DNA of 64,000 nt from Lepidodermella squamata. Taxonomy: Eukaryota > Animalia > Gastrotricha. The stretch covers positions 2,418,001-2,482,000 of the forward strand of contig JBLDXI010000004.1 in assembly GCA_047495785.1 (NCBI GenBank). The letters are read 5' to 3'. The translations under genes were made by a program, and so were the position numbers. This document shows positions 1-64,000 of this stretch, piece after piece. Positions within the stretch are counted from its first letter, which is position 1; each line of letters opens with the position of its first letter. The notes under the pieces are model-generated. The model saw nothing but the letters and a program-made list of their open reading frames with translations. It made no database searches and was not told where the DNA came from.

Positions 1-2584
1 AAGCCAATCAACAAGTTCTCGAGCTTGGTTTTCATTAGATTTTCTCGCCAGAGCCAACACATCTTCCCCAGCCCAGGTCAATTGATCGCGAGTTCCATTA
101 GCAGCCGACACTAAATACTTTACAAATTCCAATTGCCCGTATTTAGCCGCGAAATGAATTGGCATCATGCCAAACTGTGCTTCCCGCGCAAACACATTAG
201 CTCCTTTTGAAATTAACAGCCGGGCTACATTCGTTTTGCCAAAATTAGCAGCCCGATGAAGCATTGTCACGTTATTTCCTACCCTAGCAATGTTTACATC
301 AACTCCTTTTTTGAGGAAAAAATCGACAATTTCGTCATAACCAGCCGCAGCAGCTTGATGGCAGGGCAGATTGCGTTTTGCCAAGTCCTCTGCATAGATT
401 ATACTTGCATTCACCTGAACGAAATACTCGACAATAGGCAGAGTGGAAGTTTTGGCGTAGCAAGCTGAATGGATTGGCATGTCCTGCAAATCTTTCGTAG
501 ATCTCGCGAAAATATCAGCCCCCCGTCCTACTAGGTACTTCACGAGGCCAGATTTCGCGAAGCTCGCAGCCCAATGAAGGGGGGTTCGTCCGAATTCTGA
601 ATCTCGTTGGTCGATTAGGGAAGCGTCTTGGTCCAGCATAAAATCTAAAGCTTCGATGTTACCCTTGGCGCAGGCCTGGTGCACGGGGGTTGTTCCATGG
701 CTGTCGAACATTGAAATCAAATTGCGACCCATGATCGGCCACAACAGCTGCAGGGCTTCTTGTCTTCTGTTCAGAACCGCGTAGCCGAGAGGGGAGGTCT
801 TTTCTTCGTTGTCCAAAAGGATAGATTGCCAAGTTGATGGGCTGATTAGCACGTCCTTCGGGACCATTGCCATCAGATCTTCTATCGATCTTGTATCGCC
901 AGATTTCGCAGCAAGTATCAAATTATTAAGCTGTGCAATGTTCGATGAAAACTTGGGCTTTTCTTCCAGTTCAAATTCAAACCTCTTCTTTGTAGGCTCC
1001 TATAGAAGGTTCAGCTATTCTTTGTCCTTCAGTTGTTTGTACGGTTGTAGGCTTCAACGTTGTAGTTGTAGTTGTAGTTGTAGTTGTGGTAGGTCTAGCT
1101 TGGTTAGACCGGGGAACGAATAATCCAATCCAATTTGAGATGTTGCCGCAAATTCGAGTTTGAGCCATGCATGAAATAGAGCTGGGTGAATATACGCCAA
1201 TTTGGATATAGCGGCCGTTGCTTTTACAAAAGATTGGGCTTCCTGGGTTTCCGGCGCAAGAACTGCTTGTACATAATTGTACCTCGGAGGAAAAATTGAT
1301 GCGGCTATCAACTGATTGGCAGGTTTGGTTCGGCAGTATAGAAATGTTCAGCTTCTTCAATACTTTTGAACTATCTGTAAGTGTTTAGCAACGTCATTTA
1401 CACTTTATCATCGAAGGGAAAGATATCTTGAGACCATGAGATCTTAAGTTGGGGAGTGCGCCAAATTGAAAGCTCTAGCGCTAAATGTCCCCAAAGTTCC
1501 CGATTGATAGACCCGAATTCAATATTCAATACCAAACTGTTCCTCTCATTGAGAGGAGTCTATCGATAAAAGGAATTTTAGTGCTCCAGTTTTCGCTGAG
1601 TTACGACTAGTTTAAAATAATTCAAGTTACAGCGTGCCCCATTTTTCAAGTTTGCAACTTTTTCAGGAAAATTTGCTAGCTGTTTTTAATCAGACCAACG
1701 GGAAGAATCATCAAACAGCGCAGAAAATAAATATCTATCGGAGGAAACCCGGAAAACCCCGATGGCAAATGTTTCGGTAAATTTCGGTATTATACCCGTG
1801 GTATAACCTAATTTCTCTTTCCTAATTTATGTTAACGGAAAAATCGAAAATAAAAGTTAAGAAGTTACTTATGGGACACGCTTCAATTGTCAGTCACATA
1901 CATCTGAAAATTCTTGCAATAAATTACTCTCAATGCGAGGAATACTTTTCTATATAACTCGAGCAGAAGTGAAATTCAATTTTATACGAAATGTTCAGTA
2001 ATTAGCTTGAGATGGCGCTTGTCATTAGAGCTACGAGGTAAGACAGTTACATTATAGTTGCATGAACCTGTTTCACTCCAGCTGACGATGGATACATCGG
2101 AGCAGTTTCCGACAGCTGCAGCACATTGAGAATCACTCGGCATATCAATCGAATCGATAAAAGAAGATTCAGGTGACAGGTTAACAGGCGCCGAAAGCCT
2201 AATCAAAGCCGCATCAAACCGCTTCGTCGCTCGATCGTAATTTGGATGAACATAAATTCGGCTAGACTCTCGAAGCTGCTCACCAGGCTCATTTAGCTGC
2301 GCAAAATCGTATCGGCCAAGCCAAGCTCGAGCCATTGTCGCATTTTGAAGGTCGCCTGAAGAGTTGGGAATGCTTACAACACAGCTGGCTGAGGTTAACA
2401 GCCATTGAGGGGCGATCAGTGAAGCGCCACATGTAACAGAAGTTGAGCCTATGGGTATGTTAGGCTTCAATTTGACTGCGAAAGGAAACTCCCCTCTTTG
2501 CTCATGGCTCGACTGAGCATTAACAAACCAAAAACTCAGAGATGACAGTAAAAACAAGCTCTTCATTACTGACAGTGTTAGCAC
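1..2584 (-). CDS. Gene B1: secreted inactive serine-protease homologue + Thr-rich linker + ankyrin repeats (3' end runs just off the window)
   Basis: Exons about 2584-2068, 1374-983 and 930-<1, joined in frame by GT-AG introns. Signal-like MKSLFLLSSLSFWFVNA. Trypsin-fold motifs are present (EFPF, CGASLI, FDAALI), but TAAHC has become TSASC and GDSGGP has become GNPGSP. The last exon is paralogous to the ankyrin ORF 7758-8723. Confidence 0.8.
1630..1882. mobile_element. Degenerate MITE-like insertion in the first intron of B1
   Basis: Imperfect inverted ends (AGCGTGCCCCAT ... ATGGGACACGCT). This intron is about 420 bp longer than the equivalent intron in B2. Confidence 0.35.
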
Positions 2585-2668
2585 GATTACACACTTTTAA
2601 GGAAAAAATTGGCGGTGTTATACAAGAAAATTCGTGATTATGCAAATGGTGATTCACTCCAACTATCT

Positions 2669-4963
2669 CTAGATAAGACCGAGAAAGATCTGTAGAAAAG
2701 CCACGACTCGTGTCGTATCCTCGCCTTGATCAGCCCGAATAGCGCAACCTAGCGGAGTTTCGCCGTTGAAATTAACCTCCTCCGCTAGCCTTGTGAAATT
2801 CTCGGAGAAGTATTTGACAACAGGCAAACGGCCGTATTCAGCTGCGACGTGAATTGGCATGGAGCCATTCCCGGCTACATTACTCCTTGCCCTGACATTC
2901 GCGCCGCTTCCGGTCAAAAATTGGACCATATCCAAATTTCCATATTTCGAAGCTGCATGAAGCATCGTCCGATTCCATTCGGTACTCCGGCTCTCGATAT
3001 TCATGCCTAGGGTTAGGAAATAGTTTACCACAGCCACGCTACCCCCAGCAGCAGCTCGATGCATAGGGAGATTTCCCTTTGAATCTCTAACAAAAGTTAG
3101 ATTAGGTTGTAGAGACAAAAAGTATTCAACGACCGCCAAATAGCCTTCTTGAGCTGCGATGTGGATTGCGTAACTTTCCCAGCCATTCAAGTTGGATTTC
3201 GCGTTCAAATCCGCTCCCTTTAGCAGCAGATATTTCACGAGGCCTAAATAGCCATAGCTGGCGGCTCCATGTAAAGGAGGCCGGCCGTATTTTCCCTCGC
3301 GTGAATTCACTAACGATGGCATTTTCTCCAACAAGAAAGCGACTGCTAGCGTTGCGTTGTTGTAAGCAGCTCGATGAATTGCTGTTGATTGGTCGTAATC
3401 TGTGAAGTTGATCAGCGCTGTACCCATGATTGGCCATAGCAAATTTAGCACATCGATTTGGTCACGCCGGGCTGCGGCTATCAAAGGTGTTTCTTTGTAT
3501 GGATTCGTTATATTCGGCGATTTCCATAGATTGGGGTCGGATAGGAGCTGGGATGGGTACTTCGCAAGAATCCTTTTAACTTGGTTCAGGACGCCAGAAC
3601 TTGAAGCTTGCAACAAAATCGAAAACTTGTCGAAATTTCCCAGTATCTTTTAAATTTCGAGCTCAGTTTTTCCGGTGACTTACCTCAGATAGCATTGGAA
3701 TTAAATCGTGTACTGTCGTGGTCCTCCTTGTTGCCGTTGCTATTGTTGTTGTTGTTGTTGTTGTTTTTGTTGTAGTCCTTTGAGTTGTAGAGATGGGTAA
3801 GCAGCTTCCAGGTTGGGTCCAAGTTCCATTTCGTGAGCAATTGGTTGTCGAAGGTCCAGATCGAATGTAACTAGAATTGCACTGAAGGACAGCAATAGAC
3901 CCAATTGAAGAATTCGAACCCGAAAGTCGCCCGTTTGGAATAGTTGGTAAAGGTCCACAACCTAGGAAACATTACAACAAAGTTTGATTGTTTCACATTT
4001 TTGAAATTTGATGAAATTAATTAAATTTCAAAATTGAATTTGTTTCAGACCTTGAGGCCTGCTGGATCCATTGATTATTTGATTAATCCATGGCAGAGCT
4101 TCGCAAACTCTTGCATATATGGCAGGTGTAGGCGTAAAAGCACTGCATTTCGAATCACCATAGCTAACTATTCCCAACTGGTACAGACTTCCATCGTACT
4201 TTTTGCAAACCAACGGCCCACCCGAATCGCCAATGCATGTATCCCCATTATCCGGACCCCCGCCAGCACAAAACATGGACTTGTGGAAAGGGATTGATGG
4301 AAACGCTTCGTGGCACCATTCGCTGTAAGACCTAGTATCTAAGTAGACCTTTTGCAGAATTTTCGCCGTTCTATTTGTTTCAACATCGACAACGCCCCAA
4401 CCCATTGCCACTGCTGTTTGGCAGTTATCAACAACTATAGCATCTTCGTAGTATTCTGGATTGCAAACCGAGTTGTCTGGCAAAGGCAATTTGTTGATTT
4501 TCGATTTATCAGTCAAATTCGCTTCAGTTCTCAGTTCGATGAGAGCTAGATCGAATCGCTTCGTCTCGCTTTGGAACCCTGGATGGATGTAAATTTGCTT
4601 CGATACGACAAATTGCTCGCCAGGCTCGCGGAGCTGGAAGTCGTATCTTCCTAGACTGGCTTCAACTGCCGCCGCAGCAATTGCTTCCCCGGTGTACCTA
4701 TCAGTGATTTTGACGCAATGTGCAGCAGTCAGGAGGAAGTTCGCTGAAATAACCGAGGCGCCGCATGATCCTAAAGGTTTACCTGCCCCGTCTCGAATTG
4801 TTAAATAAGCGATGAATGGAAACTCGCCGGGTTCAGCACTAACCCCATTAAGGATACGGTTCGTAGCTCTGAAATCGCTGCTAATGGTTAATTGTAAATT
4901 GAAGAGATGAATGCATAGGTTGGCTAAGAGTTGGCAAGATCTGACACGGCTTTTCGTGTTCAT
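2669..4963 (-). CDS. Gene A1: secreted trypsin-like serine protease + sushi/CCP domain + Thr-rich linker + ankyrin repeats
   Basis: Exons 4963-4051, 3961-3684 and 3625-2669. Activation site R|ILNG. Catalytic triad motifs TAAHC, FDLALI and GDSGGP, with Asp at the S1 position (DTC). Exon 2 reads CGPLPTIPNG...C...Y...C..NGTW...C (CCP). Exon 3 has about 8 ankyrin repeats. Splice positions are conserved in A2. Confidence 0.85.
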
Positions 4964-5480
4964 GCTGACGATAGTAATCTGCGTAATAAAATTTTGCTTA
5001 TGCGTAATAAAACATGAGTTAAATGCCGCCGTTTATGTCGTGGAAATCTTTATTTCTTTATATGCCGCCATTGTGCACCCAGCAGTTGTAATGCAATGGG
5101 CATACCATGGCTACACGCCTACAGCACTCCAAAGCCCAAAAAGTCATTCAAATCATTGCAACCGCTCGATTCTTGAATAAATTCCATTATCTGGATGCGT
5201 TGACTTGTATTCTGTGTGATTAGTGATTAAAGATTGATAGGCAATGCGCAATACCTGAACGCTGAATTCGGTCAAATTATATAACATTGGAATGCTTTAA
5301 ATTTAGGAAGGCATTAGTCCTTTTAGAAACAGGAGAAGGTTAAGTAATTTTTAGAAGCAGAAGGCTAAAAAGCGAATTAGTGTCTCCAAACCACGATTAA
5401 ACATTAAATACATTAATTTTCTGACTTGATTGATGATTTTCTGTCTGTGTAAGACTATGTACGAACACTACGTAAGACCT

Positions 5481-5603
5481 ACAGTAGGGCTGAGGTGTGG
5501 CGACATCCTAGCTTCGGGATTCCAACCAGAGGAAGGGTGAAAAATCACAGGGGGACCCTTTGGTTTGCTGAAAAACACCTCAGTTCCAGGATTTTATTTC
5601 GCA
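5481..5603 (-). repeat. Partial copy of a dispersed MITE family (cf. 49981-50144)
   Basis: The reverse complement aligns with 49986-50130 (AAAGGG..CCCCTGTG.TTTTTCA.CCTTCCTCTGGTTGGA core). Confidence 0.6.
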
Positions 5604-7280
5604 GAGATACGGCGATTCATATTTAGAGTAAGCTAGTAGTTAGGGATAACATTAGGGTTTGGTCTTTGAATAGTTCATTTTATTTAAATGAATTATTACT
5701 CTTGCGGAACTGTCGTTATCTGAACTAACGCTACGGATTAGTTGTAGAACCGAAATTTGACTCTAATTTACTTTTTAATTTGAAATTACATTTATAAATT
5801 GTTAATTAGTAGTAAATATGTCAAAAGATGTTCACTCAAATTTCAGTAAAGCCATATAGCCATCCCCCTTGTAAAAATGGACGATGCTACGGAGCAGGCC
5901 TGTAATGCGCCTGTAAAGCTGGCTGGGCTGGGGCCACCTGTAATCAACGTGAGACAACATTCTTTCCTATCATTGCTTTGAAACAAACTAATAGCCTGTT
6001 GATCAGAGATCTGTGGGTCTGTGACTTGCCCGACTACGGCTTACTGCACCGCACCTAACACTTGACAAATGGAGGACTGGTGCCGGTTGTGAAAAAGGCA
6101 AGTCGAAGTAGCCCCTGCTGCATTGATAGGCGAAGCTACTAGGGCAAATACCACTTTGGAGCAAACAGAATGACGTGAAAAGTGTCGCGTAACATATGCG
6201 TTTTCGAGTAGCCCGCTTCTTTCCGCTAAGCATAAATGTATAACTTATTGCCCTCTTCGTATTCCCTTTACTCAACCATAATATGCCATGTTTCTTAGTT
6301 ATGTGCGATTGTGCGGTGGCCGAGCGATGTGCGGGCAAGCTGTGTGATTGTCCTGACGGCACGCAGAGGCGAGATTGCAACAACCAGAGTGACGACGATC
6401 TCTAGATATGTCCTACAACGGACAGCCTAACTATCCTTAGGATTAGATACACACTTCACTATTCACTATTCATGCTTTGCGGACTTAATTTAGCTTCAGC
6501 TATATGACAATAATTTGGATTCTGCCAGCGGAAATACAACCTTTTTTTTATCAGCTATACTTAACGTTGCAATCTGATAGTGAATAAGTGCAATTACCCG
6601 GTCAGGCCCGTAATATATCCGAATGTTTTTAATTTTTAATGTGAAATCATTCCTCCCAGCGGTTTTTACCTCATCCTTTTTTTCATTTTTTACATTAACA
6701 CTTGTACGCCCGGATGAAGAGAATCATAGTCAAAGGTGGTCGGTCCTATTTTTGTGCTTTTGTGTTCAAATCAACCCTGGAGTCGCCATGGCTGAAGCGC
6801 CGTTCGAAAAAGGAAGCTTCTAGAAGCTAGAATACCAGAACATTTATCACAACAGCGCTGAGAAAACCAGGGAGTAATCGATCCACCCAATATTTCTAAT
6901 AACGGCGTCACCTTGTGTGGCAAGGCAGAAAAACATCAGCATCGACCCGAACCTTGCGGCAAAACCGTTGTTTCGTGCCAGTACCTTGCACCTTGCACAT
7001 CACCTGAATGAAAAAAATGCCTTCAAGTATACATGATTATTCACCCGGCGTTGTTTTATCTTGATATCGAGCGTGCTAAAATAAGCGAAGAGCCTACTGA
7101 ATCCTGAAACTCCTAAAATCCTAATTCGCTTGATATCAGCTGGGAGCTGGATTCAGGCGTGTGAGTGGGGGCAATCAAATCTAATCATTTAAAATAGAAA
7201 ACTCCCATTTTTTATTTATTCACAATTCAACAGTTTTAAGAGGTCTCTTGTAGGCTAAACAAGTTTTGAATGAAAGTTTT

Positions 7281-7343
7281 GTGGTTCGAACCTCGGCCTC
7301 CTGTACATCACTCAGCTATTTTTTCCACTGAGCAACAGAAGAC
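7281..7343 (-). repeat. tRNA-derived (SINE-head-like) remnant
   Basis: The minus strand has an A-box-like TTGCTCAGTGG and a B-box GGTTCGAACC at tRNA-like spacing, but no complete cloverleaf. Confidence 0.4.
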
Positions 7344-7757
7344 AACTGTTTTTTGTTCTCACTATTTGGTTCATATTTTCTTCTTTCATGGGAAACTTTG
7401 AATTTTTTCATTCCGAGAATACTTATTAGCTGTTTTAAGCTTCACTTTATATCGAAAGCGTGTTGGCGTATCTGTTGAGCTTCATTGCTCGGTGACTGAT
7501 TACATACACGCAATCGAATCTCACTATAGTCCAACCCCAGAACAGTTGAGCCTGCTTCAGAGACCCGTTAAAACCTGGCTTACTGCAAATACAAACACAT
7601 TCGAGTTTGTGAACGTTTAAAAATGCAATAGTATTAAGAAATAAGGAAAAAACATTTACACTGCGTTAAATCATTGCTCTTTTTACATCAACTTTTTCAC
7701 TTCTGTTTGTGCGCATCCCTTTAGTTTTGCCAGTCAGCATATTGTAAACATTAGACC

Positions 7758-9917
7758 TCAAAATGAAGCTCCGTTGGAAAGCCAATCAACAAGTTCTCTA
7801 GCTTGGTTTTCCTTGGATTTTCTTGCCAGGGCCAACGCATCTTCTCCACCCCATGTCACTTGATCACGAGTTCCATTGACAGCCGACACCAAATACTGCA
7901 CGAATTCCAATTGGCCGTATTTTGCCGCAATATGAATTGGCATCATGCCGAAATCAGTTTCCCTTGCAAAAGCATTCGCCCCTCTTGACATCAATAACCG
8001 GGCGACATTCGTTTTGCCGAACATCGCAGCTCGATGAAGCATTGTCACATTATCGCCCAGCCTACCAACATTCACTCCAACCCCCTTTTTCAGGAAAAAA
8101 TCAGCAATATCGTCATAACCCGCCGCAGCAGCTTGATGGCAGGGCAGATTTCCTTTCGCTAAGTCCTTTGCATAGATCAAACTTGAATTCAATTGAACGA
8201 AATACTCGACAATTGGCAGAGTGGAAGGTTTGCCGTAGCAAGCTGAATGAATAGCTAGGTCCTGCAAATCCTTAGTGGATCTCGCGAAAATATTCGCTCC
8301 CCTTGCGACTAAGTATTTCACAATTCCAGATTTCGCGAAGCTCGCCGCCCAATGAAGCGGGGTTCGTCCGAATTCCGAATCGCGTTGGTCGATTAGCGAC
8401 GCGTCCTGGTCCAGCATGAAGTCTAGGGCATCGACGTTACCCAGAGCGGAGGCTTGGTGGACGGGTGTTGTTCCATGGCTGTCGAACGTTGAAATCAACT
8501 GACGGCCCATGATCGGCCACAAAAGCTGAAGGGCGTCTTGTTTTCTGTTCAGGACAGCGTAGCCGAAAGGCGAGGTCTTTTCGCTGTTGTTCAAAAGGTT
8601 CGATTGCCAAGTTGTTGGGCTGAGTAGCACGTCCCTCGGAACCATTGCCAATAAGTCTTCTATCGACCTTAAATCCCCAGATTTCGCTGCTAGTATCAAA
8701 TTATCGAGCTGAAGAATATTCAATTAAAAGAAAGGGTTGTCCTGAAACTTCAAGCCAAACTTCTTCTTTGAACGCTCCAACTAAAGGTTCAATAGTTTGC
8801 TGTGCCAAGATTTGGACGTTTGTAGTTTGGGTAGTTGTAGGCTTTGATGTTGTTGTTGCGGGTCTTGTTTGGTTAGACTTTGGTGGAAGAATGACGAACA
8901 ATTTAATCCAATTGAGAATATTGCTGCAGATTCGAGTGTGAACCATGCATGAGGTTGAGTTTAGCGAGGATATTCCTATTTGGATAAAGCGGCTGTTGTA
9001 TTTGTCTTTGCAAACGATAGGGCTTCCTGGATTGCCAATGCACAAGCTGCTGGTGCATAATTGATCGGAAGAAGAATCGATTGATTGACAGGTTTCGAAT
9101 GGCAGAATAGACACGTTGAGCTTCGACAACAGTTTCGAACCATCTGAGAGTATTAAAGAACATTATTCACTCATTCTCGTAGTTCGAATGGAAATGAAAT
9201 TTTCCGAGACCTTGAGATCCTTACTTGATTTGAGCCTAATCGAGGATTCCCAAAGATTCCCGGTAGTTGTGGTTATTTTAATGACAAGTTTCTATTTTTA
9301 TGACCAACTGGCAAATCTCAACTTCGGAACCGTAGACGCGAATTCGATACTGAACGATTTCTCTCAGTGAAACGGTCTATTAGTATTAGCTACAAACTGG
9401 AGAAAGGTTCAGTACCTGTTTCACTCCAGCTGACCATAGAAATATCGGAGCAGTTTTCTATAGCTGCCTTACAAATCGAATTGCCCGGCAAATCGACTGA
9501 ATCGATGAAAGGAGATTCAGCAAGGTTAACAGGCGCAGAAAGCCTAATCAAAGCAGCGTCAAACCGCTTCGTCACTCGGTCGTAATTCGGATGGACGTAG
9601 ATTCGATTGGACTCTCGAAGCTGTTCGCCAGGCTCATTCAGCAACGCAAAATCGTATCGGCCGATCCAAGCTCGAGACGTTGTCGCGTTTCGAAGCTCAC
9701 CAAATATGTTGGGAATGCTTACAACGCAGCTGGCTGAAGTTAACAGCCATTGCGAGGCGATCAGTGAAGCGCCGCAGACAACAGAAGTTGGCTCACTGGG
9801 CAGAATGGGCTTCAATTTAACTGCAAAAGGGTATTCCCCTCTTTGAGCATTGCCAAACCAAAAACTCAAAGATAACAGTAAAAACAAGCTCTTCATTAAT
9901 GACAGATTAATTTGCAT
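7758..9917 (-). CDS. Gene B2: secreted inactive serine-protease homologue + Thr-rich linker + ankyrin repeats
   Basis: Exons 9917-9416, 9143-8761 and 8708-7758. TSASC and GNPGSP replace the catalytic His and Ser motifs. Ankyrin repeats include GRTPLHWAA and GMMPIHIAAKYG. Paralogue of B1. Confidence 0.85.
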
Positions 9918-9996
9918 GAATTGAACACGATTAACACAGCTTTAAGGAAAAAATGACGCAGTTTTACTACAAATTTCGTGATAAACAATTGATGAT

Positions 9997-12301
9997 TCAT
10001 CTTTTGGTAGGGCTGAGAAAGTTCCTTAGAAAAGCGACGACCTGAGTTGTATCCTCGCCTTGATCAGTTCGAATTGCGCAATCCAACGGAGTTTCGCCCC
10101 TGAAATTGATTTCCTCCGCCAATCCAGCAAAATTCTCGGAAAAATATTTGACCACGGGCAAACGGCCGTATTCTGCTGCGACGTGAATTGGCATAGAGCC
10201 ATTTCCGGCTATATTACTCCTTGCTCTAACATTCGCGCCTTTTACGGTCAAAAACATGACCATATCCGAATTTCCCCATCTCGAAGCTGCATGTAGCATG
10301 GTCCGATTGAATTCAGTATTCCGGCTCTCGATATTAAGGCCTAGGGTTAGGAAATAGTTTACCACGGCAATGCTACCCCCAGCAGCAGCTCGAAGCATTG
10401 GGATGTTACCCTTCGAATCCTTAACAACAGCTTGATTGGGCTGTAGAGACATGAAGTATTCAACGACCGCCAAATGGCCTTCCTGCGCTGCGAGGTGGAT
10501 TGCGTAACTTTCCCAGCCATCCAAGTTGGATTTCGCATTCAAATCCGCCCCTTTTTGCAGCAGAAACTTAACGAGGCTCAAATAGCCGTAGCTAGCAGCT
10601 CCATGTAAAGGCGGTCTGCCGTATTTGCCCTCACGTGAATTTACTAAAGACGGCATCTGTTCTAGGAGGAAAGCGACCGACAGCGATGCGTTGTTGTAAA
10701 CTGCCCGATGAATCGCTGTTGATTGGTCGAAGTCTGTGGCGTTTATCAGGGCTGTGCCCATGATTGGCCATAGCAAGTTGAGCACGTCGATTTGGTCACG
10801 GCGAGCTGCGGCTATTAAGGGCGTTTCTTTGTAGGGGTTCGTTATATTTTGCGATTTCCAAAGATCCGGGTCTGATAGGCGCCGAGATGGATATTTAGCG
10901 AGAATCCTTTTCACTTCGTTCAGATCGCCAGAACTCGATGCTTGCAACAAAATTTTGAACTTTTCATAATTTCTCTTAATTTTAACGGTGGAACTAAGCT
11001 TTTTTGACGACTTACGTCAGATAGCATAGGCATTAAATTGTAAATTGTCGTGGTCCTCAATGTTGTAGCCCTTTGAGTTGTAGAGATGGGTGTAGTCCTT
11101 TGAGTTGTAGAGACGGGTAAGCAGGTACCAGGTTGGGTCCAAGTTCCACTTCGAGAGCAAGAGATTGTCGAAGGTCCAGATCGAATGTAACCCGAATAGC
11201 ATTGAAGGAAAGCTATCGACCCAATTGAAGAATTTGAACCAACAATTCGCCCGTTTTGAATTGCTGGCAACGCTCCACAATCTAAAAAAGATTATTTTTT
11301 CAAACATTTTTGAAATTTATTGAATTTGAAAATTCAAATGAATTAAAAACTAGAAAAATTTGATAAAATCCAGATTTCCGACCTTGAGACCTTGAGGTGG
11401 TTTCATTGATAACTTGATAAATCCAGGGCAAAGCTTCGCAAACCCTCGCATAGATGCCAGGAATAGATTCGTAAGCACTGCACTTCGAATCACCATAGCT
11501 AACAATCCCCAACTGGTACAAACTTCCATCGTACTTTTTGCAGACCAACGGCCCACCGGAGTCGCCCATGCAAGTATCCCCATTATCTGGACCCCCGCCA
11601 GCACAGAAAAATGACTTATGAAACGGGATTGATTGAAACACGTCCTGGCACCATTCGCTGTAGGACCTTGTGTCTAGGTAGACCTTTTGCAGAATTTTCG
11701 CCGTCCTATTCGTTCGAATATCAACAACTCCCCAGCCCATTGCAACTGCAGTTTGGCAATTATCAACAACTATTGCCTCTTCGTAGTATTCAGGATTGCA
11801 AACAGAGCTATCTGGCAGAGGCAACTTGTTGATTATCGATTTTTCAGTGAAATTCACCTCATTTCTCAATTCTATCAAGGCAAAGTCGAATCGTTTTGTC
11901 TCGCGTTGGAACCCTGGATGGACGTAAATTTGCTGCGATTCCAGAAACTGTTCGCCCGGCTCGCGGAAAAGCTGGAGGTCGTATCTCCCTAGTCTAGCCT
12001 GAACTCTCGCAGCTAAATTTGTTTCCCCAGTGTATTTGTCGGCGATTTTGACGCAATGAGCAGCAGTTAGGAGAAAATTCGCTGAAATAACCGAGGCTCC
12101 GCATGTTCCTATAGCTTGACCCGTAACGTCTCTGATCGTTAAATGGGCGATGAATGGAAATTCGCCGGGTTCAGCACTCACTCCATTGTGGATGCGTTCC
12201 GTAGCTTGAAGATCACTGCTAAAGGTTAATTGTAGATTGATGAGGTGAACGCATAGGTTGGCTAAGAGTTGGCAAGATCTGACACGGCTTTTCGTGTTCA
12301 T
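9997..12301 (-). CDS. Gene A2: secreted trypsin-like serine protease + sushi/CCP + Thr-rich linker + ankyrin repeats
   Basis: Exons 12301-11383, 11281-11016 and 10959-9997. Motifs R|IHNG, TAAHC, FDFALI and GDSGGP. CCP exon reads DCGALPAIQNG...GTWTQPGTC. Ankyrin exon corresponds to ORF 9997-10950. Confidence 0.85.
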
Positions 12302-12796
12302 GCTAACGATGATAATCTGCTTTTTGCTGCTTTAAACAAGCATTTGTAAACATGCATGTGTTTAATTCTATGACGTCATGAATGTGATTTTAATCACAGC
12401 TATCAAGAAATTCCAACTACAGAATGTTATATTAAATAGGCCACCAGTTTACTGAAGCAGTGTGCAAGTACAGCGTGCATGGATAGACTTGAAATTGAGA
12501 CTCAATTTCGCCTAATTAAGTGTGCACACAGTGGCAAATGTGCGACTATAGAGAATTAAAGATTTCCCTTCCGAGTTCAAAACATTAAAGGCATCCATTA
12601 TTTTCTTTTATTCTATTATTATTTTATTTTATTATTAAATATTCCATATTTATTATGGAAAAGAAGTACCTATATAATTGTAGGACAAGAGCGATATAGG
12701 ACATCTGCAAATGACATAAAATCAGCGTTATTACTTCGAACAGTAATTATAAAGTTTCCTAGGTAGTGATTAAGCAATATATATTTCAATCATGTA

Positions 12797-15700
12797 TCAT
12801 TCATTTGCGAGATTGCAGTCTCTGATGACACCGGCTGCTAGGATGACGTCTATTGTTTTAACCTTGTTTTCTTCCGACACGTTATCTTCGCAATTTTGGG
12901 CGAGGACTAGAGCAGTCCAGCCTGTGGAGGGCACTCTATAATTGACATCCGCTCCCAGTCCTGCTAGAAGTTCCACAACTGCGTAGTGGCACTTCCATGA
13001 TGCGCACATTAGCGGAGTCATCCATTTTTCAGATAGTAAGTCAATGTTTTGACCCAGTTTCTTCGACAATCGAGATGAGACCTCATTGTTAATACACAGA
13101 GCATTCACATCGGCGCAAAACTGTCCCGCTAGCAGGTGCACAATGTCAACGCAGCCTTGGTCCGCTGCTACGTGAAGTGGCGTCACTCCATTTCTGTCTG
13201 TTGCAAAAGAGGCATTGACGTAAGCTTGGAATTCTCCAGCTAGCACTCCCACGATTTCAGCATGGCCATTCCCAGCAGCTACATGCAAGGGTGTCAAGCC
13301 ATCCTTACCGGAGGCATTGACGTCAGCTCGGAATTCTCCAGCTAGCACTCTCACGATTTCAGCATGGCCATTCCTAGCAGCGAGGTGCAAGGGTGTCAAG
13401 CCATCCTTACCGGAGGCATTGACGTCAGCTCGGAATTCTCCAGCTAGCACTCTCACGATTTCAGCATGGCCATTCCTAGCAGCGAGGTGCAAGGGTGTCA
13501 AGCCATCCTTACCGGAGGCATTGACATCAGCTCGGAAATCTCCAGCTAGCACTCTCACGATTTCGGCATGGCCATTCCTAGCAGCGAGGTGCAAGGGTCT
13601 ATATCCTGAATTCATAGTCGCGTCCACATTTATAAAAGAAGTTGCTAGAATTCTCGCTACTTCAACATGTCCTTCTATGGCTGCGACGTGCAACAATGTC
13701 ATGCCTTGTTCATTTATTATTTGGGTGTTAGCTCCCATATCAGCTGCCAATAGCTTGACTATTCTGGCGTGGCCGTTCTCTACAGCCGCCCATATTGGTG
13801 TCTTGCCGTCTGCTGCGGCACAGTTGACACTTTCGTGTGAAAAGTTTCCGAGAAGATGCACAGTCCTCGTCCGGCCACACTCAGCAGCGACGTAGATAGG
13901 AGTTCTGCCCACCAAGTCTGCAGACAGTGGATCAGCTTTGAACTTCGTTACCAGAAGTTCAACGATGTCATCACGACCCTCTTGTGCAGCAAGGAACAAC
14001 GGGGTAATGCCTTCGTCATTTTTGAAGTTCACATCCAAAGCCGAGTTTGACAGCAGCGATTCGATTTCTTTCTCCTTATTGTGTTGCCTTATGAGTCGAA
14101 ACAGTGGCTGAAAAGACGTAGACGAAGTGTATCTTGAAATTCATTTTTGAATTTACATACTTTTGGATCTAATAACTCGGTGTTCATGTTCATATGCGGG
14201 GGGGTTGGATCATTCAGTGAGCAGAGTAGAGCTAGCGGCGAGATTCGCCTCGACCAATCTCTAATTAAAAATGCCAAAATAACATTCCGGAATGCGGGCG
14301 AATAACCGCGCGAATCGTCAAACGGTTTCTGCCTGTTTCTGCAAATTAGTTAATGTGATTCTCCGAAAAGTCTTTCAGGCAGGAACTTACAGCATGATAT
14401 CCAGGACATTTTCGAACTAAAAAGAAGCCGTGTGGTAGGAAATAGTAAAAGGCTTAATAATAAAGCTAACGGGCCTGTAAAAATTGGCTAATTCGAACAA
14501 AGTTACACCCAAAGACCACCAATCGCTTTCAATAGAGTGCTCCTTTTCCATACAGAATAGTTCAGGCGCCATGTAGCACACGGTGCCAAGCCTGAAGTTG
14601 AACGGCGGTGATTGCTCGATACTGCTTGTTGAGCTGAATAAAATAACGTGGCACATTCATCGTTCAGCGTTCAGAGTATACACTGCTCATCTTACCCATC
14701 ATGAATCTCTGCCAAGCTGAAACCACCGAGTTTCACATCATCGATTTGCAGGAAAATATTTTTCGGCTTGATGTCGCGATGGAGCGCTTGCTTTTCGTGC
14801 AGAGCAGCCAGCGCCGAAGCAAGTTGTCGCGACCATTCTAGCAGCAAATCTTCGGAAATGGGAGCATTTGCTCTTTTTATGTACTCGTCTAAGTCTCCCC
14901 CAGAGCAGTATTCCATGACAAGGTAATAAATATCAGCTCCAGAAGCGCCCGTCTCTGTGATAAAAAGAGGAATCGTTGTGGAACCACTAGTAACTAGTAA
15001 GTTGAACGTTGGCGCGCACGCTGATAGGTGAATTGATCGTTCCTATGGCTACTGGATGAGACATTTATGCCGTGCGATGCACTGATAAATTAGTTCATAT
15101 TTCAGTAAAAAAATGGCTTCGCCACACCCCCTGTTTTCATTGACCGCTTGTCTAAACTCCATACTAACAATCATGGAAAATTACTGCAGCAAAAAACACT
15201 TGCAGAAAATATTTTCGATCGCGCGACCATAATGTTCCATCCGGTAACAATCGATTGACCAATCAGCGTGCGCATCTGATTTGAACTTTTTGATTGTTAC
15301 CGCGATGATCGGCGTCCCTTTGAGAGAAGCCTTCAAGAAAAGAGTTGCAAGGCGAGAAGTCATAGAAGCTAATTTGTGGAGATAATCAAACGCCCTCAAT
15401 CACCAAGTCCTTACTCCTTCTGTCCTTTACACACGTGAGACTTGAGGGAAGAGTGGTCCGACTACCTCTCGCAAGGCGTGAATCGACAGGGCCGAGAAGA
15501 AGCTGCCAATGATTTACTTGCGGTTCGAGGCACAGTTTCGAGGTCAACGAACAAGCGAATCATAAGCGAAATCAACTTTAAACACTGCGCTAACCTTAAA
15601 CCCTGCACCTGTTACAATGTAATTCCCGCTTTAACCCAATTTAACCCAACCAACCTCGCGTTTCGATAGTGTCGGTATATATAACGACCTGCCACCATTC

Positions 15701-16281
15701 AAGATAAAGTTAACATACATGTATCTAACATATTGCCTAAACAAATCTCAAAGCTGAACCCTGTAACACTCGTTTCTGTCAAACCCCCGTGTTCTAGAAC
15801 CAGGAGCTGAGCATAGCATTCGGCCCAAATATTCGCCAGGGCTCTAATCTTATGCCAGTGTCAGAGATCGGTTTAAAGTACGAAGAGGCCGTGAGGCATT
15901 GCGCATTGCGCCCCCGGAGACGGGAGACGCATGCATTCGCATAGCTTACCAACAAATGCTCCAAAAACCTGAACAACATTCGGTTGTGAAAGTTTGGCCA
16001 ATTTTTCATGCTGGAAATGCGAAAATGGCATAGCAAGGGATTTAAATTTAACATAAATTAATCCTGACCTCTTCTTCACACAATTTGACCAGTCTTTCGG
16101 CTAAATGTGGTTCTGTAGCGTGAACTTCACGAATCCGCGTGAGATTTACTTCCTTGACAGCATAAGGTGCCACGTCATTGCAGTTACGCCTGCACAGCAT
16201 TGTTGACCCAAAGTAACCCCTTCCTAAATTCTTCTCGATTGAAAACTCGTGTATGGAAGAAAACCGGTTCTTCACAGCCAT
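12797..16281 (-). CDS. NEK-like (probable pseudo)kinase fused to an ankyrin-repeat array
   Basis: Short exons spell LGRGYFG, YAVKE, MEYCSGGDL, HRDIKPKN, GTVCYMAPE and SDWWSLG. They splice in frame (…LLDPK|PLFRLIRQ…) into the ankyrin exon ending at 12797. The DFG position reads GFS. Confidence 0.8.
13209..13598. repeat. Near-perfect 102-bp tandem repeat (about 3.8 units) encoding 34-aa ankyrin units
   Basis: Units start at 13209, 13311, 13413 and 13515. The middle two appear identical at the DNA level. Confidence 0.9.
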
Positions 16282-17299
16282 GACTACGGAAGTAGAAGAT
16301 CAATTTAAAAATTAGTAATGCAACCAGCACTAAACGGAAACTGTAAATGCCCACCGCTTTCTTCTGAAGTAATTTTGTTCGTATGCAGATAAGATAACAC
16401 CGACGTTGTATGGCGTCAGATAGTAAGTAATTGTAGGTTCTATGTTTCCTTCTGATAAGCCTTTGATACACTTATATTTGTATGGTATGACATGAGTAAA
16501 ACGTTTATATCTGTACGGAGCCGCCCGAGATTTAGGAGTCGGAACGAGCCGGAGGCGAGTTGCGAAGAGTAAATCGAGTGCGGCGATCGTAAACGCCATC
16601 GTAAACAGCCAAAATTAAGCTTATAACTATTAACTATTAAGACACGTCTCATCAGAATGAAACAAATAATTTCAGGATTTAAAAGGCAACTAGTTTATCT
16701 TTTAATCAAAATGAATGAATATCAAATAACAGTGTATTTAATCTGTAAAGAAAAGAAAATAAAATTCATCATTCGTGATCCTGAACTGCCGCGTCGGCAG
16801 AATATAACGTTTATGAAATGCGCAATGCACTTTGCGACGGAATTCTGCATCAGGATCTGTGACACAGAAGTGTAGCAGGTGATTCAAATGATAACGCTCG
16901 CTTTCAAGCTATCTTCTTGGCCAATGGTCTGCCGACCTGGCTCTGTGTGCAGAAAAGTTCATTAGGCGTACAGATGCCTTGTCGGAGAAGCTGTCGAAAC
17001 CGAATGACACCACAAGCACTTGCAGCGTATAGCATACAACCCGCAACAGTTTTATTTAAATCTGTTCCTTTGTTTCTCTATTGCCTTCCACCTAGCGATT
17101 TCTGCATCATCGATCTGCATAAACTCCTCAGCTAATTTTAGCTGAACGAATAATTGCTTCAATTTATTTTAAGCCTTTCCAATGAATGACTTTAACGAGC
17201 TTAATTTAATTCAACTTAGACCAACTTTAAATATTATAGGACATTGACAGAGGACAAATCTTTCAAAAGTTCAAAGGATTCAAGGGAAGAATTTCCCTT

Positions 17300-19320
17300 T
17301 TAATTACGCCTAATCCTTTTGCAAGAACGCACACTCGCGTCACTTTTCCCCCTGGATGTTAGGAGATTTTCTATTCGCTGCTTGTCTTCCGCTGATACTT
17401 TATCGTCACAATTCTGTGCGAGTAGTAGAGCGGACCAGTCCGTCGATGGAGCTCTACAATTGACATTCGTACCAAGCTCTCGAGTTAGCAGATCTACAAC
17501 TGCGTAGTGACCTTTGAATGATGCGCACATGAGCGGAGTCATCCATCTTCCTGAAGGAGCACCAATGTTTTGCCTGAGTTTCGATAACAAGTAAGATGCT
17601 GTCTCTTTGTTAACGCACATCGCATTTACGTTGGCTCCAAACTGCTCAACCAGAAGCCTGACAATTTCGACGTGGCCACCATCAGCAGCGATGTGCAGTG
17701 GCGTAGTTCCATCTCGGTCTCGAGCATCCACATCGCTACCATAATCTGATAGTAACATCTTCACGATGCCCAAGCTACCTGAACGAGTGGCAACATGGAG
17801 CGGCGTAAGACAACAGTGTGACTGCGCAACGAGAATTTTGGCGATTTCCTCGTTTTTATTCTCGGCAGCTATATGCAAAGGAGTCCAGCCATCTTTTCTT
17901 GTGGCAGTAACATTCGCTTCGAATTCCTCGGCTAGAATCCCCACGATTTCTGCTTTTTTACTTTGACAGGCGATGAACAGAGGAGTCCGACCTTCCTCAT
18001 CTGGCGCATTAACATTAGCCTTAAAATCTCTAGCTAAAATTCTCACAACTTCCGCATGTCCATAAAGAGCCGCGAAATGCAAGGGAGTCCCGCCATCTTG
18101 TTTCGAGGCATTGACATCAGCCTTGAATTCCCCGGCTAACATTTTTACTATATTAGCGTGCCCACTCCAAGCAGCATGATGTAAGGGAGTCCAACCATCA
18201 TTTGCCGGTGTATTAACATCAGCGTGGTATTCTGCTAGAATTCTGACTATTTCCTGATGTCCTTTCTCAGCAGCGTAATGCAAGGCTGCTCGGCCATCAT
18301 TCGCAGTGACATTAACAGTAGTGCGGGATTCACTGTTGGCCAAGATGATCTTCACAATTGCTGTATGTCCCTTTTCAGAAGCATAATGCAATGCTGTTCG
18401 CCCATCTTCGGCAGAGATATTAACATTAGTTTTATTGTTGACTAAGGTCATCACTACAGCAGTATATCCCCTCTCAGAAGCGTAATGCAAGGCTGTTCGG
18501 CCGTCCATATCCTGGGCGTTGAAATTCGCTTGACTTATATTGGCTAGGCTGTTGACGATTTTTTCATAACCTTGCTCAGCAGCGTAATGCAAGGCAGTTC
18601 GGCCATCTCCTGACTTTTCATTTGCATTAGCTCTGGGTTGATTTCCAAGTAGATTCACCATATCTAAGTTGCGTCTTAGCACTGCAAGATGTAAGGGCGT
18701 GTAACCCGAGGTCCTCATTTTTGCGTTCACACTGTAATCATTTGCTACAATTCTTGCTACATCAACATGTCCGTTCATAGCTGCGACGTGCAACAGTGTC
18801 ATGCCTTGCTTATTCGTTATTTGGGTGTTAGCGTTCAATTCTGTCCCCAACAACTTGACAATTTCAGCGTGGCCGTTCTCCGCTGCCACCCATATTGGCG
18901 TTCTTTCATCTGAGGACGCGCTGTCAACACTTTGTGGACAACATTTTCCAAGGCGTTCCACGATCGTCCTCCGGCCACAATCAGCAGCGACATAGATGGG
19001 AGTTCTCCCCAACAAATCCAAAGATAACGGATTCGCATGGAACCTCAACAGAAGATCAACGATGTCATCATGCCCGTCTTGTGCAGCCAGAAACAACAGG
19101 GTAATTCCATCTTCACTTTTGAAGTTCACGTCCAAGTTCGATTCAGGATTTGATAACAGCGATTCGATTTCCTTCTTTTTCTTTTCCCTGATTAGTCGAA
19201 ACAACCCCTTGAACGAAATTATGGCAAGCGTTCTTTCGTTTCAGATTCGAATTCACCTACCATTTGCGGATTAATGGACGAAGATGTTGACTGGACGCGC
19301 GTCGCATTGGCATCCGCCAT
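17300..19320 (-). CDS. Ankyrin-repeat protein (about 17 repeats), kinase-less paralogue
   Basis: Large exon 19207-17300 is homologous to the ankyrin exon of the kinase-ANK genes (LFRLIR…, WMTPLMCAS.KGHY tail). Candidate short first exon 19320-19261 (MADANATRV…), with intron 19260-19208. Confidence 0.8.
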
Positions 19321-19908
19321 TTTTTGTTTATATATTCGCGTAAATAAATTAGTTCTATTTTAAGTAAATTTCAAGTAAATTCTAAGTACACATATAACAG
19401 TAGAAGGTTCCCAAGTGGTTAAAAAACTTCGGTTGGGCCGTTTTGTAATTGATTCGCAAATCCTTTCACGCTGATTCGGAAATCCTGGTTGCCACTGCTA
19501 ATAAATGGCAATAAATCGAATGTACTAATGCATGGTTAAATCTATTCTCAACAGCCAGCAGAGTATGAGAAGAAAGGGCTATTTGAGAAGTAATTAGAAG
19601 TATTCGTATTATAACCACTTTTGTACTCAAGTTTATACTGACCATCGTCTTGTTTCGACAAAATTGTGTACGTTAACTGATAAGATAAACTGGCGATAAA
19701 CGGGTGAGCTTCCTATTTTTCGGCACTTGAGCGATGGGTGATAGGACGTCACGGGTGATAGGACATGAAAAACTGCCAAGCATACGTGATACACGGAATG
19801 CGATATGTGATGATACTCTTCCGATGAAGCCCTACTCCCAAAATCTAAAATGAAAGCGATTGAGCGGGGCTTCTCAATTTGTGAGCAGCGCGTCCTATTA
19901 GTCCTACT

Positions 19909-19980
19909 AGTGCGCGAAGTAGCATCCTGGGAGTATTTTTCGTCCCAAATTTTAAAACAAAGGGTCAACCCTGTGGTAGT
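19909..19980 (+). repeat. Diverged partial copy of the MITE family at 49981
   Basis: AGTGCGCGAAGTAGCATCCTGGGAG…AAAGGGTCAACCCTGTGG resembles the left half of 49981-50070. Confidence 0.4.
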
Positions 19981-20324
19981 TTTGGGTTTTCCACCTTGCG
20001 AACTGGAAAAGAAACAAATTCTCTAAAATGTGTCGCTAGTGGTGAGTTTGAAGCATGCTGAGTCGCGGCTTTCTATTTCCTTGTGAAATTTGATGGATTT
20101 ATTTATTTGGATTAAGTCGTTCAACCGTAGGCTGTAGTCCCACTTCGCTGCGGTGGTCGGGTTTCAGACATCGAAATGCAAAGATTATGCGAGGCAAATT
20201 TGTTATGCGTCTTCATTATCGATGTTATTACTTTCGTAGATGTTACTCTCTGATCGCCTAAAACAGCCTTGGTTAGCCGTATTTTCCGCGTTTTGACGTC
20301 TATGTTTCAATCGCCAACAGCCCA

Positions 20325-21519
20325 CACAGTAAAAAATAACTCAGTGATTACCGAGCTAAAATGGCTAATCGGTGATCACCAATTTACATGTTAATTGATT
20401 CAAACTGAGCAAAACTGAGCGTGCACCAGGTGTTTACCGACTTTTTCGGCGACAACCGAGTTAGTTACAACCGAGTTTTTAGCAACCGATTTGACAAAAT
20501 CGGTGAAAACCAGCCCAGAAATAGGTGAAAACCGACTTTTCAGTACATTTTTACCGCTTTCCTGCAAGGTTATAACCGAGGGATTCAAAACAGGCTCCAT
20601 CTTAAAAATGCAATAATTAATGTGAATTTGTAACCCCACTTAGGTCCCAGGTGCCGGTAACCATTGTAGATCGACTCCTAATATTGTTTGAAAGAATCGA
20701 AGACAAATCGCTCGATGTTGAGATGTGTCGTCGGTTGGAGTCGAACCCGGGTCGCCTTGCCAAAGAGGTGGACGCGCTACCACTAGACCAGCTGGTCAAG
20801 GGTTAATAGGGGTATATAAGTTTCAAGCCGGTTTTTTAATTCATTTTTGACTCTAGTGTGAGGGAAATAGGTAAGGCGATTTGCTCGCAGAGCAGTTGGA
20901 AGGAGGTCCATCCCACCCATGGTACCCACAGAGGGTGTCTAGATCCAAATATTGATCATTTTTGTTTATGCTTTATTTTTATTTTTATTTTTTTATTTTT
21001 TTTATTTTGAAAATGTTTCCCACTGCAGTTTTTCATGGGGAATCTTCTGGTGGAATCCGTTTTCTAATAGGTCTCATAATTATATTGCTTTGATCATGTG
21101 CAAGAGACAACAAAGAGCGTGGAAAGCCTTAAATCGTAGGCCTAAGCGTGGGCTCGCCGGTTTTAGCTGTTTTGAAAAATAATGAAATCATTCGAATTCA
21201 AGAAATCGATAATTTGATCGATCGATAATCGATAATCAATAGCCGATTATCGATTTTCTATGCAATGCTAAATACACTCAAGTAACCTCAAATAATCTTA
21301 AAACCCTTGAAAGGCTTCAAAATGGTGCTCAACCGAGTAAGAAACTCGGTTATGCCGGGTATTCTTCATTTGTCGAGTTTAAAACCGACTTATTTTACTC
21401 GGTTATAGCGGAATTTGGCAAAAAGTCGGTTGCGAACTCAGTTTTGCCGGGATTTAACGCCGATAGATAGTAATCACCGATTTGTGTAATTGGCGATGAC
21501 TGAGTTATTTTTTACTGTG
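20325..21519. mobile_element. Non-autonomous CMC/EnSpm(CACTA)-like DNA transposon
   Basis: TIRs CACAGTAAAAAATAACTCAGT … ACTGAGTTATTTTTTACTGTG. 2-bp TSD (CA). Many subterminal ACCGA/TCGGT repeats at both ends. No transposase ORF. Confidence 0.75.
20726..20797 (-). pseudogene. tRNA-like sequence (pseudo-tRNA or SINE head) inside the EnSpm-like element
   Basis: GACCAGCTGGTCTAGTGGTAGCG…CCCGGGTTCGACTCC has good A and B boxes, but the acceptor stem and T-stem do not pair properly. Confidence 0.55.
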
Positions 21520-22024
21520 CACATTAGTTCGCGGTTAGCGATGACTTTCACACGTATCTTTGTCTCAGTACTTCCATACCTATATTCATATTCATCACTG
21601 GTCCCATACACATATATATGACACATGATCAACCTATTCTCAGCGGAGACAATTTATTTTTTTTATTTTCCAATAATATCACAATCCAATCGTGGGGAAG
21701 AAGACATTGTTTGGAGTCGTACAATACACAATACTCGGAGCTTCCGGATTTTATTAGCATTTTTGTAAAAGATCCCGAGACGCCGCATGAGCTTGCACCT
21801 TATTTATTTCATCAAAAAATAACTTTATCAGTTCCAAACTTCGCTTTCTATTATTAATAGTCAGTCAGATGGGATGCCGTATGAAACTGTGTGTCCTTTT
21901 CCAAGGTAAAGGTCGATTCTGAATCAGTCGATTAATCTTCGAAAATCTCAAGACTGCGCGGATCCTCGAGTTAGGGGGTATTTTCGACCAAAAAATGCCT
22001 AGAAGATGGAGTTGATTATCGAGA

Positions 22025-22150
22025 AAGACCAAACCACGATCGACGCCAGGGGTTTAGCTTCGGTCGACAGCAGGGTGATAGGACGCTGGATCTGCGGCAT
22101 GCCGGCCTTCGGCATATGCGCAACCACCGTTTCCTTCCAAACTTGAGGCT
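22025..22150 (-). mobile_element. Small diverged RT fragment related to the LINE at 23.5-28.4 kb
   Basis: Translates to QVWKETVVAHMPKAGMPQ..QRPITLLSTEAK, matching QAWKEAVVVPIPKAGKPQ…QRPISLLPTDAK in LINE ORF2. It abuts the truncated ankyrin 3' end. Confidence 0.6.
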
Positions 22151-22931
22151 CGTATCAACTGTTAAGGGACATTTTAAGCCGCCGACGAAGACTCCCGCGT
22201 GTCCATTTCGAGCAGCATTCTGCCTGGGAGTCTCGCCTTCTTTATCGGAGGCATTAACGTCTGCATGAAATTCTCCGGCTAGAATTTTCACGATTTTCGT
22301 ATGCCCGTTCCCAGCTGCGTAATGCAAAGGAGTCTTCCCTTTACTATCACGGGCATTGATGCCAGCGTGGAATTCTCCTGCGAGTATTTTCACGATTTCC
22401 GCGCGTCCATTCCAAGAGGCGCAATGCAAGGGAGTCATTCCAAACGTGGAAGTGGAATTAACATTAGTATGACATTTTTCGGCTAGAATTTTCACGACTT
22501 TAATATGCCCATTCTCAGCAGCGTAATGCAAAGGAAGCTTGCCTTTACTACTACGGGCATTGATGTCAGCATGAAATTCCCCGGCTAAACATGTTACGGT
22601 GTCCTCGTGCCCAGTCATAGCTGCGCAATGCAATGGCAGGGCTGCAAAAAGTGTACCACCATGCCACCCTTGGTGGTGGGAAATTTTCGAAGTTAAAACC
22701 CTGTTTTTGTGGGAAGTTTCCGCCGGAGGCGATTTGTTGATAAATATGCGTCTAAATGTCAATTTTTGGTTACATTTTTAACCATGAAACGACTACAACT
22801 CACCTTGCTATTTAGCGCTTCTCGCGATTTATCAAGTCCACATCCTATTCACCAGTCATGAGTCTAATATGATTGATATGCGAGCGAACTATATTGATTT
22901 CCCACTTCTCCATACAACTTCTTACTGGCTT

Positions 22932-23290
22932 GGAATTTGGGAAAACAAATTGGATTTTCGGAATCAGCGCGAAAAATTAGGGTAGTCTGCATGTTTGCGC
23001 ACGGTTATCGTGAAAATTGGAGAAGAAATGGGAATGTAAAGAAATTAACTTGTGCGCGCGTGAGAGAGCGCGCGCGCATTTATCACACGCTACACACGGC
23101 TTCCCCGCTCATGCGCGCTTCCCAAATGCGCACGGTGGAGCGCGTGGAAGGCTGTGTGTGCGCACTACAATCCGCGAAATGTTTGACGACCTATTTCTTC
23201 CTGATTTTGCTTGCTAACTGTGCGCAAATTTGCAGACTACCCTATTTTTTTGCGCTGATTCCGAATATCTAATTTGTTTTCCCAAATTCC
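22932..23290. mobile_element. MITE with roughly 75-bp imperfect terminal inverted repeats
   Basis: GGAATTTGGGAAAACAAATT…GGGTAGTCTGCA is mirrored by TGCAGACTACCC…AATTTGTTTTCCCAAATTCC. No clear TSD. Confidence 0.7.
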
Positions 23291-23624
23291 TGATAGTTAC
23301 CAAGTTGTAATGACTATGTAAAATTGTAAATTGGGCAGTATCAGTCTTTAAAAAAACACTAGTTTCATGGTAATAGATGAGTTTTCCCATAAATTATCAA
23401 GAATAAATACCCAAAAATAGTAATTCCAGGCGTTTAAAGCATGAAATATAGTCAGAATTATCAAATTTCGGCTCGCTGCGCTCGACAATTATTTTCTGCT
23501 TTATTGGCTGCGATCTGCGATCTGCGATCTGCGATTGAATATTAAATTTTCTGAGGTTTTTTAATTGATAATATTTACTCGACGCTTCCCATCGCGCCAC
23601 AGCTTTGAGGAAGTTTACTGGAGT

Positions 23625-25136
23625 ATGGCTACACCAGCGAAGAAGCCATTTGGAATGACTGTCGAAGAGCGAGCGAAGAAGCTGCGGGTCGACGATCTTA
23701 CGGTCGATCAAGTTGCTCTCGTCATGCAGCTAATCCAGCAGTTACGCTCGGAGAATGCTGACACCGTTCCGTCGTCTCCCTGCCCGCCGACTGGGCAGTC
23801 CCCTCCTCACCTGTCTTCGTTCGGTGACCTTCAGATGTCTGTTGACAGTCCACCTTCCTCCCCACCCCCGTCGTCAAGTGGGGCGTCGAACCAGCCCTGG
23901 CAGCAAGCGTCGCCCAAGCGTAAAGTGGCGCGCAAGGAAGACCCGCCGCCTCCGCCCCCGACTCGTACATCTGCTCCCCACCCGTCTATTGGACCTCAAG
24001 AGGCGCCTGTCAACTACAAGGTCGTGATAATCGACCGCGTCACTGGCATGACTCGTGGAGAGCTCGAGCCAGAGTTGGTCCGCGTTGCGCCATGGCTGGC
24101 GCCCGTCGCGGTCGATGTCATGAGCAGCGGCGGCCTCCGCGTGAAGTGCGCCACTGCGACGGACGCTGACAAGCTACTCAAGCGTACCGGCTTCCCTAAG
24201 GGTGCGTTTCGCGACTCAGACTTCCGCATTCACTATCCGGGCCGGCCTGACCCGACTGTGACCGAATCAGATCGCATTTTGAAAGACAAACGCTCGGCCA
24301 TATGCTACCGCCTGCCCTCCTGTTACACTGGCGATACTCTGCGCCCCCTTTTCCGGCCCGAGTATATCGAGGAAATCCGCGAGATTCCCCCGCTCCCTGG
24401 TAAGCAGACGTCGCCGATGGTGCTCGTCTTTCGATCGGCTGAGCATTACGAGGATGCCATGGCTAACGGTGTCAAGTTTCTGAATCGTCGCATTAAAGTC
24501 CACAAGTTGAAAAGCAAGGCTCTCCCGCCTACCTGTCTGAAGTGCGCCGCTTACGGCCATGTCGCTGTCGATTGTTCTCCGGACACCACGCCACGATGCA
24601 GCCGCTGTGCTGCGACTGATCACACGATTTCCACCTGTCTCGCTGAGCCTGAAGATCGTCGTTGCCCCCACTGCAGTGGCGGCGGTGAGCCTCATCATTC
24701 TGGTTCGTGGCGGGGCTGCCCTGCGTTCAAGACCGCCCAGGCTGACGAGGTGGCCCGTCGCCGTGCCATCGCCGTCGCCCGTGAAGCGAAAGCCGCCGAA
24801 CGTGAAAAGCGTCGTCAACAAGCGAAGGTCCCCGAGCACCTACGGGGTGGCCCCACGCACTTTCTCTCCACCCGTGACTTTGTCGGCGGACCAACGCCTG
24901 CTCCGTGGTCATCCACTTCTCCGTCGTGGGTGCCTCCTGCTACTCCGCCTGTTAATCCTGCACTCCGCGGTCACTTTCTGTCGCCTGATGGCGCCCGGCT
25001 CTTTAGTCTTATGGAAGAGCGGTTCCAGCGTATGGAAGCCGCTTTCGAGCGCCGACTCGACACTGTCGGACGCTTATTCGACCGGCTCTTCGCCCCCCCG
25101 CTGCCGCCACAAACCAGCTCGACCCGTAATGGCTAA
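23625..25136 (+). CDS. LINE ORF1, gag-like nucleic-acid-binding protein
   Basis: Three Cys/His knuckles: CLKCAAYGHVAVDC, CSRCAATDHTISTC and CPHC…H…C. Pro-rich N-terminus. First ATG at 23625. Confidence 0.85.
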   Translation: MATPAKKPFGMTVEERAKKLRVDDLTVDQVALVMQLIQQLRSENADTVPSSPCPPTGQSPPHLSSFGDLQMSVDSPPSSPPPSSSGASNQPWQQASPKRKVARKEDPPPPPPTRTSAPHPSIGPQEAPVNYKVVIIDRVTGMTRGELEPELVRVAPWLAPVAVDVMSSGGLRVKCATATDADKLLKRTGFPKGAFRDSDFRIHYPGRPDPTVTESDRILKDKRSAICYRLPSCYTGDTLRPLFRPEYIEEIREIPPLPGKQTSPMVLVFRSAEHYEDAMANGVKFLNRRIKVHKLKSKALPPTCLKCAAYGHVAVDCSPDTTPRCSRCAATDHTISTCLAEPEDRRCPHCSGGGEPHHSGSWRGCPAFKTAQADEVARRRAIAVAREAKAAEREKRRQQAKVPEHLRGGPTHFLSTRDFVGGPTPAPWSSTSPSWVPPATPPVNPALRGHFLSPDGARLFSLMEERFQRMEAAFERRLDTVGRLFDRLFAPPLPPQTSSTRNG

Positions 25137-28002
25137 TACGCTGCGTACGCTACTACAATGGAATCCGTGCGGCCTCCCCGGCAAGGAAGCTGAAACTTGT
25201 CAACAGCTAGAGACTTATAAACCCTTTGCTCTTTTCATAAGTGAATCCTTTCTTTTCTCTCTTTTGCGTGTAACCTCTAGGGATTATGCAATTTTTCGTT
25301 GTGATCGGGTACAGGACTCCGAGGATCTGTTGCTCAACGGCGCTCGTGGCGGCGCTGCTCTGTTTGTTCGGGAGGGCGCTCTCGTGGTCGCCGAGCGGCG
25401 GCTGGCTCTGACTGGTCGCAAGCTTAGTGAGTGGCTCGCTTTGGATGCTGTCCCTTTCGCTGGCTCGTCTGTTGTTCGTCTTCTTACCGGCTACTGTCCG
25501 CCGACGTCGTCCTTGGATCTCAGCTTCTTGGAAACCGAGTTCGCTGGGGCCTCCGCCTCCGGCCTCCCCTGTATCTTTAGCGGGGATCTCAATGGCAAGT
25601 CTCCACTGTGGGGTTCACAGTCCCACGATTTATGGAACCCTCACGGCTATTCCGTCCATCATTTCGTCACCCGTCTCGGTCTGACTGTTCTCTCCTCGCC
25701 TCCCACGCACCTGTCGAAAGCTCACAAGACCCTGTCTACGCTCGATATCTGGATTGTCAACGACGCGGCGCTTCGCCTTCTCGATGGTGGCGTGTCTGTT
25801 GGCGACCGACTTAGCAGCGATCACTTCTGCACGTCTGTCAGGGTTCGTCTTCCGTCCGGCTCTGGCCCTGCTCACGTCTACGAACTCGTGGACCCTGCTC
25901 CTCGCTACGACATCTCCAGAGCCGATCGTTTTGGATTCTCTCGTACCCTGATCCGGCTGCTGTCCGAAATCCCGCTGCCTAATGTCGGCGGCCCAGTGAT
26001 TCGGATCGACTCGTATCGGCGCCAGGTTGGTGCGGCAATCGCCGAATCTCGCCGTGTTCACGTCCCTCTGCTCGACCGCACTCAGCTGAGGAAAGTTTCA
26101 ATGACCCGCGACATGCGTAGCCTGCTCGAAAGAAAGAGGATTCTTGAACGTGGGCTCGGCAATCGAGTTGATGCCGGGCTTGTCGATAGGATCAACGCCT
26201 TGGACGCCCAGTTCCGCGCTGCGAAAGCGGCTCAGCAATTGCGGCGGGATATCTCCAACCTGCGATATGTTGAAGCTCTGTCGTTCCAGCACCGCTACCG
26301 AGAGGCTTATGCCCGCCTCCGTCGTCTCGATAAGTTTCGCCCTACCCCTGTTGATCGCCTGACCTACATGAAGCTCGATGATGGCAGTGTCCTGCCGCCT
26401 TCTACTGCCCTTGCTGATACACTGCTTGATCATTTCGTCAAACCGATGTCGCCCTACGTCGACCCCGATGCGGACGCTGCCACTCGCCAGTGGTGGCAAC
26501 AAGTCGAGGACGATGTCGTTGCAGATCCTGCCCTTCGTGCTTCCGATGTGATCCGCTTGCCCGCTCTCGGCGAGTTTTCTGTCAGTCAACGGATGCTCGC
26601 TGATGCTGTTAGCCGTTTAAAGTCCTTCAAGGCCCCTGGCTTGGATGGTATTCAAAACATCTACCTGAAGTGGGGTGGCCCTGTCCTGCAAACCCACCTT
26701 CGTCGGCTGTTCAACATGTCTCTTGGCAGTCGCTACGTGCCTCAAGCGTGGAAAGAAGCGGTTGTTGTGCCTATCCCAAAGGCCGGCAAGCCGCAGAACC
26801 ATGTCTCGTCACAGCGTCCCATCTCCTTGCTGCCGACTGACGCCAAGCTCATGGAGTCGATCGTGGCTCGGTGGATGACCCAGTTTCTCGAAAGTCAACA
26901 CCTTCTCCCTGAGAATCAGTTTGCATTCCGTCCGCACCATTCCGCGCCAGATGTCCCACTTCGCATCGTTCATCGCGTCCACGTCAACCGCTCCCTGCGC
27001 AGGAAGACTGTCGTGGCCGGCTTGGATGTTCAGGCGGCCTACGATTCCGTGTGGCACGCCGGGCTGATCCATAAGCTGGCCCAGCTGCCTCTCCCGCGAA
27101 ATTTGGTCGGCTGGCTGGCCGACTATCTTCGCGACCGTCGTCTGCAAGCTCGCGTGGCGGGCTCGCTGAGTCGTCAAGTCGTCGTCAATTGCGGGGTGCC
27201 GCAGGGTTCCCCGTTGTCGCCGCTTCTCTACATTCTGTACACCGCCGATTTGCTGTCCGCCCCAAGCGTGGATGGCACGTTGCTGCAGGCCTACGCGGAC
27301 GATCTAACTGTCGTCGGCGAGGGTGGCACGTTCCCTGCTGCTCAGCGTCGCCTCCAATTGGAGCTCACTCGTATTTCCGACTGGGCCAAGAAATGGCGCC
27401 AGAAGTTCAATCCCGCGAAGAGCGAAGTTATGCCATTTGGTAACGCGTCCGTTGATGTTAGGCTCAACGGCGCCGTAATTCCGCAAGTCGAGTCGTTACG
27501 AGTTCTTGGTGTTCACTTGGACCCTAAACTGACGTGGAAAGTTCATGTGGACAAGGTCTCTGACCGTTGCCGCAGAAATCTGGGTTTTTTCAAACATCTC
27601 ATGTTCACCCCTGGGCTGTCGCGCCGCTGGCGCCGCACCCTTTACTTGACTCTGGTCCGTTCGTGCTGGTCTTATGGAACCATTTGTCTGGCTACCGCCT
27701 CGAAGCAACAGCTTACTCGTCTCGCAGTCATCCAAAATGATAGCCTGCGTGCAATGCTCCACATTCGTCGGGACGACAGGGTCCGTGTGTCGGAGTTGGA
27801 ATCTCGTTGCCGCATCCCGAGTGTCCCTCGGTTTCTGGAACAGTGCCAGCGCCGTTATGTCGCCAAAGCCGCTCAGTTTGTCCTGCCGCTGCGCGAGGAC
27901 CTCGAGAGCGTCCGCCTGATGGCCCGCCCCCCTCCGCGCTCGCCCTTCGTGCTGTTGAGCAACAGACTTCCTCGTGGTCCTCTGCCCGACTTCATAGGCT
28001 AG
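25129..28002 (+). CDS. LINE ORF2, AP-endonuclease + reverse transcriptase
   Basis: Endonuclease motifs QWN, SE, GDLN, TLD and SDH. RT motifs APGLDG, RPISLL, QFAFR, GVPQGSPLSP and YADD. The ATG overlaps the end of ORF1 by 8 nt. Confidence 0.9.
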   Translation: MANTLRTLLQWNPCGLPGKEAETCQQLETYKPFALFISESFLFSLLRVTSRDYAIFRCDRVQDSEDLLLNGARGGAALFVREGALVVAERRLALTGRKLSEWLALDAVPFAGSSVVRLLTGYCPPTSSLDLSFLETEFAGASASGLPCIFSGDLNGKSPLWGSQSHDLWNPHGYSVHHFVTRLGLTVLSSPPTHLSKAHKTLSTLDIWIVNDAALRLLDGGVSVGDRLSSDHFCTSVRVRLPSGSGPAHVYELVDPAPRYDISRADRFGFSRTLIRLLSEIPLPNVGGPVIRIDSYRRQVGAAIAESRRVHVPLLDRTQLRKVSMTRDMRSLLERKRILERGLGNRVDAGLVDRINALDAQFRAAKAAQQLRRDISNLRYVEALSFQHRYREAYARLRRLDKFRPTPVDRLTYMKLDDGSVLPPSTALADTLLDHFVKPMSPYVDPDADAATRQWWQQVEDDVVADPALRASDVIRLPALGEFSVSQRMLADAVSRLKSFKAPGLDGIQNIYLKWGGPVLQTHLRRLFNMSLGSRYVPQAWKEAVVVPIPKAGKPQNHVSSQRPISLLPTDAKLMESIVARWMTQFLESQHLLPENQFAFRPHHSAPDVPLRIVHRVHVNRSLRRKTVVAGLDVQAAYDSVWHAGLIHKLAQLPLPRNLVGWLADYLRDRRLQARVAGSLSRQVVVNCGVPQGSPLSPLLYILYTADLLSAPSVDGTLLQAYADDLTVVGEGGTFPAAQRRLQLELTRISDWAKKWRQKFNPAKSEVMPFGNASVDVRLNGAVIPQVESLRVLGVHLDPKLTWKVHVDKVSDRCRRNLGFFKHLMFTPGLSRRWRRTLYLTLVRSCWSYGTICLATASKQQLTRLAVIQNDSLRAMLHIRRDDRVRVSELESRCRIPSVPRFLEQCQRRYVAKAAQFVLPLREDLESVRLMARPPPRSPFVLLSNRLPRGPLPDFIG

Positions 28003-31000
28003 GCTGTTATTCTCTTTTCTCCCATCTTCTCTCCTATATCTTCCCTCTTTTTTCTTCACCTCTTATTTCATGTTGTTTTTCTTTCCTCTACAGGCTGCCT
28101 TGCTTTTTTATAAAATTCCTCCGTTAGCTACCGTTGTCTCCGCCTTATTTTCTCCTTTTTACTCTTACCGCAATTCTCTGTAATGTGTGTCTCTCTGCTG
28201 TCGATAACTACCCTGCAACTGATAAAACCCTCGCCATCTCCCTCTCCGTCTCTTACGTGCCCCATCAATATGATGAGCATGGATACATCTTACTAGCACG
28301 CGCCTCTTGTTCCATAGTATTATTAGAGAGTTATTTTGTGTGTTTTGTTATTTGGAAAGAGGACAACAATAAAGATTTTTATGTTTTATGTTTATGGGTG
28401 CTTTTAAGTCCTCAAATGATCAACCCGTGGCTATCGTTGATTTTCTGCGCTCGCTATGTTTATTTTTCAATCTAGTAACGCGGAACATGGAGGTGCGTGG
28501 TGGAAACACGTTAAAATGGGTTGAAATGAGGCAGAGGCGATTTGGGAAGATTTAAGCTCGGTGGTGGGAAGAAAAACACTTTTTGCAGCCCTGTGCAATG
28601 GAGTCAAGCCATCTTCATCAGAGGCATCAACTTCAGTATGAAATTCTTCGCCTAGAAGTTTCATGAATTCAACTCGCCAAATCTCAGCAGTGATGGGATA
28701 ATAAGTTTGAGATGCCGACGTGGCAGTAACATCAGCGTGAAATTCTCCGGCTAGAATTCTCACGATCTCTGAGTGTCCTTCCCGAGCGGCGTAATGCATG
28801 GGGGTCTCGCCTTCTTTATCAGTAGCATGAACTTCAGCATCGCATTCTCCGGCTAAAATCTGAACGATTTCCGCGTGTCCCCGCATAGCAGCGTAATGCA
28901 ATGGAGTACAGCCAAATCTGCTAGAGGCATTTACGTCGGCATGAAAGTCGTCGGCTAGAATTCTGACGATTTCAGCGTGGTTATTTCTAGCAGCGTAATG
29001 CAAGGAAGTCAAGCTATCTTTATCTGATGCTTTAACGTCAGCATGAAATTCCCCGACTAAAATTTTGACGATTTCCGCGTGTCCATTTCGAGCAGCATAA
29101 TGCAATGCCTTTTTCGCGAGTGTCAGCAACGTCGGCAGACGTATCTCCGTCACGGAATTTAATGCGTTTCGCTTCTTTATCATTGGCATTAACATCAGCA
29201 CCGAATTCGCCAGCTAGAATCTTCACGATTGCTGTATGCCCATTCAGAGTAGCGTAATGCAATGGAATACAGCCGGTTCTGCTAGAGGCATCAACGTCAG
29301 CATGAAATTCTCCGACTAAAATTTTGACGATTTCCGCGTGTCCATTTCGAGCTGCATAATGCAATTGAGTCTCGCCTTTTTCGCCAGTTGCAGAAACGTC
29401 AGCATCGAATTCTTCGACTAGAATCTTCAATATGTGCCTCCCGGGCAGCGATTTGCAACGGCGTATCGCCATCTTTCGATTCCGCGTGAGCATTTGCGTT
29501 TAATTCTTTTACAAGTATAATCACCATGTCCTTGTGACCTCTCAGCACGGCGAGATGCAAGGGTGTATAACCCGATGACATTTTAGTGTTCACAGACTGG
29601 CCCGCATCCGAGGCTAGAATTCTCACAACTTCAACGTGACCTTCCATTGCTGCGACGTGTAATAATGTCATGCCTTGCTCATTCACTATGTCGGTGTTAG
29701 CACCCATTTCTGTCGCCAATGATTTTACAATCCTACCGTAGCCGTTCTCCACTGCCGTCCATATTGGCGACTTGCCATTCCCTGCTTTTGTTTCAATAGT
29801 TTCACTTGCTAAGTTTCCGAGACATCTTACAGCTTTAGCCCGGCCACAATCAGCAGCGACATAGATAGGAGTTCTACCCAGCAAGTCCATGTATAGTGGA
29901 TCAGCATTGAACTTCGTCACCAGAAGATCAATGATGTCATCGTGACCCTCTTGAGCAGCAATGAACAACGGGGTAAAGCCTTCTTCACTTTTGAAGTTCA
30001 CGTCCAAGTTCAAGGTTGAGTTCGATAACAGCGATTCGATTTCTTCTGTCTTATGTTGCCTGATAAGTCTAAACATAAGCTAAAAAGAGGTAACTAATTA
30101 TACTTTTGTTTTTGAACGCGCTCACCCTTTTCGCAGCATTTCCATCGATTATCTCAGAAATGTCTTCCCCATCATTGTCTATAGTAGTTTGCTGGGAAAA
30201 TGGATCAATTGTCGAACTGAGCAATGCATGAGGGCGGAGACGCCTTGAACTATCCTTTTCACGGATAATTGCCATAATGACGCTGCGAAATGCGGGCGAA
30301 TATTTGCGTGAAGCGTCAAAAATTTTCGGGGGGTTTCTAAATAATCAATCGGCTTTATTTTTCCTAAAAGTTGGCTGATCGCCGAGACTTACGCTGTGAT
30401 ACCCATTATGGAATCGAACTATACGGAGTGGTCTGGTAAAATCAAGTGTTTGGTTCTAGGCTCAAATACTAACCGGCAGGTAGAAATTAGCCAGCTCGAA
30501 TAAAGTGACACCCACAGCCCACCAATCGCTCTCGTGTGAGTGCTCTTTCCTGTTGAACAATTCCGGCGCCATGTAATGCATGGTTCCAAGCCTGAAGTTG
30601 TACGCCGTTTGCTGGATACTGATTGAAGAGCTGCGAGGCGTGAATAACATTCATGAGTGATTCAAATCACTGATAGCTCTAGTTTTACTTGTCATAAATT
30701 TTCGCCAAGCCAAGATCCCCTAGTTTCACTTGACCGTTGTGCAAAAAGATGTTTTTAGGCTTTATGTCGCGATGGAGTGCTCGATTGTCATGCAGGGTAG
30801 CGACCGCTGAAGCAAGTTGTCGCGACCACTCTAATAGCACACTTTCAGGGATGGGACCTGTTGCATTTTTCATGTAATTATCCAAGTCTCCGCCAGAGCA
30901 GTATTCCATGACAAGGTAATACATTAGAGAACCTGAATTCCCCGTCTCTGTGATAAAAAATTAGGGGACATTTGTAATTATTACCAGTGATACATTTCGA

Positions 31001-32243
31001 AAGCTACCAGTAAATGCTCCGTAAACAGATACAACATTTGGATGTGACAATTTCACCAATTTCTCGTGCTAAAATTGCGGATTATTAATAGGATGGAGTG
31101 CGAAGTTATAAACATGTTAACCTCTTTCTCACTCAGTTTCACTAGCTTATCGGCGAACTTGGGTTCCACCGGGTAAGCATCGCGAATTCGAGTGAGGTTG
31201 ACTTCCTTTACAGCGTAAGGCGCAACATCGTTTCTCCGGCGGCATAGCGTCGTTGAGCCGAAGAAACCGCTTCCTAATGACTTCTCAATGATGAACTCAT
31301 GTATGGAATAAAACTTATCATCCCCGCCAACAGCCATTGTTAAGCTGTGCTATTATACTAAGTGAAAGTAAAACCACAGATATGAAATTTCCAATGTTCA
31401 CTGCCTTAAATGTATTTTTTTCATTGGCTGATAAGATAAAATGGGTGTCGCTAGCATATTGCTTGGCTCCTGTTCCCTGTTTATCTCGTCATTGATAAGA
31501 CGTCGCGAAAGCATGGAAGGAAAATGAAACCGATCGCTTCCTCAGGCTATTTCCTCCTATGCCCAAGCCTATCCATGTTGAGCTAACAAACTCTATACAA
31601 ATTGATCTGGAAAAAAATTGTATAGGAGACATATTTAAATTGAATTTTACCCATCTTTCTGGCCGAGCCAGACCGGCCAAGAAAATAAAAATTCGTCTGT
31701 TTCGTCAATTTTGAGAAACGGACCGGCCGAACACGACTCGCGACAACGGGAGTTCCCCGTCGTTAAACTTCAAATTTCATCGCTTCGTTCGTTATCTTTG
31801 ATTGAAAACAGCAGTCATTTTGGCAAGCACAGCAAACACGTTTTTCATCGCAGCCTGAGTCCAGGGAGGAAGAGTGAAAAGAAAGAATTGAACCAAGAAC
31901 CAAGCCAGAGCGGTATTTTCCACGAGTATATTCCACTCTAATGGATTCATCCTCGGAGGGCTGCGGTTAAATGAAAATAATGGCGAATCCGATTAAACCT
32001 GAAAACCTGACTAAACCAATTTCTCCGATATTAATTCGTATTATTTTAACATATTTCCCTAATCCTAACTTATTCATAAAAATTGTTGATTCAGCCGTTA
32101 ACAATTCCGCCTTGTCTTTTGTCCTGCCGCCAATTAGATCAATAGCCTGGGCGATGGCTCTTCGAGTATATCCCATCAGCTTAGCTCATTCATTTCTTTT
32201 CAAACTTGAATAACACTTTGAATTATCTCTCCAAGTCAATGTC

Positions 32244-32432
32244 ATGGCAAAGCTTCTTCTACTGATCGCTATGATGGTATGAGTTATACGCATTCATTTC
32301 ATCTCATTCAATTTCTGTATTTCTGCAATTCTTTTGCAATAGGCTGCTGCTCTCGTTGCTGTCGCGGTGGCCGCCCCGGGCAAGCAGGTTAATATGGCCG
32401 ACTTTAACAATGTTCTTTTCGGAGGCGGCTAA
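32244..32432 (+). CDS. Small secreted peptide precursor (40 aa, two exons)
   Basis: Exons 32244-32276 and 32343-32432 (GTATGAG…TAG intron) give MAKLLLLIAMMAAALVAVAVA-APGKQVNMADFNNVLFGGG*. Confidence 0.5.
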
Positions 32433-33214
32433 CATTATGGATGGATCGCCCTGCTAAGTTGCGGGAGGAGAGAGCGGATTTTTTGGACATTTGAAACATA
32501 TTATTGAATATTTCCGCCATTGCTGTTAGCTGCTTTTTGAGTGATAGGCATTATACTCCAGGAAAGAAGTTAATAAAAAGTTTGAAGGCATCATAAAATT
32601 CACGTTTTGATAGCGTTAACCTTATAGCTGAAAAGTAAGCGAGTGGCGAGGAGCGAGAGAGCATCTGAAGCAAGCTGCCTACCAAGCGCTTCAGCTTCTT
32701 TTTGATATAGCATAATAATCGATAATGTCGAGGTCATATTTACCACAATTCAGTCGAAGAGTAACAAACAAAAGGATCAAATTTCCGAATTAGTAGCTTT
32801 TGTATATCAGATTGAACGAAACTGATGATTTCTGACCTGTTTTGCTTGAATTTCTTGGAAACCGAGAGTTTTGGGCCTAGTTTTAGGTGTCTACTTGTTG
32901 CAAATTTATGAAATATATATATTTTTTTCCTTGTAAGTTAAGATATCAAAAATTCGATGCGAAAATATGCCAAATGATGTTGCAAAACAAAAAACTAGGT
33001 CATTTCTTATTTCTCGTTTTTCATTAGGAATTGTTATAGCTTTTTTCCCTTTCCCCTCCCTACTGACGTAGCCTCTACGTGAATTTGTCTAACCAGCCGC
33101 TATTTCTCACGTATTTTTGCGCTAACATTTTCACGCCGTATCATTGATCTTTTCAATTGTTTGACTAGTGATTAGCAGCTCGGATGGGTGCTTTTCGAGT
33201 AAGCTTTTGAGCTC

Positions 33215-33360
33215 AGTCATTTTGTTTTAATCTTGAATAACACATTGAATTACTTCTCAGTGATCGAATTGTCACGACAGAGCTCGGTTTAGCTATCACT
33301 ATGATTGAAGGTTCCATTCTCGTCGAGTTCTTGTTTGCCCTTTCCTCTGTATTTCTCAAA
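33215..33360 (+). pseudogene. Degenerate duplicate of the 5' part of the small peptide gene
   Basis: Aligns with about 32185-32330 (CTTGAATAACAC.TTGAATTA…GTCACGACAGAGCT…ATCACTATGAT). The start ATG has become ACG. Confidence 0.4.
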
Positions 33361-33538
33361 TGGCTTTGAGCTTTAATAGAATACATTCAATATTGGGCTT
33401 TGTTTGTGAGACCCCTTCTTTGCTATCGAAAACTAGTCGAAACACGGTGTTAACAACATTATTTTCCGTCTTTAATCGATAAATTTTCGAATCAGGCATA
33501 AAGCACCATGGCGATATCAAATACTAAGGGTTCGATTA

Positions 33539-35350
33539 TCAACCAATCATAGAAATCGCGCCCAGAAAATCGCTATCGTAATCAAGTAACAGATCCACGG
33601 AGTTGACGCACCCTGAAAGAGCCGCGGAATGAAGAGCAGTACGGCCGTTGTTTGACTTAGCGTGGATGTTAGAACCGAACTGTTCGACGAGAAGCTTTAC
33701 GATTTCAGCGTGATCACTCTCTGCGGCGAAATGCAGAGGATTCCAGCCATCCTTATTAGGCACGTTAACGTCAGCCTTGAATTCCTCCGCTAGAATTCTC
33801 ACAATTTCAGTGCGTCCGTACAGAGCAGCGTAATGCAAAGGAGACCAGCAGTCCTCCTTACTAGAAACGTTAGCATCAACCTTGAATTCTCCGGCTAGGA
33901 TTCTCACGATCTCTGCATGACCGTTTCGAGCAGCAAAATGCAGGGGAGTGAAGTTATCTTGTTCCGGAAGACTAGGATTAGCCTTAAATTCCCTTGCTAG
34001 GATTCCGACAATATCCGCATGTCCACTCCACGCAGCATTATGCAAGGGAGTCCAGAAATTGTTCGCATGGGCATTGACATTAGCTCGGAATTCAGCCGCT
34101 AGAATTCTAACAATTTCTGAATGACCTTTCTCGGCGGCGTAATGCAAGGCAGTCTGACCATCTTTTGCTTTGGCGGTAACATCAGCGCGGAATTTACTTG
34201 CTAGAATTCTCACGATAACCTTGTTTCCAACTTCAGCAGCGTAATGCATGGCAGTCCTGCCATCTTGATCGGAGCCATCGACATCACCGTGGAATTCATT
34301 GATTAGTATTTCCAGTATTTCCGCGTGACCTTCGAATGCTGCAAGATGTAACAAAGTCATGCCTTGCTCGTTCACTATTAGCGTGTTGGCTCCCATTTCT
34401 GTCGCTAATAACTTGAAAGTCTTAGCATGGCCGTTTTCCACTGCTGCCCAGATTGGCGTCTTGCCATTTGTTGCCTTCACTTCGATACTTTCTCTTGACA
34501 AGTTTCCGAGACGTTGAACAACTTTAGCCCGGCCACAATCAGCAGCGATGTAGATAGGCGTTCTTCCCAACAAGTCAGTTGATAGCGGATCAGCCTGGAA
34601 CTTAGTCACAAGAAGATCAACAATGTCGTCACGGCCCTCTTGAGCAGCCAGAAACAATGGTGTAACTCCTTCGTCATTCATGCAGTTTACGTCCAGGTTC
34701 AAAGTAGAATCCGATAACAGGGATTCGATTTCGCCCGTCATGTGTTGCCTAATGAGTCGAAACAACAGCTAAAATGAAATTTAAACTATTATATTATTCA
34801 ATATTTGAAAATTTCAAGGACGAACCTTTTTCGCAGTGCTTGGATTTAAATCGCCAACACAGCGAGCACGATCAGAGTCCGTAATTTGCAGCGAATTGCC
34901 GGTGGTTGATTCGTGCAAAGCTTGCGGTCCAACTGGTTTTGTCTCAGGCATAATTTCGATGATGATGATTCGAATTGCGGGCGAGAAGCAGTCTTTGCTA
35001 TCATTATCCTTATTTTATTTGTATCAATCAACGCTCAATCAACAATATTCAATATTCAGCGTGAAATGTTAAAGCGTTTCGGAGTGAGTCGAAAATCAGT
35101 TCCCCGCTAACTCGAATAAACTTACACCCGCTTGGTATCATACACCTGAAGTTGTATAAGGATTGCTTAATAATATTTCAAGGCGTTATTCAACTACTCT
35201 AGCAGGTTCATCGAAGCATATTACTGTGAATAAGTAATTTACCTGTCATTAGTCTGTTTTTCGATCCTAATTCCCTGCGTTTAGCTTGACCACTTTGCGA
35301 GAATATGTTGTTCGGCTTCACATCTCGAAGAATGATGTTCGAAAGGATTC
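33539..35350 (-). CDS. Ankyrin-repeat protein preceded by a heavily decayed kinase remnant
   Basis: Intact ankyrin exon of about 408 aa. Upstream segments read IILRDVKPNNIFSQSGQAKRRELG (cf. LHRDIKPKNIFLHNGQVKLGDLG) and FSPAIRIII…STAKK| (cf. YSPAFRSVI…NAAKR|). The 5' end is uncertain. Confidence 0.7.
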
Positions 35351-36510
35351 CGGAATTTCAGGATTCACCTGCCAGTAAAACTGACTGATCTGAAGGGAAA
35401 CTTACCTTTCCATGCGAATCAGTCGCGTTACAGGCATATTCCTTTGGGTTGCATTGAAATTCTGTGGTATTCATTGCCTTTAGGTGTATTTGAAGTGTGA
35501 AACATACAGAGGCGCCATTTCCACAATTCCATTTCTCTCTTACCAACCTGCTGTAGTTCTGTAAATACATAGGCAATGTTAGGGGGTGACGAACAAAGTC
35601 GCTACGTTGTTCGTTGAGGCAAAACCAAAGTAACTAACTCTAATCATCTCTATAACGAAAAACTCCCAATGTGAGAGCAAATCTGTTCTCCACAGCTGTA
35701 ACTATGATTAGGCTAAGTGGGGCGAAAAAGAAACAGATAAGTCAACTTTTTGTATTATAACAGTACTTTTTAGCTGATAAGATAGAACCGGTAGCCCGGC
35801 CTATCACGGCTTGTTGAGGTCGCTTCGTTCTGTCCATTAGATAAGGCGTTACATAAAGCATGGCAGAATAATCCTGTGGCAAAAGGGTAGATGCTTTTCA
35901 TCGCAACCGTTGCCTCGACAAAAGCAGATATTTGTTTGCTTAGCAGAACGCGACCTCGAGATTAGGATCTCGCGACCCATGCAGACTTTAACCATACAGG
36001 TGAATAAGCGGCATAATGGAAAAATCTTTACAAGGCCATGTTTGTTGATTGCAACTTTCAACTACCGATTGACGAGACGTCAAAATGGGCGACATTTCAA
36101 CTGCTGACTGAAATAAAATAAGCATCCCATCAACCTTTCAAAGATGGTTGTATTGAATGAGTATGGTTTATGATCCGAGTTTCGAATTTCTCGAGATTGA
36201 TGCCTCAAACTGACCTTTATAAACTTCAAGAATGTATATTGTTCATTATCACGTCTGGGCTGGAGCCTCGTATTATCTGCTGGAAAACTCTTTCCTCTCG
36301 CTTAGCCACCAGCTCAATCCATTAACCAAGTATTAAAAATGCCTGCCTGGCCTTTGTTTCGGAAATGTCTAACTTGCGTCAAGCAAAGTGCACACAATTT
36401 TTCGCGTCTTTAATCGGCTAATTTCCGGCCCTTTAATGCTTGGCAACAGAAGGATCTATATCCTGAATAGAAGCCGGATAGAAAGCAACAAAAATGATTC
36501 GCACTAAAAA

Positions 36511-37467
36511 TTGAATTATTATGTCCAAGCCTTGCTCAAGCCGAACAAAGTAAGTCTGGCAATACAGAGCAACTACCTTACTGAATCTAATTTGTTTAGG
36601 CTAAGATCATTAGCTGTCGGGATACGCTACATCCCTCTTCATTATGACACAGATCGGAATGACTGGGAACGGATGAAAGCTGAGGCTAAACTGAAGGGTA
36701 GGAGCCGCAAAATCCTGATGCTGCGAAACTATTCCCTACTCAAGAAGTTGGACCTTCAAAACATCCCGCCTTGGATTCGGGTCATCTTCTACTGGAAAAA
36801 AGCTTCACCGATCAATTTACCGAAACGCAGCGATTCTTGGACTACAATCAAGACGGAAACAACGCCAGAGCCGGAGGAAAGGCCGAAAGAGGACACGTCA
36901 CATCGGTACTACCTCACTCAACTTATTATAGGAAAAATCAAGCAGTTGACCGAAGTGTTTCACCAGAATGTCTCAGGAGCGCCCAAGGTTCGAATATCAG
37001 GAGATTCTAGCAACAATGACGACGATGTTTTCTATGTTGAAAATGGAGACGGCGAGGTTTTCGTTACTGATAAGAACGGGTTTTTGATTGACGAGGATTA
37101 CAGCGGGAATTTCGGAGGTTTGGTTGGGGAGGAAAATGTTCAACACTTGGGACCTGATGGCCATCCAATTCCAACTCTCTCGTTTCAAAACAATGCGAAT
37201 CCAACTGAGCCCGTTCAGCCCAAAGTTGGTTTCAAGCCGACAGCCCAGCGTATTCTAATGAAGCGACACGTGCAAAAACAGCCGCCGATTGGGAAGAATT
37301 GGGCGAAATTGATTGCGACCACGTTAGGCCCTCGTGAGGTCCCAACGTTGATTCGAGGTGACGTGGACAAGTTCTTGGGCTGGTATATTCTCACGCTGGA
37401 TGAACTTGAGCATTTGGCTGATATCAAAATTGACTACATGACTGCAAAAGCCTTTGAGAAAGCCTGA
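36511..37467 (+). CDS. Orphan protein, member of a local three-gene family
   Basis: 318-aa ORF with a probable intron at 36550-36599 and an uncertain start. Shares motifs with ORFs 37918-38694 and 50409-51215. Confidence 0.6.
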   Translation: MNYYVQALLKPNKVSLAIQSNYLTESNLFRLRSLAVGIRYIPLHYDTDRNDWERMKAEAKLKGRSRKILMLRNYSLLKKLDLQNIPPWIRVIFYWKKASPINLPKRSDSWTTIKTETTPEPEERPKEDTSHRYYLTQLIIGKIKQLTEVFHQNVSGAPKVRISGDSSNNDDDVFYVENGDGEVFVTDKNGFLIDEDYSGNFGGLVGEENVQHLGPDGHPIPTLSFQNNANPTEPVQPKVGFKPTAQRILMKRHVQKQPPIGKNWAKLIATTLGPREVPTLIRGDVDKFLGWYILTLDELEHLADIKIDYMTAKAFEKA

Positions 37468-37917
37468 ATCTGCCTTTCTTTGAACTATTTTGGGATTTTC
37501 CCTGTGAGCAATTCTATAAACCGGTCCTAAGTCTTAATATTTAGCCTTATTCTCCCATTATATTTCAAATTTGATGAAGTGTTAGGAATAAACTTGATTC
37601 GAGCGCTGCTATGTGTCTGTTTGATGATAGAAAAACTGATGATGCTGTACCGTAGCAACGGTTGCTAAGGATTACAGATTCGCGCATCTCTTGGATAGTC
37701 AACCTGAAACCTGAAACTACCGAGATAATCAATCTGGCTCAATGCCCAGAAAGCAGACGTGGTACATCCAAGCTCCAAGTCATGGGTTTTCTGGATTTAG
37801 TTCCCAGAAAAATCCCAGAATTCGTTGAAATGGCTCTCAAGTTACACAAGAATCTGTTTTATTCAGTGTAATTTTCATTTTAGGTTTTAGGTTTAGGTTT
37901 AGTTTCCACATTAAAAG

Positions 37918-38694
37918 TTACATTCGATTATTGTCATTTAATATGTACCACTGATAGCCGCTTTTCCGCCCGACTACAACAGTAGCCGGAGCCTGGTACG
38001 TTTCCAACTCTCGCATCTTGAAAAATCCTCGCCTCCTGCGCTGCAGCTCCAAGCTCGAATTGTAGTCACAGGACGATAACGGCTTGACCTGGTCATGTCC
38101 CGCATATATGTTCTTCTGATTCTTGATTCGAGCTATGATCAAACTTGAGAAATAGTCACGTTTCGCCGGGTCGTGTTCCAGCACAACAGCCGAGAGTTGC
38201 CGGCTCTTCTTCTTCGCCTTCTTTTTCTTCTTTTTCCGTTTTTTCTTCGCAGTTTTATTCTTCTCAGGCTGCTTCTCTGTGACGGTTGTAACTTGCTTAA
38301 TACTGATCGGTGGCAGTTTCAGTTTTTTCGACTTTGGAGGCTTCTTCTCCGTCTCTGGTTGTTCCGGCTTTTCGTAGTCGTCGTTTTTGAAGTAGTCCTG
38401 AAGCCTGTCCAATCTTTCGATCTGGGTCAAAGACCGCTGGAATCCTTTACTGGGTTCCTCGTCCTCATTTTTTCCGATCTCTTCAATTTTCTGAACCACA
38501 GCGTTGTTGCGAATGAGAAGCAGACCTGGCCGGTCTTGACGAAGGTTCCGTATCGCCTGAAGTCTCAGGAGTTGGAAGTGATATCGAATGGCATCGGTGA
38601 GCGATGAAGGGTATTCTGGTTGTAAAGTTGGCGGGTAGGAGTACATGTCGCTTGAAAGGGCGAAATTCGGTTTTTTTACATCAGCGCAAAACAT
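37918..38694 (-). CDS. Orphan Lys-rich protein, same local family
   Basis: 258-aa ATG-initiated ORF with a poly-Lys NLS-like tract, DYFSSLIIARIKNQ and QWYIL. Confidence 0.6.
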   Translation of the reverse strand: MFCADVKKPNFALSSDMYSYPPTLQPEYPSSLTDAIRYHFQLLRLQAIRNLRQDRPGLLLIRNNAVVQKIEEIGKNEDEEPSKGFQRSLTQIERLDRLQDYFKNDDYEKPEQPETEKKPPKSKKLKLPPISIKQVTTVTEKQPEKNKTAKKKRKKKKKKAKKKSRQLSAVVLEHDPAKRDYFSSLIIARIKNQKNIYAGHDQVKPLSSCDYNSSLELQRRRRGFFKMRELETYQAPATVVVGRKSGYQWYILNDNNRM

Positions 38695-39291
38695 TAGAAA
38701 CAGCGTTCAAATTAATTAAATAATTGCTTCCGGTTGAGCTATACCTGCGAAGAGGGTTGAGTTCCTCTCAGCCTATGTTGAGTATTATTGGCTAAATTTG
38801 AATGATCGAGCGTTACGCATTGGAAATATTTCAGGTGAAAAAGCAACATCCGGTGTGTTCCAGCATTTCCTCTGCGACCTGTCGAATAAAGCGGCCGTCA
38901 GGTGACTAATTTTCTTTACAACGGATATGTAAGTTATGTACGGAAGAAACATCGCTTGAGTATGGGTTAAGACTGATATGCTCAATGTGAAGAATATGCG
39001 ACCAACATCAGTAATTAGTCATTGTTTCAAGGAAATTGAACCAAAAAAGTAAATAATGGGTGAAATACTTCGTTCGGGGTTTGAGTATGTGATTTTTCCA
39101 GTGATAAACAACTGGCAAATGACGCACTTTTATCCCATTTCCGAGCGCGAAATTTCGTCCATTTTGGGACTTCTTATTCCCGTTAACCTGAAAGCCAATT
39201 GCTCTGAAAAATGGTGACGGAGGGATATCAATCTGAGGTCAAACCATGGGCTGACGTTTGAATGAGTCATAAAGCTTCTTTATCCCTGAAC

Positions 39292-40400
39292 TACAGTGCT
39301 CCCTCGTTAGTGGCACCCTCCTTAAAAGAACTCCCTCGTTTGTGGACCGTAAATTTGGACCCAGCTAAATAAATTAGTTGTAAATTTGTAATGAAACAAA
39401 AAATAATTATTTGATAGATTTCAAAAATTAAGTGTGAAAATTTAAAATAATAAAGCGTTCCTAGAAACCTAGCGGCGCGTTGTCGTGGTTTTGAGAGATC
39501 CAGTTATTTCAATTTTTGTTCAAACGAGTTGAAAGATCAGCAGTGCATTAAGCTGTTCTTGTGGCTTTGAAATGGCTGTGATTATGCAACAGAGTGTGTG
39601 GATTAGCTGCCACTCAAGTTGTCTTGCTTTTTTCTTCAACTTTTCCATCAGAAATTACGCCAGTTTATCAGACAAAATCAGCAATTAATTTCAATAACTA
39701 TAAAAATGCCCGTCAATCTTCTATCTCCTTGATTTGCAGATTCTTCCTCAGGTAAATTGCTGATCAACTAAAAGACTCATCTGAATTGTCCTGATTTTTT
39801 ATTTTTCAGCTTTTTCCCGGCCAGAAAATCTCTTGAAATTTACCAGCATTATTAGCATGATCAAATTGGGATATAAATCGTGTTATTAAGGAAACTGAAA
39901 CTTCCTAATTTTGTTCCCGGCTGTGTTGCGTAATGCGTAATCATGAAGAATCACGTCCTTGTTTTAAGATTTATTTTAATTTCGATACATGGATTCATTC
40001 TCATAATTAGGTCGATTTCATTCGTTCCAGTTGTCCTGAGTTATTGGAATTATTAGCCGATTTCGATAGTCGATAGGCCTGATCTAACATGAAACTGGCT
40101 GCCACTACTCTACGATTTCATTGCTCAACGCCTTGGCAATTTAACGGGTTTTTTCACAAATTTTAATCATTCGATTTTGACTTTGAAAATCGTAACATCC
40201 CGAGGAGGGGCGGCGGGAGCTTCTGCCCGATTTCTGATCTTGATAGGCCAGTCGAATGAAAACGAGATCACGCCATTCAATCTAAACATCCTCTTGTTCC
40301 CTATCCCCTCTTGACGGAACCACACGTCTTATGCCTTGAAATCGGTCCGTGATTGCTCAATGCCATTAATTCGATGAATTTCAAAAAGAAAAAGTCAGGT
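39292..40400. mobile_element. Possible decayed pogo/Tigger-like transposon remnant
   Basis: TA-CAGTGCTCCCTCGTTAGTGG start with repeated CCCTC motifs resembles pogo-type TIRs. No convincing partner TIR or ORF. Confidence 0.25.
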
Positions 40401-41659
40401 TAACCGCGAAAAAATTATCGAAAATACATCATTCATCCTAATTGTTTCAGATTTCATATTTTTTTTTAATAATTTGTTGTAATTAAGTTCCTCAGGATCA
40501 TCAGCCAGCGCGGGTTCCCTGAAAGTTGGGCAGAACCTCAATAAGCCTCAGGTACAGCTGTATCGCCTCTTGTGTTTATTCTACCTAGTATATCGTCATA
40601 TCCCGGTGTTAGGGTTTCAGGGTAAAGATGACTTTACTTGAGCAGGCTTAAATATCATGTTATGCACTCTACGAGTACAGCTTGCGTTCATAAGTTCACA
40701 CAGTTCATGTAGTGCTAACTCATAACGTGACTACAATATGATGATAGCTTCAACTACCTCAACATGTATAATTATCGGTAGGTTGAATGTGAGCCAAATC
40801 TGAATCTGATTCCAACATAATTCTATGAATTTTAGGCGAAGCATGAGTTCTTGATAGAACACTGCATTATCTTGAGAATGTTTGGCTGAATTTGCTGGTG
40901 ATTTATTCAGAAGTATTCTGGTCAATCTTGACCAAGGTGATTGATTTTATAAGCTGTTATTTCAAATGAAATTTCTTTGCCAAATCGGACGAGCTGGGCA
41001 TTTTTGAATCAAATCGAAATAATGAGTTTTCAGGTTTTTTTATTCTGAGTTCGTTAACCCCAGGCAGGACTTCAAATCAGAGTAAAAAACAAGGCCAGCC
41101 AGGCAAATCAAAGCCGCCCTGTCAAATAAGAATAAAAACTTGGCGACGATCTTACGATTCATAGTGTTACTGTTTCAGAGCCTTCAGCGAGCGAAATTTG
41201 TAATGACACGTAATCCGTGTCCGTCTCTTTCTGCGCATTGGCATGGAAACTGTCTTAAGTCGTAGAAACGGTCTATTTTTAGCTTCTGCATTCAATTACA
41301 GCCCTCGCTATAGCTTTCCCTTGTTTAAAGACCGGGTGTGGCTCCCGACCCAGTGCTTTTATCGAGGAAGCACTGTATCGATCTTTACCGAAAGTTGATT
41401 GCCATTTTTTTGTCCGATGCTACCTGCTGTTCAACGTTCTAATTAAAGGTTCGGCGCCGTTGAATTCGGATTCGGATAATCACTATGCTCTCCAGCCAGC
41501 ATCATGAAAGCAGTGCCCAGGCCCGGAGTCATTAAGCTAATTCCAAGCTTACATCCATGCGGTGCCATTCTGCTCAAAAACTGAAAAAGCATACATTACA
41601 TTTGCATATACATACAGATAAAAATCTTAGTAAAAGTGTCCAAATTTAGAGGCTAAATT

Positions 41660-42133
41660 TATTCAAATTCTTCGAAATTTGCTGACAACTACGCCGCGTG
41701 TTTGAATGACCTGAAACCAGCCGCGCTTCCAAAGTATTTCCTCTCCTCGCTGACTGTTGGCAACTTCCGTCAACAACTTGAAGCCTGTGAGGCGGTACCA
41801 GGCGCCCGTTTGGCAACCCTGTCATCACTAGCTGATTACACGTTACACGGCGGCCAACCAAGTCGCATCTACTTCGAACTCGTCAGTCTTCGTCTGCATG
41901 GTCGCTGATTTCAAATGGGAGGATGGCAGTCTCGTTGCGATCGATTCACCTTTCTGGATTGCTGGCTTTGCTCCGACAAACTACGGCCAATGTGAGTATC
42001 GTTCATTTGCAGGCCTCCTTACCTTTTCGCTTTCATTTGCTCATTTTCAGGTATGATGTTGACGAATGACGGCTTCATGGATTTTCCATGCGGCGGAACC
42101 GCATTTGGTCTTTGCGGAGATGTAAGCTCATGA
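41660..42133 (+). pseudogene. C-type lectin domain gene with a frameshift
   Basis: EAC…GARLATLSS then FKWEDGS…FW..G..P…QC|MML…GFMDFPC…GLC*, with an intron at about 41992-42050. The frame is broken by a TTACACG duplication at 41836-41849. The 5' end is unclear. Confidence 0.65.
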
Positions 42134-42181
42134 ATAAGGAATGCGCGATCGTGAGTGGAAAACATTCACTAGGGCACGATT

Positions 42182-42209
42182 TTGAGACTAATTAAACGTG
42201 ATAATCGAT
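42182..42209 (+). promoter_or_regulatory. Invariant 28-bp motif upstream of GPCR copy 1
   Basis: TTGAGACTAATTAAACGTGATAATCGAT is identical at 42182, 44767 and 45688, about 190-220 bp before each GPCR copy. Confidence 0.6.
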
Positions 42210-42400
42210 AAAAGCTTCCGGATAAATTAACTCGAGCAGGAATAGAGTGCACCGTCTTTTCTAAAACGCTCACATTAATATAAGAGCCCTTTTTTATAAT
42301 AAACAAGTTCTCCAACCCATAATATTGAATCTAAAGTCGTCTTGCGAAGAAATGCTCGATTCGTAAAGATTAGTAACAGGTTTTTCTTAAATTTATTACG

Positions 42401-44653
42401 ATGGTTCTGAGTTATTTGAAATTTGCCTACGATATGGCTGTTTCTGCTGCGTCAATACTTCTTAATGGCCTCGTGGTTGCAAGTGTTTGGAACTCAAACT
42501 TTCAGCCGAAAGGATACAGAAAATTCCTGATCTGCCTCGCTTTCTCGGATCTATACATTGCTCTTGTGAACCTTTGCTACCTGGCACGTAACATCTACCC
42601 ACAAGAAATGTACGATTCCGGCGAAATTCAAACATGGGATTTGAAGTACACTTTCCGAAATTTCCAGCTCGCTGGATTCATGGTTTGAATCTTAAAAGAT
42701 TTGCGAGATCATCTAAAACCATTTTATTCTGTTATTTTAATCAGGCCAATCTTTTGTCGCTTGTGGCAATGTCGACAGATCACTTCATTGGAATAGTAAG
42801 AAATTCTGGGTACAGTTTCTTTTAACTCTGGTGTCGTTTTTTCAGATGTATCCCCTTCACTACAACACGGTAAAATTTGAGAAAATCCCTGTGGGTGTAT
42901 CATCTTCGGTTTTTTAGTACCTGAGAGGGCGGAATTGCAGAATTATTATCACTCTAATCTGGGTATCGGCGTTCGTAATTGGTTTGTTTGCTAGCGAGAA
43001 GCGATTTCATTTAATGTTTTATTTCTTCAGGTTTCTGTGACGTTTTCATTCGTGCCGCATCGCGTGGCTTGCACCTTGATTACTCCTCTAATATATCCTC
43101 TGAATACGAAGCAGAAATCGAAGACGAAGATTGGGGAGAGTTGTTTGTCGAATCTGAAGCAGAATTTGCTCTAAATGCTTCAAGAATAGAGAATTTTAGC
43201 TTGATTGATCCGCTCTATGATTCAAATAACGAGAGCATTACGCCAGCGGAGTTGAAATACCGCGTCAACAAGCTTTTGCAGATTTTCAAGCCGAAAGCTG
43301 ATGAGAAAGAATACACCCTCGAGTTCGCTGTGATTGCTATGACAGCTATTTGTCTAGCTTTTCTCATCGTTTGCTACGGCCGTGTGTTTCAAGAGGTGAT
43401 TTATTCAATCCCCAAATTTACAGCATTTCAAGTTTTTTTTTTCATTTTAGGGATTTCGAAATCATTCCGTGAATTTGAGAAAGCTAGTCGTAACAACTTG
43501 CATCCTACTCGGTGCTTTCAGCATATGGTTTGTTTAAGCCTAGTTCTAAGCATATAGACAAATAAACTAATAATAGACCAGAGCAATTCGATACTGCCAA
43601 ATTTATTCAAAAATTTCCATTTCAAAATGTTGAATTATCCTTCACTTCGTGTTGCCGTTGAAATGACGGCTTTCACCATGCAATGTTGAAGCTGCATCAC
43701 AAATGTCCCCGAAAATGACATTTTTGACACTTTGAAATTGCGATTGCTAAACCTGCGGGCTCAAAATTATATCAATATAATCACTCATAGAGAATTTTGC
43801 GAGCTTCTGTGGTAAAATTTGAATCCATTTAGCGCGAAAATGGAATCTGAGGTTGGGCAAATTGCGATGCGAGAATTCAGAGTTTCTTGAGGCGAAACCT
43901 TTTGCGATATTCATATGACAGTGGATATGAAGCAGAAAATTTGATTTCATCAGTATTCAAATGCGCTAGTGTCCAATCTGTTTTAATTTGTTTTGACTTA
44001 AAGATAAATTGATCACTTTAATCTGATTTAGTTGGCTGCCCTTCATGAGCTTTGAGTTCTTCATGTATCTAAGCCTGATGGTGGGCTCTCAAAGCAAACC
44101 GTCCACATCTCAGTATGTTCAAGCATGAAATTACATGTTTAATAATATAGTGATTCATTTTGGCAGCTCCCTCTCTGTCCATGAAATTTTCCACAGCTTA
44201 TTGATGTCGGCACCATTAATTGACCCGCTGATATATTCTGCGAGGTTGTGCGCTATGCGGAGGTGAGACTATTTCATGAATTCAGTAAATTTGAAAAATT
44301 CGAAGATTTTTAGACTTATACTGCTTCGATTGGCGGGTATACTGCCCTGCTGGAGAAAGATGATCCGGTTCGGAGCAATGACCCGTATTTCCCTTCAAAC
44401 GGCTTTCTCAGTCTCGTCAGTCAAACACCCAGTAGCTCACGACACCCTTGTGAATTCCAAGTCATTTGACGTTGACATCGCCCTCGGCTTAATCGATGAT
44501 GGAGATGGGATGGAAATCAGTGCAGCCGATGCTCATTCAACTGGCGTCCGGGGCTTCTACGAAGCTGTTGCCGAGCTTCACATGCCGGACGACAAATTGC
44601 TCAGCCACCGAGATGCAGTTGACAAGCCTCTTCCTACAAGACAGGGATATTGA
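42401..44653 (+). CDS. Rhodopsin-like (class A) GPCR, copy 1
   Basis: Multi-exon. TM1 ILLNGLVV, TM2 LAFSDL, TM3 MSTDHFIGI|MYPLHY, TM4 IWV, long acidic ECL2, TM5 CY, TM6 WLPF, TM7 DPLIY. Confidence 0.75.
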
Positions 44654-44766
44654 TCGCAGAAGACGAGCATGATTACTTTACCATTACCCCTAATCAACTC
44701 ATAATCAGTTCTCCCGCAGTTCTTGTTTGTGCGGATGGGCGGGGAGACATTCATCCGAGCGTGATT

Positions 44767-44794
44767 TTGAGACTAATTAAACGTGATAATCGAT
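44767..44794 (+). promoter_or_regulatory. Invariant 28-bp motif upstream of the GPCR pseudogene copy
   Basis: Same sequence as 42182-42209. Confidence 0.55.
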
Positions 44795-44949
44795 AAGAGA
44801 CTCAGTAGAAACAGAAAGCGCCGGCTATAATAAAAAAAACTCATATTCACACATATTAGAGTATCTTTTTTAATAAAGCTGTCGGTCGCATGTTGACTCT
44901 ACAGTAAGTTCGACGAAACAATCGATTATTATTAGTTCGATTCAATTTT

Positions 44950-45390
44950 TTATTCTGAGTGATTTGTAATTTGCCTACGGTGAGGCTGTTTCTGCTGCCT
45001 CGATACTTCTGAATGGTCTCGTGGTTTCAAATGTTTTGAGCTCAAATCTATAGGAGCTCAGCAAAAACAATACCGAAAATTCCCGATCTGCCTCGCTCGG
45101 AATAGTAAGAAATATTCAAACTTATAATTATATTCTCCTTCACTTCCGCTCTTGTTATTCAGGTGTTTCCGCTTCACTACAACATGTATAATTTTTAAAA
45201 TCCCAGCGGACGCAAGATCCTCGCTTGATTTGTTTTCCAGCGGCATAACAATTTTTTAGGCTATGATCCAGGTCTCAAGCATTCGTGATCAGTTTGTTTA
45301 TAAGGGATAAGCGATTTCAAATAAGAATATTTTTTTACAGGTTTCTGCTGCGTTTTCATTCGCGCTGCATCGCGTGCCTTGCAGCCCGTA
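44950..45390 (+). pseudogene. Truncated, degenerate GPCR copy 2
   Basis: Homologous to the first exons of copies 1 and 3, with deletions and no start codon. Similarity ends after the start of ECL2. Confidence 0.7.
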
Positions 45391-45687
45391 ATAAACTCCC
45401 GTAATATACCGTATTTTTCGGTCTTTAATCGGTCTTTAATCGGGTGCTGCCCGTATCCCTTTAAGCACGAGATTCACTCATCAGGATGTTTTAGGTGCTT
45501 GTGACGGAAGGTCCTTGAATTCGTAGCAGAAATTGTGTGGTCACAGGGCGCGACTCTCAGCGTCCCTTGCGTTCCTTGCATTGCAATCAACGTCGCCTCG
45601 ACTGTAGCGCATCGCTAATTGAATGATGTCTGATGTTGAAGTTGTTTGTGCGAACAGGCGGGAAAAATGTTCGTCCGGGGGATGTTA

Positions 45688-45715
45688 TTGAGACTAATTA
45701 AACGTGATAATCGAT
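45688..45715 (+). promoter_or_regulatory. Invariant 28-bp motif upstream of GPCR copy 3
   Basis: Same sequence as 42182-42209. Confidence 0.6.
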
Positions 45716-45896
45716 TAAAGCTTCCTTGTAGATCAAGCTAGTTTCGCGCTTAAACAGACAGCGCCGTCTCTTCTAAAACAGCGCACTTTCGTACACATTA
45801 GATTCTTTTTTTTTTGTTAATAGAGCTGAGTCATTTGATATTAACTCGGTAAGTGCTCGATAAGCAACGATTTAATTTGTTCATGCCCGGCATACG

Positions 45897-48800
45897 ATGC
45901 TATTGAGTGAGGCCACAGTCGGTGTGGCTGTTTCTGCTGCCTCGATACTTCTGAATGGCCTCGTTGTTGCAAGTGTTTGGAACTCAAACTTTCAGCCGAA
46001 AGGATACCGAAAATTTCTCATTAGCCTCGCTTTCTCTGATCTTTACCTTGCTCTTGTGAACCTTTGCTACTTGGTACCAAAAGCAGTGTACGATGCCGGC
46101 GAAAATCAAGGATGGGATTTGCAGTACTTCCGAAGTTTCCACTATGCTGCATGCTTGGTTTGAATCAAGATTCAGAAGATTAATTGTAAACATTTGTTAC
46201 TTTTACCAGGCCAACCTTTTCTCCCTTGTGGCCATGTCGGCAAATCACTATATTGGAATAGTAAGAAATTCCGGGTGTAGTCTGTTTTAACTACGCTCTC
46301 GCTTTTTCAGATGTATCCTCTTCACTACAACATGGTACAGTTTAAGAAAATCCCAGCGGGTGGAATATATTCACGATTTTGTTAGTACCTTAGTGGGAGG
46401 AATTGCAGAATTGTCATTGCTACGATCTGGGTCTTGGCATTCGTAATCGGTTTGTTTGCCAGGATCTTGTGAGGAATAGTGTTATGGAGACCACACTCAT
46501 GGATAAAGCTGTGAACGCAAAATGGAAAATCAATAATTTGTGGATGAAGCGAAAAATCAGCAAAAATAGTTATTTACAATTGATCACGCACCTTGTTTCA
46601 GCCACTCGCCATTACGCTCATAAAAAATGCCAGTGCCAGGTAGTAGGCGCCAGTTTTCTCCGGTTTGGATGCCGATTTTACCAATTTTAAACACATTTTC
46701 AGAATCCTCAGCTCATTTCCAACCGAACCCATGTAAAAAAGTGTCTAATTTCCATTTTCGGGTCCCTTTTTCTTGTCGATTTTTCAAGGCTTAGAATTCA
46801 GCCTTACTATCCACCTAACCATTTACGTTTGATGACGCGATATTTACTGAAAGCTGTAACTTCAAACGATTAATAGTAGCACCATTGCAGAGTCTGCCGT
46901 TGTAGCCAACAACTTCTTGGCTACACTGGGCTTAGCACGATTTTCACGTAAGTTATTAGGTTACATCTAACGAATTAGAACTTTGATCCTTATAGTCGGA
47001 ATCATTCTCGCGAAATCTCAGCTGGAAAACTATCAAAATCCACGGGTGATGGTTCAGAGTCGCTATGCAGGAAGATAAGCAGCGTTGCAAAGTTTAATTA
47101 CCCGATAAGAATTCTTACTAAAAATTAGCTTCTCCTTGCATGATGAGCGAGGAATGTTATCAAAGGAAGAATTAATAATCAAATAATTTAAAAGAATACA
47201 ACAGTTTTGTCGAATGGCCTTCGATTACCACACTCTCACTATAAAAACATTATATACCTATTCCTCCAATATTTATAGACCGTTGTGCGAATTCCAATTG
47301 CTCACACACCGCAAGAAATTATACTCGAGCAATTATGCCGTACTGTCCGAAATGTTGGGCCTGTCCTTTATATTTTTTGAAACAAGTCGAAACCCCGTCT
47401 TATATTTGAGACCGCCCTTTATTTAAGGCCTGACCTTTATTAATTTAAATAAATTTAAATAAATATAAATAGGATCATTCAAGAAATAAGAAACTAAATT
47501 AAACAATTATTACCGCGATGTAGCTTGTGAATTTTCACTTTAGTAAATCGGCCACCATTAATATCGACGAGAAAAAGGGACCCGAAAATGGAAATTAGAC
47601 ACTTTTTTACATGGGTTCGGTTGGAAATGAGCTGAGGATTCTGAAAATGTGTTTAAAATTGGTAAAATCGGCATCCAAACCGGAGAAAACTGGCGCCTAC
47701 TACCTGGCACTCGCATTTTTTATGAGCGTAATGGCGAGTGGCTGAAACAAGGTGCGTGATCAATTGTAAATAACCATTTTTTGCTGATTTTTTGCCTCAT
47801 CCACAAATTATTGATTTTCCATTTTGCGTTCACAGCTTTATCCATGAGTGTGGTCACCATAACACTATTCCTCACAAGGCCAGGATAAGCGATTTCATAC
47901 AATTTTCTGATTTCTTGAGGTTTCTGCGACGTTTCCATTCCCGTTAAATCGCGTGGCTTGCAACTTAATTACTCCGCTAATATATCCTCTGAATACGAAG
48001 CAGAAATCGAAGGCGAAGATTGGGAAAAGTTGTTTGTCGGAACTGAAGCAGAATTTTCTTTAAATGCTTCAAGAATAGAGAATTTTAGCCTGATTGATCT
48101 GCTCTATGATTCATATAACGAGAGCATTACGCCTGCGGAGTTGGAAGACCTCGTTAACAAATTTCTGCAGATTTACAAGCCGAAAGCAGAAGAGATAAAA
48201 TTTACCGTCGAGTTCGCTGTGTTTGCTATGACTTTTATTTGTCTATTCTTTCTGATCGTTTGCTACACCCGACTGTTAATAGAGGTGATGAAATATCCGA
48301 ATTGCGAAATTCCATACTATGTAAAGTTTCATCTGATTGTAGGTATATCGAAATGATCGAAATCCTTCGCGAAGGCTAGTCGTGACCACTTTCTTTCTAA
48401 TTGGCGCTTTCATCACATGGTCTGTTTTAGCGTCAGGTCTAATTTGAATCGATTGCCTTATCTGATTTTTAGTTGGCTGCCTTTCATGATTTTTGAGTTG
48501 TACATGGTTCTTAGCCCTCCGACTGTTGCGTCAAAGACTTCGTTTGTTTAGGCATGAAATTACTTGTTTATAATTTGTGAGTGATATTGGCAGGAATTAC
48601 GTCGAAGATATGTCCCGTATTTTATTCATATCGGCACCACTAATTGACTCCATAATATACTCGGCGAGGTTGCGCGCCATACGAAAGTGAGACTATTTCA
48701 TGAATTCAGAATTTAAGACTTATTCGAAAACTTTTAGACTGATGCTGCTGCGATTGGCGCGTATTCTACTCTGCTGCGAAAAAATGATCCGGTTTGGAGC

Positions 48801-48957
48801 AATGACGGTTACTTCTCTTTTGAGGGCTTTCTCAGTCGAACACCCAGTCGCTCACGACACCTTTGTGAATTTAAGTTCATTTGACGTTGACATGGATCTT
48901 ATGTTCATCGATGATGGAGATGAGTTGGAAGTCGGTGCGGCCGATGTTCAGGACTAG
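45897..48957 (+). CDS. Rhodopsin-like (class A) GPCR, copy 3
   Basis: Same exon structure as copy 1, with ANHY at the end of TM3 and DSIIY in TM7. The fourth intron holds a 1.4-kb foldback element and has a weak GAG acceptor. Confidence 0.7.
46466..47878. mobile_element. Foldback-type non-autonomous DNA transposon with roughly 315-bp TIRs
   Basis: 46466-~46780 is a near-perfect inverted copy of ~47563-47878 (termini CTTGTGAGG…CCTCACAAG). 8-bp TSD GCCAGGAT at 46458-46465 and 47879-47886. Absent from the same intron of GPCR copy 1. Confidence 0.9.
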
Positions 48958-49980
48958 ACGCCACTCAAGCTTAGCAAGAGGCGCTCGGGGTTTCTACGAA
49001 TTAGCTGTTGTCGAGCCTCCACCGGTGAGCACGTTTAACCACAGAGATGCAGTTTAAAACACCCCCTCTACAAGACGGGGATACAATCCCGTTGATAATA
49101 ACAGAAGACTATAATTATTTGCTATTTAATAGCCATGCATAGTGAATATGCATTTTGAATACTTTCAACTTTTCTATTGATATAGTTGATTTTTCAGGTT
49201 TTGACTGAATAACTGGTTCAGATTAATTTGTAGTAAATCATTTCCTTAAATTTACAGATTCCTATTCGAAATAGAAAATATGGCTGCGCGAAGTTCATGC
49301 TTGAACTATTTAGCCATCTCTCTAGAAAGACAATTTCCGCTGAGTGTCGTTCCATTATTGATTGCTGCCTGTCCCCAAATAAGCTACTAACGCAAAGTCA
49401 ATTCATTCCATGAGCGCGAGGGAGGGAAGGGTACAGCGTTTCGATTCGCTCCCCGCATCGGATCAATATGTAAGACTGCTAGCTCGGGAGAACGTGTTTA
49501 CGCTGACATCATCAACATTATAACCGAATTACAGAACCGCGGTATTACAGAATACCGGGTATACAGTATACAGAAAAGACTGGCAAAAAGACTAGCAAAA
49601 CGTGCAGGATGCATACCTATAGGCGCCTTAGCCTTAGGCGTCTTGTTTTTTTTATGACGTTACCAAGCCGTCTTTTTTGCTAAGTAAAGCTTAACAAAGA
49701 AATTGTTGGTCAGTTGCATTCGCAAAAATTGCAGGTCTCTGAAAGGATGTCTTTGAAAGACGCCCAGAAAGACGCCCAGTTCCTTCACTATGCAAGCCCT
49801 AGGAAAGGCTCTCTGAAAATCTGGATTTTTGTCCAAATCCCCTGCTGACTGGGGATTTTGCCAAGAAACTGGGATATGAGTTGTGAATCACATGACTCCA
49901 GATCCCCTTGGAATCATGAATCAATACCTCTTCAAGAAAGCGATTCTGATGTGCCTTAAGCCTTATCAAAACCGTGTTTC

Positions 49981-50144
49981 CAGTGTGCGAAGTAGGATCC
50001 GGGAGCCGAGGTGTTTTCTACTGTTTTCTAGGACTCAGCCTAAGAAACGAAAGGGTGCCCCTGTGGTTTTTTCAGCCTTCCTCTGGTTGGAGTCTCAGAG
50101 CTGGGGTGTCACAACGCCTCGGCACCCCTGTACTTCGCACCCTG
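49981..50144. mobile_element. Short MITE (about 165 bp) with other copies in the window
   Basis: 14-bp TIRs CAGTGTGCGAAGTA / TACTTCGCACCCTG (one mismatch). Related copies near 5.5 kb and 19.9 kb. Confidence 0.6.
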
Positions 50145-50408
50145 TGTGAATGTGTGCACGTGCCTATGGACATTTCTATGGATATTTCTATGGTTACCCA
50201 TTCTCTTCGCCCGCCTTGCCTTCCTAGAATAGAGAACGATTTTACTGAATGATGGCACATGCGAATTCTTCCTCTAATTCATTGAGGATGCCATCGAAAC
50301 CTGAAGTCTCAATCCCGAAATCGCCCTCAAAGAACGAATTAGCATTTTGAAACTGGTATGGATGATTTTTCAGCCATATTCATCCTTATATTTTATTCCA
50401 TTAAAATA

Positions 50409-51215
50409 TCACAGATACCAAGAAGAATTCTTGTAATCATCCATAATAGTGCGCTGGGTAGTTTTCTGCATGCTCTTCTTCGAGTAAACCGCATTTCTCC
50501 GCTTTTTGTACCGCAAAGTTTCCTCCGGAAATTCTTCCTCCTCGTAGTTATCGCACAGATCTTCCAGTTCCAGCTGCTCGCCCTCAGTTGTCTCACTATC
50601 GCTGTCGAGTAACAAATCATGGAAGGCTAGAACACCGTCTTTCGCAGAGTCTTGCAAAGATAGTTGAATCTGCAACTTATGAGCGAGCAAACTCGTAAAG
50701 TAATGCTTATCGTCTGCATCTAGAGGTACCAAGAACCGTTTTCGCTCCTCCTCAAACAATTTCTTACGTTCTTCCCGCATTTTTCGCTTCAATTCCGCTG
50801 CTTCCTGCCGTTTTCGTTCCAATTCAGCCTTCCTCTCTTCTTCCTTCTTGTAATCTCGGTAGAAATGGGCGCAAGTGCCGTATGGAAGGTTGTCTAAGCC
50901 AAGCTTTTTGACCAAAGTCGGATTTTTGAGGGTGTAGATGCCTACGTAGCGCCAATGCACTTTTTCCGGTTTATGCGGATCCTCGGCCACCCGCAGTGAT
51001 AGCATAGTCGAAGATCGAGTGAAAATGCTTGAGTTGGCTACAAAAGTGTTCTCCTTGCTTTCGAGGCCTCCGCTGAGACGGCTGAGGTGTTGATACAATT
51101 GCTGTAGATCCTTGCGCTTGTTGTACAGAGCTTCGTCCTTATCTTCCTCGTCTGATTCGACGTAGCCGAATATGGTCGTGCCGCCATATGACGTCGATGC
51201 ATGAATTGTAGGCAT
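50409..51215 (-). CDS. Orphan charged/coiled-coil protein, same local family as the 36.5 and 38 kb ORFs
   Basis: 268-aa ATG-initiated ORF with LVKKLGLDNLP…FY, an E/K/R-rich helix, HYFTSLLAHKLQIQ and a terminal WYL. Confidence 0.65.
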   Translation of the reverse strand: MPTIHASTSYGGTTIFGYVESDEEDKDEALYNKRKDLQQLYQHLSRLSGGLESKENTFVANSSIFTRSSTMLSLRVAEDPHKPEKVHWRYVGIYTLKNPTLVKKLGLDNLPYGTCAHFYRDYKKEEERKAELERKRQEAAELKRKMREERKKLFEEERKRFLVPLDADDKHYFTSLLAHKLQIQLSLQDSAKDGVLAFHDLLLDSDSETTEGEQLELEDLCDNYEEEEFPEETLRYKKRRNAVYSKKSMQKTTQRTIMDDYKNSSWYL

Positions 51216-51996
51216 TGTGTGAATATATAGCTTTAATCGTGTTAAAATTCTGCAAAAGACTTGACCCGTTGACGGATTTCAGCCGCTGCTACTAGTTTTC
51301 AGCGGCCGCGATAGGGCTAAGGTTTGAAATCGTTTGTTTTCGCTTATTCTTCTATTTCTCCGGGAAATTCAGCGGGTGGGGCGCGTTATATTATTGTGAT
51401 TTATTGCGCTTAAAGTTACATCAATCAAATAGTTTACCACTAAAATATTACAAGAAACGTAAAATCTATGCGAGAATGCTGGACTGTTCTTACAGGACGC
51501 GTAGAATCAGAGATCAAAAGGATGCATATAAAAGACAAAGACTGGCCTGGTGTTAAACTTGCTTTGTTACCGCAGTCTCACAAACAGTTACACCCGCCCG
51601 CAACTGCGGTTACCGCAGGGAAATGGATGACAGGACACGGGCATCACCACGGAATATTCCCGCCGCTGCCCTGCGCCGCCGCAAACGAGTGATCAATGTC
51701 TGAATAAGATCTCGGTTATCAGTCCTAAGCGTTGTCTCAGTCATCGGCTGTTCTCAAATCTCCGGCGGATTCAGTGATACCAATGAATTTTTCGTTCGCC
51801 GAAAATGATGCTAAATTCCCACTCTTAACGACTCACGCCGCGCGCCGGATGCTGCCAATGATGTTAAAGTTTACATGACGTTTTGTTATACACTCAACTT
51901 GATCTGAATGGTGCAAATAAACGGCTGTTGGCTGTTCATAGCCTATAGATGTTGATTTTCCATGCTATGGATGCTAAGGATGCATTGCATTGAAAT

Positions 51997-54900
51997 ATCT
52001 GCGATTGAATATTAAATTTTCTGATATTTCTTAACATCATAATTACTGAGGAGTGTTCTCCCAGTTTTACAAGTGAGGAGCGTTCTCCCATTTATTTTCA
52101 TCTGCTGAACGCCGCAAGAGCGACATCAAGCCATTCTCGCTCTGCCCAGCAATGAAGCCGGAGGCAGTGCTCATGATATCGATAGCCAGTGCTGCAATCA
52201 CTTTTGCCTTGATTGATTTGGCAATAACGAGGACATCCTTGTCTATTGACCTGGAACCATGGACAATTTCAAATCTGATTACGCCTCAAGTTGTGAATGA
52301 GTCAAATCGCGTGCCCAACTACACACGACATGTGACCTGTGCGCCGAACAAACTTGTTTACGAAATCAGCCCACACGACGGTCGACCAGCCGGTACCATC
52401 ACACATGAGGTTTTTTCGATTTATTTTTGTTTCTCACCCCGGGACCCAAAAAGACAAATATCACGACAAAGAGCATCAATCATGATATTATTACTGATAG
52501 CCGGAGTTCAGCCAAATCCAGGCCCAACATTTTCGCTTGAACCAAACTTCACATTAGCCAAGATGGTCAGCGAGATTGGGGTTGAAAGAAATTTGATTAA
52601 CGCGGTGCATTTCAACACAAATGGAATCATGACGAAACTTGAAAAATCAAAAATTTTCAAATTCGAGGCTTTGGCTGAATTTGCTGAAGTCTTTAAGCCA
52701 GATTTGATTTTGATTTCCGAAACAAAAATTCCAGCTGATGCCACGCCGAAGATAGTAGAAGACTGTTTTCCTGACTATGAATGTCTTTGGATTGGGCGGG
52801 AGGATTCTGGTGGCGGAGGGGTAGCTATCTTCGTCAACAAAAGGTTGAAAGTGAAAAACCATTGGTCTTTTCGTTCAAAGGTAGAGAATTTACACGCACA
52901 GGTGGAATCTCCGAGCGGCATGGTCTCCACAGTATCAGTGATTTATCGCTCCCCGACGGTTAAGCCTAAAATACATGTAGAAGAGCTTGACAACGTGATG
53001 GTCGAACTCGTAGCTAAGACTAGCGAAATCGAGCATAGAATTCTGGGCGGCGACCTAAATTGGGATCTCTTGAAACCGCAGATTGCAGAGGATCTGGAGC
53101 AAACTTTTGATTCTTTCAAAATGACTCATAGTTTTCCTCCAGCATTCACTCGGGTAGACACTCGCACTAAGAAAGGCACGATGATCGATCACTTCTGGTC
53201 AACTGCTACAGCTCAAGAAATCATCATCTCAGGTACAATAATTGGTTTAAGCGACCATCATGGGATAGTTTTATCGATTAGAGACTTAGGCAAAAAACCG
53301 AAAACAACACCGAAGCCAGATATAATATCATTTCGTAATCTGCGTGAAATTAAGGCTGATCAATTTCAATATGAGCTTCAAAAGGCCCTAGGAGATTCCG
53401 GACTTCAACGAGACGAGGATCAACAAGGATACTGCGACAGGATCCAAGGTGCTTTCATTACTGTGCTCAACAAACTAGCTCCATTAAGAACAAAAAAGAT
53501 CTCGAAAAATAAGCGAAAAAAGTTGCACTCAACATTTATTTCCCAAGAAAAGCAACGGTCAGACCGCAGGAAAGTCAGGAAATCTCGTCGCGCCAAGTGG
53601 AGGCAAAAGGTGAAATTAGCTGGAAAAGACCCACGAAAATTATGGAAGATTGTAAATGAATTTCGGCCCAAAAAGAAAACGGGGGAAAATGATTTTTCTG
53701 GACTTGAAAAAAATCAGGCTATTACCTTAGCCAATGCCTTCAACAGTCTTTTCGCCAATGTTGGAAAAAACATTGCCATTGCAATGCTACAACGCCTAAA
53801 TTTTCACCGTGCATTCCAGACCACGGAAAAGTTCAATTTTCGCGCAATCACGACAAGGGAACTGCTAGATGCATTGGCTAAGGTAAAGAATAAACCCACA
53901 ACTGGTATAGATGAAATACCCGAGTCAGTTTTGAAAATGAGTGCCAGCGTTGTTGCTCCGCATTTACTTGCTTTATTCAATGAAATAATTCGATCGAAAA
54001 CAATTCCCGAGCAATGGAAAACGGCAATTGTGCATCCTTTGCACAAAGGAGGATCTAAAGATGACGTGTCGAATTTCAGGCCAATTTCAATTCTATCGCC
54101 AATATCTAGGACGTTTGAGAGGTGCATCTCGTTCCAAATTAAATCGCATTTAAATAAGCCGGAAACAAGGTTCTTGTCGCCTACTCAGTTTGGGTTCCGC
54201 AAATTCCATTCAACAGACAGCTGCCTTGCAAAACTCACCGAAGACTGGCACATTTCGCACGAAAAAAGGGAAACAGTCGCAGCAGTAGCTATTGACTTGA
54301 GCAAGGCCTTTGACTCGCTACATCATGAAGGCATCTATAGGTCCTTGGCTAGTGCAGGTTTTGAACTGGAAGCTATTCAGTTGATCGAAAACTATCTCAG
54401 TGATCGTTACCAGTATGTAGAAATTAACCAAAGTCGCTCAAGTAAAGCTAAGGTGGAATTCGGCGTACCACAGGGCAGTGTCCTAGGGCCATTGCTATTT
54501 ACCATCTACGTAAATGAAATGGCTTCGATTCCAATATATTCGAAAATAGCTCAATTCGCAGATGACACCACTATTTACTTGTCAGATAAAAACGTTGAAC
54601 GCCTTCAGGATCGCCTTCAATCCGACATCAACCGGTTGAGTGACTGGTTAGCAGCAAATAGCTTACTAGTCAATGGAAAAAAGTCGCAGATGATAATCAT
54701 AGCCACTGATCCCGATGCACCTCCCCCAGAAATCTCCATCAAAATCGAAAATACGAGAGTCGAAATCACCACATCGCTCAAAGTCCTGGGCTATATTATT
54801 GACAACAAACTATTGCACACTGAACAGCTCAAACATGTGGGTAACAAAACCAGGGGTGGTCTCTTTGCTCTAAAATTTGCGGCTAAATTCCTTGATCGAA

Positions 54901-55680
54901 AAACTCTCAAATTGATGGCTAATGGTGTCATCTTCTGTCACCTAATGTACTGTGACAGCGTCCTAGCCCAAGCGGCAAAAACTAACTTAGAGCGCCTTCA
55001 ACGACGACAGGACAAAGCCATTCGCATAATTTGTCATGCGAATGAAAACGATGACATCGAATCTCTGAGGAAAAAGCTAAAATGGCTAGACCTTGATGGT
55101 AAAAGGAAAGTTCATCTGGCAACCATGATATGGCGCTGCATCAATGGCGAAGCACCGGCTGCCTTAGCCGAGTTCTTCAAACTGCAAGAGAAAACCGCTG
55201 GGGTCACAAGGAGGCAAGTCAACATAAATGCATCGAACAACCTGCTGGTTGTCCCTCGCGCGAAGACCGATACTTCGATGCGATGCCTTCGATACCGTGG
55301 CGCCACGTTCTGGAATGGCTTGCCGAACGAAATTCGCTTAGCTACCAGCGCGGATCAATGCCGGAACCTAACTTATCATTATTTACTGTCTGAACCTACT
55401 GCAAACACTGAGGAAGGTTGTGACGTCATCGAGGCAAGCGGTGAAATTGTAAATACCGTTACTGATGATTAATTTCTAATTCCTTGTTGAGTCTAAATAC
55501 GATATTTTTATACTGGTATGCATGTCATTGTCTTTTTCCTAATTTCCTAACTTTCTTTGTTGATATCTACATAATGACCTCTTCACGTCGAATCTAATTG
55601 TACTAATCATGCTTCTTTTTCAGCTGAGCTGTCCTACATCCCTTGGATATTAATGCTCATAAATAAATAAATAAATAAAT
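51997..55680 (+). mobile_element. Apparently full-length single-ORF non-LTR retrotransposon (L2/CR1 group)
   Basis: Intact APE-RT ORF, short 3' UTR, and a (TAAA)5 tail at about 55660-55680. Confidence 0.9.
52152..55472 (+). CDS. LINE polyprotein: hydrophobic leader, 2A-like NPGP, AP-endonuclease, reverse transcriptase
   Basis: 1106 aa. Motifs LLLIAGVQPNPGP; ISET, GDLN, IDH, SDH; RPISIL, QFGFR, DLSKAFD, GVPQGSVLGP and FADD. Confidence 0.9.
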   Translation: MKPEAVLMISIASAAITFALIDLAITRTSLSIDLEPWTISNLITPQVVNESNRVPNYTRHVTCAPNKLVYEISPHDGRPAGTITHEVFSIYFCFSPRDPKRQISRQRASIMILLLIAGVQPNPGPTFSLEPNFTLAKMVSEIGVERNLINAVHFNTNGIMTKLEKSKIFKFEALAEFAEVFKPDLILISETKIPADATPKIVEDCFPDYECLWIGREDSGGGGVAIFVNKRLKVKNHWSFRSKVENLHAQVESPSGMVSTVSVIYRSPTVKPKIHVEELDNVMVELVAKTSEIEHRILGGDLNWDLLKPQIAEDLEQTFDSFKMTHSFPPAFTRVDTRTKKGTMIDHFWSTATAQEIIISGTIIGLSDHHGIVLSIRDLGKKPKTTPKPDIISFRNLREIKADQFQYELQKALGDSGLQRDEDQQGYCDRIQGAFITVLNKLAPLRTKKISKNKRKKLHSTFISQEKQRSDRRKVRKSRRAKWRQKVKLAGKDPRKLWKIVNEFRPKKKTGENDFSGLEKNQAITLANAFNSLFANVGKNIAIAMLQRLNFHRAFQTTEKFNFRAITTRELLDALAKVKNKPTTGIDEIPESVLKMSASVVAPHLLALFNEIIRSKTIPEQWKTAIVHPLHKGGSKDDVSNFRPISILSPISRTFERCISFQIKSHLNKPETRFLSPTQFGFRKFHSTDSCLAKLTEDWHISHEKRETVAAVAIDLSKAFDSLHHEGIYRSLASAGFELEAIQLIENYLSDRYQYVEINQSRSSKAKVEFGVPQGSVLGPLLFTIYVNEMASIPIYSKIAQFADDTTIYLSDKNVERLQDRLQSDINRLSDWLAANSLLVNGKKSQMIIIATDPDAPPPEISIKIENTRVEITTSLKVLGYIIDNKLLHTEQLKHVGNKTRGGLFALKFAAKFLDRKTLKLMANGVIFCHLMYCDSVLAQAAKTNLERLQRRQDKAIRIICHANENDDIESLRKKLKWLDLDGKRKVHLATMIWRCINGEAPAALAEFFKLQEKTAGVTRRQVNINASNNLLVVPRAKTDTSMRCLRYRGATFWNGLPNEIRLATSADQCRNLTYHYLLSEPTANTEEGCDVIEASGEIVNTVTDD

Positions 55681-57398
55681 TGTGAGTAAAAGAGATGCTA
55701 AGCGCTCTCTTTACTTGAAAGCAATCTTGCTATAAGGAATTCTTTACTAAGGATGTCCTTACTAAGCAAGACATCCTTAGCAAGATGGCTTCCAAGTAAG
55801 GACGCGGTGTCACTGGTATGCTTGGTAGGAATGGATATCTCAACAATCCTTACTCAGACTTCGCCGCTTCAGACTGAGCGATCTAAGGATCTGATCTCAG
55901 ATAGACCTGTGCACCTTAAAAGACGCGGCGTAGAGTGAGTGTCCATAGTTATGACTATTAGGATGACAGTCCTTACTAAGCACCAAGCTACGCTGACTTG
56001 TAAACCGCTATCCTTAGTAAGGAACATGACTGATGTTACGAACAGCAGTAAACGCAATGAACTGAACGGCTAAATCATCGTAATCTAAAATACCTTGTAT
56101 TTTTTCTTTTTGATATTATGAACATGTTCTACGAGACAGCTTTGATGATAACGGTGGTAACGCCTTTGAGATCAGCTTTAATTAGTCTATAGGAGTTAGC
56201 TACGCCATCACTGCGGACGACGAAGTATCACACAAGGATGAGAGAACATCAAGGATAAAGAAGGAAGGCAACGTGTCTTCCGCATCAGCAACATCTATGC
56301 CAGTAAATTCGGCATGTTTCCCCCAGCTTTTCGTTTATTTACATGATACCATGTACAATGCCCTTTTCATCGTGAAACAGCTAGTTGCATTGCATTTCGC
56401 CCAGAAAAGGGTGCGTTTCTCTGATCCGCGGACTGAAACTTGAGCAACAAGTTATCAAGGCCGCTTGTTATATCATTAGACTCCTCAAGACAGCAGAATA
56501 AACCACGTTGCACCGCCGTCTTCTTGATTCCAGCGGTGGATTTCAACGGCAAGGAAATGCAATTTAAGGCTCTTTTCACCGATTTGGGTATACCACATTG
56601 CGAAAACTGAGACCGAATAAGAAAAAACGGCGCGGCTAAAACATTTAGCTCGCTTAACTGACTTGAATGATGCGCGGCAAGGAGCCGCACGATTTCCGGT
56701 TACCTTAGGAACCAGACGCGAAAACCCTGATTTCAGGCGTTTTAACCGCTAAAATTTGAAAACCGACGCGTCGACGTGGCATAGTTATCTTAATCTTTCA
56801 ATTCTCAGCTTGTTTGATAAGCTCAATGCTAAATATAATGTCGAGAGGGTTGATGGCAACTGTAGCACTACGCGAGCTAACTCTCTTCCTTTTTGATTAA
56901 AAGTTTTCGTGCAGCTTCAAACGTCGCTTGATCCTTGATAGCGGCCAAAGATTTAGCACTGCCAACGCAGTAAGCTGCCAGTTCGTCTCGATTGCCAGTC
57001 GTCGATGAGTATTCAAACATCGTCGATTTCTTTCAAAATTTTATCAATCCAAGCAGATAGGAATTGCCGGAGCTAGGCCACTCGACGGCTTACGCCCTTT
57101 TTGGCAATTCGAGCCTGACCATGGAAATTGGCAAAACATTTCAAGGACGTTTTGAATAAATATTCAATGAGTTTGAAATTGCTGGAAAGATGAGTTATGA
57201 CAATTGCGCGTCCGCGAATGAGGAAACAATTTCAGTGTAATGGGGGGTATTCGATGCTAAAAAATGGGAAGACGTGAGCACACCTTACAAAAGAAATTAA
57301 GGTTTCCTTTTATTTTAATCAATTTTCTTCCAAGTCTGTGCATATGCAAATGAGCTGAATAGAAGAAATACAGAGGCATGATTCGCTTCATAAATGGT

Positions 57399-58017
57399 TT
57401 AGAATGAAAATAGTGTCATAATCACAGTGATCACTGTGGCCTTAGTTTTTATACCCGTGGACTTTGGGGTAGACGACGACCAGCTGGTCGACCAGCTTGT
57501 CGACCAACCGGAGCGGGACCACGCGGAAGACGCCCATGCAGTCCATTGACTCTGCAATTTTGCATCGCTCCAGGCGAGCCAAGAAGGTGTGTAGGAGTTC
57601 GAAGCCGTAATTCTGGTATCTAACAGCGTTGTTGTAGGGTTGCAAAAGTCGTTGCTATTTGAACACCCTGCGGAACAACAGACACAGAATAAAGCCCATC
57701 CAGGGTCATCATAATTCATCTCTTCTGTAACCACAGGATATTTAGTCCGACTTTCTATACATGTTGGTACATAGGTGGCTAGGATGCAATTGTAGGAAAA
57801 ATTTATTTCAGAGCCTTTCGAAGGTCGCGAGATGGTTACAGAAACCTGCAAGCGTGACATTTAGAAGAAAGCTCTTTAATGAATAACCTATTCTTACAGC
57901 GCATTGACCACATCCTCCAACTGTCGTAGCATCTGTAGTCGAGCCGTTCAGGCAACTGAAACCAGAGCTTGTACTTATTGACTGTACAAGAACTACCAGT
58001 AAGATTATGCAGTACAT
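57399..58017 (-). CDS. Ly6/three-finger-like Cys-rich surface protein with a Trp/Ser-rich stalk, possibly GPI-anchored
   Basis: Exons 58017-57898 and 57845-57399. Signal peptide MYCIILLVVLVQSISTSSG. Ten Cys ending CC…FCN. Hydrophobic C-terminus. Confidence 0.6.
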
Positions 58018-58311
58018 AATTTCAGTAATATATCTCACAGCGAAATATTGTTCAAATAGCAAAATGAGCACGGAATGAGAAAGCAACTTCTGTACTGAGA
58101 ATCCTGTAGCCAATAGCAACACCATTAGCTACCCTTTTCAACCTATTTAACGGGTGAAAAGAATTGATAAGTACGAGTGGGGTACAGCGGAGTGAAAGTT
58201 CCCGGGAAAGCAAGCGAGTGAATGATAGATTAGAAACGCTTCGCCTCTCATTAACAAAATATGAAAAAACATATCATCAATACATTTAGACCTATTGAGC
58301 TCGCCTGCAGT

Positions 58312-58929
58312 TTATTTTTTCCGCTCTAACCTATTTATTTTCTCCAAGAGTTCGCTGCGGAAATTGTTAGGGAAAGTTGACTGAAGCGACGTTTTGAGGT
58401 TGAATTTCATGTCAATATACTTCTCATGCTCTTTTATTATCAAATTATATTCAGTTTCAGTGATGTTTCCGTCCTCTAAAGCTTTTGCGATCATATCACC
58501 CATTGAGTTCAGCTTTGAAGATACCAGAGTGCATATGCGTTCGTGCTTTTGTGCTTTATCTTCCAAGGCACTCGCAGTAGCATTCACAACTACGCTAAGA
58601 ACTCCTCCGCCGAGGGCAACTCCTTCGAGAATAACTGCGATAGGAATTCCGGCAACAGTTGCAAGGACACCAATTCCGCCGATTCCTGTCAAGATTGATA
58701 CGCCAGTTAAACCAATGTTTAATTTCGAACAGATTTTAGCCCATTTTTTATATTTTCTGTATAGTTTGTACCTCATTTCCATCTCTTTGTCCAAGAATTC
58801 TTTCAGGCGCCGCAGTTCTGAAATCCTGAATTCTTGCACCGGCGAACTCGGAAATGATAAGCGCGGTGCGGTCGGATAAATATGACTATTATCAGCTCGC
58901 ACGTGAACTTGTGTATCACTGCTGTTCAT
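58312..58929 (-). CDS. Polinton/adintovirus-type predicted membrane protein with a PTAP motif
   Basis: 205 aa. YPTAP, a basic helix, a Gly-rich hydrophobic hairpin, then KHERI…SKLNS…ALEDGNITETEY, a pattern I recall from animal Polinton-like elements (not verified by search). Confidence 0.65.
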   Translation of the reverse strand: MNSSDTQVHVRADNSHIYPTAPRLSFPSSPVQEFRISELRRLKEFLDKEMEMRYKLYRKYKKWAKICSKLNIGLTGVSILTGIGGIGVLATVAGIPIAVILEGVALGGGVLSVVVNATASALEDKAQKHERICTLVSSKLNSMGDMIAKALEDGNITETEYNLIIKEHEKYIDMKFNLKTSLQSTFPNNFRSELLEKINRLERKK

Positions 58930-58935
58930 CGTTTA

Positions 58936-59649
58936 TCAAAAATTAGATATTTTCAAGTAAAATTCAACAGTCATAGGTTTGCTGGAAGACATCAAAATGT
59001 TGAAAGTGTCACCTTTTTCAAACTGTTCTACGAAAGTACAGTATTCGGCTATATTCCGGATCGCCTCGTAATCGAATGAAAAATATTTAGAAATTAAGAC
59101 ACTGCCGTTTTTCATGAAATCACAAGTGCAACCTGGCGAGACATTTCCCCAAATTCTAAACCAAAATTGCACATTAGCCAGAATATTTTCGAGAAAAGAC
59201 AATTCGTCATTAATTTGAACCAGTAAAGTGTGGGTTATAACCCTTGTTACCGGCATTTGCGTACGGCCATCTACATGACTTTCGCCGAAGCCTGTAAATA
59301 CCTGCCCGTCAACGTATTGCTTGTTGACTACGTCAAAAAGAGCTATAGGGTATGCCACGTTTGTTATTCGACCACCATTCATGTCGATGGTTCTGTCATC
59401 AGCGTACTGCAGCGGCTTATACGATTCGATCAGCTGCCTGGATTCATTTTCATTCAATGTGTTTTCTTCAACCCACAATTTCGATACTGCGTCATTGTCG
59501 AAAACGGGGTGGCCAAGATTTTCAAGTTTGTAATTATTTGCATTTAAATTTCCCATGAGCCGTTTTTTCCCGTCAGCGCGAAGATATAAATCGGATCCAT
59601 TCAGGCCTCCCGACCATTCGCTGGGAATAAAAATTGAACTAGATTTCAT
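58936..59649 (-). CDS. Putative virion fibre-like protein
   Basis: 237 aa with two repeats resembling tail-fibre/adhesin neck motifs (NANNYKLENLGHP..DNDAVSKLWVE and DMNGGRITNVAYP…DVVNKQYVD), then a beta-rich C-terminus. Confidence 0.55.
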   Translation of the reverse strand: MKSSSIFIPSEWSGGLNGSDLYLRADGKKRLMGNLNANNYKLENLGHPVFDNDAVSKLWVEENTLNENESRQLIESYKPLQYADDRTIDMNGGRITNVAYPIALFDVVNKQYVDGQVFTGFGESHVDGRTQMPVTRVITHTLLVQINDELSFLENILANVQFWFRIWGNVSPGCTCDFMKNGSVLISKYFSFDYEAIRNIAEYCTFVEQFEKGDTFNILMSSSKPMTVEFYLKISNF

Positions 59650-60128
59650 TTCAACTGAGTACTGATTAGATTTAATTTTTCATGCCAACGTTTAATCGTA
59701 TCCCTAGAACGGTTCAGAGTGATTTTATTAGCAACGTTTTCGTAACCGAGCTTCAGTGACAAGTATTTCAGCACAAACTCTACGTTGACCATGTTTTTAC
59801 CGTGAAATTTTGTGGAATAGAGCTTATCTATTTTCTTGAAGTGAGTCGTGATGTTATCGAGCTCATACCATTTCAGAACCAGTCCTAATTTCCTGATTTT
59901 AGCCATGAGGTGCCATTTTCGCCTGTAAGGTTGGGAGCGCCTAACTCTTTGGTAATAATCTGTAAAAGGATAAACGATGGCGCATTTGGGGCAATAGTTG
60001 ATATGAAGACTATGATCAATTTGCAAAAGTGATGAGCAGAGCTCACATTCTGTTTTCAAATGGCATTTCACACTCTTGTTTTCGATTTCGGCTAAAAGAG
60101 AGAGGTAATATTCGAATTCTTCATCCAT
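59646..60128 (-). CDS. Zn-ribbon protein resembling the poxvirus late transcription factor VLTF3/A2 family
   Basis: CELC…CPKC ribbon followed by PYRRKWHL and a helical domain. Likely start is MDEEFEYY at 60128. Confidence 0.5.
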   Translation of the reverse strand: MDEEFEYYLSLLAEIENKSVKCHLKTECELCSSLLQIDHSLHINYCPKCAIVYPFTDYYQRVRRSQPYRRKWHLMAKIRKLGLVLKWYELDNITTHFKKIDKLYSTKFHGKNMVNVEFVLKYLSLKLGYENVANKITLNRSRDTIKRWHEKLNLISTQLK

Positions 60129-60150
60129 AATCAGGAAAGCACTTACTACT

Positions 60151-60294
60151 TTAAGCCTTAAGTGCTTTCGCAAATTGGCTCTTCTTGGAGCCACAAATTT
60201 GACAATTGCTCACTAAAATTACTCGTTTGTTTTCCGTAACTTTTCTTTGTTCATTCAAATTTCCAGTGTGCTTCTTACACTTCAAACAGTACAT
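60151..60294 (-). CDS. Small Zn-ribbon protein (DUF5679-like, 47 aa; not in the ORF track)
   Basis: MYCLKCKKHT…SNCQICGSKKSQF, filling the gap between neighbouring viral ORFs. Confidence 0.7.
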   Translation of the reverse strand: MYCLKCKKHTGNLNEQRKVTENKRVILVSNCQICGSKKSQFAKALKA

Positions 60295-60300
60295 ATTTTG

Positions 60301-60750
60301 CTAAAACATTAGATTTTTTAGTTTGCTGTCGTTCAAAATGGACCCGTCATTAGTGAATTCGAGGAGAATTTCCAGCTTATTGCGTTTTTTCGCCAGCTCA
60401 GACAAGAAGTAAACTACGTAAAAGCCGCACGCCACACTTTTTGTGTGTTGAATTTCGTGAGTGGAATATAAAATGTCGCGATTACTTCGCCTGTCAATGA
60501 CTTCATTAGGGCAAATGAAACCAAAGCTGTCGAAATAAATTATTTCCCTATCAGTTACCTGCATTCCTACCCAGTGCGTTCCCCCTCCAAAATCATCTAA
60601 GTTGATTACATAGTATCCATTTTTCAAATGTATAGGCAAGAGATGTCTAGGGTAACATCCGTTGTACTTCTTCCCAACTCTCGAGTACATCATCCTGTCA
60701 ATTTCCGAATTCGAAAGTGGGAAGAAACGCCCTAGTTTTTTGACTCCCAT
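60301..60750 (-). CDS. Adenain-like capsid maturation cysteine protease
   Basis: VINLD…GTHWV (His), YFDSFG (Asp) and Q…SVACGFY (Gln, Cys). Confidence 0.85.
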   Translation of the reverse strand: MGVKKLGRFFPLSNSEIDRMMYSRVGKKYNGCYPRHLLPIHLKNGYYVINLDDFGGGTHWVGMQVTDREIIYFDSFGFICPNEVIDRRSNRDILYSTHEIQHTKSVACGFYVVYFLSELAKKRNKLEILLEFTNDGSILNDSKLKNLMF

Positions 60751-61361
60751 GGTAAATAAACCCCACTTCCCTGATTCGCTTTGAACAATGTGGGTAAAAA
60801 TGTCCCTAGAAGGCTAGCAACTAGTGGGACTACAAATGAGCCACCCTTTTGCTCAATATCGCGATCAATCGAAAGTTTACTGCCCAGTGGCAATAAATTC
60901 TTATTCTCTAACATATCGACCATTTTGACTAGTTCATTCAAATCCTCTTTTGGAACTGATAGTTGTACGGTGGTCTCGTTTACGCCCTTCCCCGCTAATT
61001 TGTTACCGATCGCGTTGGTTGCGCCATTTATCAGCCCTGATACAGCACTCAGGGCTAAAGGTGCAGCAATCGCTGCGGCTTTCGCAAGTATGGGCAGGAG
61101 GGGGAGTAGCCCGCCCGATTGATTTTTCTTCAGTTGTGATAGACTCAATTTTAATTGAACGCCGGTATCATTAGATTTGTGCTTCTCTATTTTGTTTATT
61201 TGAGTTCTAGTGAGCATCAACTTTCGTAAATTGTCCTTCTGACAAATGACCTGTTTACTAAATTTCAGTGTTATGGATTTGTTGTTCTTTACTGCGCTCT
61301 GGAGTTTCTCAAGCTGACCATCCGTCAGAGGCAACTCATATTCGAAATACTTATGGCTCAT
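60732..61361 (-). CDS. Putative virion core/membrane-lytic precursor protein
   Basis: 209 aa. Basic N-terminal half, then QSGG|LLPLLPIL, QKGG|SFVVPLVASLL and QGSG|VYLPW, which look like adenain-type cleavage sites followed by amphipathic peptides. Confidence 0.6.
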   Translation of the reverse strand: MSHKYFEYELPLTDGQLEKLQSAVKNNKSITLKFSKQVICQKDNLRKLMLTRTQINKIEKHKSNDTGVQLKLSLSQLKKNQSGGLLPLLPILAKAAAIAAPLALSAVSGLINGATNAIGNKLAGKGVNETTVQLSVPKEDLNELVKMVDMLENKNLLPLGSKLSIDRDIEQKGGSFVVPLVASLLGTFLPTLFKANQGSGVYLPWESKN

Positions 61362-61386
61362 TTACCGCTAGATTAGAAATTTTGCA

Positions 61387-62400
61387 TTAGACGCTGGTAA
61401 GACTAATGTCAACAGAGTCATGCTTGTAGTTGAAGCATATCTCTTTTTCCCTCTCAATGAACGAATAAATCACAAGAGGCTTATTCACCGCACCGACCGT
61501 CGCTTTGAATACTACAGATACAGTGTTGTCTGCTCGAGAATTGTAAATGGAAGTAGCATCCACGTCGTCCAAGCAAAAGCAAAGAATTCTGTACAAGTTG
61601 CAGAATTCCATGTACGAAATCTGACATCCCGTATTCAGACTTTCCCTATCGCTGATCTGATGCATATTCTGTTTTATGTAATTGTATAGCCGGTGAGCTT
61701 TCAGCTTAGCAAAGGATACATTGGATTCATTAAAGGCTTCTTTGTTATTAATCAAAAGGGAATAGGAAGTAATGTTCCACGTGTTATATATCTGCGTGAG
61801 TTTCTTCGGATATTCCTCGTCTGAGTAATCAGGGCAAAGAACAATATACACCCAATTTGGTTTCCTTATTTCAGTGCTGATTGTGTACTGAATATTCGTG
61901 GTATTTGCAGCAAACTGGCTGGACTGATACGGATCGATTGATATCCATTTATGAATTTTGGTGAATCCCTCGTTGAACTTTTTCATTATTGAAAGTTTCT
62001 GTTGGTTCATTAGTGTTACCTCCGGGATGTACATATTAGCTCGATTGAAATGATAGGTTAATCCTTCAGGTGTACCTGTATCAGCCGCGACAATCACATA
62101 AACCAAAGGCCGATTATAGTTAGGAGTGAGAATGATCCTAAATCGAGACTTCGTGAAAATTCCATGATACGAATTAAAGAAGGGCAAATCTTTCAGATAT
62201 AAAGTGACGGTGGCCTCAGTAGATTTAACATAGCTGCTTCGCGTTATCAAACCCTTGTTAGCTGCAGCTTTCGATGCATCGAAAGTGTCAGCCGACACAT
62301 CAGCAATTAGCGTTGTGCTTCCTAAAGCCAACGGACAGTAGTAGAGTACAATAGCCGGTCCTAGACCAAACCCAAGGAAAGTGAAATAATCAAAGAAATT
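61387..62400 (-). pseudogene. Major capsid protein (double jelly-roll type), 5'-truncated
   Basis: NKGLITR…LYLKDLPFFNSY…FRIILTPN, KPNWVYI and EFCNLYRILCF resemble Polinton/adintovirus MCP. The ORF upstream of about 62400 is low-complexity read-through, not capsid-like. Confidence 0.6.
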
Positions 62401-62419
62401 ATGATTTATAGGGCTATAT

Positions 62420-62940
62420 GGTGTGAGTGTATTTCCAAGGGGGGAGTATTGGGTTTTGAAAAAACTGGGGGTTATCGAAAAAGGGTGTATGGCTGTGAAT
62501 ATGATGTATTTACCGAGTGATTCGGCATACACCCTTTTTGAAAAATTGAGGGTGGGGCGGGGGAAATTGGCAATTAGGGGAAAAATAAATGGTGAATTTA
62601 TAAAAAGCGAAGAGATAATGAGGGTGCAAAGGAGAGAAAGGGAGTAAATAAATTTGGGGGAAAATTTGGGGAACAAATTGCTGGGGAAATTATTTCGAAA
62701 GGGAGCGTACAAGAGGTATAACAGAGGGTAGGGGGTAGGGGTAGGGGTAGGGAAAGGTGTATGGGTAAGGGTAAGGGTGAGAGGTGAGAGGTGGGCGAGG
62801 GCTGGTGAATTTGGGGGAAATTCTGAAAAACTCTGGGGAAACTGTGGGGAAATTGTGGAAAAATTCTGGGGAAAGTATTTTGATAAGGAGGGTACAAGAG
62901 GTATAACGGAGAGTGAGATACTGTAAGCTTGGTTCAACTA
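62420..62940 (+). repeat. Purine/G-rich low-complexity tract with G-quadruplex potential
   Basis: GGGTAGGGGGTAGGGGTAGGGGTAGGG at about 62726-62752, repeated GGGGAAA motifs, and a duplicated GTACAAGAGGTATAAC. Confidence 0.7.
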
Positions 62941-62946
62941 GGGAAT

Positions 62947-63330
62947 GGGGAATCTGGAACCTGGAATCTGGAATCTGGAACAATATATAAGTGGGGCCTA
63001 ATGCATAATCTGGCGAATTCCCGGGGTCCAGAATCTGGAATCTGGAATCCGGAACCTGGAATCTGGAACAATATATAAGTGGGGGCTATTGCATAATCTG
63101 ACAAATTCCCGGGGTCCAGAATCTGGAATCTGGAATCAGGAACCTGGAACCTGGAATCTGTAACCTGGAATCTGTAACCTGGAACCTGGAACCTGGAATC
63201 TGGAACAATATATAAGTGGGGGCTATTGCATAATCTGACAAATTCCCGGGGTCCAGAATCTGTAACCTGGAATCTGTAACCTGTAACCTGGAACCTGGAA
63301 CCTGGAACCTGGAGCCTGGAACCTGGAATA
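62947..63330. repeat. Compound tandem array: 7-mers (GGAATCT/GGAACCT/GTAACCT) interleaved with three roughly 58-bp cores
   Basis: Core GGAACAATATATAAGTGGGGGCTATTGCATAATCTGACAAATTCCCGGGGTCCAGAATCT at about 62977, 63066 and 63202. Confidence 0.85.
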
Positions 63331-63367
63331 TTTTCTTTATCAAATATATATCAAAAAATAATTTATA

Positions 63368-63763
63368 ATGGTAGTGCGAAATTTGCGTAGAGATTCAGAA
63401 TATCGTAGACGAGTTAGATCGGCAATCAAGGAATATGAGACAACGCGAAAGAGTGTTAAAGAAATAGTAGAGGAATTTGACATTTCATCAAGTAGTCTAT
63501 TTTACTATAGAAATAAATCGAAAGGGCAGGGCACCCAAATTGGGGGTTTTATTGCAAGTAGGGAACCTCGTGATAAGAGCGTAAAAGCACAAACTGGTCG
63601 ATCCACTGTAGTTCAGCAAAATGAACCAATAGTACTCATCCCTAGAGGAACGTATGACCGAGAGAAAAGGGTACGAAATGATAGAGCAGACGAATCATCG
63701 ATGAAATCTAACTCGAGTCTATATGATATCCACCATGGGTATTATGATAAAGATGATGAGTAG
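63368..63763 (+). CDS. Small helix-turn-helix protein, probably viral/mobile
   Basis: RVRSAIKEYETTRKSVKEIVEEFDISSSSLFYY fits an HTH pattern. Intronless, preceded by an AT-rich TATA-ATG. Confidence 0.55.
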   Translation: MVVRNLRRDSEYRRRVRSAIKEYETTRKSVKEIVEEFDISSSSLFYYRNKSKGQGTQIGGFIASREPRDKSVKAQTGRSTVVQQNEPIVLIPRGTYDREKRVRNDRADESSMKSNSSLYDIHHGYYDKDDE

Positions 63764-63828
63764 ACCAAACAGCGAGGGAGGGATAATCGAAAATAATTAA
63801 TTTCTTGGTACTATTAAATAGTATAAAA

Positions 63829-64000
63829 ATGCCGACCTGCATAACGTTAACTGAGTGTGATGACATTGTTATAGAAAAAAACGAAACCATTGACTTCTTA
63901 AAAGATAAGTGTAAGGAGTATAGAGAAGATTATAAGCTGCTTAAAAAGCAAGCTGAAGAGGCTATGAAAGCAAATCAATCTAACAACTTGAAAGAAATAC
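63829..64000 (+). CDS. Partial ORF running off the window end, unknown product
   Basis: MPTCITLTECDDIVIEKNETIDFLKDKCKEY… stays open to the edge and is preceded by TATAAAA. Confidence 0.4.
   Translation, partial: MPTCITLTECDDIVIEKNETIDFLKDKCKEYREDYKLLKKQAEEAMKANQSNNLKEI

Follow-up and report, generated by a model that had tools for sequence, protein, structure and literature searches.

Tandem genes in the gastrotrich Lepidodermella squamata that appear to join intact and inactivated trypsin-type proteases to ankyrin arrays

Results

Two tandem pairs of probable protease-ankyrin genes

The window analysed here, a 64,000-nucleotide stretch of the Lepidodermella squamata genome, contains two tandem units on the minus strand, each consisting of a gene that appears to join a trypsin-type zymogen to an ankyrin array (gene A) and, downstream of it, a gene in which a pseudo-protease is joined to a collinear array (gene B; Table 1). 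The account that we favour, and hold to be somewhat probable as a whole, is that all four genes are functional and belong to a lineage-specific family of S1A proteases of the secretory pathway, in which a mucin-like stalk bears a C-terminal ankyrin array, that A uses its array as a tethered exosite, and that B is an inactivated binder serving a common process. The two units are 78–80% identical in DNA; the duplicated blocks align at 77.7% (1–1451 with 7779–9227) and 80.5% (2066–4982 with 9414–12320), which upholds the sequence-only reading that the A-B pair was duplicated as a unit. That reading had also taken all four genes to be open, which is so for both copies of A and for right-hand B; left-hand B is open up to base 1, where the window edge cuts the rest. 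The ORF pieces of A and B can be joined in frame by GT-AG introns with no stops, and Pfam detects Trypsin, Sushi and Ank in both copies of A, in the pieces where they were expected, and a split Trypsin and Ank without Sushi in both B copies.

Table 1 Features of the two A-B units, by position in the window
Feature	Position	Strand	Description
A-right exon 1	11383..12301	-	Weak signal peptide/propeptide, activation site R↓IHNG, S1A protease, ten Cys; codons Ile16 12193, His57 12058, Asp102 11887, Asp189 11578, Ser195 11560
A-right exon 2	11016..11281	-	Single CCP/Sushi module (4 Cys) and Thr/Ser-rich stalk
A-right exon 3	9997..10959	-	Ankyrin array of 9 helix pairs with the caps counted; TGA stop; predicted acceptor 10959 (alternative 10974)
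A-B spacer right	9897..9996	-	100 nt; without AATAAA; acceptor-like site ends 9940
B-right exon 1	9416..9896	-	Signal peptide, then N-terminal pseudo-protease half; His57 position (9731) is Ser; Asp102 9560
B-right intron 1	9144..9415	-	272 nt; removed in RNA contig
B-right exon 2	8761..9143	-	C-terminal pseudo-protease half; Ser195 position (9030) is Pro; Thr-rich stalk; no CCP
B-right intron 2	8709..8760	-	52 nt; removed in RNA contig; stalk-to-ankyrin join
B-right exon 3	7758..8708	-	Ankyrin array collinear with that of A; stop TGA
A-left exon 1	4051..4963	-	Propeptide and protease; R↓ILNG 4855, His57 4720, Asp102 4552, Asp189 4243, Ser195 4225
A-left exon 2	3684..3961	-	CCP and Thr stalk
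A-left exon 3	2669..3625	-	Ankyrin array; stop TAG; predicted acceptor 3625 (alternative 3646)
A-B spacer left	2567..2668	-	102 nt; same acceptor-like site ends 2594
B-left exon 1	2068..2566	-	Signal peptide and first half of pseudo-protease
B-left exon 2	983..1374	-	Second half of pseudo-protease and Thr stalk
B-left exon 3	1..930	-	Ankyrin array, open to window edge; last few codons beyond window

All domains of A and B are under purifying selection. The left-right comparison of copies that had been proposed with the sequence-only reading gave dN/dS values of 0.18 for the A protease, 0.15 for the A ankyrins, 0.23/0.19 for the B pseudo-protease and 0.15 for the B ankyrins, with dS between copies of approximately 0.5–0.6 (1.1 for B exon 2). 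It is extremely improbable that the locus is an artefact, whether through assembly error, chimera formation during amplification or a patchwork of pseudogene fragments; the probable source assembly came from amplified DNA (PMC11660948), but the copies are only about 80% identical, their frames are all open and under purifying selection, a DNA contig matches positions 7620–12280 with zero differences, and spliced forms are present in an RNA run.

Gene A encodes an apparent trypsin-type zymogen

Gene A is predicted to encode about 715 amino acids arranged as a trypsin-type zymogen, one CCP, a Thr stalk and a nine-repeat ankyrin array. Its protease domain matches PF00089 at 138 bits over profile positions 1–220 and has the complete His57-Asp102-Ser195 triad, the GDSGGP motif, Asp189 and an activation site yielding an N-terminal Ile16, in which the His at position 17 of the right-hand copy is atypical. 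The zymogen, triad, CCP, stalk and ankyrins recognised from sequence at first sight were all borne out. By these residues, A would be made as a zymogen, activated by a cut after Arg (R↓IxNG), and would cleave after basic residues. The leader has a basic N-region and a moderately hydrophobic core with polar residues, and is weak (best 9-residue hydropathy 1.9–2.0); a search for an upstream signal-peptide exon found none better that was common to both copies, and there is no transmembrane stretch between protease and ankyrins. We consider it fairly probable that A enters the secretory pathway.

Gene B encodes a conserved pseudo-protease

Gene B (about 604 amino acids) has a signal peptide, a pseudo-protease, a stalk and an ankyrin array, and has no CCP. 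His57 is replaced by Ser and Ser195 by Pro, Asp102 is kept, and the activation peptide is absent, which agrees with the earlier view that B derives from a related protease but lacks the catalytic His, the catalytic Ser and the activation site. The protease parts of B and A are collinear at 39% identity, and all ten mature-domain Cys of A align with Cys retained in B; by trypsin numbering we take these to form the five disulfides 42–58, 128–232, 136–201, 168–182 and 191–220. With its S1A fold, replaced catalytic residues and an intact, selected frame, B is a serine protease homologue. Entry of B into the secretory pathway is highly likely; secretion, as originally proposed, is well supported for B and moderately so for A.

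Splice junctions and RNA evidence

RNA contigs skip exactly the two predicted introns of B, 9143^9416 and 8708^8761, both of them GT-AG, and depth within B intron 1 is zero; the stalk-to-ankyrin join is carried by a single RNA contig, which has a depth of 3.6 and extends 25 letters on its short side. B intron 1 is in phase 1 (693 nt in the left copy), and B intron 2 is in phase 0 and of the same length in both copies. In A, intron 1 (phase 1) is 101 nt in the right copy and 89 nt in the left, and intron 2 (phase 0) is 56 and 58 nt, respectively, or 41 and 37 nt if the upstream AAG acceptor is used. The RNA check of splice junctions suggested at the outset therefore came out positive for both introns of B, while the joins of A, none of which is among the RNA joints listed, are predicted.

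The prediction for A nevertheless appears sound, and we regard splicing as modelled, including the ankyrin join, as quite likely. A contrary scenario is that the ankyrin exon of A is rarely or never joined, with intron 2 retained or the transcript ending there to give a protease-CCP-stalk protein and the ankyrin ORF being expressed separately, for example by trans-splicing. This would fit the lack of A joints among those listed, the AAG acceptor without a pyrimidine tract in both copies, and the short tail followed by a stop that results from reading through the donor in both copies; however, that donor is a perfect GTAAGT in both copies, and exon 3 begins in the same register as the RNA-confirmed exon 3 of B, at the same intron position and phase. 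The first 66 codons of A exon 3 lie upstream of any Met and show 7 amino-acid against 22 silent changes between copies, which indicates that they are translated from an upstream exon. Taken with an intronless fused relative, P0262, described below, these observations make the unjoined scenario very unlikely. The model of A exon 3 also opens with a full-confidence cap helix at the predicted acceptor (pLDDT 95).

Ankyrin arrays and their binding faces

The modelled A array has nine helix pairs (pLDDT 95), and its Foldseek matches are DARPins, espin and ankyrins; with a repeat spacing of 34–37, Pfam, model and Foldseek together identify an ankyrin solenoid. Single-sequence folding of the B ankyrin exon gave a pLDDT of 47. 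The ankyrin block of B had at first been considered different from that of A, a point that we revise, as the two are full-length collinear paralogues (35% identity over 313 amino acids), and this collinearity marks B as an old inactivated sister of A. We suggest that an earlier tandem duplication of an A-like gene gave rise to B, which lost catalysis, activation peptide and CCP and may have been retained as a folded non-catalytic binder.

One may postulate that the arrays serve variable immune recognition, binding microbial targets in the manner of natural DARPins and thereby triggering proteolysis, a scenario that overlaps with the one we favour. The best structural matches are indeed DARPins and ankyrins, and a CCP, a trypsin-type zymogen and a pseudo-protease make up the parts list of invertebrate immune cascades (PMC10540698). 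The binding face, however, differs between right and left copies no more than the rest of the array (3/56 against 35/216 elsewhere in A; 9/56 against 33/207 in B), so that in this comparison of two copies no excess variation or diversifying selection was found on the face (12/112 against 68/423 other positions); with the array dN/dS at 0.15, and with feeding, adhesion, cuticle or egg-shell processing fitting equally well, immune recognition seems distinctly unlikely. The A array would most likely be a tethered exosite, keeping the enzyme bound to a single conserved target, be it a partner, a substrate or a surface.

N-glycosylation sequons number 1.0–2.2 per 100 amino acids in the fused ankyrins and 0.7–1.3 in neighbouring intracellular-type ankyrin genes; as these ranges overlap, sequon enrichment was judged unconvincing.

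Relatives in sequence databases

Searches and folding of the spliced models were done exon by exon. No close relatives were found for the A protease exon (best 38%) or the A ankyrin exon (best hits 25–35%) in a search whose length window hides full-length fusions, and P0262 was therefore searched whole. This intronless ORF from metagenomes (ENA) encodes a signal peptide, trypsin, linker and ankyrins; its host is a different short-intron eukaryote (38–39% GC), read as a second animal. Among single-domain matches to A it scores highest (128 bits, against 112 for the next), and two sequence signatures of the A protease are, among 429 proteins, common only to P0262. The grouping of A with P0262 has 97% SH-aLRT support in a 31-row tree and is absent from a 72-row quick tree. 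P0262 resembles A in carrying trypsin and then ankyrins in one ORF and in these signatures, but lacks a CCP and Asp189, has about three repeats and ends in a hydrophobic tail.

No further Trypsin+Ank protein is among the 120 matches listed for the whole P0262 query, no family member is among the matches listed in metagenome contigs, and a scan of prokaryotic genomes and plasmids found none. In the ESM Atlas, a 53-member cluster with the label Bacteria has Trypsin followed by ankyrin repeats in one ORF, and was matched by model features only (0.93, 152 of 256 shared), with no alignment. A PDB sequence search was empty at 1e-30, which is too strict a cut-off for this to be informative. The idea of a bacterial origin for the A protease, raised by many Bdellovibrio hits (30–34%), found no support, as A did not group with them in either tree. 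We found no paper or annotated protein describing a Trypsin/CCP plus ankyrin layout, in keeping with the first impression that the architecture matched no characterised protein; the protease-ankyrin layout seems undescribed.

Discussion

Relationship between A and B

The spacer from the stop of A to the ATG of B is approximately 100 nt in both units and contains an acceptor-like site that is a possible trans-splice or 5′ UTR acceptor; no spliced leader at the site upstream of B is among the RNA-contig loose ends listed. An alternative to a common process accepts the fusions as genuine and secreted but treats A and B as independent members of a tandem family evolving by birth and death; B would be a stand-alone binder with its own ligand, and the pair would have been copied through adjacency alone. 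The collinear paralogy of B and A extends over both the protease and the ankyrin part, so their adjacency needs no functional cause; moreover, coverage by RNA contigs is more complete for B than for A, and these contigs include a third B-type sequence. Against this, the short spacer, its conserved acceptor-like site and the lack of a polyadenylation hexamer are kept in both copies across a dS of about 0.55, which fits joint transcription. We view independence as somewhat unlikely, and favour a role for B in the process of A, where it would most likely be an adaptor, a cofactor or a competitive decoy; tight and possibly operon-like linkage would help. A partnership of enzyme plus cofactor, suggested by analogy, is plausible, although we would put it at somewhat less than even. 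The fullest version, in which A and B form a co-transcribed operon whose products assemble into an extracellular enzyme-plus-cofactor complex, with ankyrins replacing clip, lectin or CUB modules in an independent recognition-proteolysis system of a neglected animal phylum, is unlikely.

Comparison with known systems

A clip domain and activation cleavage define the arthropod cofactors. In arthropods a clip-domain protease is paired with a non-catalytic cSPH cofactor, as with Drosophila MP2 and cSPH35/cSPH242 (PMC10540698). The likeness lies in a (here predicted) active S1A protease beside a non-catalytic S1A homologue, both of secreted type; here, however, Pfam finds no clip domain in B or A and the protease domain directly follows the leader, B has Pro rather than Gly at Ser195 and neither His57 nor an activation cleavage site, the accessory modules are C-terminal ankyrins, and no link to phenoloxidase is known. 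Complement and horseshoe crab factor C likewise place CCPs and a trypsin-type zymogen on one chain. In C1r/C1s/MASP, factor B/C2 and factor C, the CCPs precede a C-terminal protease held by a Cys1-Cys122 bridge, whereas A has an N-terminal protease followed by a single CCP, lacks Cys122, CUB, EGF, vWA and lectin modules, and has all ten Cys accounted for by intra-domain pairs.

Haptoglobin, HGF, protein Z and azurocidin are pseudo-protease binders in which a dead chymotrypsin-fold domain remains folded and selected for binding, as proposed for B; to our knowledge none has ankyrin repeats. Spider latrotoxins and bacterial ANK effectors show that exported ankyrin arrays can act outside the producer cell. 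The same holds for oomycete signal-peptide ANK effectors (PMC11139960). None of these three groups is known to have an S1A protease or CCP fusion, and their kinship to the present arrays is only that of a generic repeat (best hits 25–35%).

Significance

What this locus contributes is a splice junction, observed directly, between pseudo-protease and ankyrins, together with a fused relative in a second animal. The compact pair of a live and a dead protease is expressible for cofactor or decoy tests, and engineered DARPin-targeted proteases have a natural counterpart in the protease-ankyrin fusion. Textbooks present ankyrin repeats as an intracellular scaffold, and the modular serine proteases of animals are built from a fixed repertoire of extracellular modules; a family, expressed and under selection, in which ankyrins follow a signal peptide and a disulfide-bonded protease breaks this rule.

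Organization and duplication of the locus

The segment 1-12301 holds two tandem units on the minus strand, each comprising a gene A followed by a gene B (see table). When the window was compared against itself using BLAST, 1-1451 aligned to 7779-9227 at 77.7% identity and 2066-4982 to 9414-12320 at 80.5%, in line with the sequence-only reading that the A-B pair was duplicated as a unit. Successive ORF pieces of gene A match the Pfam families Trypsin, Sushi and Ank in that order, and gene B contains a split Trypsin and Ank, without Sushi. GT-AG introns connect these pieces in frame with zero stops across the joins, giving models of 715 aa for both A copies (with the preferred second acceptor) and 604 aa for B-right. 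All four genes had been read as open; this holds for the joined frames, but B-left can be followed only to the window start, which truncates it.

Window GC is ~43%, and the Lepidodermella squamata genome is described as 122 Mb in 157 contigs at 43% GC and 83x, with a reduced Hox set that includes Lox4 (PMC11660948). The A copies are identical at every base over 54 nt (12251-12304 and ~4913-4966) that span the ATG and first 17 codons; synonymous divergence is ~0.55 elsewhere, versus none in this run, for which gene conversion and RNA-level constraint are candidate explanations.

Features of the window
Feature	Coordinates	Strand
A-right	12301-9997	minus
B-right	9896-7758	minus
A-left	4963-2669	minus
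B-left (truncated)	2566-1	minus
Tandem family, kinase exons then long ankyrin exons	12800-15050, 17300-19240, 28470-31350, 33540-34780	
Two LINE-type elements, endonuclease and reverse transcriptase ORFs	23565-27999, 52077-55469	
Multi-exon membrane-protein-like gene, at least 3 tandem copies, 70-80% identity	42160-48950	
Inverted repeats, 319 nt at 97.5% and 101 nt at 84%	46466-47878 and 22932-23290	
Compact ORF run with weak adenovirus-endoprotease match (E 0.007)	57400-61400	minus

The kinase-ankyrin genes, some with near-identical internal repeats, form a separate family and carry intracellular-type ankyrins only 26-29% like those fused in A and B. The gene content of the compact ORF run suggests a Polinton/adintovirus-like insertion, and the inverted repeats are probably non-autonomous transposons.

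A putative zymogen and its inactivated sister

The sequence-only description of A as a zymogen trypsin with intact triad, CCP, stalk and ankyrins was upheld. Its protease exon has an activation site (R|IHNG or R|ILNG, by copy), His57, Asp102, Ser195 (within GDSGGP) and Asp189, a combination that marks trypsin-type zymogens under S1A rules, and A should therefore be one. The mature domain has ten cysteines, presumably forming five disulfides by trypsin numbering, and lacks Cys122, which in complement-type enzymes tethers the protease to N-terminal chains. Downstream are one CCP and a stalk with 50-55% Ser/Thr/Pro; the last exon is predicted (pLDDT 95) to form an ankyrin solenoid of nine units, with DARPins, espin and ankyrins as best structural matches. 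Scanning 19 residues at a time between the protease and the ankyrins showed no stretch with the hydrophobicity that a membrane span requires. As a signal peptide, the N-terminus of A is no more than a moderate candidate, and a search for a better upstream signal-peptide exon common to both copies found none.

Gene B begins with a clear signal-peptide-like segment and has no activation peptide. It carries Ser at His57 and Pro at Ser195, retains Asp102 and all ten A-type cysteines, and shares 39% identity with A across its first exon, confirming a relative of the A-type protease without catalytic His, catalytic Ser or activation site. Its ankyrin block had been regarded as different from A's; it is instead a collinear paralog, 35% identical over 313 residues and starting in the identical register. 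The similarity of both parts makes B an old sister copy that split from an A-like gene, was inactivated and has no CCP, rather than the product of a separate fusion event. A phase-1 intron interrupts the B protease domain directly after the GWG-equivalent (9415 and 2067) and has no counterpart in A; we take this to be an old trypsin-gene intron position, in which case A would have lost the intron.

Splicing

Splice evidence came from contigs of a public run (X1) classed as probably RNA. These contigs skip two B introns, 9143^9416 (272 nt) and 8708^8761 (52 nt). Both have GT-AG ends when read on the minus strand and coincide exactly with the sequence-predicted introns; RNA depth within the first is zero. 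The second joins the stalk to the ankyrins, and the single contig supporting it, with 25 letters on its short side, may derive from a paralog but does show a B-type fusion.

A is low-depth in RNA, and no A joints are among those listed, so the proposed junctions are confirmed for B-type genes only. Indirect support for splicing of the A protease-CCP to the ankyrins is nevertheless strong: each copy carries a GTAAGT donor, the acceptor (10959/3625) matches B's RNA-confirmed acceptor in codon and phase, and the 66 codons ahead of the first Met in the ankyrin exon differ between copies by 7 replacements versus 22 silent changes. Against this join, the acceptor is AAG and lacks a pyrimidine tract; intron retention would yield a short protease-CCP-stalk form.

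The RNA contigs also include a third B-type ankyrin sequence (matching 7781-8673), 5-10% from B-right and distinct from B-left; a 368-nt stretch has 36 differences, against 63 between left and right. It is another expressed paralog or diverged allele. Just beyond the B-right 3′ end lies a high-copy repeat (7546-7690; DNA contig depth >1000).

Selection between copies

The proposed dN/dS comparison gave 0.18 for the A protease, 0.15 for the A ankyrins, 0.23 and 0.19 for the B pseudo-protease exons, 0.15 for the B ankyrins and 0.56 for the A CCP and stalk. All four genes are under maintenance, and the dead protease domain of B is not in decay. Between the two copies, canonical ankyrin binding-face positions show no excess variation in A (3/56 versus 35/216 for the rest) or in B (9/56 versus 33/207), which points to a ligand that stays fixed in the two lineages, not to a repertoire that diversifies.

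Relatives of the architecture

Homology searches of the spliced models were run exon by exon. Protein collections held no close relatives, the best protease match being 38% and the best ankyrin match 35%. Only one of 150 representatives has both domains: P0262, whose 563 aa are encoded in one ORF without introns and comprise signal peptide, trypsin, linker, ~3 ankyrin repeats and hydrophobic tail. It lies on contigs of the three ENA metagenome assemblies examined, and its cluster has four members. Its DNA (38-39% GC) adjoins an amidase gene with a short GT-AG intron, indicating a different eukaryote as source, probably an animal. The highest-scoring single-domain match to A is P0262, and among 429 proteins only its cluster shares A's two-cysteine insert and YxRVC motif. 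The two grouped in a 31-row tree (97% SH-aLRT) but not in a 72-row quick tree, and their ankyrin parts show generic similarity only. One cluster sequence has an in-frame stop (L003:8832-8834) between the protease-linker and most ankyrins, possibly an allele or assembly error.

The ESM Atlas lists, as a match by features, a 53-member Trypsin+Ank cluster labelled Bacteria. The Trypsin+Ank combination thus exists elsewhere in uncharacterised sequences; Trypsin+CCP+Ank was not found outside this genome among the sequences searched, which agrees with the initial impression that no characterised protein is recognisable as having it. Literature searches returned nothing combining "gastrotrich" and "ankyrin", and the genome paper (PMC11660948) does not mention ankyrins.

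Interpretation

A and B resemble an enzyme-homolog pair (PMC10540698), but neither has a clip domain, and in A the CCP follows the protease and Cys122 is absent, which places them outside both the clip-domain protease/homolog system and the complement-type system. Secreted ankyrin proteins are known in oomycetes (PMC11139960), but these have no protease fusion.

The B ATG lies 100 nt (right) or 102 nt (left) past the A stop, neither spacer contains AATAAA, and the spacer phases differ between copies, so the spacer is not a coding join. A conserved acceptor-like site lies 43 nt (right) or 27 nt (left) ahead of the B ATG; its pattern was defined from the same two spacer sites it describes, which biases any estimate of its chance occurrence, and homology upstream of A also starts at a CAG, 15 nt ahead of its ATG. 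These sites would fit trans-splicing and operon-like organization, in which case A and B would be expressed jointly; the adjacency also follows from the origin of B by tandem duplication.

The reading of the locus we consider most likely is that A would be secreted as a zymogen, with the ankyrin array on its stalk serving as exosite toward a single conserved partner; B would be its sister without catalysis, binding within that process and acting there as an adaptor, a cofactor or a decoy. Gene anatomy, selection and the splicing of B have direct evidence here; the splicing of A, secretion and the exosite role are what we infer, and that A and B act as partners is tentative, at somewhat less than an even chance. 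The architecture is real, expressed and apparently undescribed, a variation on the modular S1A protease and homolog theme, to which this locus adds RNA support for a dead-protease-to-ankyrin join and a duplicated live/dead protease pair.

Follow-up and report, generated by a model that had tools for sequence, protein, structure and literature searches.

Two LINEs of the gastrotrich Lepidodermella squamata probably carry a captured spliced leader at their 5' ends, as do copies of many other LINE families

Retrocopied genes of dinoflagellates carry relics of the DinoSL leader at their 5' end (Slamovits and Keeling, 2008, as cited in PMC12014239 and PMC5585692), and re-expression and re-splicing of the tagged copies are deduced from the relics. 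In parasitic flatworms, 597 LINE- or LTR-associated loci that contain partial leaders were excluded in a 2025 survey of spliced-leader (SL) genes, which suggests that they arose when trans-spliced retrotransposon RNA was copied into the genome (PMC12582326). In Hydra, about 30% of the Iso-Seq long reads from transposable elements carry an SL (PMC12220107). For gastrotrichs, our literature search found no paper on trans-splicing, and the paper that describes the Lepidodermella squamata assembly (PMC11660948) makes no mention of it.

The window analyzed here is a 64,000-nucleotide stretch of the L. squamata genome. A 28-nt sequence occurs in it twice with 0 mismatches, at 23527-23554 and at 51997-52024, both on the plus strand and each just 5' of a long LINE reading frame. 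No third site was found within the window, even when 3 mismatches were allowed, and 100 shuffles gave 0 matches. An earlier note on this DNA, made from the letters alone, had reported that the same 28-mer heads both LINEs; this is borne out, with exactly two copies in the window and none expected by chance.

In order to find the origin of the block, we searched the whole genome (121 Mb in 151 contigs) for the 28-mer at up to 2 mismatches, and obtained 532 matches, many of them spaced at intervals of 8454-8459 bp. One such unit contained 18S, 5.8S and 28S genes on one strand and a 5S gene on the other, and the 8.46-kb repeat is therefore the rDNA unit. At locus L031, the 18S gene is located at 6754-8570. 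Within it, the 28-mer forms the core of a 33-nt exon that consists of AAAT, the 28-mer and a final G (locus L031, 1187-1219, with the 28-mer at 1191-1218). The exon is directly followed by GTTAGT, a good splice donor (exon and donor together, L031 1187-1225). This leader, termed leader A, has one gene per 8.46-kb unit, about 0.7 kb upstream of the 5S gene and on the 5S strand. A second gene of similar build, that of leader B, lies between the leader A gene and the 5S gene, about 470 nt past leader A; it has a different 5' block, which ends in CTAAG and is followed by GTATGA. A sequence of about 30 nt, GTCGCCAATGACCAYGTGCATGTGGT, is found directly upstream of the 5S gene and between the two leader genes (L031 1333-1372 and 1855-1890), and may be a small-RNA promoter element.

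Variant leader A genes (L012, L029 and L030) retain the exon, followed by GTTACT and a diverged intron. One of them, L012 (G000:C4:2636150-2639177), is located outside the rDNA arrays, lacks the usual upstream sequence and has a diverged intron beginning GTTACTGTCG; this variant represents a dispersed SL gene or else was retrocopied from unspliced SL RNA. Sm-like sites were judged against the consensus RAU3-6GR between stem-loops in the intron part. That of leader A, before a predicted terminal hairpin, is poor and varies among units (CUAUUAG, UAUUUUAG or CUGUUAG), and that of leader B, also before a hairpin, is acceptable (AAUUUGAG). The predicted RNA folds of leaders A and B were no better than those of shuffled sequences (z-scores 0.7 and 0.1).

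As far as can be read from the DNA, the source of the 28-mer is a multi-copy SL RNA gene with a GT donor, linked to the rDNA and to 5S. The genome search that the earlier note had proposed as a check thus did locate the 28-mer in an SL-RNA gene, as an exon followed by a GT donor. Its suggestion that the sequence is a new leader is plausible. An exact search of public metagenome contigs with 25 nt of the leader returned nothing.

Comparison with the 33-nt exon indicates that the block common to the two window elements is longer than 28 nt. Element 1 contains leader nucleotides 5-33, that is the 28-mer and the final G, at 23527-23555 (plus strand), the same sequence as in the exon at L031 1191-1219, where GTTAGT follows. 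Element 2 contains the full 33 nt at 51993-52025 (plus strand), with AAAT at 51993-51996, a T instead of G as the last base (52025), and a G at 51992 directly 5' of the relic.

Element 1 is a GC-rich LINE (57-61% GC) with AP-endonuclease (APE) and reverse transcriptase (RT) domains that extends from 23508 to about 28396 on the plus strand. Its 5' UTR (23556-23624) opens with an in-register motif (GTTTTTTAA...). ORF1 (23625-25136, 503 aa) is gag-like, with two CX2CX4HX4C (CCHC) knuckles; it has no Pfam match at default thresholds, and shares 54% identity over 112 aa with the ORF of L007, which belongs to another leader-capped family. ORF2 (24559-28002, 1147 aa) encodes the AP-endonuclease (Exo_endo_phos_2, 3e-10) and the reverse transcriptase (RVT_1, 1.5e-34). 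The 3' UTR with a short TTTATG-like tail (28003-28396) ends where other copies of the family end: judging from the matches to these copies, family 3' ends are scattered over 28350-28408 and lie mainly at 28393-28396. Locus L041 was uninformative for the 3' end.

Between the first base of the insert and the relic lies a filler with extra tandem copies of CTGCGAT (23508-23526, plus strand), recognized by reading the sequence and delimited on the left by the empty-site coordinates given below. CTGCGAT corresponds to leader nucleotides 7-13, and four copies span 23508-23535, the last being the leader's own and the other three extra. Duplications or inversions built from the first bases of the leader, akin to this filler, are also present at L062, L069 and L073, of which L073 is the only possible tandem relic seen. 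Such leader-derived disorder is typical of the place where a LINE reverse transcriptase leaves the end of its template, which suggests that the leader start marks the end of the RNA.

The insertion site of element 1 can be defined from its flanks, because both belong to another repeat family. The upstream flank (23208-23507) is 92-95% identical to C11:1295453-1295752 and C4:1428642-1428941, and the downstream flank (28384-28593) resumes the repeat interrupted at 23507, with 91-95% identity to C11:1295257-1295468, C4:1428441-1428657 and C7:4238246-4238450. In the paralogous empty sites on C11 and C4 the two flanks adjoin and overlap by 16 bp, and the insert therefore begins at 23508, ahead of the leader. 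Examination of empty sites, which had likewise been proposed, thus places the relic within the element 1 insert. The last 16 nt of the upstream flank (23492-23507) resemble the 3' tail of element 1 together with the start of the downstream flank, and 13 positions agree between the two 16-mers. This overlap could represent a target-site duplication, or could be due in part to microhomology of the tail with the target. The interrupted repeat itself (23208-23507 and 28384-28593) has dozens of partial matches in the genome, many of them as inverted pairs about 300 bp apart, which suggests a small element with terminal inverted repeats.

A genome search with the first 600 nt of the element 1 body identified six copies at 98-100% identity, and older fragments. 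Leader A stands at the start of all eight family copies (the six near-identical ones and two older ones), so that the 28-mer is not missing from other copies of this family, an outcome that the earlier note had named as evidence against its reading. Upstream flanks differ among the copies and the 5' ends vary by a few nucleotides: relics start at leader nucleotide 2, 5, 8 or 9, and in one older copy at nucleotide 21. In the young family each full-length copy has a relic of 25-32 nt, and the assembly contains no relic-less master. The recently active sources probably carry the relic themselves, because no relic-less copy with an upstream acceptor was found.

Element 2 has an ordinary base composition (41-43% GC) and a single ORF with APE and RT domains, and extends from 51993 to about 55679 on the plus strand. 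The 5' UTR (52026-52151) opens with the common motif ATTTCTTAAC and holds repeated GGAG..CTCC hairpin-like units (compare L059, L066 and L074). The ORF (52152-55472, 1106 aa) encodes an AP-endonuclease (Exo_endo_phos, 2.2e-07) and a reverse transcriptase (RVT_1, 3.2e-32), and matches the ORF of leader-capped L066 at 52% identity over about 450 aa. The 3' UTR (55473-55679) ends in an (ATAA)n tail at about 55659-55679. The 9-mer GATGCTAAG, considered as a possible target-site duplication, occurs 14 nt beyond each end of the element, which is near chance level in this repetitive flank.

No close copy of element 2 was found in the genome. Its relatives, at about 70% nucleotide identity, open with the full leader at the same position, and the only difference between their leader and that of element 2 is the T for G at the last base. 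In the relatives L048-L050 this last base is an unmutated G, followed by ATTTCTTAA. The two window elements had been called unrelated, which is an overstatement: their RT regions are 28% identical (E 6e-46), as in distant relatives, and no nucleotide similarity would be expected at such a distance.

In order to see how far the leader has spread, we analyzed sites at which no SL intron follows leader A. Of the 532 matches, about 460 are estimated to be the genes themselves, and 60-70 to be dispersed copies; the latter estimate is based on two pattern classes, with 37 and 36 matches, part of which are chance or rDNA matches. Thirty-six distinct dispersed sites were examined. They had been collected by patterns that require the leader 3' end, which biases the junction statistics.

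In all 36 copies the relic is at most 33 nt long (33 nt in 11 copies, 31-32 nt in nine, shorter in the rest), and in all 36 the sequence upstream of the SL gene is absent 5' of the relic. The relic ends exactly at the GAG exon end in 35 of the 36, as loci picked by the leader 3' end; the exception, L018 (minus strand), has the leader and GTTA, the first four intron bases, before the body. Directly 5' of six of the 11 full relics a G is found, where the gene has T (binomial p about 0.015), and this fits a reverse-transcribed cap.

By the sequence that follows the relic, the 36 copies fall into 23 groups that share no nucleotide similarity. Of the 23 families, at least 14 are LINE-like, having a CCHC ORF1, AP endonuclease or RT, or clear LINE relatives; no host-gene retrocopy with a leader was recognized among the 36 copies. 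Upstream flanks of all relic copies differ, and no family yielded a copy that lacks the leader and has an outron and acceptor upstream instead. The earlier note would have been contradicted by a 28-mer dispersed independently of LINE 5' ends; outside the SL genes, we found it at 5' ends, mostly of LINEs. Near the end of a contig, L019 and L020 (G000:C8:1-2265 and 9036-12063), both leader-capped and of one LINE family, are inverted relative to each other, with an (ATTT)n run ahead of each; the pair is possibly a palindromic artefact, if the assembly was made from amplified DNA.

Similarity between the window elements had been noticed to continue loosely beyond the leader. This similarity is real, and consists of an in-register RTTTYTTAA motif that begins the body at 23556-23564 and 52026-52034, as well as in L003, L008, L019, L049 and L056. 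The motif is common to several LINE lineages, and other families begin with (ATA)GGGRGACG. The 5' modules are mosaic, since the related L056 and L077 (72% identity at the start of ORF1) differ in their 5' start. The AT-rich stretch after the leader was also considered as an older leader relic. This was not convincing, as 19 of 500 shuffles reached the score sum observed for the 23 families; for the window elements taken singly, alignment of the stretch to the leader gave p=0.42 and p=0.31.

Rfam searches of the window and of the 5' ends of 12 leader-capped loci found neither a ribozyme nor any other family. Three diverged families (L001, L017 and L018, the last on the minus strand) have a conserved GC-rich hairpin, GYGGGAGAC ... 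GUCCCCGC, directly after the leader, within the first 30 nt and with a predicted energy of -13 to -16 kcal/mol, again with no Rfam match. A long, perfect-looking palindromic hairpin within the LINE locus L077 (1177-1287) gave a sub-threshold Rfam match to MIR169_2 on both strands, probably a chance match to the palindrome.

The exon of leader B was found at 28 dispersed sites at which it is followed by a base other than the first of its intron. In three LINE families, some copies have leader A and another has leader B, joined to the same nucleotide of the body. The family with body start ATTTTTTATGAAAAAT has leader A three times and leader B at C4:1680445, the family with body start ATTTGTTAAACATATT has leader A six times and leader B at C42:1390072, and the family with body start ATAGGRGACGGCAGGC has leader A at C24:3015657 and leader B at C21:1803434. 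These three families are other than those of the window, and the element 1 family has leader A in 8 of 8 copies. Starts like that of element 2 (ATTTCTTAAT...) occur behind leader B too, a short-motif resemblance that is suggestive only.

One acceptor with two alternative leaders fits repeated trans-splicing. Neither a single ancient capture nor read-through of one SL gene would let one leader replace the other, and the replacement also argues against a promoter cassette and a shared target site. In addition, in the family of L021, L023 and L078 (99.7% identical) the junction of L021 is moved by exactly ATAG, these four bases being absent behind the leader, and this is the shift to be expected if the next AG served as acceptor.

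Together, these observations make it quite probable that the common 5' block is spliced leader A of the animal, captured by way of trans-spliced LINE RNAs that were reverse-transcribed. The earlier note had preferred a trans-spliced leader copied into DNA with retrotransposon RNA, and this preference is supported by the exon with its donor, by the limits of the relics, by the breadth of their distribution, by the position of the relic within the insert and by the leader swap. The spliceosome would join the leader exon to an acceptor near the front of the LINE RNA, transcripts of many LINE families would be trans-spliced in this way, and in target-primed reverse transcription the enzyme of the LINE itself would copy the leader-capped RNA right up to the end. 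New full-length copies would thus open with the leader in DNA. That splicing, and not some other joining process, made the junction between leader and body is what we infer from the genomic sequence. By extension from the swap families, the two window families would also have received their leader by trans-splicing, and the same leaders presumably serve host mRNAs.

Captured leader A competes with several other explanations, of which read-through is the least improbable, though still unlikely. A LINE with site specificity for the SL gene donor would here be transcribed from the start of the gene, its RNA would contain the exon unspliced, and the dispersed copies would be off-target insertions. 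LINEs do reside in rDNA leader A genes, at or just after the donor: L080 (G000:C47:67212-70226) exactly after the GAG exon end, L015 (C5:27330-30357) at +8 with a duplicated GTTAGTAGAG, L026 (C17:3894566-3897593) at +16, and L027 (C17:3904553-3907580), in which an additional GTTTTTAGAG separates the exon from GTTAGT. Two of these residents are distant relatives of element 1 (RT 32% identical to L026, ORF1 22% to L080), whose lineage may therefore have arisen by read-through, and the GTTA that follows the leader in L018 (minus strand) would also agree with read-through. However, the sequence upstream of the SL gene accompanies none of the 36 dispersed copies, and the window elements have neither this sequence nor the SL intron downstream. 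A whole-genome search with the element 1 5' region found no copy of this family in an rDNA array, and the four sampled residents belong to other families. The junctions also differ, being at +0 in 35 of 36 dispersed copies, whereas residents sit at +0, +8 and +16. Finally, a family fed by one SL gene should have no clean junction with another leader, but three families have one.

Template switching, in which the LINE reverse transcriptase jumps at the RNA 5' end to an SL RNA or a free leader exon, as in mammalian U6-L1 chimeras, is very improbable, and a promoter module about equally so. The stutters and inversions built from leader sequence (23508-23535, L062 and L073) do show odd enzyme behaviour at template ends, but switching should bring along intron sequence or varied ends, while in 35 of 36 cases the junction coincides exactly with the exon end; the body side, too, is fixed within families and begins with G or A after AG, like an exon. 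A free leader exon, moreover, exists only transiently, within the spliceosome. As a promoter module, the block would be a cassette exchanged among LINEs, similar to Pr77, and its resemblance to the rDNA spacer would be secondary. It does stand at the 5' end of many LINE families, whose relic-bearing copies seem recently active, and the in-register RTTTYTTAA downstream of it is common across lineages; a promoting effect on transcription has been proposed for a T-run within the leader relic of dinoflagellates (PMC12014239). Against this, an estimated 460 or so of the 532 matches are rDNA-borne genes with a donor after the block, the limits of the block are those of the exon, and the unrelated leader B substitutes at the same junction, which is not expected of a promoter cassette. 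A shared or swapped promoter module, the alternative offered by the earlier note, is thus not supported as the origin of the block, given its exon identity and the leader B substitution; a later promoter role of the relic may still exist. A common target site, with both LINEs inserted beside the same pre-existing sequence, is favoured by nothing except the shared block itself and can practically be dismissed. The note had already held it to be less likely; for element 1 it is refuted by the empty-site coordinates, which place the block within the insert, the upstream flanks of all copies differ, and the SL intron follows neither element.

If leader capture by trans-splicing is accepted, the relic could also be a working part of the LINE, namely a self-renewing 5' end, which we consider possible but rather doubtful. 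A read-through transcript of a relic-bearing copy would be trans-spliced at the terminal AG of the relic or at the next AG; the flank would be trimmed, and a fresh capped leader A or B would restore the exact full-length 5' end. Such a LINE could do without a 5' ribozyme and without a precise internal promoter. In favour of a self-renewing end are the replacement of A by B at one nucleotide in three families, the ATAG shift of L021, and the element 1 relics without a relic-less master. Against it, GAG and AAG make poor acceptors if judged by the usual YAG rule, and a relic-less master may be unassembled.

Leader capture would account for the puzzling 5' block that the two elements share, and no new kind of element would have to be invoked. 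It would also provide DNA-level evidence for spliced-leader trans-splicing in Gastrotricha, a group for which we found no report of it, and would mean that many LINE families of different lineages go through a trans-spliced RNA stage. In practice, leader relics would flag full-length insertions together with the true RNA 5' end, and could serve as a handy tag for LINE annotation in this genome. From the exchange of leaders A and B at one nucleotide comes the idea, open to test, that LINE 5' ends are defined and repaired by trans-splicing.

LINEs joined to a leader at the 5' side, as here, are also known from C. elegans (NeSL-1) and from trypanosomatids (SLACS, CZAR and CRE) (PMC3636483, PMC4640811). 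These elements are located inside SL genes and have a restriction-like endonuclease, whereas the window elements are dispersed and carry the leader within the mobile unit. The endonucleases of both window elements are of the AP type (Exo_endo_phos and Exo_endo_phos_2), and so not restriction-like, and no SL gene sequence was found at the flanks of the window elements or of the 36 dispersed copies. Pr77 of trypanosomatids (PMC1874656, PMC8190864) resembles the present block in being a short 5' sequence common to many retroposon families. However, Pr77 is an internal promoter and ribozyme, its transcripts are unspliced and it is not an SL exon, whereas the block described here is an SL exon. Furthermore, this block is not confined to retroposon 5' ends, which is the hallmark of a Pr77-type sequence, as most of its copies are exons of rDNA-borne SL genes.

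The Hydra data (PMC12220107) show at the RNA level that transposable element transcripts use the host's SL trans-splicing, whereas the present data consist of relics at the DNA level only. New in L. squamata are the leaders themselves and the documentation of junctions, insert limits, many families and the leader swap, in a phylum that probably has no previous record of trans-splicing. In comparison, the flatworm loci were the subject of a side remark and carry partial relics (PMC12582326), whereas here relics of full exon length are found and families, junctions, insert limits and swap are documented. With the dinoflagellates (PMC12014239, PMC5585692), the likeness is that the leader is reverse-transcribed with the RNA and becomes encoded at the 5' end of the DNA copy. 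In dinoflagellates host genes are tagged and re-splicing leaves tandem truncated relics, whereas in L. squamata LINEs are tagged, with a single clean exon. Unlike the dinoflagellate relics, the relic in L. squamata can have its place taken by another leader at the same nucleotide.
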